Shown in pieces: positions 1-64,000 of a DNA stretch of 64,000 nucleotides. Positions within the stretch are counted from its first letter, which is position 1. Each line of letters opens with the position of its first letter. The translations under genes were made by a program, and so were the position numbers. This stretch comes from Clostridia bacterium (lineage in GTDB: Bacteria > Bacillota > Clostridia > Oscillospirales > CAG-272). The notes beneath the pieces are model-generated. The model did no database searches. It was not told where the DNA came from and saw only the letters and a list, made by a program, of their open reading frames with translations. The stretch spans positions 27,899-91,898 of the forward strand of contig JAFSSP010000031.1 in NCBI GenBank assembly GCA_017450945.1, given 5' to 3'.

Positions 1-8
1 CTTCTCCC

Positions 9-1016
9 TTACGAAAAGATCGGGGCGCGTCTTACTTCTTTTTTCCAATCGGAAAAAGAGAGTTTTTTCAGCTCGTAGTTGCCGGGTTCGTTTACAAAAA
101 CCACCGTAAGAGTATCGCCCGCGCGCTTTTTGTCGTGCAGAGCGGCAGAAAGGACCGGTTCGATGGCTCCCTCGTAGCGTGTGGGAAGTCGGTATTTTTC
201 CAAAACCGACACCAGCCGTTTTTGTACAGGCTCCGCGCACATCGGGATCATGCCAAGGGATACGCACTCGCCGTGCAAAAGGCTTCCCTTCGCGGCGCTC
301 TCAATGCCGTGTCCCAGCGTGTGGCCAAAGTTGAGCACGCGACGCAGATCGGTATCCCGCTCATCTTTTGCAACCACGGAGGCCTTGCATTCGATCGCGC
401 GGCGGATGAGTTCTTCTGTCGGCGCGTCGCCAGACTCGATGCGATAAAAGAGGTCTTTGTCAAGCGTGAGCGCCATTTTAATTACTTCGGCATATCCGCA
501 GGCAAGCTGGCGCTCCGGAAGCGTATCCAACAGATCGGGATCGCAAAGGATCGCTTTTGGTTGATAAAACGCGCCTACCTGGTTTTTGTAACCGCCGAAA
601 TCAAGCCCGGTCTTGCCGCCAATCGAGGCATCGACCATGGCAAGAAGGCTTGTTGGAATGTTGTAAAAATCAATGCCGCGCAGATAGGTCGCGGCAGAAA
701 ATCCGGCAAGATCGCCGACCATCCCGCCGCCGAGCGCGACAATGCAGTCGCCTCGCGTCAGATCAGCGGCAAGGCAGGCTTGCAGCAGCATCTCATAGGT
801 GGAGAAATTTTTATTCTCCTCGCCCGCCGGAACAGTGACAAGCATGGGATCCTTGCACTGCGAGAGAATCGTTTGCACATAATCTCTCGGGATCCCGGAA
901 TCGGTGACAAGAAGTACCTTTCTGGAAAGGTCAAAAAGCTCTCCCGCTTTTTTGAGGAGCCCTCGGCCGAGGAAGATCTCCACTTCTGCGTCGGCGCGCC
1001 TGATTGAAAGATTCAT
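9..1016 (-). CDS. aroB: 3-dehydroquinate synthase
   Basis: 335-aa ORF with the DHQ-synthase nucleotide loop (ALGGGMVGDLAGF) and metal site (NFGHTLGHGIE). Its start overlaps the stop of the upstream chorismate mutase (ATGA). Confidence 0.9.
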   Translation of the reverse strand: MNLSIRRADAEVEIFLGRGLLKKAGELFDLSRKVLLVTDSGIPRDYVQTILSQCKDPMLVTVPAGEENKNFSTYEMLLQACLAADLTRGDCIVALGGGMVGDLAGFSAATYLRGIDFYNIPTSLLAMVDASIGGKTGLDFGGYKNQVGAFYQPKAILCDPDLLDTLPERQLACGYAEVIKMALTLDKDLFYRIESGDAPTEELIRRAIECKASVVAKDERDTDLRRVLNFGHTLGHGIESAAKGSLLHGECVSLGMIPMCAEPVQKRLVSVLEKYRLPTRYEGAIEPVLSAALHDKKRAGDTLTVVFVNEPGNYELKKLSFSDWKKEVRRAPIFS

Positions 1017-1288
1017 GCCTTTCCCTCCGGTTCCTTTTGATAGTCCTTGGAAAGAGACAACAGCGTCGTAAGGAATTCCCGATAGTACGGAAGCAGATCG
1101 GCTCTTTCAAAAGATGCGCAAAGCCTCTTTTTCATGCTTTCCTCGCGGGCAGGATCAAACGTGGGCAGACCCGCCTTTCGCTTGCAGAGCGCAATCTTTT
1201 CCACCAGTTCCATGCGGCGGCAAAAAAGCGCGGCGAGTTCTGTGTCGATCCCGTCGATCTGTCTGCGATATTCTTCCAGTTCACTCAT
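1013..1288 (-). CDS. Chorismate mutase, small AroQ-type
   Basis: 91-aa helical ORF starting MSELEEYRRQIDGIDTELAALFCRRMELVEKIA, the typical AroQ first helix. It is translationally coupled to aroB. Confidence 0.75.
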   Translation of the reverse strand: MSELEEYRRQIDGIDTELAALFCRRMELVEKIALCKRKAGLPTFDPAREESMKKRLCASFERADLLPYYREFLTTLLSLSKDYQKEPEGKA

Positions 1289-1386
1289 AAAAATCTCTCC
1301 AAAAAAGGCCGCCGCATCCTGTGCGACAGCCTTTTTGATTTCCTCGTGGGATACAAAGCCGCAGAGCGCGCAGGTCTTATGGCTTT

Positions 1387-1415
1387 ATTGTATCAAAACG
1401 CAAAGGAAAAGTCAA
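1387..1415 (-). promoter_or_regulatory. Sigma-A-type promoter for chorismate mutase-aroB
   Basis: On the minus strand: TTGACT (1415-1410), 17-nt spacer, TACAAT (1392-1387), about 95 nt upstream of the start codon. Confidence 0.5.
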
Positions 1416-1448
1416 CTTGTTTGCCCGAATTTTGTCGGGTACGAGCGA

Positions 1449-2246
1449 TCAGTCTTCAAAATCCCGCTTAAGGAATCTCTTGAGCGCCTCGCTCTGCGGT
1501 CTCTCGAAGACCTCTTCGGGAGCGCCCTCTTCGGCGATGAGTCCGTTTGCGATAAACAGGACTTTGTCAGAAACGCTCTTGGCAAAGGCCATTTCGTGCG
1601 TGACGATGATCATGGTCATGCCCTCGTCGCGCAGATCCTTGATGACGCGAAGGACCTCGTCGGTCAGTTCCGGATCGAGCGCCGAGGTCGGCTCGTCGAA
1701 GCAAAGGATCTTCGGGTTGAGCATGAGCGCCCTCGCGATGGCCACGCGTTGTTGCTGACCGCCTGAGAGATTTGAGGGATACTCATCGGCCTTATCCGAA
1801 AGATTGATCCGGGCAAGCAGATCGTCGGCTTTTTTCGAAATGCATTCCATTCTGGCCGACAGATTCTCTTGATTCTTACCGCTGTCTTTCTTTACTTGGA
1901 TCTCGGCGGCAAGCGTCAGATTTTTTTTGACGCTGAAATGCGGAAACAGGTTAAAGGACTGGAATACCAGACCAAATTGAAGTTGATGCTCCGGCTTTGC
2001 GCGGAATTTGGACTGCTTTTTGACCCAAGATGCGTCAAAGACCGTCTCTCCGTCGACTGTGATCCTTCCCTCATCGGGAACTTCAAGAAAGTTGAGCGAG
2101 CGGAGTAGCGTAGTTTTTCCGCCCCCCGAGGAACCGATGATTGAAAGCACCTCTCCTTGGTTCATAGAAAAGCTGATTCCGCCGAGGACTTGTTTTTTGC
2201 CGTAGCTTTTTTTGATGCCAACGACTTCGAGAATGGGAGTTTTCAT
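1449..2246 (-). CDS. Polar amino-acid ABC transporter ATP-binding protein (GlnQ-like)
   Basis: Walker A GSSGGGKTT, signature [15 protein letters not shown], Walker B ILCFDEPTSALD. The likely start is MKTPILEV at 2246, preceded by GAGGAGGG. It carries a ~25-aa insertion relative to the compact GlnQ layout. Confidence 0.85.
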   Translation of the reverse strand: MKTPILEVVGIKKSYGKKQVLGGISFSMNQGEVLSIIGSSGGGKTTLLRSLNFLEVPDEGRITVDGETVFDASWVKKQSKFRAKPEHQLQFGLVFQSFNLFPHFSVKKNLTLAAEIQVKKDSGKNQENLSARMECISKKADDLLARINLSDKADEYPSNLSGGQQQRVAIARALMLNPKILCFDEPTSALDPELTDEVLRVIKDLRDEGMTMIIVTHEMAFAKSVSDKVLFIANGLIAEEGAPEEVFERPQSEALKRFLKRDFED

Positions 2247-2260
2247 TGCAGTTTCCCTCC

Positions 2261-2926
2261 TCACTTAATGGCATATTTGCCGAACTTCTTTTCCAGGCAT
2301 CCCATGACCCAAGCAACGGCAAAATTGAAGATATAGTAAAGCACCCCTGCAACAATGTAAGGCAGCATGCTGACCTCAGCAGCTGCGATCTGCTTTGCTT
2401 TGGTAAACATTTCGATCTGTCCGATGGCAAAGGCGAGCGAGGTATCCTTGACCAGCGTGATGACCTCGTTGGTCACCGGAGGCAGGATTCTGCGCACCAC
2501 CTGCGGAAGAATGACTATGAAAAAGGTCTGCTTGCGATCCATACCAAGCACTCTTGCCGCCTCATATTGGCCTACCGGCATCGAGGAAATCCCCGAACGG
2601 TAAATCTCGGCAAAGTAAGCGGCATAGTTGAGGACGAATGCGAGAATGACCGCAGTCAGGCGATAATTCGCTCCGAAGGTCGAAAGCGGGATCTTAAATG
2701 CAAAGTAAGGCAGATAGTAAATCACAAACAACTGAAGCATCAGTGGCGTTCCACGCATGATCGAAATATAGATTCCAAAGATCGCCGAAACGATTTTGTT
2801 CTTTGCCATGCGCCCGAAAGCAATCAGAAGCCCCAGAGGCAGGGAAAACAGAAGCGTAAGGAAAAAGATCTTCAGCGAAACGCCAATGCCTTCCCAGAGC
2901 AGGTTCAAAATTTGAAAAACAGACAT
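2261..2926 (-). CDS. Polar amino-acid ABC transporter permease
   Basis: Multi-TM ORF with an EAA-like loop (EAARVLGMDRKQTFFIVILPQ). Start chosen at MSVFQIL (2926). Confidence 0.85.
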   Translation of the reverse strand: MSVFQILNLLWEGIGVSLKIFFLTLLFSLPLGLLIAFGRMAKNKIVSAIFGIYISIMRGTPLMLQLFVIYYLPYFAFKIPLSTFGANYRLTAVILAFVLNYAAYFAEIYRSGISSMPVGQYEAARVLGMDRKQTFFIVILPQVVRRILPPVTNEVITLVKDTSLAFAIGQIEMFTKAKQIAAAEVSMLPYIVAGVLYYIFNFAVAWVMGCLEKKFGKYAIK

Positions 2927-2971
2927 ACGAACGAAAATCCTCTCAAAGAAAAGACTGAATAAACACAAGAG

Positions 2972-3002
2972 TCCACAGCACCGCAGAAACTGCGGTGCTG
3001 TG
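2972..3002 (-). terminator. Intercistronic hairpin between the binding-protein and permease genes
   Basis: CCACAGCACCGCAG / CTGCGGTGCTGTGG, a 14-bp perfect stem with a 3-nt loop. The downstream U-run is weak, so it is probably a partial terminator or stabiliser. Confidence 0.45.
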
Positions 3003-3025
3003 GCAAAGGCAACCGAGGATAAAAT

Positions 3026-3808
3026 TTATTTTGCGATCTTGATCGAATCTTCCAGGCCGTAGACCTTTGCGATCTCGTTAGCCTTGTCGGCGAGTTTCAC
3101 CATTGCATCGCTGACCAGTTTGCAAAGTTCGGTGTTGCCCTTCTTGAAACCGACGCCGTACTGTTCCACAGCCAGCGCTTCGGTGAGAATGACGTAACCG
3201 GTCTTGCCTTCGATGAGCGAGTTGGCAACGCCGATGTCGATGACGACTGCGTCAACGGCACCTGCCGTCAGATCGTTGAACGCAGCGGTGTAGTCTGCGC
3301 AAAGCTCGTACTTGCCGTTTTTGAAGGTGGCAACGAGTTCTGCGTCTTTATCCAGCGCATTCTGTCCGGAGGACTCTTTTTGAACGGTAACAACCTTGCC
3401 AGCAAGATCTGCAATGGCGCCAATACCGCTGTCGGCCTTGGTCAGAACAACGATGCTGCTGTCCGAGTAAGCGACCGTCCATTCATAGTCGTTTTCACGT
3501 CCCTGAATGGTAAAACCGCTCCAGATGCAGTCGATGTTGCCTGAATTGAGTTCGAGGTCTTTGCCGTCCCAATCGATCGGGATGAGTTCGAGGTCATAGC
3601 CGATCTCTTTGCAAACTTCTTTTGCAAAGTCGAGGTCGAAGCCCTTGTAGGTGTTGGTCTCGGTGTCGAGATAGCCATAGGGCGGATACTCGGCGTCAAA
3701 ACCGAGCTTCAGGGTTTTGGTTTCTTCTTTCTTCCCACAGGAAGCAAAAACCGCGACGGCGCCTGCCACCATGAGGACGGCAAGGACAAGAGAAAGTACT
3801 TTTTTCAT
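3026..3808 (-). CDS. Polar amino-acid ABC transporter substrate-binding lipoprotein
   Basis: Signal peptide plus lipobox (VAVFASCGKKEE) and an SBP_bac_3-like body (DAEYPPYGY..., IDWDGK). The start at 3808 is preceded by AAAGGAG. Confidence 0.85.
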   Translation of the reverse strand: MKKVLSLVLAVLMVAGAVAVFASCGKKEETKTLKLGFDAEYPPYGYLDTETNTYKGFDLDFAKEVCKEIGYDLELIPIDWDGKDLELNSGNIDCIWSGFTIQGRENDYEWTVAYSDSSIVVLTKADSGIGAIADLAGKVVTVQKESSGQNALDKDAELVATFKNGKYELCADYTAAFNDLTAGAVDAVVIDIGVANSLIEGKTGYVILTEALAVEQYGVGFKKGNTELCKLVSDAMVKLADKANEIAKVYGLEDSIKIAK

Positions 3809-3854
3809 GATTTGATTCTCCTTTGAATTTTGGTTTTGGGGTATCTCCCCCTGA

Positions 3855-3892
3855 CACTTTAGCATTTTAGCACGCTAAAGTGCATTTGTCAA
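3855..3892 (-). promoter_or_regulatory. Promoter with embedded 9-bp inverted repeat (candidate operator)
   Basis: On the minus strand: TTGACA (3892-3887), 17 nt, TAAAAT (3869-3864). CACTTTAGC (3855-3863) and GCTAAAGTG (3874-3882) form a perfect inverted repeat spanning the -10. Confidence 0.5.
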
Positions 3893-3967
3893 CCCTCTCC
3901 AGAGAAGTTTGGATAGTGTTACAAGAACTTTAATGCGATGATTCTGTTTTTGTTGATTCTATACAAA

Positions 3968-3998
3968 ATCCCCTGCGGATGGAATGTCCACAGGGGAT
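3968..3998 (-). terminator. Rho-independent terminator after the 765-aa protein gene
   Basis: ATCCCCTGCGGA...TCCACAGGGGAT stem, followed on the minus strand by TTTTGTAT. Confidence 0.6.
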
Positions 3999-4026
3999 TC
4001 AAAAGATTGGATTTGGTTTTTTAGGA

Positions 4027-6324
4027 TCAATTCACATCGTCGACCAGCTCGCCGCGAACAACTCTTCCTGCATTCTCCAAAAGGCCGGAAAGATAATCGC
4101 TCCGGACGTAAAATCTTGCAACGGTGTTTTCGGGATGCTCCACAGGAGCGCCGGATTCATCATACTCCGTGACCTTTTCGATCGTGAGGATCGCCTTTTG
4201 TCCGGAATAGCTGTAAAACCGGAGAATGATATCCTTTTCATTATTCTCGGTAAAGAGCTTGACCGTCTTGCCGCTCTCGTTGACAACGCCGTAAGCATTC
4301 ATCAGGTAGCTCGACGCGTCGTCCTCTACCCGGTATCGGATCGTCAAATCCGCGTCGTCTTTGGAAATGCGATCGGCAAGGTAGTCTTCGGGCTCTTTTC
4401 CGGTGAGCTTTTCAAAAGAGACACGATCGATATCGCCCTCAATGGTAAAGTAGAGGCAGCGCTTCCAGAGATAGCGGAAATTATCCAGCGCGGTCAGCGT
4501 TTTGTACTTCTCTTCCCCGAGGTCTGTAACCGTTGTTTTGAGCACCGTATAATCGAGCTCGCCGCCGGCTTCGGGAGAGAAAACGCGCAGATAGTTGGAA
4601 TTGACAGTCGGGCTGAGGAGCGCGTTTCCTGTTTTGTCGTAATAAAGCTCCTCGTGGTCAAAGTCCAACGCATAAAGCGTGTACTTGCCTCCTTCGCTCG
4701 GCAGATACACATAGGTTCCGTTGGAAAGCAGCCCCACGTCCCCGCCCGAAAGGCTCGGGAAGCGGTAGGTTCCTGTTTCATCAATATAATAGGCGTAGGA
4801 AAGGCTGTTGTCGAATACAAAGTGATAGGAAGTGTCTCCCGATTCAAAGGAAAGCTCTTTTAAGTAGGCGATATCCTCCAGCATCGGGTAAGAAGCGTAC
4901 CAATCCTTCTCGGCCCACTCAAGGAAGGAAAGATAGTACTGGTCTACTTCGAGGATCATATCGTAATAGAAGGATGCGACATAATAGCTGCCGCGCTCAG
5001 TCTTTGGACCGATGATCAGGAGGTTGAAATCCTCCTCGCTGTACCCATAGTCACCGTCCCCGGAAGTCAGAAGCGGGTGATAGGTCAAATAGAAGACGTC
5101 TCCGGTGATCCCATACGCTGCGAGCGTTTGGATGCGTTCCTCGCCCTCTCCGAGCCCAAGATGCACGCAGGTGGGCTCGCTCATTTCGTAAAGCAATCCC
5201 AGCATGCTGGAAGCGCTCTCGTCATTGATCTCATACCCCTCCATAAGCTCGGTTCTGCACACATAAGGGCGCGTCTCGAGCAGGGTGTTGGTGCGAACGC
5301 TCTGGTCCTCGTAATCGAAGCGGACGATCGGATAGACCTCTGCATTTGCAAAGCTGCCCTCCAGCGTCATGCGGGCCAGCAGGAAATCCTGCACCATCGG
5401 ATAGGTGTTCACGGTTACCGGGATCACCGCGCAGGCCGAAACCAGGCTCTCCTTGGAGGAAAGAACGGTGGATTCCATCGTACTTGCCGACATGATATAA
5501 ATGGCATTTCTGCCCGCAACGCGAATATAGTATCCGTTTTGATCCAGCGTCCTGTCGCCGACGATGACCGTGTAAGTGCGCGCCGGGTCGATCTCATATC
5601 CCATTTTGGAAGCGTCCTTTGCAGAGACCGTATAGGTAGCCGGCTCGGAAAGAAGCGTTCCGTTATTGTCATATCGCTTTTCCAGTCCGTAAGAAGCGTA
5701 GTCCACGCTGCCGTCGGCATTTTTCTGCACGCCTGCGGAAGAAAAATCCAGCTTGCGCAGGGTCACGGGATAGCCCGCGCCAACCGCGAAGGCCGTAATT
5801 TTTTGGGTATCAAAAGAGACGTGCGGGTTGTCGATCCCGAGGACGCGGAACTGCCCGGTCTCGTCCCGATAGATCTCATAGCTTCCGGTGCTGTTCTGCA
5901 CCTTCACCGCGGCCAGATCCTTTTGCAGAATCTGCGGGAATGCAAGCACCCGACGGGCGTTGGAAATGCTCTCGCCGACCGCCTCATCGTATTCCACAAC
6001 CGCGTAAAGCGACCAGGCGCCGCTCTCGGGATCAATGGTATATTGGTTCCCGCTCCCTGCGGCAATGTATTTGCCCTCCTGGTTTTGCTCCATTCTGTTT
6101 CCGAAGCGGTCAAAGAGCGCGTAAACGCCGTCCTGCTTTTTGACGGTATAACGGTCGGTAACATTTTCACCGTTTGCATCGGTATAGCTGTCGTCAAAAT
6201 GATAAATGCTGATCACATGACTTGCGATCAAGAGCCCTGCGATCAGGGCCAGTGTCAGGATGAAAAGGATCGCGACCCAACGAAGCCTGCGCAAAAAGAG
6301 GGGGTCCATTTGTTTTGTCATCAT
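4027..6324 (-). CDS. Large membrane-anchored extracytoplasmic protein of unknown function (DUF4340-like by position)
   Basis: ATG at 6324 preceded by AAAGGAGGGG. It has a single N-terminal TM (WVAILFILTLALIAGLLIASHV) and then ~720 hydrophilic residues. It is the last gene of the ABC-2/GldG-like operon, the position usually held by DUF4340 proteins. Confidence 0.6.
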   Translation of the reverse strand: MMTKQMDPLFLRRLRWVAILFILTLALIAGLLIASHVISIYHFDDSYTDANGENVTDRYTVKKQDGVYALFDRFGNRMEQNQEGKYIAAGSGNQYTIDPESGAWSLYAVVEYDEAVGESISNARRVLAFPQILQKDLAAVKVQNSTGSYEIYRDETGQFRVLGIDNPHVSFDTQKITAFAVGAGYPVTLRKLDFSSAGVQKNADGSVDYASYGLEKRYDNNGTLLSEPATYTVSAKDASKMGYEIDPARTYTVIVGDRTLDQNGYYIRVAGRNAIYIMSASTMESTVLSSKESLVSACAVIPVTVNTYPMVQDFLLARMTLEGSFANAEVYPIVRFDYEDQSVRTNTLLETRPYVCRTELMEGYEINDESASSMLGLLYEMSEPTCVHLGLGEGEERIQTLAAYGITGDVFYLTYHPLLTSGDGDYGYSEEDFNLLIIGPKTERGSYYVASFYYDMILEVDQYYLSFLEWAEKDWYASYPMLEDIAYLKELSFESGDTSYHFVFDNSLSYAYYIDETGTYRFPSLSGGDVGLLSNGTYVYLPSEGGKYTLYALDFDHEELYYDKTGNALLSPTVNSNYLRVFSPEAGGELDYTVLKTTVTDLGEEKYKTLTALDNFRYLWKRCLYFTIEGDIDRVSFEKLTGKEPEDYLADRISKDDADLTIRYRVEDDASSYLMNAYGVVNESGKTVKLFTENNEKDIILRFYSYSGQKAILTIEKVTEYDESGAPVEHPENTVARFYVRSDYLSGLLENAGRVVRGELVDDVN

Positions 6325-6343
6325 ATCAGTGCTTCCCCTCCTT

Positions 6344-8077
6344 TTATGCGTGCTTTTTGCGCTTTGCAAGCAAAACGCAGCCGAGGATCAGACAGGTCAG
6401 TCCCGGAACAAGGGTAAGGATCGCGGTTTGTCCGTTCGGGCCGAAGAGAAGAATTTGTCCATAGGATGCGCCGGTTTCCGAATCGGTTCCGAACTCCTCG
6501 ACCGGAAGCGTTTTGAAGTTAAGTCCCACCGGCAGAATCTCCTGCCCGATCCCGCGAAGGATCTGTAAAAGAATATCGGTGTTGCCGTAGGCGTTGGTGG
6601 AGAGCGCGTCGTTCTTTGCAAACGCGGTGGAGGCGATGGCGCAAACGTAGGAAGCCTCGTTGACGTTTGTCATTCCCTGCCCTTCCGAAACCGTTCGGCT
6701 CTCTGTTGAGAGGGTGGCGACGCAAAAAGGCGCGTCGGTTTTTGTTACAAGATTGCCTTTATCGTCAAGAACTGCTTTCCCATCCTCTTTTGCAAGGGCA
6801 GTCGCATTGTTTCCGGTGTAAAAGAGATTGCAGATCTCGCGCGAGTTTCCGTTGCTGAAATAGGCACCGTAGGAATAGGCAGGCGTACCGCTCTCGGCGT
6901 CTTCCATGACATAGGTGACTTCATAAGTGGGCGAATAGGAAATGGTTGCGGCGTTCTCAAAGACGGCTTTGGGATGGCCGCCGATCTTGCGTAGATCACT
7001 CAGCAAAGAGGCGCCGCGACCGGCTTCGGAATAAATTGCCGAAAAGCGCTCGCCGCTCTTCCCAAGGTCGTTTTCGGGATCAACAGCTTGATAAATGCCA
7101 TCCAGATCCTCGGTGCGGCCAAAAGAGATGCCCCATTCCTCCAGGTATTCTTCCAGATTCGGCAGATAGGGGGTGTCAGCATCGGCAAAGATCAAAAACG
7201 CATAGGTCTTTTCCAAAAAGGCATCCAGCTTTTTGATCTCGGACGCGCCGGGATTTTTGGGATCGTTGGAAAAATCGGCCGTAGGCCCGAGGGTGACGAT
7301 CAAGCGGCAATCCTCCGGGATCTCTTCGGCGGAAAGATCAAGATACTGCACCCGGTACCCGGCGTTCTGGAGCACCGTGATGAGTTCCGAATATTCGCCG
7401 CTCTCTTTTGCATTTGCTACCGGTTCGCCGTGGTTTGTCGTCAGACAGCAGATCGGCGACTCGGTTCTGGTCACGGCCAGAATATCCTTAACAAATATTT
7501 TTTCGCCGTTGTAGGCCCAGGGAGTTGTTTCCTCGACGCTGTCATAGGTGTAAAAGACTCTGGGCGAGCGGATGCGGAATTCGCTTCCGCTTGAGATGAT
7601 CACGCTGGTCTGGTAAATGGCGGAATAGGAGGTGGTGCGGTAGTCGTCTACCGAAGAGGGATTGTTCCAGACGTCGACCGTGCGCACCGAAATGGACTTT
7701 GGAAATTCTCTTTCAAGAAGCCGCGCGGTGTAGTAGATCGGCCGCATCTCATCATTTGCCACAAGGAGATCTTCGTCAGCGCAGAACAAAATTTCCACTT
7801 TGGCGGGCGCCCCGTCCTCCGTGTGCGCGCTTTCCAGCACCGAGGAGAGCAGATTCACGGTTTCATCCACCAGCGAATAGAGACCGGTTTTGACCCAAAT
7901 TCCCCGACCGCCGGCGGTCGAACGGTAATTGAGAGAGGTCAGATCACTCTGAACCAAAAATTTTCCGAACAGAGCCGTCACTCCGATATTGCAAAGGAGA
8001 ATGCCAACGACCACAAGGCAGGTGACAAGGGTTGTCACCCACCGGGACGCATGTCCTGTGGAAAAGCGATGTTTCAT
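6344..8077 (-). CDS. GldG-like ABC-transporter auxiliary protein, paralog 2
   Basis: N-terminal and C-terminal TM helices flank a large extracytoplasmic domain. It shares the block CLTTNHGEP...AGYRVQYLDLSAEEIPEDCRLIV with the neighbouring paralog. Confidence 0.7.
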   Translation of the reverse strand: MKHRFSTGHASRWVTTLVTCLVVVGILLCNIGVTALFGKFLVQSDLTSLNYRSTAGGRGIWVKTGLYSLVDETVNLLSSVLESAHTEDGAPAKVEILFCADEDLLVANDEMRPIYYTARLLEREFPKSISVRTVDVWNNPSSVDDYRTTSYSAIYQTSVIISSGSEFRIRSPRVFYTYDSVEETTPWAYNGEKIFVKDILAVTRTESPICCLTTNHGEPVANAKESGEYSELITVLQNAGYRVQYLDLSAEEIPEDCRLIVTLGPTADFSNDPKNPGASEIKKLDAFLEKTYAFLIFADADTPYLPNLEEYLEEWGISFGRTEDLDGIYQAVDPENDLGKSGERFSAIYSEAGRGASLLSDLRKIGGHPKAVFENAATISYSPTYEVTYVMEDAESGTPAYSYGAYFSNGNSREICNLFYTGNNATALAKEDGKAVLDDKGNLVTKTDAPFCVATLSTESRTVSEGQGMTNVNEASYVCAIASTAFAKNDALSTNAYGNTDILLQILRGIGQEILPVGLNFKTLPVEEFGTDSETGASYGQILLFGPNGQTAILTLVPGLTCLILGCVLLAKRKKHA

Positions 8078-8080
8078 CTC

Positions 8081-9646
8081 CTAAGATTCCTTTCGATCGG
8101 ATGGTTCGATTTTGTTCTTGCGTCGAATGAGGATCACCGGCGCAAGGATGCCGCAGACAAGGATCGGCAAGGACACGAGTCCTACCGTCCAAAGCAGTTT
8201 TTCGCGGATCGTCACAAGGCTCATGCGATCCGAAGAGAAGGGCTTTACAGTAAGGCCTTCCGGCGTTTCCCCCGCCCCGAACAGACTGCACAGACGCAGC
8301 AGAACATCGCGGTTTGCGTAAACCGCGCTTTGCAGATAGGCCCCTTCCCCGAAGGAGGTCGAAGCAAATACGCTCACAAAAGAGCTTCCGCTTCCCAGAT
8401 CCACTTCGGTCAGGGTCGCAAGGATGGATTCCCCTGCGCCCACCTGTTTGCCGCCCGCAAAGGCTTCGGCGCGCTCGCCGGAGGTATAAAGAGCCGAAAG
8501 CGTCATGTTTGCTTTTTCGTAGCGGCCGTTTCCGCGGTTGACAAAGCCAGAGGCAACACGGATCTCCGTAGCGTTTTTGAAAACCGCGCCGCCCTTCACG
8601 CCGTCAAGGAGAGAGGACTTTGCAAGACCGTAGATCGTGTATCCGTCGGAGGTCAGCGTCATGGAGTCATCCTTGACCGAATAGCGGTAAGTCTTGTCGG
8701 GATCCTCGCTTGACGCCGAATAGGAAAACGAGACGCCGTACTGCAAAAGAAAGCTCTCAAGAGAAGCAAGTCGCGGCGTTCCGCTCTCAGCAAAAAGCAA
8801 AAAGTGATTTCCGGGCGTGGAAAGAAAGTCTTTTAAGCAATCGGTCTCGGACGCCCTGTTTCCGTCGCTGTCCAGAAAATCGGTATTGGGATTGTAGGTC
8901 AGAATCAGGTTGCAGGACGCGGGGATCTCCTCTTTTGAAAGATCGATATAATCGACCGCGTATCCCGCGTCGTCGAGCAGATAGATCAGTTCGTAATCGT
9001 AAAAGGTTTCGCCATGGTTGTTGGTCAAAAGAGCCAGCGGCGCGTCGTCTCTTTGCGCATGCAAAAGGCCTGCCGCCAGTTTGACCTCGCCGGCGTAAGC
9101 GTAGACTTTGGAAAGATCTCCGTCCTCAAAGGAAAAGAACTCTTCAATGTCGTAAACCCGGTAGTAGTCGCCCGAAGAAAGGATCACACTGCTCTCATAG
9201 AGCGCCCGGGTTTTGGGGTTGCCCGCTTCGTCAAGCGCCGTCTTCCCGGTGCGGGCATCCTTTACAAAGGAATACTTGCGCAGTGCGTCCGGGGACTCGA
9301 CCAGATCAGCAAATAAGACCGTGATCTTCTCGTAACGCGCAGCAAGGCTTTCGGCCGTCTCCAGGATGTAGCGCAGATTCCGGTCGGCATAGATCGTATC
9401 CCGATCCCGCAAAAACAGAATGGTGACCGGACGTGCATCCGCACCGAGAGAGCGGTCGAGGAGCGCATAGCATTCTTCGCTGACCCCATAGTCGGGGGAA
9501 GCGGTCAGGTAGCTGTACCAGGAATAGCGCTTTGCGAGCTTCCCAACGAGCGAGTTCAAGAGAATGACCGAAAGGAGCACAAGGCAGAGCAAAAGGATGC
9601 CAAGCGCGTGCAGTCGCCCCCTGTTCGTTTTGAGCCATTGCTTCAT
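8081..9646 (-). CDS. GldG-like ABC-transporter auxiliary protein, paralog 1
   Basis: Same bitopic layout as paralog 2 (TM at both ends). Conserved block LLTNNHGET...AGYAVDYIDLSKEEIPASCNLIL. RBS GGAGGG. Confidence 0.7.
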   Translation of the reverse strand: MKQWLKTNRGRLHALGILLLCLVLLSVILLNSLVGKLAKRYSWYSYLTASPDYGVSEECYALLDRSLGADARPVTILFLRDRDTIYADRNLRYILETAESLAARYEKITVLFADLVESPDALRKYSFVKDARTGKTALDEAGNPKTRALYESSVILSSGDYYRVYDIEEFFSFEDGDLSKVYAYAGEVKLAAGLLHAQRDDAPLALLTNNHGETFYDYELIYLLDDAGYAVDYIDLSKEEIPASCNLILTYNPNTDFLDSDGNRASETDCLKDFLSTPGNHFLLFAESGTPRLASLESFLLQYGVSFSYSASSEDPDKTYRYSVKDDSMTLTSDGYTIYGLAKSSLLDGVKGGAVFKNATEIRVASGFVNRGNGRYEKANMTLSALYTSGERAEAFAGGKQVGAGESILATLTEVDLGSGSSFVSVFASTSFGEGAYLQSAVYANRDVLLRLCSLFGAGETPEGLTVKPFSSDRMSLVTIREKLLWTVGLVSLPILVCGILAPVILIRRKNKIEPSDRKES

Positions 9647-9658
9647 AGGAGCCCTCCG

Positions 9659-10426
9659 TCAGCCGATCCTGCGCCGCTCGTAAAGGCGAACGGTCAAAAA
9701 CAAGAAGAGAAAGGACAAGGATACATAGTAAATGAGCGCGGCATAATCGAAAATGCCGGTAGAGAAAAGCGAGAAGCGGCTGAATACCGAGATCCAGTCG
9801 AGGATACTGCGAAAGGCGACCGCAAGAATCGGCTGTCCGTCGGCATCCGACATGCGCCCCAAAAGAGAGGCACCGAGCATGAGCGAGATCGCCCCCACCG
9901 TTACCACTGCTGCCGAGAGCTGATTCTCGGTCAGCGCCGAAATGAGCGTTCCCAGCGCAATGAGCGCCGCGCCGAGAAGAAGCACCGCGATCAGACTGCC
10001 GAAGATCTCGCCGCTGACCGGCCCGATCTGGCGCATTTGCGAAGAAGTTCCGTTTCGTTCCGCCGCGCCGATCACATAAAGCGGGATCAAATTGACGCAG
10101 GAAACAAGAATGCCGCCGGCAAACACGGTCAGCGCCGCAAAATACTTGCCGAGCACCATGCCGGTCAAGGATACCGGCGAGGTCAAAAGAAGCTGCTCGG
10201 TCTTCATTTTCCGCTCCTCGGCAAAGAGCCGCATGGTCAGGAGCGGAATGAGAACGATAAAGGAAAGGATCAGATTGGAATAATAGTTTGCCGTTGAATA
10301 GCTGCCCGCAATGAGCGTGGTATAGCAGCAAAGGAAGGCGGAAAACGCAAGAAAGACCCCAAGGTAAATATACCCGATGGGATTGACAAAATAGGAACGC
10401 AGTTCCTTTTTGTAAATGGCTTTCAT
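9659..10426 (-). CDS. ABC-2 type transporter permease
   Basis: 255-aa protein with 6 TM helices starting MKAIYKKELRSYFVNPIGYIYLG, typical of ABC-2 (GldF-like) permeases. It overlaps the ATPase stop by 4 nt. Confidence 0.8.
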   Translation of the reverse strand: MKAIYKKELRSYFVNPIGYIYLGVFLAFSAFLCCYTTLIAGSYSTANYYSNLILSFIVLIPLLTMRLFAEERKMKTEQLLLTSPVSLTGMVLGKYFAALTVFAGGILVSCVNLIPLYVIGAAERNGTSSQMRQIGPVSGEIFGSLIAVLLLGAALIALGTLISALTENQLSAAVVTVGAISLMLGASLLGRMSDADGQPILAVAFRSILDWISVFSRFSLFSTGIFDYAALIYYVSLSFLFLFLTVRLYERRRIG

Positions 10427-11484
10427 TCGGTCTTTTCCTCCTCTCCCTGCTTCTTTGCGGCGGCTTCAAACAGTTCCTTGCCCGCGTCGGTCTCGGCCGA
10501 GGCACGTCCGCGGTTGCGCCTGGGCGCGCGCCTGCGTGCCGAAGCGGCTTCCTCCGCCGTGTCCACGACCGAAAGGAACACCTCTTCGAGATTGACGCCG
10601 AGCGTCTCCATGCCCACAAGCGGGTAATCCTTTTCTGCAAGCGTGTAAAAGAGCTTTTTGCGCAGATCCACTCCGTCGCCGCTCTCAACAAGATAGGTGT
10701 AGGAATCCTCGTCCCGCTCGGAAAGAACTTCCGCGCGACTCACGCCGGGGATCTTTTCCAACAGTGCCAGAACCTCTTTTTGCGGGCCTGCGATCTTCAA
10801 CTTAAAGCGTCTTGTGCGCGCGGTCATACGGGCAATGTTCTCGGTTCTCTCGTCGGCAACAAGTTTTCCCTTGTTGATAATGAGGATCCTGTCACAGACC
10901 GCCTGCACTTCCTGCAGGATATGTGTCGAAAGGATCACCGTGTGACTGCGGCCAAGGCCGCGGATGAGGTTGCGGATCTCGATGATCTGCTTGGGATCCA
11001 GTCCCACGGTCGGCTCGTCAAACACCAGCACCGCCGGGTCGCCCACCAGAGCGCCCGCAATGCCGACTCTCTGCTTATAGCCCTTGGAGAGCGTCTTGAT
11101 GAGCTTTTTGCGGCACTCGTAGACGCGGGCACTCTCGGCCACCTCGCGCAGATGCTTTTCGCGGTCGGCCTTGCAGCCTTTTAATTCATAGAGAAAGTTC
11201 AGGTACTCCTCCACCGAAAGATCGGGATAGAGCGGCGGCTGTTCGGGCAGGTATCCGATCTTGCGCTTGGCGGCAATCGGATCCTTTTGAATATCCAGTC
11301 CGTCGATCGAAACCGATCCGGAGGTCGGCGCCAGGTAGCCGGTCAGAATATTCATAGCGGTACTCTTCCCCGCGCCGTTTGGGCCGAGGAAGCCCACGAT
11401 CTCGCCCTTTTCCACCGAAAAGCTGACGTCGGACAGCGCGTTGGTCGCTCCGTAATTTTTGACAAGATGTTCCACTTTGATCAT
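10423..11484 (-). CDS. ABC transporter ATP-binding protein (ABC-2 subfamily) with charged C-terminal tail
   Basis: Walker A GPNGAGKST, signature LSKGYKQRVGIAGAL, Walker B VLVFDEPTVGLD. The last ~50 aa are Arg/Glu/Ala-rich. Confidence 0.9.
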   Translation of the reverse strand: MIKVEHLVKNYGATNALSDVSFSVEKGEIVGFLGPNGAGKSTAMNILTGYLAPTSGSVSIDGLDIQKDPIAAKRKIGYLPEQPPLYPDLSVEEYLNFLYELKGCKADREKHLREVAESARVYECRKKLIKTLSKGYKQRVGIAGALVGDPAVLVFDEPTVGLDPKQIIEIRNLIRGLGRSHTVILSTHILQEVQAVCDRILIINKGKLVADERTENIARMTARTRRFKLKIAGPQKEVLALLEKIPGVSRAEVLSERDEDSYTYLVESGDGVDLRKKLFYTLAEKDYPLVGMETLGVNLEEVFLSVVDTAEEAASARRRAPRRNRGRASAETDAGKELFEAAAKKQGEEEKTE

Positions 11485-11702
11485 CGGTACAGAATCCTTT
11501 CCCGGGTAATCTTATTATCTGTTTGATTTTATCATAAAAATATGAATGCAGTATGAACAGCAGGTGAAAAGCGTCCTTCGGGAAATTCTTTTTTGTGGAA
11601 TTGTGCGGCTTTTTTGACAAAAGCTGAATAAAGCGGCTCCATGAGGCAAGAATAAGGATAACAGGCTGCCGTCGGCAGTCGGATAAGAAAAGGAGTTTCA
11701 CC

Positions 11703-12491
11703 ATGAATTTCAAAGAAGATTTCCGAAAGAAATTAAAAAAGATCAAAGCGGAGCAGGTCATTTCGATCGTGGCGGTCATCATCGTTCTGACTCTGGCAGT
11801 CGTTCTGACGATCACCGCCGTCAACAACCGCGCAAAGAAGAACAGTCTCCCCGAGCCCGACTTCAGCGGCGGCGAACAGACCGAGACCAAAACGCCTCCC
11901 AAGACCGATACGCCCAAGGAGAACGAAGAGCCGAAGAAGACCGAGCAACCCGACACGACGCCGACCGTAAAAGAAGAGACGCCTCCCTCGCTGTCCCTGC
12001 CGGTCTCGGGCAGTCTCTCAAAAACGCACAGCGTAGACGTACAGGTCTTTTCCAAGACCATGAACGAGTACAGAACGCATCTCGGCGTTGACATTTCCAC
12101 CACCGAAGAGGCCGACGTGCGCGCTTCGGCCGACGGCGTGGTGCAAAAGGTCTGGGAGGATCCCATGATGGGACAGTGCGTGGCGCTCACCCATGCCGGC
12201 GAATGCGTCACCGTCTATAAAAATCTTGCCGCCACGCTTGCCGAAGGGATTGAAGAAGGGGCAACCGTCCGTGCGGGACAACTTCTCGGCAAGGTCGGCG
12301 ACAGCGCCATGATGGAGATTGCGGAAGAGCCGCATCTGCACATGGAGGTCACCGTAAAGGGCCTGCAGGTCGATCCGATGGAATATTTCAGCCGCGCGGC
12401 CCTCGAGGATCTGACGCAGGGGGACAACGGCTTTGAAGACCCGGACGCCTCGGCAACTCCTCCCGAGACAACGACTCCCGCCGCAAAATAA
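11703..12491 (+). CDS. Membrane-anchored M23/LytM metallopeptidase (SpoIIQ-like architecture)
   Basis: N-terminal TM, a Pro/Glu/Lys/Thr-rich linker, then a LytM domain with intact HxxxD (HLGVD) and HxH (HLHME) zinc ligands. Confidence 0.85.
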   Translation: MNFKEDFRKKLKKIKAEQVISIVAVIIVLTLAVVLTITAVNNRAKKNSLPEPDFSGGEQTETKTPPKTDTPKENEEPKKTEQPDTTPTVKEETPPSLSLPVSGSLSKTHSVDVQVFSKTMNEYRTHLGVDISTTEEADVRASADGVVQKVWEDPMMGQCVALTHAGECVTVYKNLAATLAEGIEEGATVRAGQLLGKVGDSAMMEIAEEPHLHMEVTVKGLQVDPMEYFSRAALEDLTQGDNGFEDPDASATPPETTTPAAK

Positions 12492-12494
12492 GTC

Positions 12495-12538
12495 AAAAAA
12501 ATCCGGGCGAACCGTAGATCGGTTCGCCCGGATTTTTT
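12495..12538. terminator. Bidirectional rho-independent terminator
   Basis: A6, then ATCCGGGCGAACC, a 7-nt loop, GGTTCGCCCGGAT, then T5. The stem is 13 bp and perfect. It serves the convergent M23 gene and the small-peptide operon. Confidence 0.8.
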
Positions 12539-12729
12539 CAAACGATGTCCGAGACCGTCTGCAAGGCTTCCCCGGTGCGCGAGAGGATCTTCTCCACCCG
12601 TCGAACAGCGCGCAGCGTTCGCATCTTTTTGGAATTCCATAACAGATAGGCTCCGGCACCGAGCAGTGCGCTGCCTCCAAAAAGACCTGCCGTGATGATA
12701 AGAGATTTTTTGTTTTTCATGTGATTCAT
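12538..12729 (-). CDS. 63-aa single-TM peptide (YtxH-like or holin-like layout)
   Basis: Basic N-terminus, a Gly-zipper TM (IITAGLFGGSALLGAGAYLLW) and a charged amphipathic C-terminal helix. RBS AGGAAAGGA. It is the last gene of the operon facing the S24 repressor. Confidence 0.55.
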   Translation of the reverse strand: MNHMKNKKSLIITAGLFGGSALLGAGAYLLWNSKKMRTLRAVRRVEKILSRTGEALQTVSDIV

Positions 12730-12791
12730 TGCATTTTTTCCTTTCCTGTGGATTCCTTCATAGTATGCACAAACTTGGAAAAAAGCATACG

Positions 12792-13166
12792 CTACACTTT
12801 GCTTTTTCGCTTTTTGTAAGCGATCGACGCAAGAAACAGCCCCTTATCATGCAGCCGGTATCCGGTGCGGCGCGAAACGCCGAGCAGATCGGATACCCGC
12901 TCGACGCTGAGCCCCTTGATATAGCGATAATGAAGCACAAGCTTTGCCCTGCCGTTCGGCAAAGAGGAAATGAGAAGCCCGATCTCCATCATGCGACTTT
13001 TCCAGAAGGCCTCGTTGCCGGACAAAAGCACCTCGTCCACCGGATCGGGAAAGGGTGACGGATGCACCCGCTCGTACTGCCGTAGTTGCAGCATTTCAAC
13101 GCAATAGCGATATCCCGAGAGGTATTCCTGTATTTCCCTTCGATCGACCTCCTCAATACTGGCCAT
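12792..13166 (-). CDS. Sigma-70 region-4-like HTH protein (ArpU/DUF1492-like small activator)
   Basis: C-terminal LVLHYRYIKGLSVERVSDLLGVSRRTGYRLHDKGL matches the region 4.2 HTH pattern. Start chosen at MASIEEV (13166), preceded by GGGGGAGG, overlapping the upstream ORF by 14 nt. Confidence 0.6.
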   Translation of the reverse strand: MASIEEVDRREIQEYLSGYRYCVEMLQLRQYERVHPSPFPDPVDEVLLSGNEAFWKSRMMEIGLLISSLPNGRAKLVLHYRYIKGLSVERVSDLLGVSRRTGYRLHDKGLFLASIAYKKRKSKV

Positions 13167-13404
13167 CCGGCAACCTCCCCCAGGCCTCAAAGCCCTGGTC
13201 GAGCATCCAGTCGGTCTCGTCTGTTTCGCAAATCCGTAAAAAGTCTTGGGCCGGAGTGCTTAAAATGCAATACCTGCAATACGGAATTCCGTTTTTGACA
13301 TAGAACCTCCACTGTCTGTCAAGCGGCTCTCCGCAGGCGGCGCAGTGTGGGATCCCCTCTTCCGAAAAATCCTCCCGTATCCTGCTATCATAAGATTTTT
13401 TCAA
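13153..13404 (-). CDS. Small zinc-ribbon protein
   Basis: 83 aa with two CxxC pairs (CAAC...CRYC). TTG start at 13404, 8 nt after AAAGGAGG. Confidence 0.55.
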   Translation of the reverse strand: MKKSYDSRIREDFSEEGIPHCAACGEPLDRQWRFYVKNGIPYCRYCILSTPAQDFLRICETDETDWMLDQGFEAWGRLPDGQY

Positions 13405-13434
13405 TTTTTCATCCTCCTTTTTTCAAAAAATCTG

Positions 13435-13530
13435 TTGACAAGTTTTCCAAAATCCTGTATACTGTATTTTGTAGTACCAGTATAACGTATTTCCGAAATT
13501 TTGTCAATCACTTTTTCGCATTTCCGAAAT
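13435..13530. promoter_or_regulatory. Interlocked promoter pair with two ATTTCCGAAAT palindromes
   Basis: Plus strand: TTGACA 13435-13440, 17 nt, TATACT 13458-13463. Minus strand: TTGACA 13507-13502, 17 nt, TATACT 13484-13479. Palindromes lie at 13489-13499 and 13520-13530. Confidence 0.55.
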
Positions 13531-13603
13531 ATTCGTTACTTTTTGACAAAGAAATTGTCGAAACTTTGAGTATTTTGTCGAAACCCAAAATCAGGAGGTC
13601 TTT

Positions 13604-14233
13604 ATGGAGTATTCTGTTTTTGAACGCCTCCTTGCTTTGCGCAAGGTCAACGTCTCGCAAGTGGCGCGTGCCACCGGCATCGCCTCCTCCACCTTTACCG
13701 ACTGGAAGAACGGCCGCTCGGTCCCCAAAGCCGACAAGCTGGCCAAGATCGCAGATTATTTTTCGGTCAGCCTCGACGAGCTTCTCGGCACCGAGACCGG
13801 CAACCGCTCCAGCGAAGTCTCCTACCGCCATCTGCGCCAAAAGAAGATGGTTCCGGTCATTGGGGTGATCCGCGCCGGCTCGCCGATTGTTACCGACGAG
13901 ACGCTCATCGGCAAGGAATTTGCCGACGTGGACGACACCAACGAATATTTTTATCTCGAGGTCTGCGGCGACAGCATGAAGGATTGCGGCATTGTGGAAG
14001 GGACCTATGTGCTTTTCCACAAACAGCAGTACGCCGAGGACGGCGAGATCGTCGCCTGCCTTGTCGACGGCGAAAGCGCGACCGTCAAGCGCTTTCACAG
14101 AAAGAACCGCAAGATCATCCTCTCACCCGAGAACAAGGATTACGAGCCGATCCTCCTCTCGCCCGAGGATTTTGAAACCGGGCGCGCCCGCATCCTCGGC
14201 GTTGCCATTGAGGCCAAAACCAAGCTGTTATGA
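13604..14233 (+). CDS. XRE-HTH / peptidase S24 self-cleaving repressor (LexA/CI/HdiR-like)
   Basis: N-terminal HTH_3-type motif (VSQVARATGIASSTFTDWKNGRSVP), Ala-Gly cleavage site (VIRAGSP), catalytic Ser (CGDSM) and Lys (TVKRF). RBS AGGAGG. Confidence 0.9.
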   Translation: MEYSVFERLLALRKVNVSQVARATGIASSTFTDWKNGRSVPKADKLAKIADYFSVSLDELLGTETGNRSSEVSYRHLRQKKMVPVIGVIRAGSPIVTDETLIGKEFADVDDTNEYFYLEVCGDSMKDCGIVEGTYVLFHKQQYAEDGEIVACLVDGESATVKRFHRKNRKIILSPENKDYEPILLSPEDFETGRARILGVAIEAKTKLL

Positions 14234-16164
14234 TCGATCTTTCTGTCAACGAACTTTCCTTTTCGGTCGGCGTCTCTCCGATCTTGGAAAAGGTCTCCTT
14301 CTCTCTTTCCGAGGGCGACCGCATGGGAGTGATCGGCCGCAACGGATGCGGAAAATCCACGCTTTTGAACCTCATTTCGGGAAGGATCTCCCCCACCGAT
14401 GGGAACGTGTATCTTGCAAAGGGCAAGCGGATCGGCATTCTGACCCAGGACGGCGCGCTCTCCTGCGAAAATGCAGAGGAGACGATCCTTGATCGCATGT
14501 ACGACGCCTTTCCCCTGCTGATCGAACTGGAAGAAAAGCTCTCGGAGCTTGAAAAAAGGCTCTCCGGCGGCGACGAAAAGGACATCCGAGACTATGCCGA
14601 TCTGCACGAGAAATTCGTCAAAGGCGGAGGCCTCGAATTCCGCGGCCGCGCCGCCTCAATCCTACAAAAACTCGGATTTTCCAAGGAGCAATTCTCTCTC
14701 CCGGTCGCCGCACTCTCGGGCGGGCAAAAGACCAGGCTCGCGCTTGCCATTGAGCTTGCCCGCGCGCCCGAGATCCTGCTCCTCGACGAGCCGACCAACC
14801 ACCTTGATCTTGCCACGCTGACCTGGCTCGAGGATTACTTAAAAACCTATCCCGGCAGTGTGATGGTCGTCTCGCACGACCGCTATTTTCTCGACCGGGT
14901 AACAAACAAAACCCTCTCGATTGAGCGCCACAAGGCAAAGCTTTATAACGGCGGCTACACAAAAAGCATGGAACAGCGCCGCATCGACCGCGAGGTGGCC
15001 GAAAAGCAGTGGCGCGACCAGCAAAAGGAGATCGCGCGGCAAAAGGCCTATATTGCCCAGCAGAGGGCCTGGAACCGCGAGCGCAACATCATTGCCGCCG
15101 AGAGCCGCCAAAAGCTCCTCGACAAAATGGAGCTTGTCGACCGTCCCGAGGCCGAGGAAAAATCGATCCGCATGACCTTTCGCGAGGACATTCCCTCGGG
15201 GCAGGATGTGCTCACGGTCAAAAATCTTTCCATGAGTTATGGAAGCCACACGCTCTTTCGGGATCTCTCTTTCCTCGTCCGCAGGGGCGAGCGGATCCTC
15301 GTCATCGGCCCCAACGGGTGCGGAAAGTCCACGCTCGTGCGCCTGCTGCTCGGCAAACTCTCCCCCACAGGCGGCAAGGTGGAGTACGGCTATAACCTCA
15401 AAATCGGCTACTACGATCAGGAAAACCAAAACCTGTCGCCCCAAAAGACGGTGCTCGCAGAGCTTTGGGACGCTTACCCGACCCTGACCGAGACTGAGGT
15501 CAGAAACACGCTCGGGCTTTTTCGCTTCACCGGCGACGACGTCTTCAAGACCGTATCTGTCCTCTCGGGCGGCGAGCGGGCAAGACTGACGCTTGCCAAG
15601 CTCTTGCTTGCCAAGACCAATTTTCTCGTCCTCGACGAGCCGACCAACCACCTCGACCTTGACACCAAAGAGGTGCTGGAGGGCGCGCTCGCAAAGTTTT
15701 CCGGCACGCTTTTGATCGTCTCGCACGACCGCTATCTCGTTGAGCATCTGGCAACGCGGATTCTCGAACTGCATCCGGGCTTCCCCTTCCCCGGCGACCT
15801 GCTCGACTTCCCGGTCGAACACGTCGGCTCTTCCTACACCGAGTTTTCGCTCTACAAGGAAGCAAGACGCGCCGAGCGGGCGCAAAATGCCCCCGCGGAA
15901 GCCTCGCAAAACAAACCGGTCTCCTCGCAAAAGGAGCAGTATCTCAAAAAGAAGCAGGCCGAGGCCGAGGAGCGCAAACGCGCCGCCGCCCTCGAACGCG
16001 CAAAAAAAGAAGCCGCCTCTCTGGAAGAGGAGCTTGCAGGGCTCGAAGAAAAGCTCTACGGCGGCGACGGCCTTTCGGACTACCTCCTTGCCGCCGAACT
16101 CGAAACGCGCAAAACCACCGTCGAGGAGCGCCTAATGGAGCTGTATGAGATGATGGAAGAATAA
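14230..16164 (+). CDS. ABC-F family ATPase (two ABC domains, C-terminal coiled coil)
   Basis: Two Walker A motifs (GRNGCGKST, GPNGCGKST), two signatures (LSGGQKTR, LSGGERAR), no TM segment, a basic interdomain linker and an Ala/Glu/Lys coiled-coil tail. Its ATG overlaps the repressor TGA. Confidence 0.9.
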   Translation: MIDLSVNELSFSVGVSPILEKVSFSLSEGDRMGVIGRNGCGKSTLLNLISGRISPTDGNVYLAKGKRIGILTQDGALSCENAEETILDRMYDAFPLLIELEEKLSELEKRLSGGDEKDIRDYADLHEKFVKGGGLEFRGRAASILQKLGFSKEQFSLPVAALSGGQKTRLALAIELARAPEILLLDEPTNHLDLATLTWLEDYLKTYPGSVMVVSHDRYFLDRVTNKTLSIERHKAKLYNGGYTKSMEQRRIDREVAEKQWRDQQKEIARQKAYIAQQRAWNRERNIIAAESRQKLLDKMELVDRPEAEEKSIRMTFREDIPSGQDVLTVKNLSMSYGSHTLFRDLSFLVRRGERILVIGPNGCGKSTLVRLLLGKLSPTGGKVEYGYNLKIGYYDQENQNLSPQKTVLAELWDAYPTLTETEVRNTLGLFRFTGDDVFKTVSVLSGGERARLTLAKLLLAKTNFLVLDEPTNHLDLDTKEVLEGALAKFSGTLLIVSHDRYLVEHLATRILELHPGFPFPGDLLDFPVEHVGSSYTEFSLYKEARRAERAQNAPAEASQNKPVSSQKEQYLKKKQAEAEERKRAAALERAKKEAASLEEELAGLEEKLYGGDGLSDYLLAAELETRKTTVEERLMELYEMMEE

Positions 16165-16174
16165 AAGAAAAATG

Positions 16175-16336
16175 CGGGAAAACCCTTTTTTGAAAAAAAG
16201 AGGTTTTCCCGCACCTTTTCCGAAAAAACGAACAATAGAAAAAAGCACTTGCCTGACTCTACAGCGACGGAAAGTAAATCGGTCAAAGCTTTTGAAAGAG
16301 GTGCGGAGGAAACTTTTCTCGAAAAGTTTCCTCCGC
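16175..16336. repeat. Composite two-hairpin terminator-like element (copy 1)
   Basis: One hairpin is GCGGGAAAACC...GGTTTTCCCGC (16175-16212). The other is GCGGAGGAAACTTTTC..GAAAAGTTTCCTCCGC (16303-16336). The element sits between the convergent ABC-F and valS genes. Confidence 0.75.
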
Positions 16337-16350
16337 ATTTCTTCTTTCTT

Positions 16351-19011
16351 TTACCCCAATTTCTCCAGTGCCGAAAGGACGCCGGCAAGGCTTTCTTGCA
16401 TGTTGGCGAGTTTTGTGCGTTCGGCGTCGACGACCGCGGCGGGAGCGCGAGAAACGAAGGCCTCGTTGGAGAGTTTTGCCTCTTGGCGGGCGATGCCCTC
16501 TTCGAGCTTTTTCTTTTCGTCTGCAAGACGAGCACGCTCTTTGTCAAGGTCGATGAGGTCCGACAAGGGCAGGTAAATCGTTGCCGAATCGGTGACGATC
16601 TGCGCGGCGTTATCGGCCGAGACACGGCTGTGGTCAAAAGCGTTCGCCACTTCCACTTCAGAGGCCGATGCAAGACGCACAAAGAAGGGATAGGTTGCCT
16701 CGCCGAAGGATTCGGGATACTTGGTCTCGATATAGACCTTGGCCTTTCTTGACGGCGGCACGTTCATCTCGTTGCGGCGCAGGCGGATCGCCTTGATTGC
16801 GGAAATTACGCGGGCAAGCTCCAGCGACTCTGCCGGATAGCTGCAAGCCGGATCTGCCTTCGGGAAGGACGAAATCACGATGCTCTCGGCGTCGCCCTCG
16901 ATGTGCGGAAGCGCCTGATAAATCTCCTCGGTGATAAAGGGCATGAAGGGGTGCAGGAGCTTTAGGATGCCGATGAGCACATAGGCAAGCACGTTCTGCG
17001 CCACAAGGTTTTCGGGCGTATCCTTTGCCGAAAGGCGGCTCTTGGAAAGTTCGATGTACCAGTCGCAGAAGATATCCCACACGAAGTCGTAAACGCTCGA
17101 GAGCGCCACGCCGACCTCGTAATGGTCAAGAGAACTCGTCACAATCCCGACCGTGCGGTTGAGCTCGGAAAGGATCCATTTGTCCTCGGGGGCAAGATCC
17201 TTTTCATTCGGCAATTTCACCTTGTCGATCGAGAGGTTCATGCGGGCAAAGCGAGAGGCGTTCCAGAGCTTGTTGGCAAAGTTGCGCGCCGACTCGATCT
17301 TTTCGTCCGAAAAACGCATATCGTTTCCGGGCGAGTTGCCGGTCGAGAGCGCAAAGCGGAGCGCGTCGGCGCCGTACTTGTCGATCACTTCCAGAGGATC
17401 AATGCCGTTGCCGAGCGACTTGGACATTTTTCTGCCCTTTGCGTCGCGCACAAGGCCGTGGATAAAGACGGTGTGGAAGGGTTCTTTGCCCATCTGTTCG
17501 AGCCCCGAGAAGATCATTCTCGCCACCCAGAAGAAGATGATGTCATATCCCGTGACGAGCACGCTCGTGGGATAGTACTTGGCAAGATCGGCGGTCTTTT
17601 CGGGCCAGCCGAGCGTGGAAAACGGCCAAAGAGCCGACGAGAACCAGGTGTCCAGCACGTCCTCTTCCTGCTCGATCTTGGTGCTTCCACACTTCGGGCA
17701 GACGGTGACGTCCTCGCGCGAGACTTCCATGTGTCCGCAGTCGCGGCAATAGAAGGCGGGGATCCGGTGTCCCCACCAGAGCTGACGCGAAATGCACCAG
17801 TCGTGGACGTTCTCCATCCAGTTGATGTAGATTTTTGCAAAGCGTTCGGGCTCAAACTTGACTCTGCCGTCCTTCACGACTTCGAGAGCGGGTTTTGCGA
17901 GCGGCTCCATTTTGACGAACCACTGATCCGAGGTGATCGGCTCGACCGTGGTGTGGCAACGGTAGCAGGTGCCGACGTTGTGCGTGTGCGGCTCCACTTT
18001 GAGGAGATACCCTTCTTTTTCAAGGTCGGCAACGAGCGCTTTGCGCGCCTCGTAGCGATCCATGCCCTCGTACTTGCCGCCGTAAGAATTGATGGTGGCG
18101 TCGTCGTTCATCACCTTGATGATCGGCAGATTATGGCGCTGTCCCACAAGGAAGTCGTTGGGGTCGTGCGCGGGGGTAATCTTCACACAGCCGGTTCCAA
18201 AGCCGATCTCGACGTAATCGTCGGCCACAACCGGAATCTCTCTGCCCACCATCGGCAGAATGAGCGTTTTGCCGATGAGGTGACGAGTCTTCTCATCATT
18301 CGGGTTGACCGCAACAGCGGTGTCGCCAAACATGGTCTCGGGGCGGGTTGTCGCCACTTCGACGTAGCCGTCCTCGCCCTTGATCGGGTATTTGATATGC
18401 CAGAAATGGCCGGGCTGTTCGGTGTATTCGACTTCGGCGTCCGAGAGCGCCGTGATGCACTTGGGGCACCAGTTGATGATGCGGTTGCCACGGTAAATAA
18501 GCCCCTTTTCGTAGAGGTTCACAAACACCTCTCGCACGGCCTTGGAGCAACCCTCGTCAAAGGTAAAGCGCTGACGGCTCCAGTCGCAGGACGCGCCGAG
18601 CTTTTTGAGCTGCCCTGTGATGCGGGCCTCGTATTTGTCCTTCCACTGCCAGACGCGTTCAAGGAATTTCTCTCGGCCGAGATCGTATCTGGTCAGTCCC
18701 TCTTCGACTCTGAGGCGCTCCTCGACCTTGATCTGCGTGGCGATGCCCGCGTGGTCGGTGCCGGGAACCCAGAGCGTGTTAAAGCCCTGCATCCGCTTGT
18801 AGCGGATAAGGATATCCTGCAGAGTTTCGTCCAGCGCATGCCCCATGTGGAGTTGCCCTGTCACGTTGGGGGGCGGGATGACGACCGAGAAATGCTCGGC
18901 AGAGTTCTTTACGTCGGGCGTAAAGTATCCCTTCTCGCACCACTCGGCATAGAGCCGATCCTCAAACGATGCGGGATCGTAGGTTTTTGAAAGTTCTTTG
19001 TATTGTTCCAT
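16351..19011 (-). CDS. valS: Valine--tRNA ligase
   Basis: 886 aa with HIGH-type motif (GQLHMGHAL), KMSKS and a C-terminal coiled coil. It is preceded by a T-box leader. Confidence 0.97.
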
Positions 19012-19094
19012 ATTGATCTCCTTTTATGGATTGCAAGTCAAAATTGTTGTTCATTCAAGGAGCAACACCGCATCGCGTAGCTAATTGAATGAAC

Positions 19095-19330
19095 AAAAAA
19101 GCGCTTTGCGTCCATGATTCAGGACGCAAAGCGCGCGGTACCACCTGATTTCGATCATAAAGATCGCACTCAAACATCTGTTACGGGAAGACCCGTCGCG
19201 GACTACGCAGGAACGCCTCGTTCCCTTCACCCGCGCCGCTCGGAAGCTACTTCACTTTTTCGTGCCCGGGAACTTGCACCAACCGTTCCCTCTCTGAGAG
19301 CCGTAAAAAGCTACTCCTCTTCGTCATGGC
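19095..19330 (-). promoter_or_regulatory. T-box riboswitch leader of valS
   Basis: Minus strand reads AAATCAGGTGGTACCGCGCG (T-box sequence, 19151-19132), overlapping the terminator stem GCGCTTTGCGTCC/GGACGCAAAGCGC plus T6. The stem I region has AGAGA and GGTGCAA-type elements. GUG followed by A is a candidate Val specifier. Confidence 0.85.
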
Positions 19331-19339
19331 GTTTGATTG

Positions 19340-19368
19340 AGTATAACACAAAAACGGAAAAAAGTCAA
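19340..19368 (-). promoter_or_regulatory. valS promoter
   Basis: On the minus strand: TTGACT (19368-19363), 17 nt, TATACT (19345-19340). Confidence 0.55.
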
Positions 19369-19383
19369 GAGCGAACAAAAAAA

Positions 19384-20493
19384 TCAGCCCTGTTTGTTGC
19401 GGTCAACGACGGCCGGCACTTCCCTTCCGTCCGGGAAGCTCTGGACGATGGTTCCGAGCGTCAGATTTTCGACCACGGCGTCCTTGCGGATCTTCACGAG
19501 CGGTGCGTCCACTTCGTTTCTGACTTCTCTGCGGAAGACGTTTTCAATGCGGACGTTCTTTGTCACCGTGCCCGGGAAGAACTCGATGAGCGGGCAGGAG
19601 AGCGCGACCTTGTCCTCGTTTTCAAAATGGAAGAGTCCGTCGTTCATGTCAAAGCTTGCCGGCTTGGTCATGTAAATATCGGTCAGATGGATGTTTTCCA
19701 TGAGTGAGGGCGCGCCGGGATGCTGGTCGTGATGCGTAAAGGAAACCGCGTTGTAACGGCAGGAACCAAAGAGGTTCTTGATCGTAATGTTGCGCACCGG
19801 GCTTCCGCTCGAGAGCAGACGCACGCCGGTGTAGGTGCTCTCGCCGTACACGCCGTCAATGAGGATATCCTCGATCGGCCCGCGCGTGATCTCGGTCAAG
19901 GCAGTGGCATCGGCGGTCAGAGCGATCTGGTCGTCGTTTGCGACGCCGTGGATGTTCTTGATCACGCCAAAGCGGGCAGGGCCTGTGATGTGGATGCCGT
20001 CCATGTTCCGCTTTTTGCAGTTGTAATCAAGATAGATATTCTCGACCGTAAAATCTCTTACGTCGGCGATCTGCACGCCGAAGGAAAGCGGATCCTTGAT
20101 GGTCAGGTTGCCGAAATAGAGATTGCGGCAATGCACGAGGCGAATGAGCAGTCCAAGATAATCGTTTTTGAAATAGCGCTCTTTATTGAAGGTTCCGCCC
20201 TCGGCATAGCTCTCGCCGGGAGAGAGAAACTTGCGCTCACAGCCCAGGTTGGTGCCGTCCCAGACGCCGCCCTCGATTTTGATATTGAAATTCTCGTGCT
20301 CGCCGCACAGGCCGTCGTTTTCAATCAGCGAAAAGACCCCGGTATCCGGCAGGCGCAGGTGCGTGTCGGGTGCGAGCATCAGGTGCGTGTTGTCGTGAAT
20401 GACGAGCGGCTTTTCAATGAGATATTCGCCGGATGGAAAGACAATGGTTCCACGGCGGTCGAGCAACGCTTGCAGTTGTTCGGTTTGATTCAT
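19384..20493 (-). CDS. Right-handed beta-helix glycoside hydrolase (GH28/pectate-lyase-superfamily-like)
   Basis: 369 aa. N-terminal TIVFPSGEYLIEKPLVI is typical of Pectate_lyase_3. NMDGIH and NDDQIALTA resemble GH28 catalytic Asp motifs. No signal peptide. Confidence 0.6.
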   Translation of the reverse strand: MNQTEQLQALLDRRGTIVFPSGEYLIEKPLVIHDNTHLMLAPDTHLRLPDTGVFSLIENDGLCGEHENFNIKIEGGVWDGTNLGCERKFLSPGESYAEGGTFNKERYFKNDYLGLLIRLVHCRNLYFGNLTIKDPLSFGVQIADVRDFTVENIYLDYNCKKRNMDGIHITGPARFGVIKNIHGVANDDQIALTADATALTEITRGPIEDILIDGVYGESTYTGVRLLSSGSPVRNITIKNLFGSCRYNAVSFTHHDQHPGAPSLMENIHLTDIYMTKPASFDMNDGLFHFENEDKVALSCPLIEFFPGTVTKNVRIENVFRREVRNEVDAPLVKIRKDAVVENLTLGTIVQSFPDGREVPAVVDRNKQG

Positions 20494-20508
20494 GGTGTTT
20501 CCTCCCGA

Positions 20509-21384
20509 TTAAAAGAGTCCCAAGAGTAAGATCGACGCCGTACCAAAGGCAAAGCTGAGGATCGTCCTTTTTTTGAAGGGTTCGCGGAAAATAAAGATCG
20601 ACGCAAGGATGGTGAGCAGAACCGCGCCGCCGCTTGAGATCGGGTAGTAGATCATCGTCGGCAGTTTTCCCGCCAGCGTCAGATTGATGCGGTTATAGAA
20701 GATGATCACAAGCCCTGTCAAAAGAGCAAACAGAAGTCCGGCTTTGTAGGCGACCGGCGACTTTTCGCGCTTTTTTGCAAAGGGGAATGTGCAAAGATTC
20801 AAAAGGAAAATCAGTAGGAACGCGCAGGACAAAAAGGTCGGGATCTCAGCCCGGTCCGGCCCTGTTTGGTGGATCTTTTCAAACAGGCCCACCATGCCTG
20901 AAAAGAGGAGCGTGAGCAGGGCGAAAAGAAACCATTTTTTGGAGGTCGCTGTCTTCTCCCCTTTCAGGTCAACCGAGAAGAAGATCGCAACGAGCATAAG
21001 AAGCACGCCAAGGCCTTTCCAGATCGAAAAGCCCTCCGAAAAGAAGATCGGCCCTGCGACAGCGGGAATGATGAGACCGTACATGCAGAAAAGCGAACTG
21101 AGTCCCATAGGGCCTGTCGCCATACTCTTCATGAGGAAAAGCTGCATGAGATAGCAGGAGACCGCGTACCCGGCCGCCGGCAAAAGCGTCCAAAGAGAGA
21201 GCGTGGAAAACCCGGTTGTTACCAGCTGGATAACCAGTTGGGCGACCGCCGCAAGGCCGAACGCGACCAGATTGAAAAAGAAGATGCGGCTGTTCTGATC
21301 GGGGGCAACACTGCTGTACTGCTTGACAAACGCCGATTTGACGACCGCAAGCACAACAGAGGCCACAAGCAAAAGATAAATCAT
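20509..21384 (-). CDS. EamA/DMT-family membrane transporter
   Basis: About 10 TM helices. Start chosen at MIYLLLVAS (21384), preceded by AAGGAGAG. The upstream 45 codons of the ORF look non-coding. Confidence 0.7.
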   Translation of the reverse strand: MIYLLLVASVVLAVVKSAFVKQYSSVAPDQNSRIFFFNLVAFGLAAVAQLVIQLVTTGFSTLSLWTLLPAAGYAVSCYLMQLFLMKSMATGPMGLSSLFCMYGLIIPAVAGPIFFSEGFSIWKGLGVLLMLVAIFFSVDLKGEKTATSKKWFLFALLTLLFSGMVGLFEKIHQTGPDRAEIPTFLSCAFLLIFLLNLCTFPFAKKREKSPVAYKAGLLFALLTGLVIIFYNRINLTLAGKLPTMIYYPISSGGAVLLTILASIFIFREPFKKRTILSFAFGTASILLLGLF

Positions 21385-21480
21385 GGCAAGCCTCTCCTTT
21401 ATTTCAAAAAATCCAGCTTCCCTATCATACCATATCGCACCCAAAAAATCAATGAATTCTCCGAAAAAAGTGCAAGAAAA

Positions 21481-21513
21481 AAACTCCCTGCGGCCAAAAG
21501 GCGTGGGGAGTTT
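21481..21513. terminator. Terminator after rpmF
   Basis: AAACTCCC...GGGAGTTT stem flanked by A-run and T-run. Confidence 0.5.
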
Positions 21514-21533
21514 TTTCATTCTTTTGCAGGAGG

Positions 21534-21728
21534 TCAGGCGTCAGCCTTAACGTCCAGAACCTTTTTGCCGTTATAAAAACCGCAAACTTTGCAGACGCAA
21601 TGGTTCTTCACAAAAGCATTGCAAGCAGGGTTGGAGCATTTGTTCACTCCGGGAAGAGTCAGTTTGCTGTTGTTGGAACGTCTCTTGTCTCTGCGTGCTT
21701 TGGATACTTTCTTCTTTGGTACTGCCAT
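21534..21728 (-). CDS. rpmF: 50S ribosomal protein L32
   Basis: MAVPKKKVSKARRDKRR plus a CxxC...CxxC zinc ribbon, 64 aa. Confidence 0.95.
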   Translation of the reverse strand: MAVPKKKVSKARRDKRRSNNSKLTLPGVNKCSNPACNAFVKNHCVCKVCGFYNGKKVLDVKADA

Positions 21729-21768
21729 GTCTACACCTCCTCTTTTACAACGAAAGAATACATTTCAT

Positions 21769-22290
21769 TCAATGAGATTTTTCATTTTTGTCAAACAAGC
21801 CTTCAAGCACCTTCCAGCGCGGATCAATCTCCTTGGTTTCGCAGGAGCAGGAGCCCTCCGAGAGCGGACGACCGCACTTGGGGCAAAGGCCCATGCAATC
21901 CTCGCGGCATAAAAACCGCATTGGGAAACAAAGGATGAGTTCCTCTCTGACCGTCTCGTCGAGGTCGAGCTTTCCGTTTTCTATGACGGCAAACTCGTCC
22001 ACGTTCTCTTCGAGCTGCTCGCGCGTCAGCGTTTCTTTGACCGCGACCGTTCGTTCGAGATCAACCGAAAAAACACCTTCCACAGGGGCAAGACACCGGG
22101 CGCATTCGGTTTTATAAGGCGCTTCTGCCGAGAGGGTCAGGTGCATGTAGCCGCCCTCGTCGGTGATCTCGCCCTTCACACGGATCTCTCCCGACATTCT
22201 TGTATCGCAGGCTTCATCCAAGGGGAGCAGATAATCGATCTCCATGCGACGGATCTCTCCGCGCAGCATAGGTCCCATATCCAGAACCAA
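21769..22290 (-). CDS. yceD: YceD/DUF177 family protein
   Basis: 173 aa with C-terminal CREDCMGLCPKCG...CSC. It sits in the conserved position upstream of rpmF. Confidence 0.85.
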   Translation of the reverse strand: MVLDMGPMLRGEIRRMEIDYLLPLDEACDTRMSGEIRVKGEITDEGGYMHLTLSAEAPYKTECARCLAPVEGVFSVDLERTVAVKETLTREQLEENVDEFAVIENGKLDLDETVREELILCFPMRFLCREDCMGLCPKCGRPLSEGSCSCETKEIDPRWKVLEGLFDKNEKSH

Positions 22291-22373
22291 AATGCCACCC
22301 CCTTAGTGACACAAAATGCAACACTGTATATTATATCCAACCTGCCCCGGTTTGTCAAGGGCTTTTTGCGATT

Positions 22374-23255
22374 TTACTCGGAGATCTTCGAAAGGATCGC
22401 GTCGCCGAGCGTCTGCATGCCGTTTTTGGTCGGATGGAGTCCATCCAGACTCTCGTAGCGCTCGGCATCCGAGAGGTTGATCAAGCGCACACCCATCTCG
22501 GGCGCAACCTTGATGATCTGTTCGGTATAAGGCTGGGTATGCGTCCGATCCGACTTATCGCTCTTTGGCACCGTGATACACCAGATTTCGGCGTCGGGAT
22601 AGTTCTTTTTGAGTTTTTCGAGCATCAGGCGATAGGCCTCCGAGAAGATGGTGGGATCTCCCTTCTCTTCCTCGCTCTCGGGCGCAGGTTTTGCGGGAAT
22701 GCCACCGTCGTTGATGCTGAGAAAGATCATGATGACGTCGGGGTTTTTGCCGTCCTTGCCGAGCGTGGAAGTGCGCTCATCGGTGCAGGCACACATCCAT
22801 TTGTTTGCACTTTTCGGGTTGACCGAAACGGTGCTGCCCGAGACCGAATTGTTGGCCAGAAGCACTCCGCCAAGTTCATCGATGACGTGGCCCCACCAAG
22901 TGTCGGTAAACTCTATAACGCCGGTTTTTTCGCGCTTTTCAACCGTGTAAAAAACGACCTCCTCGGGCGTGTTGTAACCGTGAAGCGTACTGATCGAGTC
23001 TCCGGTGACCGAAAACAGTTTCCCTTCGTATTTGCTCTTTTTGTTCATGTTAGGCTCCCCTTCTTCTTTTTCTTCCGCCTCTATCTCGACGGGTTTATTC
23101 GGTTCTTCCGTCTCTGTCTCGGCGGGTTCGTTTGGTTCTTCCACAACGGTTTTTTCGGGTTCTTCGACCGGTTCAGGCTTTGCGCAGGACGGGATCAAAA
23201 GCATCACGATGCATAACAGGATCGCGACGATCGAAAAAAGTCGTTTTGTTTTCAT
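22374..23255 (-). CDS. SGNH/GDSL hydrolase lipoprotein
   Basis: Start at MKTKRLF (23255), lipobox LLIPSCAKP, acidic Glu/Pro linker, block I GDSIS and a C-terminal DGLHP-type block V. Confidence 0.75.
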   Translation of the reverse strand: MKTKRLFSIVAILLCIVMLLIPSCAKPEPVEEPEKTVVEEPNEPAETETEEPNKPVEIEAEEKEEGEPNMNKKSKYEGKLFSVTGDSISTLHGYNTPEEVVFYTVEKREKTGVIEFTDTWWGHVIDELGGVLLANNSVSGSTVSVNPKSANKWMCACTDERTSTLGKDGKNPDVIMIFLSINDGGIPAKPAPESEEEKGDPTIFSEAYRLMLEKLKKNYPDAEIWCITVPKSDKSDRTHTQPYTEQIIKVAPEMGVRLINLSDAERYESLDGLHPTKNGMQTLGDAILSKISE

Positions 23256-23301
23256 GTTTGCCCGCCTTTCAAGGATGAATTGATGTGAACCCTTCTTAAT
23301 T

Positions 23302-23366
23302 ATTATAGCTTTGCGAGCCGGATTTGTCAAGAATTCTTGACAAAAAGCACTGTAGAATGTTACAAT
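23302..23366. promoter_or_regulatory. Back-to-back divergent promoters sharing a 20-bp perfect palindrome
   Basis: TTGTCAAGAATTCTTGACAA (23324-23343) supplies a TTGACA -35 on each strand. The minus -10 is TATAAT (23307-23302, 17-nt spacer). The plus -10 is TACAAT (23361-23366, 18-nt spacer). Confidence 0.55.
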
Positions 23367-23398
23367 ATCCTTACTGCAAAAGAAAGTGAGGGAAGCCA

Positions 23399-24571
23399 AT
23401 GAAAGTCGCCGGGATCATTTGCGAATGCAATCCGTTCCATAAGGGCCACGCCTATCTGATCGAATCGGCAAAGGCCGCGGGAGCCGAGCTTGTCATCTGC
23501 CTTTTGTCCGGCTACTTTACCGAGCGGGCCGAACCTGCGATTTTTGATCCCTATATTCGAGCAAAAACCATGCTCTGCGGCGGCGCCGACCTCATTCTCG
23601 AATTTCCCTTCCCTCTCTGCGCCTCGGGCGCCGAATGCTTTGGCTTTTCGGGCATAGAAATTCTCTCAAAACTCGGGATCGACGAATTGTGGTTTGGGAG
23701 CGAGAGCGGCGACCTTGAGCGCCTGAAAAAGCTCGCAAAAGCCGCAGACGATCCGGCCTTTCTTGCCGCCTACAAAGAGAGCGTAAAAGGCGAGGATGGG
23801 AGCGCCAAGGCCTATTTTGATCTGTTGCAGAAATTCGCAAAAGAAAAAGGCGAAATTCTCCCCAACGACGCGCTTGGAATTCAATATCTGCGAGCGATCG
23901 ACCGCCTGCAAAAAAAGATTGCGCCCCGCATCCTTTTGCGCCGGGGATCCGGGCATGACGAAGAAGGGCTCTCGGAATATTCCAGCGCCTCGGCACTGCG
24001 AGGCGAGATCGAGAGCGGAAGGCTGAGCCTGCTTGAAAGCCATCTTCCTGCCGGCTCCTTGCCGATCTTAAAGGACGCGATTGCGCAAGACCGCGCGCCT
24101 GCAACGCTTGAGACGGCAGAGCGCGCCATTCTCTGGCGGCTTCACTCGATGAAAAAAGAAGAACTGACCAGCCTCCCCGAACTTTCCGGTGGTCTTGGCG
24201 AGCGGATCCTGCAAGCGGCAAAAAAGGCCGCCTCTCTTGACGAGCTTCTGACGCTTGCCGCCACGAAAAAATACCCCATCGCGCGCATCCGCAGAGGAAT
24301 CCTTTTTGCCATGACCGGAGTCACAAAAGAAGATTTGCGCACTTCTCCTTCCTATCTGCGTCTTCTCGGGGCGACCGATGCGGGCAGAAAATTTCTTTCC
24401 TCCCTGCGAAAGAGTGCGCCCTTCCAGATTGTGACCAAGCAAAAGGATCTTCCCTCTTCCACGCAAGAGGAAGAGCTGGAATACGCCGCGCTCTCGCTCT
24501 ACGGACTGTGCCTGCCAAAAGCAAAAACCCCGGCATTCTTTCTCGGCCTTCCACCTTGTGTCGAAAAATGA
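23399..24571 (+). CDS. tmcAL: tRNA(Met) cytidine acetate ligase (nucleotidyltransferase, UPF0348/YlbM family)
   Basis: N-terminus MKVAGIICECNPFHKGHAYLI is the family-defining HxGH-like motif. 390 aa. Confidence 0.8.
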   Translation: MKVAGIICECNPFHKGHAYLIESAKAAGAELVICLLSGYFTERAEPAIFDPYIRAKTMLCGGADLILEFPFPLCASGAECFGFSGIEILSKLGIDELWFGSESGDLERLKKLAKAADDPAFLAAYKESVKGEDGSAKAYFDLLQKFAKEKGEILPNDALGIQYLRAIDRLQKKIAPRILLRRGSGHDEEGLSEYSSASALRGEIESGRLSLLESHLPAGSLPILKDAIAQDRAPATLETAERAILWRLHSMKKEELTSLPELSGGLGERILQAAKKAASLDELLTLAATKKYPIARIRRGILFAMTGVTKEDLRTSPSYLRLLGATDAGRKFLSSLRKSAPFQIVTKQKDLPSSTQEEELEYAALSLYGLCLPKAKTPAFFLGLPPCVEK

Positions 24572-24669
24572 GGAAGAATAATTGATCAAATCCATTGACA
24601 AGGCTCTAAAACTGTGATAAACTAAGAATAACGGGTCACCCAATGACCCCACAAAAAGGAGGATGCAGA

Positions 24670-24969
24670 ATGGCTGAAGAGAAGCGTGCCAAGGTTTCCG
24701 GCAGTTATCTGGAATACAAGGATAAACCGCTGGTCAGAGAAGAAAACACCATCGTTTACGGCGATCTCAATGAAAAATGCATTCTGATTCTGGAGATCAT
24801 GTCCTTTAAGGAGGTCGACGGCAAAAAATTGCCGAAGGACGTTCTCATTCAGGTCATTGATTCCAAAGATCCGACCAAAATCATCCGCCAAGGGCGCAAG
24901 GAAGGCCTTCACGACGCCTTCTCCTTCGGCCTTACTTGGCTCGATATGGCGCTCAAAGCAGAAGCATAA
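24670..24969 (+). CDS. Hypothetical 99-aa protein
   Basis: ATG at 24670 preceded by AAAGGAGG. TTGACA-17-TAAACT promoter at ~24596-24624. No recognisable motif. Confidence 0.5.
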   Translation: MAEEKRAKVSGSYLEYKDKPLVREENTIVYGDLNEKCILILEIMSFKEVDGKKLPKDVLIQVIDSKDPTKIIRQGRKEGLHDAFSFGLTWLDMALKAEA

Positions 24970-24982
24970 ATGAAAAACAGAT

Positions 24983-25016
24983 GCGGGGAAAACTTTTTGG
25001 AAAAGGTTTTCCCCGC
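24983..25016 (+). repeat. Solo copy of the conserved terminator-like hairpin
   Basis: GCGGGGAAAAC...GTTTTCCCCGC followed by ACCCTTTTCAAAAAC, 13 nt after the stop codon. Confidence 0.7.
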
Positions 25017-25140
25017 ACCCTTTTCAAAAACTTACATCATGTTTGCGCAAGCGAAAAAGGAGTGGTTCATCGTCATATAAAATCGTTCCGACCAAAAGAA
25101 GCGGCCCGGGGTGAGCCATGCTCCCCCGGGTCGCTTCTTT

Positions 25141-25217
25141 TGGTCGGAGTGACTGGACTCGAACCAGCGGCCTCTTGGTCCCGAACCAAGCGCACTACCA
25201 AGCTGTGCCACACCCCG
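25141..25217 (-). tRNA. tRNA-Pro (anticodon CGG)
   Basis: A 77-nt cloverleaf folded by hand: acceptor CGGGGTG/CACTCCG, anticodon stem CTTGG/CCAAG with loop TTCGGGA, T-loop TTCGAGT and encoded CCA. An upstream TTGACA-17-TACAAT lies at 25263-25235 on the minus strand. Confidence 0.9.
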
Positions 25218-25354
25218 TTTTTTCGTGCTCCCCTATTGTAGCATATTCCATTTTCTCTGTCAAGTCTTTTTCTTCATTTTTTGGTGATCGCCCTTGTCTT
25301 TTTTTGAAAAGCTCTTGACAAACGAGGGCGTTTTGGATATAATAATCTCGTTGC

Positions 25355-25430
25355 GCTGGTGTAGCACAGCCGGTAGTGCAGCTGATTCGTAATCAGCAGG
25401 TCGTGTGTTCGAATCACATCACCAGCTCCA
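25355..25430 (+). tRNA. tRNA-Thr (anticodon CGU)
   Basis: A 76-nt cloverleaf: acceptor GCTGGTG/CACCAGC, anticodon stem GCTGA/TCAGC with loop TTCGTAA, T-loop TTCGAAT and encoded CCA. TTGACA-17-TATAAT lies at 25315-25343. Confidence 0.9.
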
Positions 25431-25470
25431 AAAGAGCGAAAAGGACTTCCCTTTTCGCTCTTTTGTTTTT
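25431..25470 (+). terminator. Terminator after tRNA-Thr
   Basis: AAAGAGCGAAAAGG / CCTTTTCGCTCTTT stem followed by a T-run. Confidence 0.7.
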
Positions 25471-25541
25471 CCTCTTTTTTAGAACAAAACCAGTTTTGAT
25501 TTTTATTCCAATTTGCAAACAGCTTTATTTGACAAAGGAAA

Positions 25542-25568
25542 ACGGCGGACGCAATCAGCGTCCGCCGT
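25542..25568. terminator. Terminator after the peptide ABC operon
   Basis: ACGGCGGACGC / GCGTCCGCCGT, an 11-bp perfect stem with T-rich tracts on both strands. Confidence 0.7.
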
Positions 25569-25590
25569 GAGTTTTTTTGCAAGGAACACT

Positions 25591-26571
25591 TTACTCGGCG
25601 TGATAGGATTCCAGCTTTTCGAGTCTCTTCTCGAAAGCGACCATATCCTCGTCGTTTGCATACACAAAGTGCCCGGGGCGGATCTCGCGCATCTCTCTGG
25701 GAGCGGCATTGGGATCGTCCTCTTCTTTGTTGTACACGATCGAATCTCTGTTTTTCTCAATGATCGGGTCGGGCATCGGCACGGCACTGAGCAGCGAAAT
25801 CGTGTAGGGATGCACCGGATACTTGAAAAGATCTTCGGATTCTGCGATCTCAACGATTTTGCCGAGGTGGATCACCGCGATACGGTCTGCAATGAACCGA
25901 ACGACTGAAAGATCGTGCGCGATGAAGAGATAGGTTAGGTTCTTTTCCTTTTTGAGTTTGTTCATCAGGTTGAGAACCTGCGCGCGGATCGAAACGTCGA
26001 GTGCCGAGATCGGTTCGTCGGCAATGATGAACTGCGGCTCCATGATCATGGCGCGGGCAATCCCGACTCTCTGTCTCTGGCCGCCCGAGAACTCGTGCGG
26101 ATATCTCGACTTGTGCTCCGGAAGCAGTCCGACGTCCTCAAGCGCTTTGTCAACCTTGGCGATTCTGTCCTCGTTGTCCTTATACAAATGGAAGTTGTAA
26201 AGGCCTTCGGAAATGCAGTACTCAATGGTTGCACGCTCGTTGAGCGAGGCGGCGGGATCCTGGAAAATCATTTGGATGTTCCGGATGACGTTTCTGTCCT
26301 GCTGTTTGGAGATCTTACCGGAGATGCGCTCGCCGTTGAAGAGGATCTCGCCCGCAGTGCAGGGGTTGATCCGAATTACGGCACGTCCGAGTGTGGTCTT
26401 GCCGCTTCCCGATTCGCCAACGAGGGCAAAGGTCTCGCCACGGTAGATGTCAAAATTGGCATCGCTGACCGCTTTGAATTTCTTTTTGCCGCCCACGTCA
26501 AAGGCAACGTCAACGTGTCTGACCGAAAGGATGACTTCGCGTTCGTTATTCGTCGTCGACATAGAAGGCAC
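25591..26571 (-). CDS. Peptide ABC transporter ATP-binding protein (OppF/DppF-type)
   Basis: Walker [10 protein letters not shown], signature [14 protein letters not shown], Walker [13 protein letters not shown] and a C-terminal oligopeptide-type extension. Confidence 0.9.
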
Positions 26572-27670
26572 CTCCCTTTCCGGTCATTTGTTCGATCTTT
26601 CCGTGCAGATCGTGGATCACTTCGGGTTTTTCCAGTTCGGGAGCCCGCGGATCGAGGAGCCAGGTCTTGGCAAAGTGCGTTTCGGAGACCTGGAAGAAGG
26701 GCGGCTCCTTGACAAAATCGATCTGGAGCGCCTTCGGATTTCTCGGAGCGAAGGAATCGCCTACGATCTTATTGAAAAGGGACGGCGGCGTTCCGGTGAT
26801 GTAATAGAGATCCTCGCCTTTGACGCCGAGCTGCGGAAGCGACGACAGAAGCGCCCAGGTGTAGGGATGCTTCGGATCGTAGAAGATGTCTTCTGCCGTT
26901 CCGTACTCGACGATCTGGCCGCCGTACATAACGCCGACGCGGTCGGCAACCTTTGCAACAACGCCGAGGTCGTGCGTAATGTAGATGGTGGTAAATCCGA
27001 GTTCCTTTTGCAGATCCTTGATGAGCTTGATGATCTGCGCCTGAATGGTCACGTCGAGCGCGGTGGTCGGCTCGTCGCAAATGAGGATCTCGGGGTGGCA
27101 GGAGAGCGCAATGGCAATAACGATTCTCTGACGCATACCGCCCGAATACTGGAACGGATACTCGTCAAAACGGTCGGCGGCGTTCGGAATGCCGACGCGC
27201 GACATCATGTTGATCGCCTGCTCTTTTGCTTCCTGTTTGGAGATTTTTTGGTGTTTTTCAATGACTTCAACGATCTGCGAACCGATCGTGCGGATCGGGT
27301 TGAGCGAGGTCATCGGATCCTGGAAGACGGTTGCGATTTTTGCGCCACGAATGCCTTCCCAGTCCTTATCCTTCACGAGTTTGACCAGATCAATCCCGGG
27401 ATTTTCCACTTGTTCTCCGGTGGTCGGGTCGGTGGCGCTTCTGCCGTAGAACATGATCGAGCCGTTCGTGATTCGGCCGTTCGATTCGAGCATGCCGGTA
27501 AAGGTCTTGGTAAAGACCGATTTTCCCGAGCCCGATTCGCCGACAATGGCGAAAGTCTCCCCTTCGTAAAGGTCGAGCGAGACGTTCCGAATGGCAGTCA
27601 GGTAGTTCTGGCGAACGCGGAATTTGACTTCAACGTCCTTTGCAGACAATACAATTCTTTTTTCAGCCAT
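26546..27670 (-). CDS. Peptide ABC transporter ATP-binding protein (OppD/DppD-type)
   Basis: Walker [10 protein letters not shown], signature [15 protein letters not shown], Walker [13 protein letters not shown]. It has a ~35-aa insertion after Walker A. Confidence 0.9.
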
Positions 27671-27682
27671 AATACCCTCCTA

Positions 27683-28735
27683 TCATCTGTGGGTGCGCGG
27701 ATCGGCCGCGTCTGCAAGTTTTTGTCCCACGATATAAAGAGAAATGGAAATAATGGCAAGAATGGAAACCGGGATCCAGAACAGGTGCGGATAGCCGTTC
27801 ATGTAGGTCGTGTACTGCGAGATCGTGCGTCCGAGAGACGCATACTGTTGTCCGAGACCGAGTCCCATGTAGGAGAGGAACACCTCGTAGGAGATGAGCG
27901 CCGGAACCTGTCTGGAAATGTAGGTCATGATGACCGAGACGAGATACGGAAGAATGTTCTTCGTGATCATCGTCCAGGTACTGGTACCAAGGCATTTCGA
28001 GGCGAGGTTGTATTCGCGGTCGCGGATGATCATGACCTGCGTTCGAATAAAGTAGGCCACGAAGATCCAGTCTGTGATCGTCATGGTGATGATCAGCGGA
28101 ATAAACGCGCCAAACTCACCGAGATGCGAGAACTTGTTGCGGAGGACGTAAGCCAGGATCATGGCAAGAAGCAGGAAAGGAATGTTGGAGATAATGTTGT
28201 AGATCTCAATCATCCACTTGTCCATCTTCTTGGAAAAGCCCCAGATAGCGCCAATGACGATGCCCACGATCATGTTGATCGCGGTCGCAGTCAAACTGAC
28301 GATCAGCGAGTTGCGCGCGCCTTCCCAAACGACATCAAACACCTCATTACCGATGTTATCGGTACCGAAAATGTGCTGCCAGGAAGGGGCAAGATATTTC
28401 CAATCCACATCATTGATATGCGGCGCGACCATCGGATCGTAATCCGAAAACGCCGGATAAATGAAGGAAAAGGATACAACAAGCACAACGAAAATGGCAA
28501 CTGCCACCGTAAATTTACTGCTGATAAAGGTCTTCCAAACCGATTTCCAGTAGGAGTAACGCGGAGCCGCAATGACCTCGGATTTCTTTTCGTCAAATTC
28601 GGCAAAGCCAAACAGCTCGTCCTCGTTGATTTCAGCCTCGTTCGTCTCTGGCTCGTTCTCTTGCGGGAGTTTGCCAAAGTCGTCTTTTTTGAGGCTGTAT
28701 TTGTCGAACATGTGTTTCTTAAAATAATTCATCAC
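27683..28735 (-). CDS. Peptide ABC transporter permease (OppC/DppC-type)
   Basis: 350-aa BPD_transp_1-type permease with a long acidic N-terminal cytoplasmic extension. Confidence 0.85.
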   Translation of the reverse strand: MMNYFKKHMFDKYSLKKDDFGKLPQENEPETNEAEINEDELFGFAEFDEKKSEVIAAPRYSYWKSVWKTFISSKFTVAVAIFVVLVVSFSFIYPAFSDYDPMVAPHINDVDWKYLAPSWQHIFGTDNIGNEVFDVVWEGARNSLIVSLTATAINMIVGIVIGAIWGFSKKMDKWMIEIYNIISNIPFLLLAMILAYVLRNKFSHLGEFGAFIPLIITMTITDWIFVAYFIRTQVMIIRDREYNLASKCLGTSTWTMITKNILPYLVSVIMTYISRQVPALISYEVFLSYMGLGLGQQYASLGRTISQYTTYMNGYPHLFWIPVSILAIISISLYIVGQKLADAADPRTHR

Positions 28736-30222
28736 GATCTACCCGCCTTTTCACTGAGTGAGATTCGCGGATCAACCTTGGTGAGGACAATATCGCCAAG
28801 GAGCACTGACAACACCGAGATACCCGCGAACATGAAGACGAGAGCAAGGATCATCGCGTTGTTGTACTTGTTGATCGAATCGGGAATCATTTTTCCCATA
28901 CCGCCGACCGAGTAAATGGCCTCGGTGATGATCGCGCCGGTGATACAGCCGGCAAGCGCCGTCGGAATACCGTGAGCGATCGGGATCACGGCGTTTTTGA
29001 AGATGTGCTTGTTGAAGATCTCGTTTTTGTTGAGTCCCTTTGCCTTTGCAAACTTGACATAGTCCGAGTTCATCTGGTCCACTACGTAGCGTCTCATCCA
29101 GAGCATAAGGCTCGAAATCGAAGGAAGCGCCAGAGAGATGGCCGGCAGAATCCAGGAGCGGATATCGCTCGAGCCGTAGACGGTAAAGACAGACGGCAAC
29201 TTAAAGAGAGATGTGCCAAAATAGCGGAATAAATAGATGTAGGCAAGAGACGGAACGGCAATGATGAAAATTATGTAAACCATACCCAGTTTATCAACCA
29301 GTTTGTCCTTGTGCTTTGCCATGGCAACGCCCATGGGAAGGCCGATCAGGTAGGACAAAACAAGGGCAACAATACCCATGATGAAGGAAGTTCCTACCAT
29401 CGAGGGCTGGCTCTTTTGAGTCTGATAGGTGGCATAGTTATCGACAAATTTATTTCGATCCATCCGGTCCGGGTTGTATTTGTAGGTCAAGGTACCGAAA
29501 ATGATGGCAGACTCGGCCTCATAGCCGGTCTCAAAGGTCACGGTACGTTTGACCTCCTCGCCTTGGGACTGGAAGATCACGTTCAAAACCTCAAACCCTT
29601 GGAAGGTCGGGTAGGATTTGCCAAGATTGAGTTTAATGAAATTCTGATGGATAAAGGGGAAATTGGAATCGGTATAAAACAGGTACTTGTGCTCGGTACC
29701 ACTACCGATGATCGCAAGCCCTCCGGTCGGCGTTCTGCCGAACTTGATGTATCGTTCCAGATCCGGATTGTTGGGATCCTGAATCACCCAGGGATGATCG
29801 ATCTTGATCATGTTGCCGAACCAGGAAAGCAGGCGCTTTGCAATCGGAATATCCTTGTAAGCATACAACTGCTTGCTCATGGGATATTCTTCTACAGTAT
29901 AGCCCATCTTTTCATAGGTTTCTCTGAACGTTGCGGATTCCGGAGAATCGGGTTCGAGAGCTGCCGGATCGGTCTTCTCGTACAGTTCACTGCAGTAATC
30001 GGAAATCGTTACATAATCGAGATAGCCCAGCTTTTCCCAGGTCGTGTATTGATAATCTCTCTTGGTATCCGGTTTGCCTCCGAGCTTTTTGAAGACCGGG
30101 TCGTCCGAAAAGATATTTTCACGCGGGATCAGCGTGTAAACCATGATAAAAACGATCACTATTATTATAAACAGGGAGATCAGCGACCGAAGCAGCCGCA
30201 ACGCTATGTAACCCTTTTTCAT
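28732..30222 (-). CDS. Peptide ABC transporter permease (OppB/DppB-type, long form)
   Basis: 496 aa. TM1 is followed by a ~200-aa hydrophilic insert before the conserved permease core. Confidence 0.85.
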   Translation of the reverse strand: MKKGYIALRLLRSLISLFIIIVIVFIMVYTLIPRENIFSDDPVFKKLGGKPDTKRDYQYTTWEKLGYLDYVTISDYCSELYEKTDPAALEPDSPESATFRETYEKMGYTVEEYPMSKQLYAYKDIPIAKRLLSWFGNMIKIDHPWVIQDPNNPDLERYIKFGRTPTGGLAIIGSGTEHKYLFYTDSNFPFIHQNFIKLNLGKSYPTFQGFEVLNVIFQSQGEEVKRTVTFETGYEAESAIIFGTLTYKYNPDRMDRNKFVDNYATYQTQKSQPSMVGTSFIMGIVALVLSYLIGLPMGVAMAKHKDKLVDKLGMVYIIFIIAVPSLAYIYLFRYFGTSLFKLPSVFTVYGSSDIRSWILPAISLALPSISSLMLWMRRYVVDQMNSDYVKFAKAKGLNKNEIFNKHIFKNAVIPIAHGIPTALAGCITGAIITEAIYSVGGMGKMIPDSINKYNNAMILALVFMFAGISVLSVLLGDIVLTKVDPRISLSEKAGRS

Positions 30223-30321
30223 AATAGTCTCCTTTAGTTAAAACAGCGAGGGCCAGGAGAACAAGTCTTCCGGCCCTCGCTGCTCTATGTCATTTAATAA
30301 TTAGTAGAAACTTCGTTCGGA

Positions 30322-32328
30322 TTATTCACCCTTGAGCCAAGCTTCTTTTGCGGCATAGTAGTCAGCAGCTTTGACAGGCTCGTCCTGAAGCTTCATGTAC
30401 TTGAAGTAAGGAACGGTGTTGTAGGAAGCCTGACCATAGAGGCCGTAAGCAGAGCTGAACGGAACAACCTTGCTGATACCAAGGGTTGCGCCACGAGTGG
30501 AGTACGGTCTGAGGATACCGTTTGCAAGCAGGGTAGCCTCGATCTTAGCAAATGCTTCGATACGAGCGTCGCCGCTAAGGACTGCAGCTTCCTTGATCAT
30601 AACCAGGACGTCGTCAAGGCCGATTGCGTCGATGGCAGCTTTGTTGGAAGCGGACTGACCTTCGCCCTCTTCAGCGAGGTTGAGGCCGGAGTAAGCAAGC
30701 ATATCACCATTCTCTGCGTTGTAGCAGTTGATGTAGGTGAGCGGGTCGCCATAGTCAGGTCCCCAACCGGCAGAGAATGCGAAGTCGATGCAGTTCTGGT
30801 CGCCGGTGGCAACATCGTAGAATGCTGCATAGTAGTCATCCGAGTTAGCGAACATGATCAGGTTGACATACACATAGTCGCCGATAGCCGACTCGATCGC
30901 GTTCTTCATAGCGATAGCAGCGTTGGTGTTGTTAGCAGAGGTGCTGACGACCGGGTAGTCGAGGTGGATCGGCCAAGAAGAAATGGTGGAGCCGAGTTCC
31001 TGCTTTGCCTTTTCGGCAAATGCCTTTGCTCTTTCAACATTGTACCAGCCGTCCTGACCGTCGGTGAGGTCGATGCCCTTGAATGCGGGTTCGATCTCTT
31101 CGAGGTACTTGGTTACGAGTGCGCCGATAGCGGTGCCGTCGCTCTTAGCAACGAAGGTGTAAGGAACGAGAGTATTTCTTGCTCTGTCAAGCGCTCTCTC
31201 TTCACCCATGGTGATCGCTTCGGTAGCTCTGGTGGAGTAAGCAGCGTAAACAGCAAGACGGAAATACTTGTTCAGGATAGCAGCCTTGGTGTCGGCCTTC
31301 TGAGCCTCGGTCTTATCGGTGGTGATGACCGAAGGATCGGTGTAGAGCGAGTAGCTCTGTCTGTCGAAGTTGAACGCGCCCCAGAAAGAGGTAGCGGTGG
31401 TCATCGACTTGTACTGGTTGTCAGCATACTTGCTGTCAGCAATTGCAACAACATCCGGCAGAGCGGAGTTGATGGCGGTGGAGGTCACCTCGCCTCTGTC
31501 GAACATCATGAAGTTCTGAGAAGCGTCCTGGCCGTCGGTGTAGGTCACTTTGACATGGTCAACGAACACGTTGTCCTTGTCATAGTAGTTCTGGTTCTTG
31601 TCGAACTTGACTTCCTGGTTAGCAACCAGAGAGGTCAGGATGTAGCAACCGTTGTAAAGGATGCCGGAGGGCTCGACAGCGCCGAAGTTTTCGCCCTTGG
31701 AAGCGAGGAATTCAGCGTTGATCGGGTAGAGGATGGAGTAGGTGGTCATACCGTCGAAGTAACCGCAGGGCTGGGTCAGAGTGTAGGTGACTTTGTTGCC
31801 TTCAGCCTTGACGCCGACTTCGTCCCACTCAGCGGTGCCGTTCTTGTAAGCCTTGAGACCAACGATGAGGTCTTCCACCAGAGACAGAGTCTCGGACTGG
31901 CTGTCAACAGCATGCTTCATACCGGTCACAAAGTCCTCAGCCTTAACCTTGTCGTAAACTTCGCCTTCGCTGGTGACCCAGTTGGCGTTGTCACGAATGG
32001 TAAAGGTCCAGACGCTTGCGTCTGCGTTAGATTCCCACTTCTCAGCCATACCAGCGATCAGGGTGCCGTGATTGTCCTGAGTCAGGAGACCTTCGATGAA
32101 GTTGGAGGTGTAGTCGCCGTTGGAAGATTTGTTGTTGTAAACATAGTCCAAGGTCGTGATGTTGAACATATCGATCATGGAGTAGGTTACTTCTTTCTTC
32201 TCATCGGGCTGTTCTACCGGCTTGTCATCCGGTTTGTTGTCCTCTGCGGGCTTCTGGTTCTGGTTGCAGGCTGCAAAGCAGAGCACCAGCATGATGGCCG
32301 CAAGGATGAGCGCGAGTACTTTTTTCAT
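30322..32328 (-). CDS. Peptide ABC transporter substrate-binding lipoprotein (family 5)
   Basis: Start MKKVLALILAAIMLVLCFAACNQ (lipobox) at 32328. Large SBP_bac_5-like body, 668 aa. Confidence 0.85.
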   Translation of the reverse strand: MKKVLALILAAIMLVLCFAACNQNQKPAEDNKPDDKPVEQPDEKKEVTYSMIDMFNITTLDYVYNNKSSNGDYTSNFIEGLLTQDNHGTLIAGMAEKWESNADASVWTFTIRDNANWVTSEGEVYDKVKAEDFVTGMKHAVDSQSETLSLVEDLIVGLKAYKNGTAEWDEVGVKAEGNKVTYTLTQPCGYFDGMTTYSILYPINAEFLASKGENFGAVEPSGILYNGCYILTSLVANQEVKFDKNQNYYDKDNVFVDHVKVTYTDGQDASQNFMMFDRGEVTSTAINSALPDVVAIADSKYADNQYKSMTTATSFWGAFNFDRQSYSLYTDPSVITTDKTEAQKADTKAAILNKYFRLAVYAAYSTRATEAITMGEERALDRARNTLVPYTFVAKSDGTAIGALVTKYLEEIEPAFKGIDLTDGQDGWYNVERAKAFAEKAKQELGSTISSWPIHLDYPVVSTSANNTNAAIAMKNAIESAIGDYVYVNLIMFANSDDYYAAFYDVATGDQNCIDFAFSAGWGPDYGDPLTYINCYNAENGDMLAYSGLNLAEEGEGQSASNKAAIDAIGLDDVLVMIKEAAVLSGDARIEAFAKIEATLLANGILRPYSTRGATLGISKVVPFSSAYGLYGQASYNTVPYFKYMKLQDEPVKAADYYAAKEAWLKGE

Positions 32329-32400
32329 TGTTTTTCTCCTTTTCAAAATTTTTTCAATGTAAAAAATCTCATTTACTCGGCATTTTTTGAGACATAATAC

Positions 32401-32429
32401 ATTATAAACTAAAATGAAGGCCCTGTCAA
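32401..32429 (-). promoter_or_regulatory. Promoter of the peptide ABC operon
   Basis: On the minus strand: TTGACA (32429-32424), 17 nt, TATAAT (32406-32401). Confidence 0.55.
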
Positions 32430-32599
32430 TAGAATATTGCAAAAAAAATTGCACAAACGTCACAGAAAGCCCATTTTTTTATACAATTGCACTCAAAAAA
32501 ATACTTTTTTTGCCGCTTGCGGACACGTTTTATGCAAAATGACAGAAAAAAACAGCCGTTTTGATTGACAAAAAAGCCGTTTGGTGCTATGATGGTGGT

Positions 32600-32971
32600 A
32601 TGAAAAAGATATTCGGAAGCTTCAAAAGCATCAAGTGGCAGGCGCTTGTAGTCGCCGTTCCGCTCACATTGGCCTACCCCATCATCAAGGCGGCCATCTC
32701 TCAAAGAAACAGGCTGATGATTTTTGCAGACACCCTGCTCATCATCAGTCTCATTCTGGTTGCCCTCGGCGTTCTTTTTACCTTTACGCGCTTCGGCGAC
32801 TTTGATATCACCCGCTACATTTTCCGCCGCGGGACCGACAAAAACGCAAAATCCTTTGCGGAATACAAAAAAGACCGCGAAGCAGAGCGCCGCGAAACCT
32901 TCAACTATCCGCTCTTCTTCGGGCTTGTTTACCTCGCCCTCTCGCTGTTTATTTCTTTTGTTTTTTGCTGA
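32600..32971 (+). CDS. DUF3899-like small membrane protein
   Basis: Two to three TM helices with a central basic loop (RRGTDKNAKSFAEYKKDREAERRE). The ATG at 32600 lies 6 nt after a TATGAT -10. Confidence 0.65.
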   Translation: MKKIFGSFKSIKWQALVVAVPLTLAYPIIKAAISQRNRLMIFADTLLIISLILVALGVLFTFTRFGDFDITRYIFRRGTDKNAKSFAEYKKDREAERRETFNYPLFFGLVYLALSLFISFVFC

Positions 32972-32983
32972 AACAGACTTTCC

Positions 32984-33012
32984 AAACCCGGAATGAAAAT
33001 TTCCGGGTTTTT
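32984..33012 (+). terminator. Rho-independent terminator
   Basis: AAACCCGGAA / TTCCGGGTTT stem plus a T-run. Confidence 0.7.
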
Positions 33013-33083
33013 GTTTGCTTTTTCCTTTACAAATCTCCTCTTTTCTGCTAAAATACAGATAGAAAAACACAAAGGAGGCCGCT

Positions 33084-33608
33084 ATGAACGAACTTCTTAC
33101 TGCCATGAAAGAGCGCCGGAGCGTGCGCCGCTTTACTCCCGAGATGCCGAAAAAGGAGGATCTGGATCAGATCATCGAGGCCGGGCTGTTTGCCCCGAGC
33201 GGACGGAACAGTCAGTCGGCGATCATCCTTTGCGTCACCGATCCCGGGATCCGGAAAGAGCTGATGGAGGAAAACTGCAAGATCGGCGGCTGGGAGGGAA
33301 CTTTTGATCCCTTTTATGGCGCGCCTGTGATCCTCATTGTGCTGGCAAACAAAGAGGTCGGCACCTCGATCTACGACGCAAGCCTTGTCATGGAAAACCT
33401 CATGCTCGCCGCCCACTCGCTGGGCCTTGGAAGCATCTGGATCCACCGGGCAAAAGAAGAATTTGAGGGCGAATTTGGCAAATACCTGCTCCAGAAGCTC
33501 GGCATCGAAGGCTCCTGGGAGGGCGTGGGTCACTGCGCCGTGGGGTACACCGACGGGCCTCTCCCCCCTGCTCCCGCCCGCAAACCGAACCGGGTATTTT
33601 GGATCTGA
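33084..33608 (+). CDS. Nitroreductase-family protein
   Basis: [13 protein letters not shown]-binding N-terminal motif and APSGRNSQ, 174 aa. Confidence 0.85.
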
Positions 33609-33622
33609 AAGAAGGGATCGTC

Positions 33623-34387
33623 ATGCAAAAACTTTCCTTGCAATATCATCTGAAAATCCAGCCGGGCGACGTAGGAAGATATGTTCTGCTTCCCGGAGAC
33701 CCCGGCCGCTGCGAGCAGATCGCCTCGCATTTTGACGACGCACATCAAGTGGTGCAGAACCGCGAGTTCAACATCTGGACCGGAAAGCTCGCAGGCGAAA
33801 AAGTTTCTGTCTGTTCGACCGGCATCGGCGGCCCCTCGGCGGCCATTGCCATGGAGGAGCTTCACAACGTGGGCGCCGACACCTTTATTCGCGTCGGGAC
33901 CTGCGGCGGCATCGACCTGTCTGTCCTCCCCGACGATCTTGTGATCGCCACCGGCGCCGTACGCTTTGAGCATACCTCGCTCGAATACGCACCGATCGAG
34001 TTCCCCGCCGTGCCGGATTTTGATCTGACTGCGGCCCTGCGGGAAGCGGCCGAGGAGTTAAAATACCCCTACCACATGGGAGTTGTGCAATGCAAAGACT
34101 CCTTCTACGGCCAGCATATCCCAAAGCGAATGCCGGTGGCCGACGAACTGCTCTCTAAATGGGAAGCCTGGAAAAAGCTCGGCGTCAAGGCCTCGGAGAT
34201 GGAGTCGGCCGCGCTCTTTGTCATTGCCGCCGCGCTCGATTGCCGGTGCGCCGCCTGCCTGCACGTCGTCTGGAACCAGGAACGCGAGGCCGCAGGCTTT
34301 GCCATGCCGCCGGTCGGATCCACCGCCTCGGCCATCAAGACCTCGGTCGAAGCAATGAAGAAAATCATTGAAAAGGATAAAAAATAA
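33623..34387 (+). CDS. udp: Uridine phosphorylase
   Basis: Collinear with E. coli Udp motifs: [39 protein letters not shown]. Confidence 0.85.
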
Positions 34388-34397
34388 AAGCAAAAAC

Positions 34398-34420
34398 CCC
34401 GCTGTGAAGTTTACAGCGGG
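34398..34420. terminator. Bidirectional terminator between udp and the convergent membrane-protein gene
   Basis: CCCGCTGT / ACAGCGGG stem flanked by A-rich and T-rich tracts. Confidence 0.55.
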
Positions 34421-34436
34421 TTTTCGTTTGCAAAAG

Positions 34437-35123
34437 TTATTCGGTTGCCTCTTCGGCAGAGGCAGAGCGGACTGTAAAGCTGCGGTTTTTGAGCACGAAC
34501 AGGCCGATTGCAATATGGAAAAAGAGACCGGAAAGATTTTCGACAAAGCTCAGAACGTATTCGTGAGCGTCATAGGCGGGAAGTGTTCCGCTGATCTGCT
34601 CGATCACGGATTTGATTGCAAAAAAGCCGTAATATCCCACGGCAATCGCCGCAGAGAGCAACAGAATGCAGATCGGAAGGATCGAAAAGACCGGCTTTGA
34701 AAAGCTCTTCCAGCATCCGATGATCAAAAGGACCGACGCAATCACAACAAGAGCCGAAAGGATCACCGCTCCGATGTGCTCTCTTACCAGGTTGTCGGAA
34801 AGAGCGTCTTCTTTTGAAAGCCAGTTCAGCACATCGTATCCGGATCCCATCACGGTAAAGGCGTGAAGCGCGGCAAAAACGATGAACAGAATGAACGGCA
34901 GAATCTTTGCGCGTCCGCCCTTGCAAAGGAAGGCCGTATAAAGGATCAAAAGCAGTTTTGGAAGAGCCGAAAGGGCCTCCGCAATACATGCGGAAGGCGT
35001 GATCGCGCTCTCATACCAGACGAGCAATATGACCTTGTAAGCGATCAGAGCGAGTGAAACGATCGAGAAGACCAGCACCGCAATGCGCGCGTTGAGTTGA
35101 TTTTTTTGATTGTCAACAGTCAT
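34437..35123 (-). CDS. Hypothetical polytopic membrane protein
   Basis: 228 aa with about 6 hydrophobic segments and no recognisable motif. Confidence 0.55.
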   Translation of the reverse strand: MTVDNQKNQLNARIAVLVFSIVSLALIAYKVILLVWYESAITPSACIAEALSALPKLLLILYTAFLCKGGRAKILPFILFIVFAALHAFTVMGSGYDVLNWLSKEDALSDNLVREHIGAVILSALVVIASVLLIIGCWKSFSKPVFSILPICILLLSAAIAVGYYGFFAIKSVIEQISGTLPAYDAHEYVLSFVENLSGLFFHIAIGLFVLKNRSFTVRSASAEEATE

Positions 35124-35153
35124 GGGAAAAGCCCCCTTTTGGTCAAGTCTTTT

Positions 35154-35315
35154 TTAGTCCACTTTCTCGAACATATCCTTGCTGACGCCGCAGATCGGAC
35201 AGCACCAGTCCTCGGGCAGATCTTCAAAAGCCGTGCCGGGCGCGATGCCGCTGTCGGGATCGCCTACTGCCGGGTCATAGATATAACCGCAAGGGCCGCA
35301 TTGATATTTTGCCAT
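35154..35315 (-). CDS. Rubredoxin
   Basis: [15 protein letters not shown]...WCCPICG, two CxxCG knuckles, 53 aa. RBS AAGGAGAAA. Confidence 0.9.
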
Positions 35316-35394
35316 GATGATTTCTCCTTTTTCGGATAAATTTGGTACATGACAATTATACAGGCTTCGGGGAATTTTGTCAAGTCCGAAAATC

Positions 35395-36198
35395 CTATCC
35401 GAGCGCAACGTCCAGGATCATCATGATCGCAAAGCCGAGCGAAAAGCAAAACAGTCCGTCTCGTCGCCTTTCCACGCTCATCTCGGGGATGAGTTCTTCG
35501 ACCACGACGTAGATCATCGCACCGGCCGCAAAAGCGAGAAGATAGGGCATGGCGGGAGCAAAGCGCCCGAAGGCAAGCAGGGTAACAAGGCTGAACACAG
35601 GCTCCACCGCGCCCGAAAGCGTCCCAAGAAAAAAGGCTCTCCCCTTCCCCGATCCTCCCGCCGAGAGTGGAAGCGATATGATGGCGCCCTCCGGAAAATT
35701 CTGAATGGCAATGCCGAGCGCGAGCGCAAAGGCCGCGCCCATGGCAGACTCGTCTCCGCCTACGAGCGCCCCGGCGTAGATCGCGCCGACCGCCATACCC
35801 TCCGGAATGTTGTGAAGCGTCACGGCAAGCACCGTCATGGCGAGCTTTCCGGTGGTATCTCGAGTGTACGCGTTGGCTTTTGCAATCAAGCCCGGCGCAA
35901 GGCGGTCAAGTCCGAACAAAAAGAAAACGCCAAAGAAAAACCCGATCGCCGCCGGCAGAAAAGAAAAATTTCCGTATCCTTCCGACTGCTCGATGGCCGG
36001 GATCAGAAGGCTCCAGACCGACGAGGCAAGCATGACGCCTGCCGCAAAGCCGCAAAGCGCGCGCGAAAGCCGCTCGCCGAGATTCTTTTTGAGAAAAAAG
36101 ACGCAGGCCGCGCCGAGCGTCGTACCAAGAAACGGGATCGAAAGTCCCAGAATCGTTTTCCAAACCAAGTTCCATTCACCTCCAAAGCATAGGAGCAA
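35395..36198 (-). CDS. ZIP-family divalent-metal transporter (ZupT-like)
   Basis: [10 protein letters not shown] and [10 protein letters not shown] signature helices. The exact start is uncertain; a TTG 10 codons in, preceded by GGAGG, is an alternative. Confidence 0.85.
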
Positions 36199-36257
36199 GG
36201 GACGATGCCCTCTCTTTTTATCCTATGCTCAAAAGGCCGGTTTGGGAAGAATACAAA

Positions 36258-36291
36258 GCTCCCGCAGGCGCAAAACGGCGCTTGCGGGAGC
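36258..36291 (-). terminator. Terminator of the citrate-synthase/aconitase/IDH/pepF transcription unit
   Basis: GCTCCCGCAGGCGC / GCGCTTGCGGGAGC, a 14-bp stem with one G-U pair. Confidence 0.6.
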
Positions 36292-36301
36292 AATTGGTTG
36301 G

Positions 36302-38005
36302 TTATTCGATTCCGGTCAGATCGTAGTTCTCAAGGAACTTCTTTGCTTCTGCACACACGTCAAAGAGGCATTTTTCGTCGAATGGACTCTCAAGTCCTGC
36401 ATTCTCGAGCAGCTCGGTAAAGGTTCGGCTGCCGCCCTGCAGAGTGTAGGCCATGTAGTACTTCCAAGCGTTTGCACGATCCTTTTGGATCATCGCCCAG
36501 AACTCGAGCGCGACCGTTTGCGCAAGGCAATAGTCGATATAGTAGAAGGGCGACGAATAGATATGGTGCTGACGCTGCCAACCCTCGCCCTCACTGTAAA
36601 AGGGGATCTCGCCGTCAAGTCTCTGCCAGGGCATATAAAGCTCGAGGAGCTTTTTCCAAGCCGCATGGCGCTCGGCCGGCGTCCAGTCGGGGTTCTCAAA
36701 AACCAGATGCTGGAAGTGGTCAACCGCCGTGCCGTAAGGGATGAAAGTCAAAGCACCCGCCAGGTGGCTGTAAAGGAATTTTCTCGTATCCTCGCCGAAA
36801 AAGAGCTTTGCCCAGGGCCAGGCGAAAAATTCCATTGACATCGAGTGGACTTCGCAGCCCTCCATGCTCGGCCAGATGGTGCTGATCGGGATGCGGTGGC
36901 GATTGGTCCAGTCGGCAAAGGCATGACCGGCCTCGTGCGTCACGGTCTCCACGTCGTCGCGCGTGCCGTTGAAGTTGGCAAAAATGAAGGGGACGTCGTA
37001 GTCGTAGATGCTTGTGCAGTAACCGCCGCCCGCTTTGCCCTCGGTCGAGAGCAGATCCATGAGTTCGCCGTCGAGCATCGTGTGGAAAAACTCGCTCGTC
37101 TCGGGAGAGAGCTCGTCGTAAAAGCGCTTTGCCGCGGCGACGATCGCGTCGGCATCTCCGGCCGGCTTTGCGTTGCCCGAACGGAACAGGAGCGCGTTGT
37201 CGGCAAAACTCATTGGGTAGGTTTTGCCAAGGCGTTTTGCCTGCTCACGGTAGATGCCGTCGGCGACCGGAACAAGGTATTTGACCACGGCGGCGCGGAA
37301 TTTTTCCACGTCCTCTTTGGTGTAGCAGTTGCGCCCCATGCGGTAGTAGCCCAAAGGGGTATAACCGCCGTAACCGAGCTTTTTGCCCATTTCGTCGCGC
37401 AGATGCACGAGCTTGTCGTAGATCTCGTCCAGCTCCTTCCCATGATCCTTGTACCACTTTCCCTCTGCCTTCCAGGCGGCAAGACGGCGCGCGTCGTCGG
37501 CGTCATTTTTGAAGGGCGAGAGCTGGGAGATGGTATAGGTTTTGCCCTCAAAGGGGATCTCGGCCGAGGCAAGCAATTTTTCATATTCCTGAGTCAGATC
37601 GTTCTCCTTCTGGAGTTCCGGAATGATCTCTGGCGAGAAGGTTTTGAGTGCGATCTCGGCGTTGAGAAAGACGATTTTCCCATACTCGGCTTCAAACTCA
37701 GGACGGAATTGGCTTTTGAGCAGGGCCAGCGTCCATTCCTGAAAGAGTTCTTCGAGCCGGGGACCGAAATCGTTCCAGAATTTGACCTCTTCGTCGTAGA
37801 AAGCGTCCTTGGTGTTGATCGTGTGACGGATCTCGGCCAAGGTGGACGCCGTCATGGTGTGTTTTTCAAACTCCTGCTCGTCGAGAAAAACTTTTTTGGC
37901 CGAAGCGTAATCGGGCGCGCTTTTCAGCGACTCGATCAGTTCCTTCATCCGCTCGATCACCTTTGCCTCGTCCGGGCGGGCATAGGGCATTTCGGAAAAT
38001 TTCAT
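36302..38005 (-). CDS. pepF: M3B oligoendopeptidase F-family peptidase
   Basis: HEAGH zinc motif (THEAGHAF). Start MKFSEMPY at 38005, 13 nt after the IDH stop, with AAAGGAG. Confidence 0.8.
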   Translation of the reverse strand: MKFSEMPYARPDEAKVIERMKELIESLKSAPDYASAKKVFLDEQEFEKHTMTASTLAEIRHTINTKDAFYDEEVKFWNDFGPRLEELFQEWTLALLKSQFRPEFEAEYGKIVFLNAEIALKTFSPEIIPELQKENDLTQEYEKLLASAEIPFEGKTYTISQLSPFKNDADDARRLAAWKAEGKWYKDHGKELDEIYDKLVHLRDEMGKKLGYGGYTPLGYYRMGRNCYTKEDVEKFRAAVVKYLVPVADGIYREQAKRLGKTYPMSFADNALLFRSGNAKPAGDADAIVAAAKRFYDELSPETSEFFHTMLDGELMDLLSTEGKAGGGYCTSIYDYDVPFIFANFNGTRDDVETVTHEAGHAFADWTNRHRIPISTIWPSMEGCEVHSMSMEFFAWPWAKLFFGEDTRKFLYSHLAGALTFIPYGTAVDHFQHLVFENPDWTPAERHAAWKKLLELYMPWQRLDGEIPFYSEGEGWQRQHHIYSSPFYYIDYCLAQTVALEFWAMIQKDRANAWKYYMAYTLQGGSRTFTELLENAGLESPFDEKCLFDVCAEAKKFLENYDLTGIE

Positions 38006-38018
38006 CTTGTTTCTCCTT

Positions 38019-39161
38019 TCAGAGTCGCGCCAGCAGTGCGTCGGCAAACTGACGGCAGGTGGCTCCCTCTCGCGTGCCGGTGACAACGACTTCTTTTGCG
38101 GTTTCGTTCAGTGCTTTTGCAAGCCGATCGGCCGCAGAAGTCAGGCAGATATGGCGCAAGAGCATTTCCAGCGCGCGCAAAAGGCTTTCGGGATTGGCGT
38201 AGTCGCCAAGCCCCTCCTCGATCATGCGGGGCGCCGAGCCGTGGATCGCTTCGAACATGGCGTAGCGGTCGCCGAGATTGGCGCTTCCGGCGGTTCCCAC
38301 GCCGCCCTGAATCTGCGCCGCCTCGTCGGTGATGATGTCGCCGTAGAGGTTGGGAAGCAGAAAGACCTGGAAGCGGTTGCGAATCTCCTTGTTGACCAGG
38401 TTTGCCGCCATGATGTCGATATACCAGTCCTCGGCGGTCACATTCGGATAATCGGCGGCAACCTCGTGGCAGATGGCCGAGAAGTTTCCGTCGGTCTTTT
38501 TCATAATGTTGGCTTTGGTGACAATGGCAAGGTTGGTTTTGCCGTTGTTCTTGGCGTACTCAAAAGCCGCACGCGCGATTCTGCGAGTGCCGGCGTCGGT
38601 GGTCACCTTGAAATCCATTGCGAGCTTGCCCGGAATTTCCACGCCGCGGCTTCCGAGCACGTATTCGCCCTCGGTGTTCTCGCGGTAGAAGATCCAGTCG
38701 ATGCCCTCTTCGGGCAGGGTCACCGGACGCACGTTGGCGTAAAGATCCAGCTCGCGGCGGAGCGTGACGTTCGCGCTCTCAAGCGTGCCGCCCTTGGGTG
38801 TGGTCGTCGGCCCTTTGAGAAGCACATCGCATTCCTTGATCGCATCCAGCGTATCCTTTGGAACCGATACGCCGAGGGCGAGACGATTCTCAATGGTAAG
38901 GCCCTCGATCTGTTTCAGCTCGATTTTGCCGCTTGCAAGTTCCTTTTCAACGAGCTTTTTCAGCACGCGCTCAGTCTCGCGAAAAAGGATCGGGCCGATG
39001 CCGTCGCCGGGAACGAGTCCCACAACGATCTTTTCCATTTTGGAAAAGTCTTTTGCACCCGAGTCTTTCTCCATTTTTTCCTGACGCTCAAGCTGCTGAC
39101 AAAGCAGAGTGCGGAAGGATTCGACCGCGCTCTCAATTTTGGGGGCAAAGGCTTCGTTCAT
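38019..39161 (-). CDS. icd: Isocitrate dehydrogenase (isocitrate/isopropylmalate dehydrogenase family)
   Basis: GDGIGPI, LKGPTTTP and NLYGDIITDEAAQIQGG family motifs. Assigned to isocitrate because of its operon context with citrate synthase and aconitase. Confidence 0.7.
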   Translation of the reverse strand: MNEAFAPKIESAVESFRTLLCQQLERQEKMEKDSGAKDFSKMEKIVVGLVPGDGIGPILFRETERVLKKLVEKELASGKIELKQIEGLTIENRLALGVSVPKDTLDAIKECDVLLKGPTTTPKGGTLESANVTLRRELDLYANVRPVTLPEEGIDWIFYRENTEGEYVLGSRGVEIPGKLAMDFKVTTDAGTRRIARAAFEYAKNNGKTNLAIVTKANIMKKTDGNFSAICHEVAADYPNVTAEDWYIDIMAANLVNKEIRNRFQVFLLPNLYGDIITDEAAQIQGGVGTAGSANLGDRYAMFEAIHGSAPRMIEEGLGDYANPESLLRALEMLLRHICLTSAADRLAKALNETAKEVVVTGTREGATCRQFADALLARL

Positions 39162-39162
39162 A

Positions 39163-41094
39163 TCAGTTTCCTCCCTCTCTGGTGTAGTCAAGCAGACCGC
39201 CGGCACGCAGGATCGCGGCCTGCCGATCGGTAAAGGAGCAGGTCAAAGCAAAGCGCTCACCTGTCGTCTCGTCGGTCAGAACAATCTTTCCGGTCATAAG
39301 GCCTTCAAAGATGTTGGAGAGCGTCAGCTTGTCGCCCTGCGCCACTTTGTCGTAATCGGCTTCGTTGGCAAAAGTCAAGGGAAGAATTCCCGCATTGATG
39401 AGGTTTGCCGCATGGATCCGGGCAAAGCTCTTGGCGATCACGGCGCGCACACCGAGATAGAGCGGCACGAGCGCCGCGTGTTCGCGCGAGGACCCCTGCC
39501 CGTAGTTGCTTCCGCCGACCAGGATCGTCTCCCCCGCCGCCTTGGCTCGCTCGGAGAAGCTCTCGTCACAAACGGCAAAACAGAATTTCGACAGATAAGG
39601 AATGTTCGAGCGGTAGGGCAAAATCTTGGCGCCTGCCGGCATGATGTGGTCGGTGGTGATGTTGTCGCCGACTTTTAAGGTCAGGTTTGCCGTGATCGAA
39701 TCGGTCAAGGGATGGCTCTCCGGGAATTTTCCGATGTTCGGCCCGCGCAAAACTTCCACGTCCTTTGCTTCCTCTACCGAAGCAGGCGCGAGCACCGCGC
39801 TGTCGTCAATGAGGAAAGAGGACGGAATTTCCACCTTGGGCGCATCTCCGAGCAGCCTCGGATCGGTGATCTGACCGGTCAGTGCGGCCGCGACTGCGGT
39901 CTCGGGCGAGACAAGATAGACCTTTGCGTCCTTGGTGCCGCTCCGGCCTTCAAAGTTGCGGTTGAAGGTTCTCAGGCTCACGCCGGCCGAGTTGGGAGAA
40001 AATCCCATGCCGATGCAAGGGCCGCAGGCACATTCGAGTACACGGGCGCCGCTTGCCAGAATATCCGAGAGCGCGCCGCAGTTTGCAAGCATGCGGAGCA
40101 CCTGTTTGGATCCGGGAGAGACCGACAGGCTGACCGAGGGATCGATCGTTTTTCCCTTCAGCAGTGCGGCGACTTTGAGCAGATCATAAAGAGAGGAATT
40201 CGTGCAGGAACCGATACAGACCTGATCCACTCTCGTTCCTTTGAGGCTTGCCACCGTCACCACGTTGTCCGGGCTGTGCGGGCAGGCGATGAGCGGCTCG
40301 AGTTTGGAAAGATCAATGTCGATGACTCTGTCGTAGACCGCGTCGGGATCGGATGCAAGCGGCACAAAATCGCCTTCTCTACCCTGTGCTTTGAGGAATG
40401 CTCTTGTCACTTCGTCCGATGGGAAAATCGAGGTGGTCGCGCCAAGTTCGGTTCCCATATTGGTGATGGTCGCGCGTTCCGGGACAGAGAGGCTCCCTAT
40501 CCCCTCGCCGCCCCATTCGATGATCGAACCCACGCCGCCTTTGACCGACAGGATCCGCAGAATTTCAAGACTGACGTCCTTTGCGGTCACGAAGGGACGA
40601 AGTTTTCCTGTCAGATTGACCTTGATCATCTTGGGCATGGTGATATAGTAAGCGCCGCCGCCCATGGCGACCGCCACGTCGAGCCCCCCGGCACCGAAGG
40701 CAAGCATGCCGATACCGCCGCCGGTCGGGGTGTGGCTGTCCGAGCCGATGAGCGTTCTTCCGGGAATCCCGAAGCGCTCGAGATGCACCTGGTGGCAGAT
40801 TCCGTTGCCCGGACGCGAGAAATAGATGCCGTGCTTTTTTGCCACCGACTGGATGTAGCGGTGATCGTCGGCATTTTCAAAACCCGATTGCAGGGTGTTG
40901 TGATCGATATAAGCGACGCTCTTCTGCGTTTTCACGCGATCCACGCCCATCGCCTCGAATTCGAGATAGGCCATGGTGCCGGTGGCATCCTGCGTAAGCG
41001 TCTGGTCGATGCGGAGAGCGACCTCTTCACCGGGGATCATAGTCCCCTTCACGAGGTGTTCTTTGATGATTTTTTGCGCGATGGTATATCCCAT
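39163..41094 (-). CDS. acn: Aconitate hydratase
   Basis: Fe-S ligand regions IGSDSHT, GSCTNSS and CGPCIGMG, 643 aa. Confidence 0.9.
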   Translation of the reverse strand: MGYTIAQKIIKEHLVKGTMIPGEEVALRIDQTLTQDATGTMAYLEFEAMGVDRVKTQKSVAYIDHNTLQSGFENADDHRYIQSVAKKHGIYFSRPGNGICHQVHLERFGIPGRTLIGSDSHTPTGGGIGMLAFGAGGLDVAVAMGGGAYYITMPKMIKVNLTGKLRPFVTAKDVSLEILRILSVKGGVGSIIEWGGEGIGSLSVPERATITNMGTELGATTSIFPSDEVTRAFLKAQGREGDFVPLASDPDAVYDRVIDIDLSKLEPLIACPHSPDNVVTVASLKGTRVDQVCIGSCTNSSLYDLLKVAALLKGKTIDPSVSLSVSPGSKQVLRMLANCGALSDILASGARVLECACGPCIGMGFSPNSAGVSLRTFNRNFEGRSGTKDAKVYLVSPETAVAAALTGQITDPRLLGDAPKVEIPSSFLIDDSAVLAPASVEEAKDVEVLRGPNIGKFPESHPLTDSITANLTLKVGDNITTDHIMPAGAKILPYRSNIPYLSKFCFAVCDESFSERAKAAGETILVGGSNYGQGSSREHAALVPLYLGVRAVIAKSFARIHAANLINAGILPLTFANEADYDKVAQGDKLTLSNIFEGLMTGKIVLTDETTGERFALTCSFTDRQAAILRAGGLLDYTREGGN

Positions 41095-41095
41095 A

Positions 41096-41734
41096 TCAGT
41101 TCTCCTTCAGAATATTGGCTTTCGCGTTCTGAATATGCGCGCGAATGGCCGCCTCAGCCGCATCCGGATCGTGTGCGGCGATCGCCTCAAAGATCATGCG
41201 GTGTTCTTTTACCGACTGCTCGGCGCGTCCGGTCTTTTGGATCGAGGCCTTGCGGAACTTCTGCACCTTGGTGTGAAGCGGCATGAGAACGTCGTAGTAA
41301 ACCGCGCTCCCGCAATAGCGGTAAAGCTGTTCGTGAAAATCGCTGTCCATCGATTTGAGGCGCTCGGCGTCCTTCTTTTGCAGGTAGAATTCCTGCAGTT
41401 CGAGCGTTTCCTTCAAGCGTTCCAGTTCTTCGTCGGTGATCTGCTCGGCGGCGCGGCGTGCGGCCATGTATTCGATCTGCAGCCGGATCTCGTAGATGTC
41501 TTCGAGATCCTCGGTAGTCACGCCGAGAATGCGGATGCCCTTGCCGGTCGATTCGACCAGATGCTCCTGTTCCAATCTGCCGAGCGCCTCGCGGATCGGG
41601 GTGCGGCTGACGCCGAGATTTTCCGAGAGGATGCTCTCGGTCAGAATCTCTCCTCTTTGATAGTTGCCGGAGAGGATCTCATTTTCCAGGCGGTCAAAGA
41701 CCTGTTGGGCAAGCGAAAAGGTTTTATGTTCCAT
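41096..41734 (-). CDS. GntR-family (FadR/FCD-type) transcriptional regulator
   Basis: N-terminal winged HTH (LTESILSENLGVSRTPIREALGRLEQEHLV) plus a helical FCD-like C-terminal domain. Confidence 0.85.
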   Translation of the reverse strand: MEHKTFSLAQQVFDRLENEILSGNYQRGEILTESILSENLGVSRTPIREALGRLEQEHLVESTGKGIRILGVTTEDLEDIYEIRLQIEYMAARRAAEQITDEELERLKETLELQEFYLQKKDAERLKSMDSDFHEQLYRYCGSAVYYDVLMPLHTKVQKFRKASIQKTGRAEQSVKEHRMIFEAIAAHDPDAAEAAIRAHIQNAKANILKEN

Positions 41735-41752
41735 GGTTTTTCCCTTCTCTCC

Positions 41753-43129
41753 TTAAAGTCGTTTGAAACGGCCGCGTGACAGCTCCTCGAGCTTTGTCTC
41801 CACTTCTGCCGTGGAGAGCGAAGTCTGGCGTCCGTCTTCGTATTCTTTGTCGATCCAGTCTTTCAGAGCCACGACGACCGGGTCGTGCTTGTCGACCTGC
41901 TCGGATTCGGACAGGCGATAGGTCTCGTTGATCCAATAAGCGATCCCGGCAAGCCCGGAGGTTTTTCCGAGGATGACGGTTGCCGCGCGGCCGAGCAGTT
42001 TTTTGGTGTCGAAAATGTTGTAGATCTCTTCGTCCTTGAGCAGGCCGTCGGCGTGGATGCCGGCGCGGGTCATGTTGAAGCTCGACCCGACAAAGGGAGT
42101 CATGGGCGGGATCTTGTAGCCGATCTCGTTCTTGAAATAATCGGCGATCTCGGTGATGACCGTGGTGTCCATGCCGTCAAGAGAGCCGCGCAGTCCCGCG
42201 TACTCAAAGACCATGGCTTCCAGCGGCACGTTGCCGGTGCGTTCGCCGATGCCGAGCATCGAGCAGTTGACGCCCGAAGCGCCGTAGAGCCACGCGGTCG
42301 AAGCGTTGGTGACCGCCTTGTAAAAATCGTTGTGACCGTGCCACTCCAGCATTTCACTCGGCACATCGGAATAGTGCTGGAGACCGTAGATGATGCCCGG
42401 AACGCTTCTCGGGATCGCGACCTCCGGGTAAGGCACGCCATAGCCCATCGTGTCGCAGGCGCGGATGCGAACCGGGATCCCCGCGTCGGCCGAGAGCTTC
42501 ATCAGCTCGTTGACAAAGGGGACGACAAAACCGTAAAAATCGGCTCTGGTGATATCCTCCAAGTGACAGCGCGGCATCACACCGGCTTCAAAGGCGTCCG
42601 AAACCGCGGCAAGATAATGCTCCATGCACTCGCGGCGAGTCATTTTCATCTTTTTGAAGATGTGATAGTCACTGCAGGAAACAAGGATGCCGGTCTCGCG
42701 GATGCCGAGATCCTTGACCAGCTTAAAGTCCTCGCGGCTGGCGCGGATCCAGGTGGTGATCTCCGGGAATCGAAGACCCAGCTCCTGACATTTTTCAACC
42801 GCTTCCCTGTCCTTTTTGCTGTAGACGAACATCTCGGTCTGGCGAATGATCCCGTAGGGACCGCCGAGCTTGGAGAGCAGTTTGTAAAGATGCACGATCT
42901 GGTCAACGGTATATGGCTCGACCGACTGCTGTCCGTCGCGGAAGGAGGTATCGGTGATCCAGATATCCTCCGGCATGCCGATCGGCACGCGGCGGTGGTT
43001 GAATGCGATACGCGGTACTTCCTCATAGGGATAAACGTCGCGGTAGAGGTTTGGCTCGGCGACGTCCTGCAAGGAATACTTGTAGCTTTTTTGCTCCAGT
43101 AAATTGGTTTTGTCCGAAATTTCGAGCAC
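41753..43129 (-). CDS. Re-face citrate synthase candidate (HMGL/isopropylmalate-synthase-like family)
   Basis: DTSFRDGQQ and HGHNDFY motifs of the IPMS/homocitrate synthase fold. GTG start at 43129, 6 nt after GGGAGTG. It lies in an operon with aconitase and IDH. Confidence 0.65.
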   Translation of the reverse strand: MLEISDKTNLLEQKSYKYSLQDVAEPNLYRDVYPYEEVPRIAFNHRRVPIGMPEDIWITDTSFRDGQQSVEPYTVDQIVHLYKLLSKLGGPYGIIRQTEMFVYSKKDREAVEKCQELGLRFPEITTWIRASREDFKLVKDLGIRETGILVSCSDYHIFKKMKMTRRECMEHYLAAVSDAFEAGVMPRCHLEDITRADFYGFVVPFVNELMKLSADAGIPVRIRACDTMGYGVPYPEVAIPRSVPGIIYGLQHYSDVPSEMLEWHGHNDFYKAVTNASTAWLYGASGVNCSMLGIGERTGNVPLEAMVFEYAGLRGSLDGMDTTVITEIADYFKNEIGYKIPPMTPFVGSSFNMTRAGIHADGLLKDEEIYNIFDTKKLLGRAATVILGKTSGLAGIAYWINETYRLSESEQVDKHDPVVVALKDWIDKEYEDGRQTSLSTAEVETKLEELSRGRFKRL

Positions 43130-43152
43130 GGAATTCACTCCCTTATTCTTTG

Positions 43153-43191
43153 ATTGTATACAATTATACATTGCATACACGCATTTGTCAA
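43153..43191 (-). promoter_or_regulatory. Consensus promoter overlapped by 12-bp palindrome ATTGTATACAAT
   Basis: On the minus strand: TTGACA (43191-43186), 17 nt, TATAAT (43168-43163). The perfect palindrome at 43153-43164 overlaps the -10 and the start point. Confidence 0.55.
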
Positions 43192-43310
43192 TACAATTTA
43201 ATAATTTCTTCTGCGGTTTTTCTGTTTTTTTGCAAAAAAAACTTGCAAAGCTCTTTTTCTTATGATAAAATGGTGGCAACGAATCCAATCAGCAAAAAGG
43301 AGGGCTTTTT

Positions 43311-45242
43311 ATGGCCACTCGCAACCGTTTTCGTCCCTCGGCCCTGCCGCTTGTTCCCTGCGATCCCTATTTCAGTCTATGGTGCTTTGCCGATCGACTG
43401 ACCGACGACTCGACCCGCCACTGGACCGGCCGCAGACAATCGGCCTTCGGCATGCTCAAGATCGACGGAAAGCCCTATCGTTTCATGGGCAAAACGCAAC
43501 TGGAAGAGACCTATTATACCGACGGCCCGGCGCTCCGCCAAAGTTCGGTGCGTGTGACTCCGACCTCCACGGTCTTTCTCTTCACCCATCCGCTCTGCCG
43601 CTTCAAGCTGACCTTCCTCACTCCGGCGCTTCCAGACCGTCCGGAGGTCTTTTCGCGTCCGGTGACCTATGTTTCCTACGAGATCACGCCACGCGAGGCG
43701 GGACATTCCTTTGAAGTCTGGTTCGACGTCTCTGCCGAGTTTGCGGGAGACTTTGCCGGGCAGAAGATTTCGGTCTTCTCAGAACCCGGTCACGCATGGC
43801 TGGGAGACGCCGAGCAGAACCCGCTCACCAAAAGCGGCGACGATCTGCGCATCGACTGGGGATACCTGCACCTCCTTCACCCGAATGTCAAGCCCTACCT
43901 GCTCCGTCAGAGGCTCAAATACTTCAAAAAATCCACCAAACAGCACTACCCGATCGCCTCGGGCGAGAATATCTCGATGAAGCGCCTGCCGCTGCTCGTT
44001 GCGGTTTCCGAAAAGCTCTCGGACGTCTTTGTCCTCGCCTACGACGGTGATCCTGCGATCGAATATTTCGGCGAGAAAAAGAATTCCTATTCGAGAAGCT
44101 ATTACGGCGATTTCAATACTCTGCTTGCGACGGCGGTCAAGGATTACCCCGAACTCGTAAAAGAATGCGCCGCCTTCGACAAAGAATTAACCAAGCGAAT
44201 GAAGGCCGTCTCGCCCGAATACGCAAAACTCGGCGCCCTTGCCTGGCGTCAGGTCTTTGCCGCGCACAAGCTCATCGAGGTCGACGGCAAGCTCGTATTC
44301 CTCTCCAAAGAATGTTTCAGCAACGGTTGCGTGGCGACGCTCGACGTGACCTATCCCTCCTCGCCGCTCTTCCTCGAATTTAACCCTGAGTTCGTTCTCG
44401 GCATGCTCCGCCCGCTCTTCCGCTACGCAAGGAGCGACGCGTGGCCCTTTGACTTTGCCCCCCACGACTGCGGAACCTACCCGCTCTGCAACGGACAGGT
44501 CTACGGTTGGGAACATGGGATCAACGACAAACTGCAAATGCCGGTCGAAGAGTGCGGAAATGCGATCCTCATGGTCGCCGCCGTGACCAAAAAGACCGGT
44601 GACCGATCCTTTGCCGAAGAGAATCGCGATCTTCTCACCAAGTGGGCGGATTATCTTTCGTGCCACGGCTACGATCCCAAAAACCAGCTCTGCACCGACG
44701 ACTTTGCCGGGCATCTGCCGCACAACTGCAACCTCTCCTTAAAAGCCATCGTCGCACTCGGAGCGGCCGGAAAGCTCTATTCCGAAAAGCGTTACACGAA
44801 TGCCGCGCGCCGCATGGCCGAGCGTTGGCAACACGAGGCAAAGCGCCAGTGCGGTCCCGGCTACCGCCTCGCCTTTGACAAGGACGATAGCTGGAGCCTC
44901 AAATACAATCTGGTCTGGGATAAACTTCTCGGGCTGTCTCTCTTCCCGGATGCCGTGGGCGAGGCCGAGGTCGCGCTCTACCGCGAAAAATACGCCCGTT
45001 ACGGCACGCCTCTCGACTGCCGCGCCACCTATACAAAACCCGACTGGCTCGCCTTTACCACACTGCTCACCAAAGATAAAACCTACGCAAACGAAGTCTA
45101 CCGTCAGATGGAGCGCGCCGTCAGCGAGACGCCCGACCGCGTCCCCTTCTGCGACTACTACGATACCGTCGACGCCCGCCAGTGGATGTTCCAAGGTCGC
45201 TCGACCCTGGGCGCGCTGTTTATCAATTTGTTGGAATTTTAA
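43311..45242 (+). CDS. Glutaminase-A-like protein (DUF4965/DUF1793-type, putative glycoside hydrolase)
   Basis: 643 aa. The N-terminus PLVPCDPYFSLW...HWTG...IDGKPYRFMG is characteristic of this family. No signal peptide. Confidence 0.55.
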   Translation: MATRNRFRPSALPLVPCDPYFSLWCFADRLTDDSTRHWTGRRQSAFGMLKIDGKPYRFMGKTQLEETYYTDGPALRQSSVRVTPTSTVFLFTHPLCRFKLTFLTPALPDRPEVFSRPVTYVSYEITPREAGHSFEVWFDVSAEFAGDFAGQKISVFSEPGHAWLGDAEQNPLTKSGDDLRIDWGYLHLLHPNVKPYLLRQRLKYFKKSTKQHYPIASGENISMKRLPLLVAVSEKLSDVFVLAYDGDPAIEYFGEKKNSYSRSYYGDFNTLLATAVKDYPELVKECAAFDKELTKRMKAVSPEYAKLGALAWRQVFAAHKLIEVDGKLVFLSKECFSNGCVATLDVTYPSSPLFLEFNPEFVLGMLRPLFRYARSDAWPFDFAPHDCGTYPLCNGQVYGWEHGINDKLQMPVEECGNAILMVAAVTKKTGDRSFAEENRDLLTKWADYLSCHGYDPKNQLCTDDFAGHLPHNCNLSLKAIVALGAAGKLYSEKRYTNAARRMAERWQHEAKRQCGPGYRLAFDKDDSWSLKYNLVWDKLLGLSLFPDAVGEAEVALYREKYARYGTPLDCRATYTKPDWLAFTTLLTKDKTYANEVYRQMERAVSETPDRVPFCDYYDTVDARQWMFQGRSTLGALFINLLEF

Positions 45243-45261
45243 GATTTTGAAAAAGAGAAAT

Positions 45262-45428
45262 GCGGAGGAAACTTTTCGAGAAAAGTTTCCTCCGCACCTC
45301 TTTCAAAAGCTTCAAACAAATAAAAACGCTCGCCGGAATGTCCGGCGAAGCGCCAAAAGAAATCGTTTTATAGTTTTTTCGGAAAGGGTGCGGGAAAACC
45401 TCTTTTTTTCAAAAAAGGGTTTTCCCGC
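45262..45428. repeat. Composite two-hairpin terminator-like element (copy 2, inverted relative to copy 1)
   Basis: Hairpins at 45262-45295 (GCGGAGGAAAC type) and 45390-45428 (GCGGGAAAACC type), between two convergent genes. Confidence 0.75.
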
Positions 45429-45445
45429 AATCATTTTCCTTTTCC

Positions 45446-46150
45446 TCACTCCGCCGCCTCTAAAGCGACGACGACCATATCCGCGAGCGACTCATGGCGC
45501 TCTTTGGAGGTCAGTTCGACTTCGGGGTGGGCGAGCTGGTTGCTGATGGAAGTGATGCAGAGGGCGCGTCTGCCGAGTCTGGCGGCGTTGCAATAGAGCG
45601 ATCCCGCTTCCATCTCGACGGCAAGCACGCCCATCTTTGCCCATTCGAGGCCCGACTGTGCGTCGTCGTAGTAGAGATCGGAAGAGAGGACGTTACCGAC
45701 TGCATAGGAAAATTTTTTCTTTTTGCAGATCGAAACCGCCTTTTGCAAAAGCTCAAAATCGGCCAGGGGGCAAAAAGTCCCGGGCAGGCGGTACTGCAAT
45801 GCGTAGTTTCCGTCGGTGCAGGCTCCCTGCGCGATCACAAGGTCGCGAAGCTGGAGGCTGGAATCAATCGCGCCGCTGGTACCGACGCGGATGATGGTCT
45901 CCACGTCGAAAAATTTGAAAAGCTCGTAGGAATAAATGCCCATGGAGGGTTGTCCCATGCCCGAGGCCATGACCGACACGCGCTTCCCTTGATAAAACCC
46001 GGTAAATCCGAGCGCGCCGCGAATGTCGTTGAAGAGATGCGCGTCGGTAAGGAATTCTTTTGTGATCCATTCCGCGCGTTTGGGATCTCCCGGCATAAGA
46101 ACGGTTTTTGCAATATCGCCTTTTTCGGCTCCGATATGAGGAGTTGCCAT
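45446..46150 (-). CDS. deoD: Purine nucleoside phosphorylase, DeoD-type
   Basis: MATPHIGAEKGDIAKTVLMPGDPKRA, SGMGQPSMGIY and VEMEA motifs. Confidence 0.9.
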   Translation of the reverse strand: MATPHIGAEKGDIAKTVLMPGDPKRAEWITKEFLTDAHLFNDIRGALGFTGFYQGKRVSVMASGMGQPSMGIYSYELFKFFDVETIIRVGTSGAIDSSLQLRDLVIAQGACTDGNYALQYRLPGTFCPLADFELLQKAVSICKKKKFSYAVGNVLSSDLYYDDAQSGLEWAKMGVLAVEMEAGSLYCNAARLGRRALCITSISNQLAHPEVELTSKERHESLADMVVVALEAAE

Positions 46151-46152
46151 AC

Positions 46153-46824
46153 TTACTTTTTCTCCTGTTCTTTTGCAAGTTTGACGAGTCGGCTGGTGCC
46201 GAGTCGCTCGGCTCCCGCCTCAACAAGCGCTTTTGCGTCTTCAAAACTCGAAATACCGCCGGCGGCCTTGACCTTAACGCCCTCGCCCACGTTCTCGCGC
46301 AAAAGCCTTACGTCGTGGACGGTCGCCCCGCCTGTTGAAAAGCCGGTTGAGGTTTTGATGAAATCGGCTCCCGCCTCGGTAACGATGCGGCAGGCGCGGA
46401 TCTTTTCCTCGTCGGAGAGCAGGCAGGTCTCAATGATGACCTTGAGGATCTTCCCTGCCGAGGCTTCGCGGACTTGTCTCACTTCGTCGAGCACATAGTC
46501 GTCGTTCCCGGCGAGAAGCTCGCCCACATGGATCACCATATCCACTTCGTCGGCGCCGTCCTCGATGGCCTGTTTGGTCTCAAACACCTTGGTCTCGGTG
46601 GAGTTGTAGCCGTTCGGAAAGCCGATCACGGTGCAGATTTTCAGCGCGTCGCCCACATAGGTTTTGGCAAGCCGCACAAAGCAGGGCGGGATGCAAACCG
46701 AGGCCACGCCATATTCGATGCCTTCATCGCAAAGGGCTTGGATCTTTTCCCAGGTTGCGGTGGTGGAAAGCAGGGTGTGATCGCAGATATGCAGATAGGA
46801 TAAACAACTGTCAGGGGGTTCCAT
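46153..46824 (-). CDS. deoC: Deoxyribose-phosphate aldolase
   Basis: FIKTSTGF Schiff-base Lys region and KAAGGI. Start MEPPDS at 46824, preceded by AAGGAGAA. Confidence 0.9.
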   Translation of the reverse strand: MEPPDSCLSYLHICDHTLLSTTATWEKIQALCDEGIEYGVASVCIPPCFVRLAKTYVGDALKICTVIGFPNGYNSTETKVFETKQAIEDGADEVDMVIHVGELLAGNDDYVLDEVRQVREASAGKILKVIIETCLLSDEEKIRACRIVTEAGADFIKTSTGFSTGGATVHDVRLLRENVGEGVKVKAAGGISSFEDAKALVEAGAERLGTSRLVKLAKEQEKK

Positions 46825-46871
46825 AAAATTCTCCTTTTTTGTGATATTTTTATTATAGCGAAAAGACAGGG

Positions 46872-46917
46872 CTCTTGTCAAGAGGCGCTTGACTTTGATA
46901 TGCTATTTTGTTATAAT
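46872..46917. promoter_or_regulatory. deoC/nth divergent promoter region
   Basis: nth promoter: TTGACT 46889-46894, 17 nt, TATAAT 46912-46917. A 13-bp palindrome CTCTTGTCAAGAG (46872-46884) carries the minus-strand TTGACA for deoC. Confidence 0.5.
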
Positions 46918-46942
46918 AATATCAGAAACGGAGGGAAGACCG

Positions 46943-47596
46943 TTGAAACTGACAAAAAAACAGGAAAAAATGCGAGCAGTCGCCGACAGGCTTGCCGCGG
47001 TCTATCCCGACGCGGCCTGCGCGCTCAAGTGGGACGACGACCCATGGAAGCTGCTGATCATGGGCTGTCTCTCGGCACAATGCACCGACGCCCGGGTCAA
47101 TCTGACCGCAAAGGAACTGTTTTCTCTTTACCCGACGCCGGGTGATATGGCAGACGCCGATCTTGCAGAGCTTGAAGCGATCCTTCGTCCCTGCGGACTC
47201 TTTCGCACCAAGGCAAAGAACGCAAAAGAAAGCAGCCGTATGCTCGTCGAAACTTTTGACGGTCGTCTGCCCGACAACATGGAAGAGCTTTTGACCCTTC
47301 CCGGCGTGGGCAGAAAGGTGGCAAACCTCTGCCTTGGCGACGTCTATCACACCGGCTCCTTTGTGACCGACACCCATTGCATCCGCATTTGCGGCAGGCT
47401 CGGGTTTTATCCCGAGAGCGAAAAGAACCCGGCAAAGATCGAGCGGCTTCTCGATCCGCTCCTGCCGCGAGCCGAGCAGAGCGATTTTTGCCACCGCATT
47501 GTGAATTTCGGCAGAGATACCTGCCAGGCAAGAGCGCCGAAGTGCGATATTTGCCCGCTCGCGGATCTTTGCGAGCATCGAAAAAAGAACTCATAG
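46943..47596 (+). CDS. nth: Endonuclease III
   Basis: HhH-GPD motif (LPGVGRKVANL) and a C-terminal 4Fe-4S loop CX6CX2CX5C. TTG start at 46943 after GGAGGGAAG. The ORF-track start at 46889 coincides with the -35 box. Confidence 0.88.
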   Translation: MKLTKKQEKMRAVADRLAAVYPDAACALKWDDDPWKLLIMGCLSAQCTDARVNLTAKELFSLYPTPGDMADADLAELEAILRPCGLFRTKAKNAKESSRMLVETFDGRLPDNMEELLTLPGVGRKVANLCLGDVYHTGSFVTDTHCIRICGRLGFYPESEKNPAKIERLLDPLLPRAEQSDFCHRIVNFGRDTCQARAPKCDICPLADLCEHRKKNS

Positions 47597-47609
47597 TAAG
47601 GAGAACATC

Positions 47610-49211
47610 ATGAGAAACAGAATTTTCTTTTCTGCCGTTTTGTTTTTGCTCGCCTTTTGTTTGATCTTTTCTTCCTGCGCGAAAAAAGACGAGCCGCAGA
47701 AAGCGCCCGATGATCAAAAGACGGAAGAACCGGCAAACACAACCGAGGAACCGGCAAGCACCGGTCTTGCATTTGTCCCATACGGCAACGGCACCTGCTA
47801 TCTCTATGGGCTTGGAACCTGCACCGATGTGGAGATCGTTGTTCCCGCGATTTCTCCTTTGGGCGACCGGGTGGTTGCGATCGGTGACGGCCTTATGGAA
47901 GACGAGGAGAGTTGCAGCGGATTTTTCGGCTGTAACGAGATCAAAAGCGTTGTGGTCCCGGAAGGCGTTACCAGCATCGGCGAGGGCGCGTTTGTCGGCT
48001 GTACCTCCATGGAAAGAATTGAGCTTCCGAACAGCCTGACAAAAATCGGAGATTGCGCGTTTTACGGTTGCACCCTCCTCACAGAGATCGTAATCCCGGA
48101 CAATGTTACCACGGTCGGCGTGCTGGCATTTGACAGCTGCACCTCTATGAGGAGCGCTTCGCTCTCAAAAAAAATGACAAGCATTGCGGCCGGCATGTTT
48201 CAGCGTTGCAACATGCTAAGGAACGTCACGATCCCCGAAAGCGTGAAAACCATTGAACAGTACGCCTTTGCAGGCTGCAATTATTTGGAGAGTATCGACA
48301 TTCCCGACTCGGTTACAAGCATCGAGCAATATGCCTTTGCAAACTGTGCCTCCCTTGAGAGCATTGTGATTCCGGACAGCATTACCTCTCTGGAAACCTA
48401 TACGTTTGCAAGCTGCAGCTTTTTGTCCGGCATTACACTTCCGAAGACGCTTACCAGTATCGGCGAGAAAGTTTTTGCCGACTGTGATTCTCTCACTGAG
48501 ATGACCTATCTGGGTACCGTTGACGAATGGAATAAAATCACCAAGGCCGAAAAATGGGATGCGGCCACCGAAAAGTATCTCGTCCACTGCCTGGACGGAG
48601 ATTATGAAAAGCCTCTGGTCGAGGTGATCGTGCCTGTGGCAGACGGTCTTTACACGCCTGTCAACAAAAGCTCGGATTACGTCAAGCTGAACGTCAGCTT
48701 TACCGATGCAAACGGAGACGCCCGCACGGGCGATATTGTGATTCAGCTTTGTCCCGATTGCGCGCCGCTGACCGTGGCGAACTTCAAAAATCTGGTGTCC
48801 GAGGGCTATTATGACGGCACCGACTTCTTCCGCATCATCGAAGGATGCATGATCCAGGGCGGAGAGAACGAAGGGATGGAAGCCGACTACATCAAAGGCG
48901 AATTTGAAGCAAACGGCGTGGAAAATCCGCTCTCGCACGTCAGAGGCACCATTTCCATGGCGCGCAGAGCCGTGGATTATGACGGCGTTTCCGCATACGA
49001 TTCGGCGTCGGCCGGATTCTTCATTATGCAAGAGGATTACACCGCCTGGGACGGTCAGTACGCCGCATTCGGAACGGTGGTGTTCGGCATAGAGAACGTC
49101 GATCACATCGCCACGACCGACCTCGCTTATTCTTATGTCTATCAAGCCACCGTCACTCCGAAGCACCCGGTCACGATCAATTCGATCACCTTCGTAGCGC
49201 CGGTGAAGTAA
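47610..49211 (+). CDS. Lipoprotein: BspA-type leucine-rich repeats fused to a cyclophilin-type peptidyl-prolyl isomerase
   Basis: Lipobox IFSSCAKK, about 10 LRR_5-like units (IPDSVTSIExYAFxxC) with the cap YLVHCLDGD, then a cyclophilin core (LTVANFKNLV...FFRII..MIQGG...ISMAR...FFI...GQYAAFG). Confidence 0.8.
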   Translation: MRNRIFFSAVLFLLAFCLIFSSCAKKDEPQKAPDDQKTEEPANTTEEPASTGLAFVPYGNGTCYLYGLGTCTDVEIVVPAISPLGDRVVAIGDGLMEDEESCSGFFGCNEIKSVVVPEGVTSIGEGAFVGCTSMERIELPNSLTKIGDCAFYGCTLLTEIVIPDNVTTVGVLAFDSCTSMRSASLSKKMTSIAAGMFQRCNMLRNVTIPESVKTIEQYAFAGCNYLESIDIPDSVTSIEQYAFANCASLESIVIPDSITSLETYTFASCSFLSGITLPKTLTSIGEKVFADCDSLTEMTYLGTVDEWNKITKAEKWDAATEKYLVHCLDGDYEKPLVEVIVPVADGLYTPVNKSSDYVKLNVSFTDANGDARTGDIVIQLCPDCAPLTVANFKNLVSEGYYDGTDFFRIIEGCMIQGGENEGMEADYIKGEFEANGVENPLSHVRGTISMARRAVDYDGVSAYDSASAGFFIMQEDYTAWDGQYAAFGTVVFGIENVDHIATTDLAYSYVYQATVTPKHPVTINSITFVAPVK

Positions 49212-49277
49212 AGTCGCAATCTGTTTTTTTACTCACCCGCACTTCAGCACTGAAAAAGCATTCACAAGGAGGTATTT

Positions 49278-50204
49278 ATGAAAAAACGGTTGTTTGTTTT
49301 CGGTGTTCTGATCTTTGCCGTCTGCCTGCTTTTCTCCTCCTGCGGCCAGCCGTCCTCCAAAACCGGTCATACCCATGTTTTCATCACCGATGCCTCCGCG
49401 TTCGTTTCTCCCACCTGCACAACAGACGGACAACTCGCCTTTGTCTGCAAGGAATGCGGGCAAACCAAAACCGAGCGGATCGACGCGACGGGGCACGATT
49501 ATAATGGCGTTGTCACGGAACCCACCTACACCCGGGAGGGCTATACGACCTATACCTGCTCCCGCTGTGGGGATTCCTATATTGCCGACCGCGTACCAAA
49601 GCTGGAGCAAACCGAAATCATGGTTCCTGTGGTCGAGGGGCAATATATTCCCGCCACCAGCATTTCGGATTACGTCAAAATGACCTTCAGCTTTACCGAT
49701 GCAAACGGAGAAACACGCACCGGGGATATCGTGATTTTGCTGAGACCCGACTGTGCACCGCTGACCGTGGCAAACTTCAAAAAGCTGATTTTTTCCGGCT
49801 ATTATAACGGCACCGAGATCTTTCGCGTCGTCAACAACCGGTTTATTCAGGGCGGCGAACGCGAGGATGAGGAGGCCGATTACATCAAAGGCGAATTTGA
49901 AGCAAACGGCGTGGAAAATCCGCTCTCGCACGTCAGAGGTACCATCTCGATGTCGCGCCATACCAGCCTTTACAACGGGATTCCCGCTTATGATACGGCG
50001 TCTTCCTGCTTTTTCATCATGCAAAAGGATTACACCGACTGGGACGGTAAGTACGCCGCATTCGGAACAGTGGTGTTCGGCATTGAAATCATCGATCTGA
50101 TTGCAGATCAGGAGCTTATCTATTCTGAACGCTACGAGGATGTCGTCTATCCCAAAAACCCGGTTCTCATCAGCAGCGTTTCCTTTGTAAAGCCGGTCAA
50201 TTAG
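49278..50204 (+). CDS. Lipoprotein: Cys-rich repeat module fused to a cyclophilin-type peptidyl-prolyl isomerase
   Basis: Lipobox LFSSCGQP, two GH...C(T)...CxxCG repeats, then a cyclophilin core paralogous to the upstream gene. Confidence 0.8.
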   Translation: MKKRLFVFGVLIFAVCLLFSSCGQPSSKTGHTHVFITDASAFVSPTCTTDGQLAFVCKECGQTKTERIDATGHDYNGVVTEPTYTREGYTTYTCSRCGDSYIADRVPKLEQTEIMVPVVEGQYIPATSISDYVKMTFSFTDANGETRTGDIVILLRPDCAPLTVANFKKLIFSGYYNGTEIFRVVNNRFIQGGEREDEEADYIKGEFEANGVENPLSHVRGTISMSRHTSLYNGIPAYDTASSCFFIMQKDYTDWDGKYAAFGTVVFGIEIIDLIADQELIYSERYEDVVYPKNPVLISSVSFVKPVN

Positions 50205-50223
50205 TTTTTTTCCAAAAAAGAAA

Positions 50224-50262
50224 AAGCGTTTTGCCAAATCTGCGGCAAAGCGCTTTTTCTTT
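50224..50262 (+). terminator. Rho-independent terminator
   Basis: AAGCGTTTTGCC / GGCAAAGCGCTT stem followed by TTTTCTTTTT. Confidence 0.7.
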
Positions 50263-50286
50263 TTATTCAAAGCTTTTGAAAGAGGT

Positions 50287-50320
50287 GCGGAGGAAACCTT
50301 TCTCGAAAAGTTTCCTCCGC
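50287..50320 (-). repeat. Solo copy of the conserved terminator-like hairpin (after potD)
   Basis: GCGGAGGAAACCTTTC..GAAAAGTTTCCTCCGC, 17 nt after the potD stop, with the conserved tail ACCTCTTTCAAAAGC on the minus strand. Confidence 0.7.
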
Positions 50321-50337
50321 AATTCTCTTTTGAAAAC

Positions 50338-51606
50338 TCAATCGTACAGTTTTTCCCACTTGCGTTTGCGAACGAAGAGGAAGACGGCAAGCGTCACGAG
50401 GCCTGCGAGAATAATTCCGCAGATCACGTAGATGCCGGTGCCGACGCTGCTCTCGACCTTGAGTTCTTCCCAGAGGGCATTGATCCGTTCCAGCCCTTCG
50501 GGCGAGAGGTTGAGGTAAGCCTCGGTTTTGACCGATTTTGCAGTATCGCCGTAAAGGATGTCCATGGCGTCCTCGTGAACTTCTTCCATGGCCTCCACGT
50601 ATTCTTCCAGTGCGTCGGCATATTCCCCGTCCTCTTCGATATAATCGAGATCGAGCGGAGAAGCATAGTAGGTGTATGCCGCATTGGAGAGCGCCACGTC
50701 GGGACGGCACATGAAGTTGATGTACTCATGCGCCAGGTCCTTGTGCTGGGCGTTTGCCGGAATGCACATGCAGTCGATATAGCTGTTGGTGCCCTCGACC
50801 GGATAGTAGAAAGCGAGCGAATCGTTATCCTCGTACATGGTGAAGAAGTCACCTGCATAGTAAGCCGAGATGGCCGCCGAGCCGCTCTTCATCTTGTTGA
50901 AGATCTCGTCCATAACATAGCTTTGAACCAGAGCTTTTTGCTCTTTGAGAAGCTCCAGCGCTTCCAGCCACTGCTCGTCGGTCGCGTCGTTGACGCTGTA
51001 GCCGAGCTTGTAGAGCGCGGTACCGAAGGCGTCGCGGCTGTTGTTAAATTGCAGGATGTCCCCGGCGTAGGTTTCGTTCCACATCAGATCCCAGCTCTCT
51101 TCCCCGGCATCCTCTTCCGAGACAATGTCGGTGTTGTAGATCACGCCGACCATGCCGTAGAAATACGGAATCGAATACTGCTCCTCGGTGCCGCATTCGT
51201 AGTAGATGTTCTCGCCTTTGAAGTCGTCCGAGATGAAGCGGTAGTTCGGGATCTTTTCGAGATCAAGCGGAATCAGGAGCTTTTCCTCGACCATACGCTC
51301 GATGGTATAGTCGGATGGGATGAGCACGTCGTAGGTGACCGCACCACTGCTGACCTTGGCATACATTTCCTCGTTGCTCGAGAAGGTGGAATAGTTCACC
51401 TTGACATTGAGCCCAAGCTCTTCGCGGCAGTAGGCCTCGAACTCGGCGTTGGTATCAAAGGAATCCTCCGAGCCGTCCGAAATGTATTCGCCCCAGTTGT
51501 AAACGTAAAGGGTGATCCTCTCCCCCGCGCCTTCCGCCCCTGCAAAACAGGTTGCAAAACTGGCAAACAAGAGAAGAAAAGCGAAAAACAAACAAAGTTT
51601 TTTCAT
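50338..51606 (-). CDS. potD: Spermidine/putrescine ABC transporter substrate-binding protein with extra C-terminal TM anchor
   Basis: Signal peptide, PotD-like body (YVYNWGEYI, IPSDY) and a terminal GIYVICGIILAGLVTLAVFLFVRKRKW. Confidence 0.85.
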   Translation of the reverse strand: MKKLCLFFAFLLLFASFATCFAGAEGAGERITLYVYNWGEYISDGSEDSFDTNAEFEAYCREELGLNVKVNYSTFSSNEEMYAKVSSGAVTYDVLIPSDYTIERMVEEKLLIPLDLEKIPNYRFISDDFKGENIYYECGTEEQYSIPYFYGMVGVIYNTDIVSEEDAGEESWDLMWNETYAGDILQFNNSRDAFGTALYKLGYSVNDATDEQWLEALELLKEQKALVQSYVMDEIFNKMKSGSAAISAYYAGDFFTMYEDNDSLAFYYPVEGTNSYIDCMCIPANAQHKDLAHEYINFMCRPDVALSNAAYTYYASPLDLDYIEEDGEYADALEEYVEAMEEVHEDAMDILYGDTAKSVKTEAYLNLSPEGLERINALWEELKVESSVGTGIYVICGIILAGLVTLAVFLFVRKRKWEKLYD

Positions 51607-52418
51607 TTTGCCACCCCTTTCTTTCTCTTGCGGCGTTCGTCGGAAGAGCCAAAGAGGTTGACCGAGATGAGAAGCACAAGGATGACCACGATCATGAGCG
51701 TGCAGAGCGCATACATGCTGAACTTGACCTCGTGCGCGGTCTGGTTGTAAATGTAGAGCGGCAGAGTCTTGAAGTCGGGCGAGCTGACAAAGTGGCTGAT
51801 GACAAAGTCGTCGAGCGAAAGCGTGAAGCTCATCATAAGACCCGAAACAATGCCCGGCATCACGGCCGGAAGCTCGACCTTAAAGAAGGTCTGCGTCGGT
51901 GTGCATCCGAGATCGAGCGCGGCCTCCGAGAGCGACTTGTCCATCTGACGGAACTTGGGTAATACCGAAAGAATGACATAGGGCAAATTGAAGGTCACGT
52001 GCGCGAGGAGCATCGTCCAAAAACCGAGCGCGTTGGTCAACTTCAGGATGCCGGCAACGCCGACAAAGAGAAGCATCATCGAAACGCCGGTAACGATATC
52101 CGGATTCATCATCGGGATATTGGAGACCGATTCCACGGCCGCGCGGTAGTACTTGTTCTTTGCGCGGAAGATACAGAAAGCGGCAAGCGTGCCGAGAACA
52201 GTTGCTACGACCGAAGAGGCCGCGGCAAGAATGAGCGAATTTTTCAGCGCGTCGAGCGCGTAGCCGTCGCGGAAGAGTTCCCGGTACCATTTGAGAGAAA
52301 AGCCGGTGAACTGGCTCAGACTGCCCAACTGATTGAAGGAGAAGAGAATGACCACGATAATCGGCGCGTAGAGAATGAGGAACACGAGCGCCATGTAGCA
52401 TTTTGAAAGCACTTTCAT
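51603..52418 (-). CDS. potC: Spermidine/putrescine ABC transporter permease
   Basis: 6-TM BPD_transp_1 permease with an EAA loop (SEAALDLGCTPTQTFFKVELP). Confidence 0.85.
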   Translation of the reverse strand: MKVLSKCYMALVFLILYAPIIVVILFSFNQLGSLSQFTGFSLKWYRELFRDGYALDALKNSLILAAASSVVATVLGTLAAFCIFRAKNKYYRAAVESVSNIPMMNPDIVTGVSMMLLFVGVAGILKLTNALGFWTMLLAHVTFNLPYVILSVLPKFRQMDKSLSEAALDLGCTPTQTFFKVELPAVMPGIVSGLMMSFTLSLDDFVISHFVSSPDFKTLPLYIYNQTAHEVKFSMYALCTLMIVVILVLLISVNLFGSSDERRKRKKGVAK

Positions 52419-53233
52419 ACGATGATCTCCTCCTTATCCGCAAAGCGATTCATGACGAAGAGAGACAGGAGAATGAGGATCATCATCACAAGCGAGATCG
52501 CGGCGCCGGTGTGATAGGTCACCGCGTTCTGGAACTGGCGTTCGATGGTATCACCGATGAGGTCAAACGAACCGCCGCCGAGCTTTTGCGAGATGTAGAA
52601 GGTGCTGATCGAGGGCACGAACACCATCGTTACGCCCGAGACCACGCCGGGCATGGTAAGCGGCAGAATCACGCGGAAAAGCGTTTTGGGGCCGTTGCAG
52701 CCGAGATCCTGCGCGGCCTCGGCATAGCGAACGTCAAGCTTGACAAGACTTGTGTAGATCGGGAGCACCATGTAGGGCAAAAAATCATAGATCATACCGA
52801 GGATCACCGCGCCCTCGGTGCCGATGAAGGTCAGCTTGGGTAGCCCCATTTTGACAAGGAGACTGCTCACAAGTCCTCCGTTGTCAAGGAGCGCCATGAG
52901 CGAGTAGGTGCGGATCAAAAGGCTGATCCACATGGGGAGCATGAGGAGAACGAGCAGGATGTTTCTCGCCTTTTTCGAGGCTTTTGCCATGCAGTAGGCA
53001 AGCGGGTAGCCGATGAGCAGGCAAATCACCGTTGCGATGAGCGAAAAGCTCAGCGACATGACAAAGGTGCCCGAATAGGAAGAAAGCGAGGTGATGTTTT
53101 CAAAGGTAAAGCCGCCGTTTCGGTCGGTGAACGCGAAATAGATCACGAACAGCATCGGCGCGACGATAAACAGGATCATCCAAAGGAGATAGGGCGCGTC
53201 GGCGACTCGACTCAAAAAGGACTTCTTTTTCAT
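52415..53233 (-). CDS. potB: Spermidine/putrescine ABC transporter permease
   Basis: 6-TM permease with an EAA loop ([20 protein letters not shown]). Confidence 0.85.
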
Positions 53234-54357
53234 TCTGCTTCGACTTCCTCCGTGGCGTCCGAAAGTTTGTCGAGCTCGTCGCTGAAGGAGGAATAATCCC
53301 CGAACAGCCCCGAGTATTCGGACTTTTTCATCACGTGGATGGCGTCGGGATCGATCGAAAGCCCGATCGTCTCACCTTCGCCCACAAAGTCGGAGGTCTC
53401 AAGCATCCACTTGAAGCCTTTGACGTCGACGATGATTTCATAATAGTCGCCCTTGAAGGTCACGCCGGTCACAAGACCGACGAGCATCCCGGCTTCGGGC
53501 TTTACCACGTCCACGTCCTCGGGACGGATGACAACGTCCACAGGCTCGTTTTTGTCAAACCCGCCGTCGACGCAAACAAAGGTTTGCCCTGCAAACTTGA
53601 CCTTGACATCCTCCGGCATCACGCCGTCGAGGATGTTGGATTCGCCGATGAAGTCGGCAACAAAGGCGTTGACAGGCTCGTTGTAAATATCGGTTGGCGT
53701 GCCGATCTGCTGGATCTTGCCCTTGGACATGACCACAACGGTATCCGACATCGAAAGCGCCTCTTCCTGATCGTGCGTGACAAAAATGAAGGTGATGCCG
53801 GTCTTGTGCTGAATGTTTTTCAGTTCGACCTGCATATCCTTGCGAAGTTTGTAATCGAGCGCGGCCAAAGGCTCGTCCAAAAGCAAAACCTTCGGGCGGT
53901 TGACGAGTGCTCTCGCGATGGCAACGCGCTGTTGCTGGCCGCCCGAGAGCGTGTTCACTTTTCTGCGCTCAAAGCCCTTCAGGTTGACGAGCTCAAGCAT
54001 TTCTTTGACCTTTTCGCGGATCTCCGCGTCCGGCGTTTTGTTGACGCGAAGGCCAAAGGCAACGTTATCAAATACGTTCAGGTGAGGAAAGAGCGCGTAT
54101 CTCTGGAACACCGTGTTGACCTGTCTTTTGTAGGGGGGCAGATCGTTGATGCGCTTGTCTTCAAAATAGACGTCGCCCGCGTCGGGGGTTTCAAAACCGC
54201 CGATGATGCGCAGCGTCGTCGTCTTGCCGCATCCGGAGGGGCCAAGAAGCGTGATAAACTCCTTGTCGTGGATCGTAAGATCGATGTTGTCGAGGACGAC
54301 CTCTCCGTCATAGGACTTGGAAATTCCTCCAAGCCGGATCAGTACATTCTTGTTCAT
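53230..54357 (-). CDS. potA: Spermidine/putrescine ABC transporter ATP-binding protein
   Basis: Walker [10 protein letters not shown], signature [15 protein letters not shown] and a C-terminal TOBE-like domain. Start MNKNVLIRL at 54357. Confidence 0.9.
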
Positions 54358-54651
54358 TCCGCATAAATACTCCTTTAATTGAGAAATTAAAAAATATTCA
54401 AGGAACAAAACGGACGTTCGTCCGCCGCCGGGCCCGCCGCTTCCCCGCCTGCAAAAAAGCCGGAAAAGCCTTGCACTCGAACGCTCTGACCATGAAATAC
54501 GGGGGTATTATAACAGATAATAAAACAAAATGCAATAGTTTTACAAAAAAAGTCAAATTTTTTGATATTTCACAATTTTTCGGAAAGAGTCGCAGTCTTC
54601 TGAAATTAGCCTGCAAAAGCTCCCGTTTTCCTCGTTTTTTCTCTTTTTTTC

Positions 54652-55245
54652 TCAAAAAATCTCGTTTTTTTCGTCGAAAAGAAAGCGAAAAAACAGGCCT
54701 GCCGAAAAGAAGAAAAATCCAACCCCCTCCCCTGCCAAAAGGAAGAGGTAGGAGGACAGGGCAAAAAAGAAAAAGAGGCAGGCGCAAGAGCAAAAATAGA
54801 GCACCGTGCGGCTTTTTTCGGGATCAAGGAGGGTCGAAAGGAAACATTCGAGCATCCTACCGCCGTCAAACGAGCGGATGGGCGCAAGGTTGAGAAGCCC
54901 CAACAGGAGCGAAGCACAGGAAAAAGAGGCAAAAAAGGATCCCTTGTTCCAAAGGAGCGCCCCGAGAGCCGCGCCAAAAAGACTTGCCAGCGGCCCCGAG
55001 GCCGAGAGGAGCCATTCCTCGCCATAGGAGAGGAGCCGCCCCGCCGAGCGCAGGCGCATCCCAAAAAAGCCGACCGAGACTCCCGAGAGCGGGATTTTGA
55101 GAAGCAAAAAGGCCAACAGGTGCCCGCATTCGTGCAAAAGCGCCGCCATGAGCGTGGGCAAAAGATAGGGCGACGGATCCAACACAAAAAGCGACAAGAT
55201 CAATCCGGCCGCCAACAAAAGTTTCAAAATCCACACCCGTTTCAT
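54652..55245 (-). CDS. M50-family (site-2-protease-like) membrane metallopeptidase
   Basis: HExxH within a TM helix (LLHECGHLL) and the NLAPIRSFDGG second motif. Start MKRVWILK at 55245. Confidence 0.75.
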   Translation of the reverse strand: MKRVWILKLLLAAGLILSLFVLDPSPYLLPTLMAALLHECGHLLAFLLLKIPLSGVSVGFFGMRLRSAGRLLSYGEEWLLSASGPLASLFGAALGALLWNKGSFFASFSCASLLLGLLNLAPIRSFDGGRMLECFLSTLLDPEKSRTVLYFCSCACLFFFFALSSYLFLLAGEGVGFFFFSAGLFFRFLFDEKNEIF

Positions 55246-55303
55246 ACCACCACCGCCTTTGGAAAACTGTATGAAAAAGGAGAGATGTCCTATGATAAAG
55301 GCA

Positions 55304-55391
55304 GTGATGTGTTGCGCTTTGCGCAACGTGATGCACGGCAACACCGCGTGATGCGTGCTTTGCACGTGATGTTTCGCTTCGCGAAGTGAAA
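55304..55391. repeat. Mini-hairpin array punctuated by GTGATG
   Basis: GTGATG at 55304, 55328, 55348 and 55366 (with GTGAAA at 55386). Each is followed by a short palindrome such as GTTGCGC-TTT-GCGCAAC or CGTGC-TTT-GCACG. Confidence 0.6.
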
Positions 55392-55393
55392 AC

Positions 55394-55640
55394 AAAAACC
55401 GGGAGCTTTTGATAGCATCCCGGCGAGTGGAAAACTCCCTTTCGTGTCATCCTGAGCCTTGCCGAACTTTTTGGATGCCTCTTGTGTCATCCTGAGCTTG
55501 CCGAAATCCGGAGCGTAGCGGAGGATCAAACGAGCTTTGCGAGTTTGGGATCTACAAGAGGCAACCAAAAAGCGCAGGCAGGATCTCGCTGTAAGGCTGT
55601 GGAAAAGTTCGACACGCTTCGCGGCTCAGGATGACACGGC
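55394..55640. repeat. Composite palindromic repeat (GTCATCCTGAGC family), left of the LRR gene
   Basis: The outer arms GTGTCATCCTGAGCC.. and ..GGCTCAGGATGACAC are inverted. An inner 68-nt module (55486-55553) is bounded by GCCTCTTGT / ACAAGAGGC. Confidence 0.65.
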
Positions 55641-55670
55641 GGGGGTGGAACACACTTCGCGTCAGCGAAA

Positions 55671-55755
55671 CATCATACGGCAGGCAGGGCTTTCGCCCTG
55701 CCTGCCGTACATCATGTTGCAAAGCAACGCATCATGCCGCAACGCGGCGCATCAT
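55671..55755. repeat. Mini-hairpin array punctuated by CATCAT, including the LRR-gene terminator hairpin
   Basis: CATCAT at 55671, 55710, 55730 and 55750. Hairpins include ACGGCAGGCAGGGC-TTTC-GCCCTGCCTGCCGT (55677-55708), GTTGC-AAA-GCAAC and GCCGC-AAC-GCGGC. Confidence 0.6.
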
Positions 55756-57851
55756 TGCTTTTGGATGTCGCCATCGGTGCAGTGGATGACATAGTTGCCA
55801 GTCCAAAGGTTCCAGGAGCTACCTTTTTTGCTGATGGCATTCCACTGCTCCATGGTGCCGGTATAGGTGATGCTGGTCAGCGAGCTGCAATTGTAGAATG
55901 CATACACTCCAATGCTCGTGACGCTATCCGGGATCTCGATGCTGGTCAGCGAGCTGCAACCATAGAACGCATACCCTCCAATGCTCGTGACGCTGTCCGG
56001 GATCTCGATGCTCGTCAAGGAGTAGCAATTGGAGAACGCCTCATATCCAATGCTCGTGACGCTGTCCGGGATCTCGATGCTCGTCAAGGAGGCGCACCCG
56101 CCGAATGCTCCACCATAAATTACTTTTGTATCCGGGTGAATTTTGCAGGAGGCGACCCCAGTACTGTTTGCTTGAATCAATGCAACGTAAGGATTGTCTG
56201 CATTGCCGAGATATTTGGCTTTGCTGTAGGTGTTGTATTGCAAATTGCTGCAACCCTCGAACGCACCATTTCCAATGCTCGTGACGCTGTCAGGGATTGT
56301 AATGCTCGTCAGCGAGGTGCAATACTGGAACGCACACCATCCAATGCTCGTGACGCTGTCCGGGATCTCGATGCTGGTCAGCCGGCTGCAATAGTAGAAC
56401 GCATAGTTTCCAATGCTCGTGACGCTGTTCGGGATCTCGATGCTCGTCAGCGAGCTGCAATAGTAGAACGCATAGTTTCCAATGCTCATGACGCTATCCG
56501 GGATCTCGATGCTGGTCAAGGAGGAGCAAAAGGAGAACGCAAAATTTCCAATGCTCGTGACGCTGTCAGGGATCTCGATGCTGGTCAGTTTTTTGCAGTT
56601 ATAGAATGCATTCTCTCCAATGCTCGTGACGCTGTCCGGGATCGTGATGTTCTTGAGTGCGTAGCAGTCGTAGAATGCATAGCTTCCAATGCTCGTGACG
56701 CTGTCCGGAATCTCGATGCTGGTCAGCGAGCTGCAATAGGAGAACGCATAACTTCCAATGCTCGTGACGCTGTCCGGAATTTCAATGCTCGTGAGAGCAG
56801 TGCACTGGTAGAATGCGCGATCTCCAATGCTTTCCAGTCGGCTATTTTCAGCAAAGGTAATCCCCTGCAATTGGTTACAAGAATCAAATGCACCGCCTCC
56901 AATGCTCGTGACGCTGTTCGGAATTTCAACGCCGACAAAAGAAGTTCCTGCAAACGCAGCGTTGCCAATGCTTGTGACAAGCTCGCCCTCTGGGGAAACT
57001 CTCGGAATAATCACCGTATCATCGGTGCATTCGCCAATATCCGAAACATAGCAGGTGCCGTCACCGTTGGAGGTAAATTCAAGCCCTTGGCTGTAGTCAC
57101 TCGGCTCCGGGATCGGTTCCGGCTCTGCCTCCGTAGCGGTTGCCGTGTAGGTTTCGGCATGCGCCACGTCAATCGTCAAAACCGCCTCGGTTCCAACCAC
57201 GTCCCCGTCGGCATTCTCCCAATGGTTAAAATTCTCAACCGTCGCCGTGAGGGTTGCTTGTGAACCGGCAGGGTAAAGCCCACTCTTGGTGGCATCGGGA
57301 AGCACACCGCCGACGACCTTGATTTGATAATACTTGGCATTTGCGAGTTTGTCTGTATTGTACTCAAAATAGGTTTGCGCCGACGCGCCGTAGTTGAGCA
57401 TATTGGTGATGAGCTGTCCCAGGTCTGCATTGTTCTTTTTGTTGTAGCAGTACTGCAAAACGCTGTATTTATCCAATTCGCCGTAAGTGATCTCGTCACC
57501 GATTTTGATATAAGCCTTGGCATAAATATCCTGCGTCATCATCTTTGCCGATACGCCGGTGAAATAGTAGGCGTCGTAGCCATAATTATTTCCCGTGTAG
57601 ACCGGCAAAATCGCATACTGCGTGCCGTACTCATAGGATTCCCGTTGGCTCGTCCACACCAAAATGCCTTTTTCAGCCCCCACCGGGAGGTTTTCAAATT
57701 CGGCGTAATAGATGATGTAAATGTTGTCATTGAGAGACAGATTGTGACCCTCAATAGACGCGCTCGGCGCTTCGTCGGCTGTCGCAGTTATTGCAAACAG
57801 GCCGATCAAACATACCAGCGCCAAAACGAGTAAGGCAATGCGTTTTTTCAT
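55752..57851 (-). CDS. Secreted BspA-type leucine-rich-repeat protein
   Basis: Signal peptide (LFAITATADE), a ~250-aa N-terminal domain, a Glu/Pro linker, about 15 LRR_5 units (SIEIPDSVTSIGxYAFxxCSSLT) and the cap YVIHCTDGD. No wall-anchor motif. Confidence 0.85.
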   Translation of the reverse strand: MKKRIALLVLALVCLIGLFAITATADEAPSASIEGHNLSLNDNIYIIYYAEFENLPVGAEKGILVWTSQRESYEYGTQYAILPVYTGNNYGYDAYYFTGVSAKMMTQDIYAKAYIKIGDEITYGELDKYSVLQYCYNKKNNADLGQLITNMLNYGASAQTYFEYNTDKLANAKYYQIKVVGGVLPDATKSGLYPAGSQATLTATVENFNHWENADGDVVGTEAVLTIDVAHAETYTATATEAEPEPIPEPSDYSQGLEFTSNGDGTCYVSDIGECTDDTVIIPRVSPEGELVTSIGNAAFAGTSFVGVEIPNSVTSIGGGAFDSCNQLQGITFAENSRLESIGDRAFYQCTALTSIEIPDSVTSIGSYAFSYCSSLTSIEIPDSVTSIGSYAFYDCYALKNITIPDSVTSIGENAFYNCKKLTSIEIPDSVTSIGNFAFSFCSSLTSIEIPDSVMSIGNYAFYYCSSLTSIEIPNSVTSIGNYAFYYCSRLTSIEIPDSVTSIGWCAFQYCTSLTSITIPDSVTSIGNGAFEGCSNLQYNTYSKAKYLGNADNPYVALIQANSTGVASCKIHPDTKVIYGGAFGGCASLTSIEIPDSVTSIGYEAFSNCYSLTSIEIPDSVTSIGGYAFYGCSSLTSIEIPDSVTSIGVYAFYNCSSLTSITYTGTMEQWNAISKKGSSWNLWTGNYVIHCTDGDIQKQ
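55866..57014 (-). repeat. Intragenic tandem repeats of ~66-69 bp (LRR units)
   Basis: The DNA block CCAATGCTCGTGACGCTGTCCGGGATCTCGATGCTGGTCAG recurs with few changes throughout. Confidence 0.8.
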
Positions 57852-57888
57852 GATTTTCCTCCAACAGAATTTTTAACAAAGATAATTT

Positions 57889-57917
57889 ATTATAGCATGT
57901 CACCCGGGTTTTGTAAA
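57889..57917 (-). promoter_or_regulatory. Promoter of the LRR gene
   Basis: On the minus strand: TTTACA (57917-57912), 17 nt, TATAAT (57894-57889). Confidence 0.5.
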
Positions 57918-57987
57918 GCCTTTTGAAAAGCAAAACCCGGGAGCCTTTGCATGCATCCCGGCGAAAAATAAAACTGCGGTTTTTGCC

Positions 57988-58137
57988 AGCCTTCCCCCTT
58001 GAGGGGAAGGGGGACCGCTTTAGCGGTGGATGAGGGTATCCAAGGGAAACTCACTATAAAAAAAGAAAAGTAATTTTGCCTCCAAACCCTCATCCGTCTC
58101 GGCAAGCCGAGCCACCTTCCCCTCAAGGGGGAAGGCT
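57988..58137. repeat. MITE-like 150-bp element with ~50-bp terminal inverted repeats
   Basis: The arms (57988-58037 and 58086-58137) share AGCCTTCCCCCTTGAGGGGAAGG...ATGAGGGT in inverted orientation around a 48-bp AT-rich core. Confidence 0.55.
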
Positions 58138-58158
58138 AACGGAACCGCGCTTCACAGC

Positions 58159-58335
58159 AAAAACCGGGAGCTTTGGAACATCCCGGCGGCTGAAAACTCC
58201 CTTTCGTGTCATCCTGAGCGTATCCGAACTTTTCCCACCGCCTCTTGTAGATCCCGAACGAGCATAGCTCGTTTGATCCTTCGCTTCGCTCCGGATTTCG
58301 GCAAGCTCAGGATGACACAAGCGGTGGTGGGAAAA
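58159..58335. repeat. Composite palindromic repeat (GTCATCCTGAGC family), right of the LRR gene
   Basis: The first ~90 nt are collinear with 55394-55485. The 68-nt module at 58249-58316 is the reverse complement of 55486-55553 (62 of 68 identical by hand alignment). Confidence 0.65.
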
Positions 58336-58410
58336 GCGCCGCGCCGGGCGCGGCGGGATCTCGAAAGGGACGGCGAGAATCGTTTTTGGTCAAAGTTTTT
58401 GAAAAAGGGT

Positions 58411-58447
58411 GCGGGAAAGAACTTTTTTTCAAAAAGTTCTTTCCCGC
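58411..58447 (-). repeat. Solo copy of the conserved terminator-like hairpin (after coaW)
   Basis: GCGGGAAAGAACTTTTT...AAAAAGTTCTTTCCCGC, 11 nt after the stop, with the tail ACCCTTTTTCAAAAAC on the minus strand. Confidence 0.7.
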
Positions 58448-58458
58448 ATATTCCCTTC

Positions 58459-59313
58459 TTATTCAACTACCCTCTCGTTCAGTGCGGCGCCGATGCCGGT
58501 GCCAAAACGGGCGTTCTCGGGGACGATGAAGTGGATCCCGAAGGTCTTGGAGAAGTTGAGAAAGGCCTCCTTGACCACGCCGATGGAGGAGAGGTTGCCG
58601 ACGAGCACGACGCTCTCAAGATCAAATCGCTTTGCCGCAAAAAGGGCGAGCATGGCGATCGTTTCGGTCACAAGGTTGGCCACGCCGAGTGCCAGATCGG
58701 CGGGGGTTGCGAGATCCGAGAGTTTGCCGAAGTTTGCGGCGGTCAGGTTCTCGTTCATGCCGCTGTAGTTGCCGCGCTTGGAGATATCCTTGATGCGCAG
58801 ATCCACGTTGGAGAGGTCGCCCTCGGCGTAAAGCTGCTCTAAGTGTTTGATATTATCCACGCCGGCGAGCTTTTTGGAAAGTCCCAGAAGTGTGCCACCG
58901 CCAACGCCTGTGCCGCCGAGGTACTCGACCGCATAGCCGTCCGCGCCTTTTTTTGCGTGCACGAGCGCGGTTCCGGTGCCCATGCTGACCACAATGGCCT
59001 CATCCAGCCCCGAAAGATAGAGGCCGCCGATGCCGATGCTGGAGAATTCGGGAACCAGCGTGGTGGAAAGATCGTAAATTTTGTTGCCGACGAGCGTCGA
59101 GCCCACGCCGGTCATCATCACCTGGTCGATGTCCGAGAGCCCGAGTCCGTGCTCCGAGGTGAATTTGCCGAGCGCGCCATAGACCGAGGTGACCGGGTCG
59201 GCCGCCTGCACGAGCTTGGGCGAGAGCATGGTCTGCTTTCCGTTCTCGTTCCGAAAGCCCACGATTTTGGTGGTGGTGCCGCCCACGTCGATCCCGATGA
59301 TCGTTTTGTTCAT
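58459..59313 (-). CDS. coaW: Type II pantothenate kinase
   Basis: GIDVGGTTTKIV ATPase phosphate-1 motif, MGTGTA, GGTGVGGGT and LTAANFG, collinear with staphylococcal CoaW. Confidence 0.8.
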   Translation of the reverse strand: MNKTIIGIDVGGTTTKIVGFRNENGKQTMLSPKLVQAADPVTSVYGALGKFTSEHGLGLSDIDQVMMTGVGSTLVGNKIYDLSTTLVPEFSSIGIGGLYLSGLDEAIVVSMGTGTALVHAKKGADGYAVEYLGGTGVGGGTLLGLSKKLAGVDNIKHLEQLYAEGDLSNVDLRIKDISKRGNYSGMNENLTAANFGKLSDLATPADLALGVANLVTETIAMLALFAAKRFDLESVVLVGNLSSIGVVKEAFLNFSKTFGIHFIVPENARFGTGIGAALNERVVE

Positions 59314-59422
59314 AAGAAGTCTTCCCTTCTTTTTTGTTTATTGAAAATATTGTAGCACAAGCTTGTAAAAAAATCAAGTCCGTGTTATACTGGTGGAAGA
59401 AAAACGGCGAAAGGAGAAAACC

Positions 59423-61189
59423 ATGGCTTTTGATTCGGGAATGCTGGCCGCCTCTCTTGCAGAGATCAAAGAGAACTGCCTATCCTATCGCGTGGAAAAA
59501 GTGTTTATGCCCGAGCGCGACCAGGTGATCCTCTCCTTTCGTGCAAAAGAGGGCGCAAAGCGTCTGCTCCTCCACGCGGGCTCGGCTCCAAGACTCGGGC
59601 TGACCGAAGAGGCGCGCGAGAACCCCGCCAAGCCGCCGATGCTCTGCATGTTCTTGCGCAAACACTTTACCGGAGCCAAGCTGGTGGCGATCGAGCAACC
59701 CGACTTTGAGCGAGTCGCGGTATTTACCTTTGACGGCCACGACGAAATGGGCTTTGAGTGCCGCCGCAAAATCTATGCCGAGCTGATGGGCAAATACAGC
59801 AACCTGGTGATCACCGACGGCGAGGACAAAATTTTGAGTCTGCTCCGCACGGTGGACTTTTCCACCTCGGCTTTGCGCCAACTGCTCCCCGGAATGCGTT
59901 ACGAACTTCCGCCGGCGCAGGAAAACCGCGAAAATCCGCTCCTCTGCGACAAGGATGCCGTTTTGCGCCGACTGAATGAATCCGATCCGGAGACCTCCGC
60001 AACCAAAGCACTCTCCAGAGCCTTTCGAGGGGTATCCGATCTTGTGGCAAGAGAGGTCGTCTTCCGCGTAAGCGGAAAGATCGACCCGCCGCTCTCGGAT
60101 TGCCCGAAAGAAGAATTGGCAGAAGCCTTTGCAAATCTGTACGCCGACGTCAAAAACGGAATCTTCACTCCCACGATGGCACTTCTCGGCGGCGAGCCGG
60201 TCGGCTACGCGTTCTGTACCCTCTCGCACTTTGGGAAGGACGCGGAATACCGCCCCTATGCGAGCGCCGGGAAGATGCTTGACGAGGTTTTTCACCTGCG
60301 TGAGCGTCAACAGTACCTCCGCGAGCGGGCGCAGGATCTCCTCAGAATGCTCTCGGCAACGCAGAACCGGATCCAGAAGAAGATCGCGCTCCAGGAGGGC
60401 GAGCTTGCCGACTGCGAAACCGGAGAAAAATGGAAGACCTACGCCGATCTTATCACCGCAAACCTCTATCGCTTAAAACCGGGGCTCTCGGAAATCGAGC
60501 TTCCCAATTACGAAAAGCCGCTCGAGAACGGCGAATACGAAATGTTGACCGTCCCGATGGATCGCCGTCTTTCGCCCGCCGCCAACGCCCAGCGCTACTA
60601 TAAAAAATATGCAAAAACCAAGACTGCGCGCGTGGAGCTGACCAAACAGATCGCGCTCGGCCGCGAGGAGCTTGCCTATCTTGCCACGGTCGAGGAGGCA
60701 CTCGCAAGGGCCGAAAGCTCGAAAGAACTCGGCGAAATTCGTGAAGAACTCGGCCGTGCCGGATATTTTTCCTTGCAAAAGGCGGCATCTTCCCAGAAAA
60801 AGGCACCGCTCCCCACTCCCGCCGAGTTTCGCACATCAGAAGGCTATCGCGTGCTCTGCGGCAGAAACAACCTGCAAAATGAGTACCTGACACACAAGCT
60901 GGCAGAAAAGAGCGACTACTGGTTCCACGCAAAAGGGATCCCCGGCTCGCACGTCGTTCTCTTTGCGGACGGAACCGAACCGGACGAAAAAACCTTCACA
61001 GAGGCGGCAGAGATCGCCGCACTCTATTCGGCCGCAAGCGGTGCGCCGCATACCGAGGTCGATTATACCCTTGTGAAAAATATCAAAAAGCCGACCGGAG
61101 CCAAGCCCGGCTACGTCATCTATCACCAGAACTGGTCCTGCACCGTCTCGCCCTCGCGCGAAGAGGTGGAGAAGAAGCGGGGGAAATAA
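59423..61189 (+). CDS. rqcH: Ribosome quality-control protein RqcH (NFACT / FbpA family)
   Basis: NFACT-N start MAFDSGMLAASLAEIKE, central coiled coil and an NFACT-R C-terminus (DYWFHAKGIPGSHVVL). RBS AAAGGAGAAAA. Confidence 0.85.
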   Translation: MAFDSGMLAASLAEIKENCLSYRVEKVFMPERDQVILSFRAKEGAKRLLLHAGSAPRLGLTEEARENPAKPPMLCMFLRKHFTGAKLVAIEQPDFERVAVFTFDGHDEMGFECRRKIYAELMGKYSNLVITDGEDKILSLLRTVDFSTSALRQLLPGMRYELPPAQENRENPLLCDKDAVLRRLNESDPETSATKALSRAFRGVSDLVAREVVFRVSGKIDPPLSDCPKEELAEAFANLYADVKNGIFTPTMALLGGEPVGYAFCTLSHFGKDAEYRPYASAGKMLDEVFHLRERQQYLRERAQDLLRMLSATQNRIQKKIALQEGELADCETGEKWKTYADLITANLYRLKPGLSEIELPNYEKPLENGEYEMLTVPMDRRLSPAANAQRYYKKYAKTKTARVELTKQIALGREELAYLATVEEALARAESSKELGEIREELGRAGYFSLQKAASSQKKAPLPTPAEFRTSEGYRVLCGRNNLQNEYLTHKLAEKSDYWFHAKGIPGSHVVLFADGTEPDEKTFTEAAEIAALYSAASGAPHTEVDYTLVKNIKKPTGAKPGYVIYHQNWSCTVSPSREEVEKKRGK

Positions 61190-61195
61190 GGATTT

Positions 61196-61359
61196 GCGGG
61201 GGAACCACTTTTTTGAAAAAAAGAGGTCCCCCGCACCCCTTCCAGAAAAAACTTTCACAAAAAAAATAACGCCCACTTTCCGGCGTGCGTTCAAAAACTT
61301 GTTATAAAGGTTTTTGAAGAGGGTGCGGGAGGAACTTTTCTCTAAAAAGTTCCTCCCGC
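61196..61359. repeat. Composite two-hairpin terminator-like element (copy 3)
   Basis: Hairpins at 61196-61234 and 61325-61359, between the convergent rqcH and rsmI genes. Confidence 0.7.
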
Positions 61360-61369
61360 ATCTTCTCTT

Positions 61370-62236
61370 CTAAATCATTTCTTTATACACATCATTCTTG
61401 GGCAGTCCGCGTTCTTTGGCGACCTTTTTGACTGCCTCCATTTTGGGAAGTCCCGAGGCCATATAAAGCTCCACCTGTTCTTTGGGAGTGTTGTCCCAGG
61501 CGGTGGCTTTTTCTCGTTTTTCGGCGCCCTCGACGACCAGAACGTACTCGCCGCGAGGGTCTGTCGATTCATAATGGGCGATCGCCTCACCAAAGGTGGT
61601 GCGCAAAACCTCTTCGTTTTTCTTGGTCAGCTCGCGGCAAAGGGCAATTTTGCGTCCCTCCCCAAAGGCTTTGGCAAGGTCGGAAAGGGTTGCGCGCAGT
61701 TTGTGCGGCGCTTCGTGGAAGAGAATGGTGCGCTCCTCGGTTTTGAGCGCTTCCAGGCGTTCTTTTCGCTCGGCCTTTTGCATGGGAAGAAAGCCCTCGA
61801 AGACGAAACGTCCGGTGGGGAGCGCCGAAAGGATGAGCGCATTGATCGCGGCAACCGGGCCGGGGATCGACGTGACCGGAAGTCCCGCCTCGGCGCACAA
61901 ACGAACAAGATCTTCCCCGGGATCGCTGACGCCGGGGGTGCCGGCATCGGTGACGAGCGCGCAGGATTCGCCTGCTACAAGGCGGGATACGATCTCGGGG
62001 CCGCGCTCCTTTTTGTTGTGTTCAAAATAGGAGACAAGCGGCTTGGAAATGCCGAAATGCGTGAGCAGTCCCAACGTGTTGCGCGTATCCTCGGCGGCGA
62101 CAAAATCGACGTCCGAGAGCACCTTGATCGCGCGCTCGGAAAGATCCGACAAATTACCGATGGGCGTTGCGACCAGGTAGAGCGTTCCCTGCTCTACCCT
62201 ATTTTTTTCTTCGGGAGCGATCGCTTGTTTTTTCAA
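61370..62236 (-). CDS. rsmI: 16S rRNA (cytidine1402-2'-O)-methyltransferase
   Basis: LYLVATPIGNLSDLSERA...AAEDTR tetrapyrrole-methylase-fold motifs typical of RsmI. Confidence 0.88.
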   Translation of the reverse strand: MKKQAIAPEEKNRVEQGTLYLVATPIGNLSDLSERAIKVLSDVDFVAAEDTRNTLGLLTHFGISKPLVSYFEHNKKERGPEIVSRLVAGESCALVTDAGTPGVSDPGEDLVRLCAEAGLPVTSIPGPVAAINALILSALPTGRFVFEGFLPMQKAERKERLEALKTEERTILFHEAPHKLRATLSDLAKAFGEGRKIALCRELTKKNEEVLRTTFGEAIAHYESTDPRGEYVLVVEGAEKREKATAWDNTPKEQVELYMASGLPKMEAVKKVAKERGLPKNDVYKEMI

Positions 62237-62293
62237 GCCGAACCACCTCTCTTTTCATATACTGCCAATAGAACAAAAAAAGGAGTTTTACCA

Positions 62294-62857
62294 ATGGCAA
62301 TCAAAATTTATATCGACCAGGGCCACAATCCGGAAAATCCGAACGCCGGGGCCGAAGGAAACGGCCTGCGCGAACAGGATATCACCTATGCCGTAGGTCA
62401 AGAGCTTGCCGCGCTTTTGCGTGGGGACGGCAATTTTGAAGTCCGGCTGTCAAGACCGACGCCCGCGACCTCGCTCGGCAACAGCAACACCACAAGCCTC
62501 AGAGCCAGAACGACCGACGCAAACGAATGGGGCGCCGACTATTTTATCAGCATCCACACCAACGCCTCGGAAAATCCGGCGGCATCCGGCAGTGAAGCCT
62601 TTGCCTACAGCCGACAGTCCGAGGGATTCTATCTTGGCGAGGACATTTTGATCGGGCTTGCCGACGTCACAGGCCTTCGCAACCGCGGAATGCAGGTGCG
62701 CCCGGGCCTTTACGTCCTCAAAAAAACGAGCATGCCGGCAGTGCTGGTCGAGATCGGGTTTATCACCAACCGCGGCGACGCAAGTCTCATGAATACCCGC
62801 CCCGGCCTCTTTGCCGAAGGGATCTATCGGGGAATTTTGAAATACTTCAATTTGTAA
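62294..62857 (+). CDS. N-acetylmuramoyl-L-alanine amidase (Amidase_3), no signal peptide
   Basis: IYIDQGHN...E...SIHTNA zinc-ligand pattern and VLVEIGFITN. ATG at 62294 after AAGGAG. The long upstream part of the ORF is antisense to rsmI. Confidence 0.8.
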   Translation: MAIKIYIDQGHNPENPNAGAEGNGLREQDITYAVGQELAALLRGDGNFEVRLSRPTPATSLGNSNTTSLRARTTDANEWGADYFISIHTNASENPAASGSEAFAYSRQSEGFYLGEDILIGLADVTGLRNRGMQVRPGLYVLKKTSMPAVLVEIGFITNRGDASLMNTRPGLFAEGIYRGILKYFNL

Positions 62858-63452
62858 GAAGCGGAAGCAGACGACTTTTCAGTTCTTCGGCGTCGCCGAA
62901 AAATTGCAGGGCGTTCAAGCCAAAAGCCTTGGCCGCTTCTACGTTGGCACAAAGGTCGTCGATGAAGACGCACTCGGCCGGATCCAGATCATAGGTTTTG
63001 CACAGATATTCAAAAATCTCTTTTGACGGTTTGATATACCCCACGTCGGCCGAAAAGACGCAACCGTCAAAGTGAGACAGGATCGGAAACTCGTCCTTCT
63101 TTTCGATGAAGGTTTTTCCGATGTTGGAGAGCAGATAGAGCTTCTTCCCTCTCCCACGCAGTTCGACCAAAAGTTCTTCCATGCCCGAAATCGGGGGAAT
63201 ATGATAGATCCATGTATGCACAATGTCAGCGGCAACCTTGTGCAAATGCGCGGGGAGGTCGGCACAGACCGAGGCGATCATCTCGTCGTTCGTGATCTTC
63301 CCTGCATCCTGCCTGTCCCAGTATTTGCGATCAAAGACGACCTGCTCGAGTAGTCTGCGGTCGGCTTCGTCCCAAACGTAAGCCGAAGCGATGTCGTAGG
63401 GTACGAATTGGATGAGCACCTGACCAAAATCGAAAACGATATTCTTTACCAT
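62847..63452 (-). CDS. HAD-superfamily hydrolase
   Basis: Motif I IVFDFGQV, motif II LLSN and motif IV FIDD. Start MVKNIVF at 63452. Confidence 0.8.
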   Translation of the reverse strand: MVKNIVFDFGQVLIQFVPYDIASAYVWDEADRRLLEQVVFDRKYWDRQDAGKITNDEMIASVCADLPAHLHKVAADIVHTWIYHIPPISGMEELLVELRGRGKKLYLLSNIGKTFIEKKDEFPILSHFDGCVFSADVGYIKPSKEIFEYLCKTYDLDPAECVFIDDLCANVEAAKAFGLNALQFFGDAEELKSRLLPLLTN

Positions 63453-63456
63453 GCCG

Positions 63457-64000
63457 TCAATCCTCGTCGTCGAGCTTGAGAACCGCCATAAAGGCCTCGG
63501 GAGAGACCTGGACAGAACCGAGCTGACGCATCTTCTTTTTGCCCTCTTTCTGCTTTTCGAGCAGCTTTTTCTTTCTGGTGATATCGCCGCCGTAGCACTT
63601 GGCAAGCACGTCTTTTCTCATGGCCTTGACCGTCTCGCGCGCGATGATCTTTGATCCGATGGCGGCCTGGATCGGAATTTCAAAGAGCTGTCTCGGAATG
63701 TTTTCCTTGAGCTTTTCGGCGATCTTCCGCGCGCGCGGATAGGCCTTGTCCTCGTGGACGATGAAAGAGAGCGCGTCGACCTGCTCGCCGTTGAGAAGGA
63801 AATCGAGTTTGACGAGCTTGGAAGGCTCGTAGCCTTTCAGCTCATAGTCAAGCGACGCATATCCCCTCGAACGGCTCTTGAGCGCGTCGAAAAAGTCGTA
63901 GATGATCTCGTTGAGCGGCAGGTCGTAGTGAAGCTCGACGCGTGTGGGATCGAGGTATTTCATATCCTTGAAAATGCCGCGGCGATCCTGGCAGAGATCC
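63457..64000 (-). CDS. lepA: Elongation factor 4 (LepA), C-terminal part; the ORF runs off the window
   Basis: LepA-specific C-terminal domain ([10 protein letters not shown]...[23 protein letters not shown]-like). Confidence 0.9.

Follow-up and report, generated by a model that had tools for sequence, protein, structure and literature searches.

A putative self-cleaving XRE/S24 repressor switch with overlapping face-to-face promoters in uncultured gut Clostridia

Genes of the locus and their conservation

The window, that is, the full stretch of 64,000 nt, was annotated for phage genes and was also submitted to an independent gene caller. The four genes proposed in the preliminary description, a plus-strand repressor facing minus-strand genes for a Zn-ribbon protein, a sigma-region-4-like protein and a 63-aa peptide, were also predicted by this caller and are taken as real (Table 1). 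The 14-nt overlap of the Zn-ribbon and sigma-4-like reading frames and the bidirectional terminator, which is perfect, were likewise borne out.

Table 1. Coordinates of genes, promoters and putative regulatory sites in the window
Feature	Position	Strand	Description
XRE-HTH/peptidase S24 repressor	13604-14233	+	209 aa; predicted cleavage site A91-G92, Ser124, Lys162
ABC-F ATPase	14230-16164	+	644 aa; C-terminal coiled coil; ATGA overlap with repressor
Zn-ribbon protein	13153-13404	-	83 aa; CxxC...CxxC; first gene of the repressed operon
Sigma-region-4-like regulator	12792-13166	-	124 aa; DUF1492/ArpU-like; overlaps Zn-ribbon gene by 14 nt
Small membrane peptide	12538-12729	-	63 aa; Gly-rich N-terminal hydrophobic helix, invariant WN, basic C-terminal helix
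P_rep	13435-13463	+	Sigma-A promoter TTGACA-17-TATACT, 11/12 consensus match; drives repressor/ABC-F operon
P_sig	13479-13507	-	Sigma-A promoter TTGACA-17-TATACT; drives Zn-ribbon/sigma-4-like operon
O1 (putative operator)	13514-13532	.	Palindrome ATATTTCG-N6-CGAAA; just upstream of P_sig -35, within repressor mRNA leader
O2 (putative operator)	13485-13501	.	TTCGGAAATACG on minus strand; fills P_sig spacer
O3 (putative operator)	13441-13457		Degenerate; in P_rep spacer
O4 (operator-like)	13224-13239	.	TTTCGCAAATCCGTAA; within Zn-ribbon gene at LRICE codons
D3 direct repeats	13555-13584	.	TTGTCGAAAC, two copies 20 nt apart; repressor mRNA leader
Peptide gene promoter	12760-12790	-	Forespore type (sigma-G/sigma-F), GTATG-N18-CATACTAT
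M23 gene promoter	11626-11654		Forespore type, GAATA-N14-GGCAAGAATA; conserved in relatives
Bidirectional intrinsic terminator	12494-12540	.	20-bp stem with T-runs on both strands; common to convergent M23 (SpoIIQ-like) gene

Pfam analysis of the 209-aa protein revealed a Peptidase_S24 domain (PF00717, 5e-24) and XRE-type matches to HTH_26 (1.8e-11), HTH_3 and HTH_19, and its best PHROG match is the PHROG 4 repressor (2.5e-36). The Ala-Gly site, serine and lysine pointed out earlier were all found, and 43 unique orthologues show no variation at A91-G92 (VIRAGSP), S124 (GDSMK) or K162 (VKRF); with its domain, Ser-Lys dyad and Ala-Gly linker site the protein is assigned to the S24 class of self-cleaving repressors (LexA/CI/UmuD superfamily), its own self-cleavage being predicted. 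The N-terminus is XRE-type, as had been claimed, and gave no match to the LexA winged helix (PF01726). The lexA model TIGR00498 aligns with the C-terminal domain only (residues 68-200), at a score of 97.7 against a cutoff of 110.95. LexA proper was rejected as the identity of the repressor, given the lack of PF01726, the sub-cutoff TIGR00498 score and the absence of a Cheo box from its modules.

The repressor had been regarded as an orphan; however, its stop codon overlaps the start of an ABC-F gene (ATGA at 14230), and this linkage is conserved, the gap between the two genes being -4 to +47 nt in every locus. The ABC-F product displays the domain order ABC_tran, ABC_tran_Xtn, ABC_tran, in line with ABC-F translation factors, in which a P-site-tRNA-interaction linker connects two ABC domains and a membrane domain is lacking, and it scores 455.8 bits with NCBIfam NF000355 ribo_prot_ABC_F (cutoff 380) and a sub-cutoff 380 bits with the Uup model. 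The gene arrangement indicates that repressor and ABC-F are cotranscribed and translationally coupled. Identity ranges from 58 to 91% for the repressor, as compared to 54-78% for the housekeeping ABC-F.

A search of species-representative genomes yielded 208 repressor matches, the best 80 of which share 62-91% identity. The block in which the repressor and ABC-F genes diverge from the sigma-region-4-like gene is kept in 65 of these best 80 matches. It is always surrounded by housekeeping genes, and the flanks vary by subclade; the switch is present on the chromosomes of more than 100 species of uncultured gut Clostridia. No phage gene was found in the annotated 64-kb window, and integrase, structural and replication genes never flank the block in the neighbourhoods compared. 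The preliminary judgement that the locus is not a prophage is upheld by this comparison, which argues that its inheritance is vertical and non-phage. Nor is any SOS gene linked to the module, save a chance recA neighbour in one genome (L069), and a cargo toxin gene, which had been reported missing from the window, is absent from every context compared.

The first gene of the minus-strand operon has a TTG start and a GGAGG ribosome-binding site, and the pattern CAAC...CRYC in its 83-aa product agrees with the zinc ribbon originally read there. Its conserved motifs are G[KI]PYC and RICE, and profile searches (Pfam, PHROG and NCBIfam-type) gave no family match above cutoff. A homologous frame occurs in 28 of 56 loci, the most distant subclade included, and has been lost in one subclade.

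The C-terminus of the 124-aa protein had been likened to sigma-70 region 4.2. The fold of sigma region 4 was recovered and DUF1492 (PF07374) passes its cutoff, marginally (22.4 vs 21.5, residues 66-115), as does HTH_23 (25.7 bits, cutoff 24.6), whereas Sigma70_r4 itself stays below (20.8, cutoff 24.1). The AF2 model (pLDDT 89.5) comprises a sigma-4 domain and two N-terminal helices, with no region 2; it superimposes well on isolated sigma-4 domains of the PDB (TM 0.63-0.81, rmsd 1.4-4.5 Å, with sigma-4 matches at 1.4-2.6 Å) and aligns poorly with full-length sigma factors (rmsd about 8-25 Å). The closest structural relatives in BFVD (full-length, E from 4e-4) are phage proteins of 108-140 aa named 'Sigma70', DUF1492 or 'transcriptional activator', and PHROG 36 (3.9e-11) and PHROG 248 (1e-5) are the PHROG matches. 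The modelled fold, small and containing sigma region 4, together with the PF07374 score above gathering, places the protein in the DUF1492/ArpU-type class; it resembles such small phage activators and not TcdR/UviA. Some members are named 'sigma-70 family RNA polymerase sigma factor' by NCBI. A sigma-70 family sigma factor, either of group 5 (TcdR/UviA) or of ECF type, was considered and rejected, as evident from the missing region 2 and the sub-cutoff Sigma70_r4 and TIGR02937 scores (the latter, a sigma-70/ECF model, 22.2 vs 42.9). The protein belongs to a narrow family, with 421 representatives in 1.84 billion proteins, and no late (packaging or lysis) gene lies downstream of or near its gene in more than 100 contexts.

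The 63-aa peptide family is also small: just 79 clusters out of 5.8 billion belong to it, every one of them from Clostridia MAGs and annotated as hypothetical. A holin-like, UviB-type character had been suggested for the peptide; neither Pfam nor PHROG gave a holin, BhlA, UviB, TcdE or lysis-category match. Only DMAC1_Dmo2 was recorded in Pfam (26.3, under the cutoff of 27) and only phrog_35934, a virion structural protein, in PHROG (a weak match, E 0.0046); PADLOC returned no matches. Many genomes that retain the switch have no peptide gene, and one whole switch-retaining subclade lacks both peptide and Zn-ribbon genes.

Forespore consensuses from B. subtilis work are GHATR-N17/18-CAHWHTAH for sigma-G and G[CT]ATA-N14/15-GGnnAnAHTR for sigma-F. 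Against the former, the peptide promoter is the sole match in the 64-kb window, and strict matches occur in 10 of 21 unique peptide upstream regions, 0.004 being expected. The family form of this promoter is GHATR-N17/18-CATACTA, and CATACTA[AT] occurs once in the 64 kb. A forespore-type promoter also precedes a stand-alone peptide copy elsewhere in a genome and the copy in L143. The peptide promoter also forms part of a weak hairpin, GTATGC...GCATAC. A tightly coupled operon of three minus-strand genes had been proposed; the coupling stands for the Zn-ribbon and sigma-4-like genes, but the peptide gene lies 62 nt downstream and is not simply a third operon gene because it has its own conserved forespore-type promoter. 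Between the sigma-like gene and the peptide gene no strong terminator was seen. With a forespore-type promoter of its own, the peptide gene is mainly an independent unit.

The convergent M23 gene, which is SpoIIQ-like and adjoins the module in the closest relatives only, had been thought to lack a recognisable sigma-A -10 and to be a possible target of the sigma-like protein. A recognisable promoter is present, but it is a conserved one of forespore type, G[AC]ATA-N14-GGCAA[GA]AATA in relatives; since the promoter is of sigma-F type, the gene has no need of the sigma-like protein. Both the peptide and M23 genes thus carry forespore-type promoters, with sigma-F/sigma-G dependence predicted. Mapped examples of such promoters in C. 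difficile are listed in Table S6 of PMC3789822.

Facing promoters, putative operators and LexA boxes

P_sig and P_rep are both near consensus; their -10 boxes are 15 nt apart and the footprints of the two promoters therefore overlap; as the promoters also face each other, each transcript must cross the opposite promoter and only one RNA polymerase can be accommodated at once. Conservation was counted over 94 unique intergenic regions. P_sig is present in 89 of these and its facing partner P_rep in 82; the distance between their -10 boxes is 13-17 nt. A 39-nt inverted repeat (I1) was found at P_sig.

The putative operators share the predicted consensus TTCG-N6-CGAA. Among the 89 regions with P_sig, 73 have the right arm of O1 (CGAAA) no more than 32 nt from the -35, and 71 have an O2-like site (family consensus agTTCGGAAATgCGaTATAAT) in the spacer. 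O3 is intact in 24/94 regions and O4 is present in 36/94. Genomes that have lost the Zn-ribbon frame (L008, L009, L012, L015, L021, L023) still retain the O4 DNA motif, some 50-100 nt upstream of their sigma-4-like gene, and the D3 direct repeats are conserved in the closest relatives only. The ABC-F operon link, the overlapping face-to-face promoters and the operators did not feature in the preliminary description.

A position weight matrix of the operator placed 564 of its 675 matches within modules, and the best matches outside are intragenic coincidences, such as the 'FRN' codons of RecF. No good operator was found outside the module in about 1.3-1.5 Mb of clade sequence (about 10 kb per genome), and no second exact operator in the 64-kb window. 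The recA adjoining the module in L069 (one genome) carries neither an XRE operator nor a Cheo box. From this distribution of sites, the repressor appears to act on its own locus only, and not as a global SOS regulator.

In five related species that lack the repressor (L040/L147, L042/L162, L043/L161, L153 and L164), a canonical LexA (Cheo) box was found at this promoter pair. These boxes (GAACAAATGTTC, GAACATTTGTTC, GAACACATGTTC) sit between the two facing promoters, about 10 nt past the -10 of the equivalent promoter. The pattern GAAC-N4-GTTC has only 16 matches in 1.5 Mb, and, other than those at modules, nearly all are intracoding. Where the repressor is present, a module carries TTCG-N6-CGAA sites and lacks a Cheo box; a LexA box and the S24 gene, or the operators of that gene, were never seen together at the promoters of one module. 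In L032, in which the repressor is lost and no LexA box is present, the operators have decayed and the promoters remain. Such decay upon repressor loss fits a cis-local role of the repressor, and DNA-damage control is independently supported by the Cheo boxes found at this promoter pair in the five species that lack it. The LexA-box lineage also has, 3' of the sigma-4-like gene, a small protein with an N-terminal hydrophobic helix, which is not homologous to the 63-aa peptide.

Proposed switch and alternative explanations

Taken together, the locus is probably a domesticated, vertically inherited CI/LexA-style switch in which one promoter pair is under DNA-damage control, and the original suggestion of an SOS-type switch centred on a self-cleaving repressor of the XRE-HTH/S24 type is to that extent supported. 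As sequence and comparison indicate, the repressor is made from P_rep together with the ABC-F ATPase. Its dimers are expected to bind the O1-O4 sites and silence P_sig, and it may limit P_rep by occupancy of O3 or by forming a roadblock within the 134-nt leader, in the manner of lexA autoregulation. Upon DNA damage, the RecA-filament signal would promote self-cleavage at Ala91-Gly92 by Ser124/Lys162. P_sig would then fire, giving the Zn-ribbon protein and the 124-aa protein that holds sigma region 4 only. The latter, being phage-late-activator-like, is most likely a transcription activator or an RNA-polymerase-associated factor, with the Zn-ribbon protein as its likely partner or antagonist, and read-through from P_sig may also raise the expression of the 63-aa membrane peptide. 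The response of ABC-F is ambiguous, either induction by derepression or shut-off by promoter competition.

A more far-reaching version is offered tentatively. LexA may have ceded one SOS promoter pair to a private self-cleaving XRE/S24 repressor, cotranslated with ABC-F, in a clade of family rank that comprises uncultured Clostridia of gut and rumen. With overlapping face-to-face promoters, the locus would be a bistable, mutually exclusive switch, through which DNA damage would act both on how much of a translation factor is made and on a domesticated phage late-activator that a Zn-ribbon partner keeps in check; the regulon of this activator might lie in sporulation or in a cryptic element elsewhere.

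The private role proposed for the repressor has to be weighed against a wider one, in which the XRE-S24 protein is the master SOS repressor of the clade, a non-canonical LexA that replaced the winged-helix LexA, comparable to the case of Bacteroidetes or to HdiR of streptococci, and the ABC-F and sigma-4-like genes are only two members of a larger regulon. Non-canonical LexA proteins are documented (PMC8565304). The repressor is also as conserved as ABC-F, vertically inherited and invariant in its cleavage apparatus, and its autoregulation is probable and lexA-like (O3, and O1/O2 in its own leader); the L069 recA has no Cheo box, and canonical LexA control could be absent from the lineage. This wider role is nevertheless unlikely, as no convincing operator lies outside the module in about 1.3 Mb of clade sequence (about 10 kb per genome) or in the window, the same recA has no XRE operator either, operators decay once the repressor gene is lost, and a sister lineage clearly uses canonical LexA at the same promoter. 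It is rather improbable, too, that the signal is not RecA-bound single-stranded DNA but, for instance, proteotoxic, envelope or translation stress, sensed through RecA-independent cleavage or degradation of the repressor. Cotranscription with a ribosome-associated ABC-F factor would point to translation stress, the module has no linked SOS gene apart from the chance recA neighbour, and IrvR of Streptococcus mutans is reported to be a LexA-like XRE/S24 regulator that responds without RecA (PMC7101444). Against this stand the five repressor-less species, whose equivalent promoter pair bears a canonical LexA box and so argues for DNA-damage control, and the invariant Ala-Gly site and Ser/Lys dyad, as in RecA-stimulated repressors.

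The model first put forward, a LexA-type repressor with a small alternative sigma factor and a holin-like peptide, analogous to UviA/UviB of Clostridium perfringens or TcdR/TcdE and perhaps serving toxin or bacteriocin release or M23 control, is very unlikely. It draws on the order repressor, Zn-ribbon, sigma-like and small membrane peptide, on the small hydrophobic protein that follows the sigma-4-like gene even in the LexA-box lineage, and on the missing strong terminator ahead of the peptide gene. However, the analogy is not supported for either partner, the 124-aa protein being without region 2 and below the TIGR02937 cutoff, and the peptide being without a holin, BhlA or UviB match and having its own forespore-type promoter, the stand-alone copy included. 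A whole subclade keeps the switch without peptide and Zn-ribbon genes, no context compared holds a cargo gene, CATACTA[AT] is found once in the 64 kb, and the M23 gene, adjacent in the closest relatives only, has a conserved sigma-F-type promoter. Still more remote is a decaying prophage immunity region, a CI-like repressor with a late activator kept by chance and without host function, even though the PHROG matches of repressor and regulator and the structural neighbours of the latter are phage proteins. A prophage immunity region is contradicted by the synteny data: in more than 100 species the frames are intact, the catalytic site does not vary, promoters and operators are conserved and the operon link to ABC-F is fixed, phage integrase, structural and replication genes never flank the block, and host LexA took over the same promoter pair in one lineage.

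The DNA-damage-controlled switch, if it holds, represents a clean natural replacement of a regulator at a fixed promoter: some species guard the divergent gene pair by canonical LexA, more than 100 others by a dedicated XRE/S24 repressor. SOS-type control would also extend to an ABC-F translation factor and to a sigma-4 regulator of phage origin, a link for which literature searches found no precedent and we know of none described. The more exotic toxin-release reading becomes superfluous. The TTCG-N6-CGAA operator and the compact overlapping-promoter design are a possible reusable genetic part. As the hosts are abundant, uncultured gut and rumen Clostridia, a switch flipped by DNA damage could bear on their responses to DNA-damaging drugs and phage-inducing conditions.

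Comparison with known systems

Small sigma-like regulators provide one comparison. The TcdR/UviA/BotR/TetR group-5 proteins are full sigma factors of about 180-190 aa with regions 2 and 4, and uviA is under LexA control. The present locus has in common with these systems and their TcdE/UviB partners only a stress-controlled small transcription factor beside a small membrane protein; the 124-aa protein has no region 2, and there is no holin family match and no toxin or bacteriocin cargo. The late activators ArpU, RinA and DUF1492, and Xpf of PBSX, are closer, being of similar size with a C-terminal sigma-region-4-type HTH and an N-terminal helical part, and the 124-aa gene likewise lies downstream of a repressor-controlled early promoter. 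Unlike them, it is chromosomal and paired with a Zn-ribbon gene, has no terminase or structural late genes downstream and belongs to a narrow family.

Phage immunity switches (lambda CI/Cro, coliphage 186 and P2) share a CI-like self-cleaving repressor (PHROG 4) and a strong promoter silenced via multiple operators. The likeness extends in coliphage 186 and P2 to facing lytic and lysogenic promoters with mutual transcription interference. The face-to-face start sites of coliphage 186 are about 60 nt apart (tens of nucleotides), whereas here they nearly coincide, the -10 boxes being 13-17 nt apart. The present locus also differs in having no phage genes, in a 'lysogenic' transcript that bears a host ABC-F gene and in vertical inheritance in over 100 species.

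HdiR of Lactococcus/Streptococcus, IrvR of S. mutans and the non-canonical LexA of Bacteroidetes have the same XRE HTH and S24 architecture and are chromosomal; they control a small set of adjacent genes. Their likeness to the present repressor is at the domain level. The targets differ, being an ABC-F gene and a phage-type sigma-4 regulator here and umuC-type polymerases or irvA in the HdiR/IrvR systems. To our knowledge, neither overlapping face-to-face promoters nor an ABC-F operon is known from these systems.

In B. subtilis (lexA and yneA-yneB-ynzC) and S. aureus (lexA and sosA), lexA stands opposite a divergent SOS operon. The common theme, predicted for the present locus, is an autoregulated S24 self-cleaving repressor opposite a damage-induced operon with, or ahead of, a small membrane protein, and a real LexA box is present at this promoter pair in five sister species. 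The lexA systems use GAAC-N4-GTTC, whereas this locus has an XRE-type HTH and TTCG-N6-CGAA sites, and its repressor appears to serve its own locus only. Here the products of the divergent operon are the Zn-ribbon protein and the sigma-4-like regulator, and the 63-aa peptide, with its forespore-type promoter, has no LysM or SosA similarity. The locus is a variation on a known circuit type, the self-cleaving repressor switch, and not a toxin-release module.

Gene content and conservation of the module

The four open reading frames of the locus, the 14-nt overlap between the Zn-ribbon and sigma-like genes and the bidirectional terminator agree with the preliminary description, and a second gene caller, run on a 214-kb metagenome scaffold, called the same four genes independently. 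The DNA-binding domain of the repressor is XRE-type, as had been proposed; HTH_26, HTH_3 and HTH_19 are matched, the LexA winged helix is absent in the family searches, and the lexA equivalog stays below its cutoff and covers the C-terminal domain alone. The repressor had also been called an orphan, which is wrong, since its stop codon overlaps the start codon of the ABC-F gene (ATGA at 14230), the 644-aa product of which scores above the cutoff of the NCBIfam ABC-F model. The Zn-ribbon protein and the 63-aa peptide match no family above cutoff in searches that included PADLOC. A known defence system was considered and rejected, as the small proteins have no PADLOC match and the ABC-F protein matches generic ATPase models only. 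The component families are all known (S24 repressors, ABC-F proteins and DUF1492-type regulators), and the locus falls outside LexA proper, the sigma factors and the holins.

Coordinates of the features described (window positions, except for the two genes of the related locus L069)
Feature	Position	Strand	Remarks
XRE-HTH/S24 repressor, 209 aa	13604-14233	+	Peptidase_S24 5e-24; HTH matches
Zn-ribbon CxxC...CxxC protein, 83 aa	13153-13404	-	TTG start after GGAGG
Sigma-like protein, 124 aa	12792-13166	-	ATG after GGAGG; overlaps Zn-ribbon gene
Membrane peptide, 63 aa	12538-12729	-	
Bidirectional terminator	12494-12540		perfect
M23 gene	11703-12491		
P_rep (repressor/ABC-F promoter)	13435-13463	+	sigma-A, 11/12 consensus
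P_sig (Zn-ribbon/sigma-like promoter)	13507-13479	-	sigma-A, 11/12 consensus
O4, operator-like	13224-13239		TTCGCAAATCCG; inside Zn-ribbon gene, 'LRICE' codons
Peptide promoter	12790-12760	-	GTATG-N18-CATACTAT
M23 promoter, sigma-F-type	11626-11654	+	GAATA-N14-GGCAAGAATA; conserved in related loci L001, L005
tRNA-Pro	25141-25217		left of junction 25342
tRNA-Thr	25355-25430		right of junction 25342
recA (L069)	5001-6113		with recX-like gene, directly downstream of sigma-4-like gene (one MAG)
recX-like (L069)	4330-5001		

The 124-aa family comprises 36 close clusters only, with 421 representatives among 1.84 billion proteins. A single-protein query with the 124-aa protein gave no matches in the species genomes; the family alignment, searched against species-representative genomes, retrieved 44 loci. 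The MAGs that carry them are without exception uncultured Clostridia/Oscillospiraceae of the gut or rumen, and nearly all of the loci have the same core. With the repressor alignment, 208 matches were obtained, and both neighbours are present in 65 of the best 80, most of the other 15 being interrupted by contig ends. In every context retrieved, the repressor gene is followed by the ABC-F gene (gap always −4 to +47 nt), and the sigma-like gene, preceded or not by the Zn-ribbon gene, is read in the opposite direction. Identity across loci is similar for the repressor (58-91%) and ABC-F (54-78%) and lower for the sigma-like protein (28-78%), and the Ala-Gly site, Ser and Lys are invariant among repressor orthologues.

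The flanks of the module vary from subclade to subclade and consist of housekeeping genes, e.g. valS, an ABC transporter, MGDG synthase, proS, ftsW, efp, S20 and spo0A; elsewhere, the genes of the window serve metabolism and transport, and none is a phage gene. This synteny across related genomes rules out a prophage, in line with the earlier judgement that none was obvious, and indicates that the module is a conserved chromosomal unit. On the minus strand at 4000-11500, a cluster of an ABC ATPase, an ABC-2 permease, ABC_transp_aux (GldG-like) and DUF4340 adjoins the M23 gene and is syntenic in the closest relatives only.

The window is 100% identical to metagenome scaffold_125 (214 kb) over 2792-23166 and >99.9% identical to scaffold_1059 (92.6 kb) over 25342-59211. 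Left of 25342, scaffold_1059 carries other genes (ksgA-type RrnaAD, GDPD); the window therefore joins two arrangements at tRNA genes, which reflects a rearrangement in the strain or a join made in assembly. A hairpin-rich dispersed intergenic repeat (~65-180 nt, 80-95% identity) occurs at 16163-16347, 45251-45429 and 50249-50331 and, in shorter fragments, around 55478-55562 and 58240-58321; it sits between convergent genes, e.g. ABC-F/valS, where it is the source of sub-threshold Rfam matches. The window also encodes two large proteins with LRR_5 repeats, at 47610-49211 (+) and 55752-57851 (−); one of them carries a fused peptidyl-prolyl isomerase domain, and internal DNA repeats (80-87%) lie in the LRR_5 region at 55.9-56.8 kb.

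Facing promoters, operators and LexA boxes

P_rep and P_sig, absent from the preliminary description, face each other in the 199-nt intergenic region, their −10 boxes being 15 nt apart within a 39-nt inverted repeat. From the promoter positions, the start sites would nearly coincide (~13470 and 13472), so that each transcript would have to cross the other promoter. Intergenic regions aligned on the P_sig −35 share the core aAAtATTtcGaAaatcCGAAAtA..taTTGACAAtagTTCGGAAATgCGaTATAAT, and the reverse complement of a second TTGACA-17-TATAAT promoter, reading toward the repressor, appears ~15 nt past the −10. The predicted operator O1 is a palindrome, ATATTTCG-N6-CGAAATAT, directly upstream of the P_sig −35, and O2 occupies the P_sig spacer. 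Among 94 unique intergenic regions, P_sig is present in 89 and a facing P_rep in 82 (−10 to −10 gap 13-17 nt), the O1 right arm in 73 and O2-like sites in 71; O3, in the P_rep spacer, is found in 24 and is degenerate in the window. The DNA of O4 is kept in genomes without the Zn-ribbon ORF, hence it probably functions as DNA or RNA.

The repressor mRNA leader contains two exact direct repeats of TTGTCGAAAC (13555-13564 and 13575-13584), 20 nt apart, and near them an inverted TTTGACAAA at 13541-13550. These repeats (13541-13584) are conserved in the closest relatives only, and might be bound by another regulator, the sigma-4-like protein being one candidate. No Rfam match within 12.4-14.3 kb points to a structured RNA or a leader, either in the switch or ahead of ABC-F; the matches at 16.16-16.35 kb were rejected as hairpins of the dispersed repeat.

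The repressor gene is missing in five species (loci L040/L147, L042/L162, L043/L161, L153 and L164, each pair being one species), and the distance from ABC-F to the sigma-like gene is just 210-330 nt in these. Each of the five has the same TTGACA-17-TATAAT promoter, followed, ~10 nt on, by GAACAAATGTTC, GAACATTTGTTC or GAACACATGTTC; after another ~40-60 nt comes a recognisable facing promoter, except in L040/L147, so that four of the species have one. The Firmicutes LexA (Cheo) box has the consensus GAAC-N4-GTTC, which all three sequences match. Cheo-type matches number only 16 in the 1.5 Mb of locus sequence, and nearly all of those away from these promoters lie within coding sequences; in the promoter region of a module, a LexA box never occurs together with XRE operators. 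In one more locus, L032, the repressor is lost and no LexA box is present; the operators have decayed and the promoters are kept. We read the exchange as one regulator having replaced another at an SOS promoter pair that stayed in place. Of the arguments available, it is the strongest for a LexA-like function of the XRE/S24 protein at this locus, and it supports the SOS-type switch of the preliminary description.

The sigma-like regulator and the forespore-type promoters

Of the Pfam families put forward earlier for the small proteins, DUF1492 passes marginally for the 124-aa protein and Sigma70_r4 stays below cutoff; HTH_23 also passes. The 124-aa protein matches PHROG 36 and 248 (transcription regulator/activator families), as do distant members of its family. 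Its AF2 model is confident (pLDDT 89.5, pTM 0.82), and on superposition with the PDB a good fit is limited to the C-terminal 55-75 residues of the model and to sigma region 4 domains in isolation (SigD4 3vep and 3vfz, ~1.8 Å; SigR region 4 5fgm, TM 0.81; SigL4 3hug). Region 2 is absent from the model, and full-length sigma factors of the PDB superpose poorly. The best match of the family profile in a PDB sequence search, sigma-F region 4 (E = 0.01), adds nothing to the fold result. Among predicted viral structures, the matches extend over the whole protein and are to phage proteins of 108-140 aa (E from 4e-4, TM up to 0.67) annotated as 'Sigma70', DUF1492 or 'transcriptional activator'. A region 4 without region 2, together with the phage-regulator matches, indicates that the protein is a cellular cousin of ArpU/RinA/DUF1492-type late activators and not a TcdR/UviA-type sigma factor; the sigma-like reading is thus retained for the C-terminal fold, and the UviA/TcdR analogy is given up. 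The analysis yielded no target for this protein. The Zn-ribbon gene, judged to be ancestral, is present in 28 of 56 loci, the most distant subclade included, and is translationally coupled to the sigma-like gene, which suggests a partner or an antagonist of this regulator.

The forespore sigma-G/sigma-F consensus of B. subtilis is GHATR-N17/18-CAHWHTAH. The motif GAATA-N17-CATACTAA, found upstream of the peptide gene in most genomes, fits this consensus, as does GTATG-N18-CATACTAT in the window. Strict matches are present upstream of the peptide gene in 10 of 21 unique regions against 0.004 expected, and these make up half of all 20 strict matches in 1.2 Mb, with one match in the 64-kb window; the forespore motif of the peptide and M23 promoters is not found elsewhere in the window. 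It also precedes a stand-alone peptide copy far from any switch (L145), and is present in L143. Table S6 of PMC3789822 has mapped forespore promoters of C. difficile with the same G[ACT]ATA −35 element and comparable −10 elements. The conserved promoter, found also at the stand-alone copy, makes the peptide gene a separate transcription unit, probably expressed in the forespore. Of the three-gene operon proposed earlier, two tightly coupled genes remain; no terminator separates the sigma-like and peptide genes, so read-through from P_sig may occur. The peptide family (79 clusters) is confined to this clade. In the LexA-box lineage, its position is held by a 72-82-aa protein that is not homologous to it and has a hydrophobic helix at the N-terminus; the switch may therefore still be connected to a small membrane protein, by analogy with yneA or sosA.

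The best NCBIfam match of the M23 gene is SpoIIQ, below cutoff. The gene had been described as lacking a recognisable sigma-A −10 and, speculatively, as a target of the sigma-like protein; a sigma-F-type promoter of the pattern G[AC]ATA-N14-GGCAA[GA]AATA is conserved upstream and explains the missing sigma-A −10 without the sigma-like protein. Promoters of the sigma-F/G type need a region-2-bearing sigma factor, and the sigma-like protein was accordingly rejected as the driver of either the M23 or the peptide promoter. The TTGACA at 11614-11619, previously taken as the M23 −35, is probably irrelevant. In L040, of the LexA-box lineage, a Spo0A-like response regulator gene (5643-6554, −) is convergent to the sigma-4-like gene, hence the clade carries core sporulation genes.

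Reach of the repressor and comparison with known circuits

A scan with the operator PWM, covering ~10 kb sampled per genome, gave 564 matches inside modules and 111 outside, the latter weak. The outside matches were rejected as a regulon, the top ones being coding coincidences (the RecF N-terminus, inside ABC-F, an aminopeptidase). The window contains no second exact operator. Canonical lexA is absent from the locus sequence (~10 kb per genome), every LexA match being a module's own XRE/S24 repressor gene. recA is found there once, adjoining the module of L069, and its promoter is consensus sigma-A with neither an XRE operator nor a Cheo box. The weak or coding nature of the outside matches, the lack of a second exact operator in the window and the bare recA promoter favour, over the ~10 kb sampled per genome, a private regulator of the locus.

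RecF N-terminal codons (RVS-D/N-FRN; RecF 'VSDFRNI') give high operator-like scores at L092 14580 and L103 111 (recF start, after dnaN), a coincidence that serves as a warning for regulon scans with this motif. The sole intergenic candidate for a second regulated promoter in the same sample is in L130 (~3269-3330), where an O1-like site, ATTTACGAAAAACGAAAA, lies directly upstream of a TTGACA...TACAAT promoter; the gene behind it, 3 kb from the module, encodes a lipoprotein-like protein of 496 aa. In L069, ORFs beyond recA-recX, at 1117-3850, look by eye like those of a phage portal protein and a major capsid protein.

Sequence comparison establishes which genes the module contains and how they form operons, the conservation of its promoters and operators, the invariance of the residues for cleavage and the substitution by a LexA box. 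In the circuit proposed, the repressor would bind O1-O4, silencing P_sig and restraining P_rep, and its RecA-stimulated self-cleavage would derepress the locus. Competition between the overlapping promoters may make the switch bistable, and the sigma-4-like protein would then activate its putative targets. For ABC-F, a net effect of either induction or shut-off would be compatible with the sequence.

Chromosomal XRE/S24 'LexA-like' regulators are known, as in HdiR, IrvR and the non-canonical LexA of Bacteroidetes. The operon with ABC-F, the near-coincident facing promoters, the Zn-ribbon/sigma-4 cargo and the interchange of LexA and XRE-S24 each appear to be new, no description of them having been found in the literature. 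As proposed, the circuit would resemble in its working a lexA gene with a divergent SOS operon, and also the immunity switch of a phage in which the promoters are face to face.
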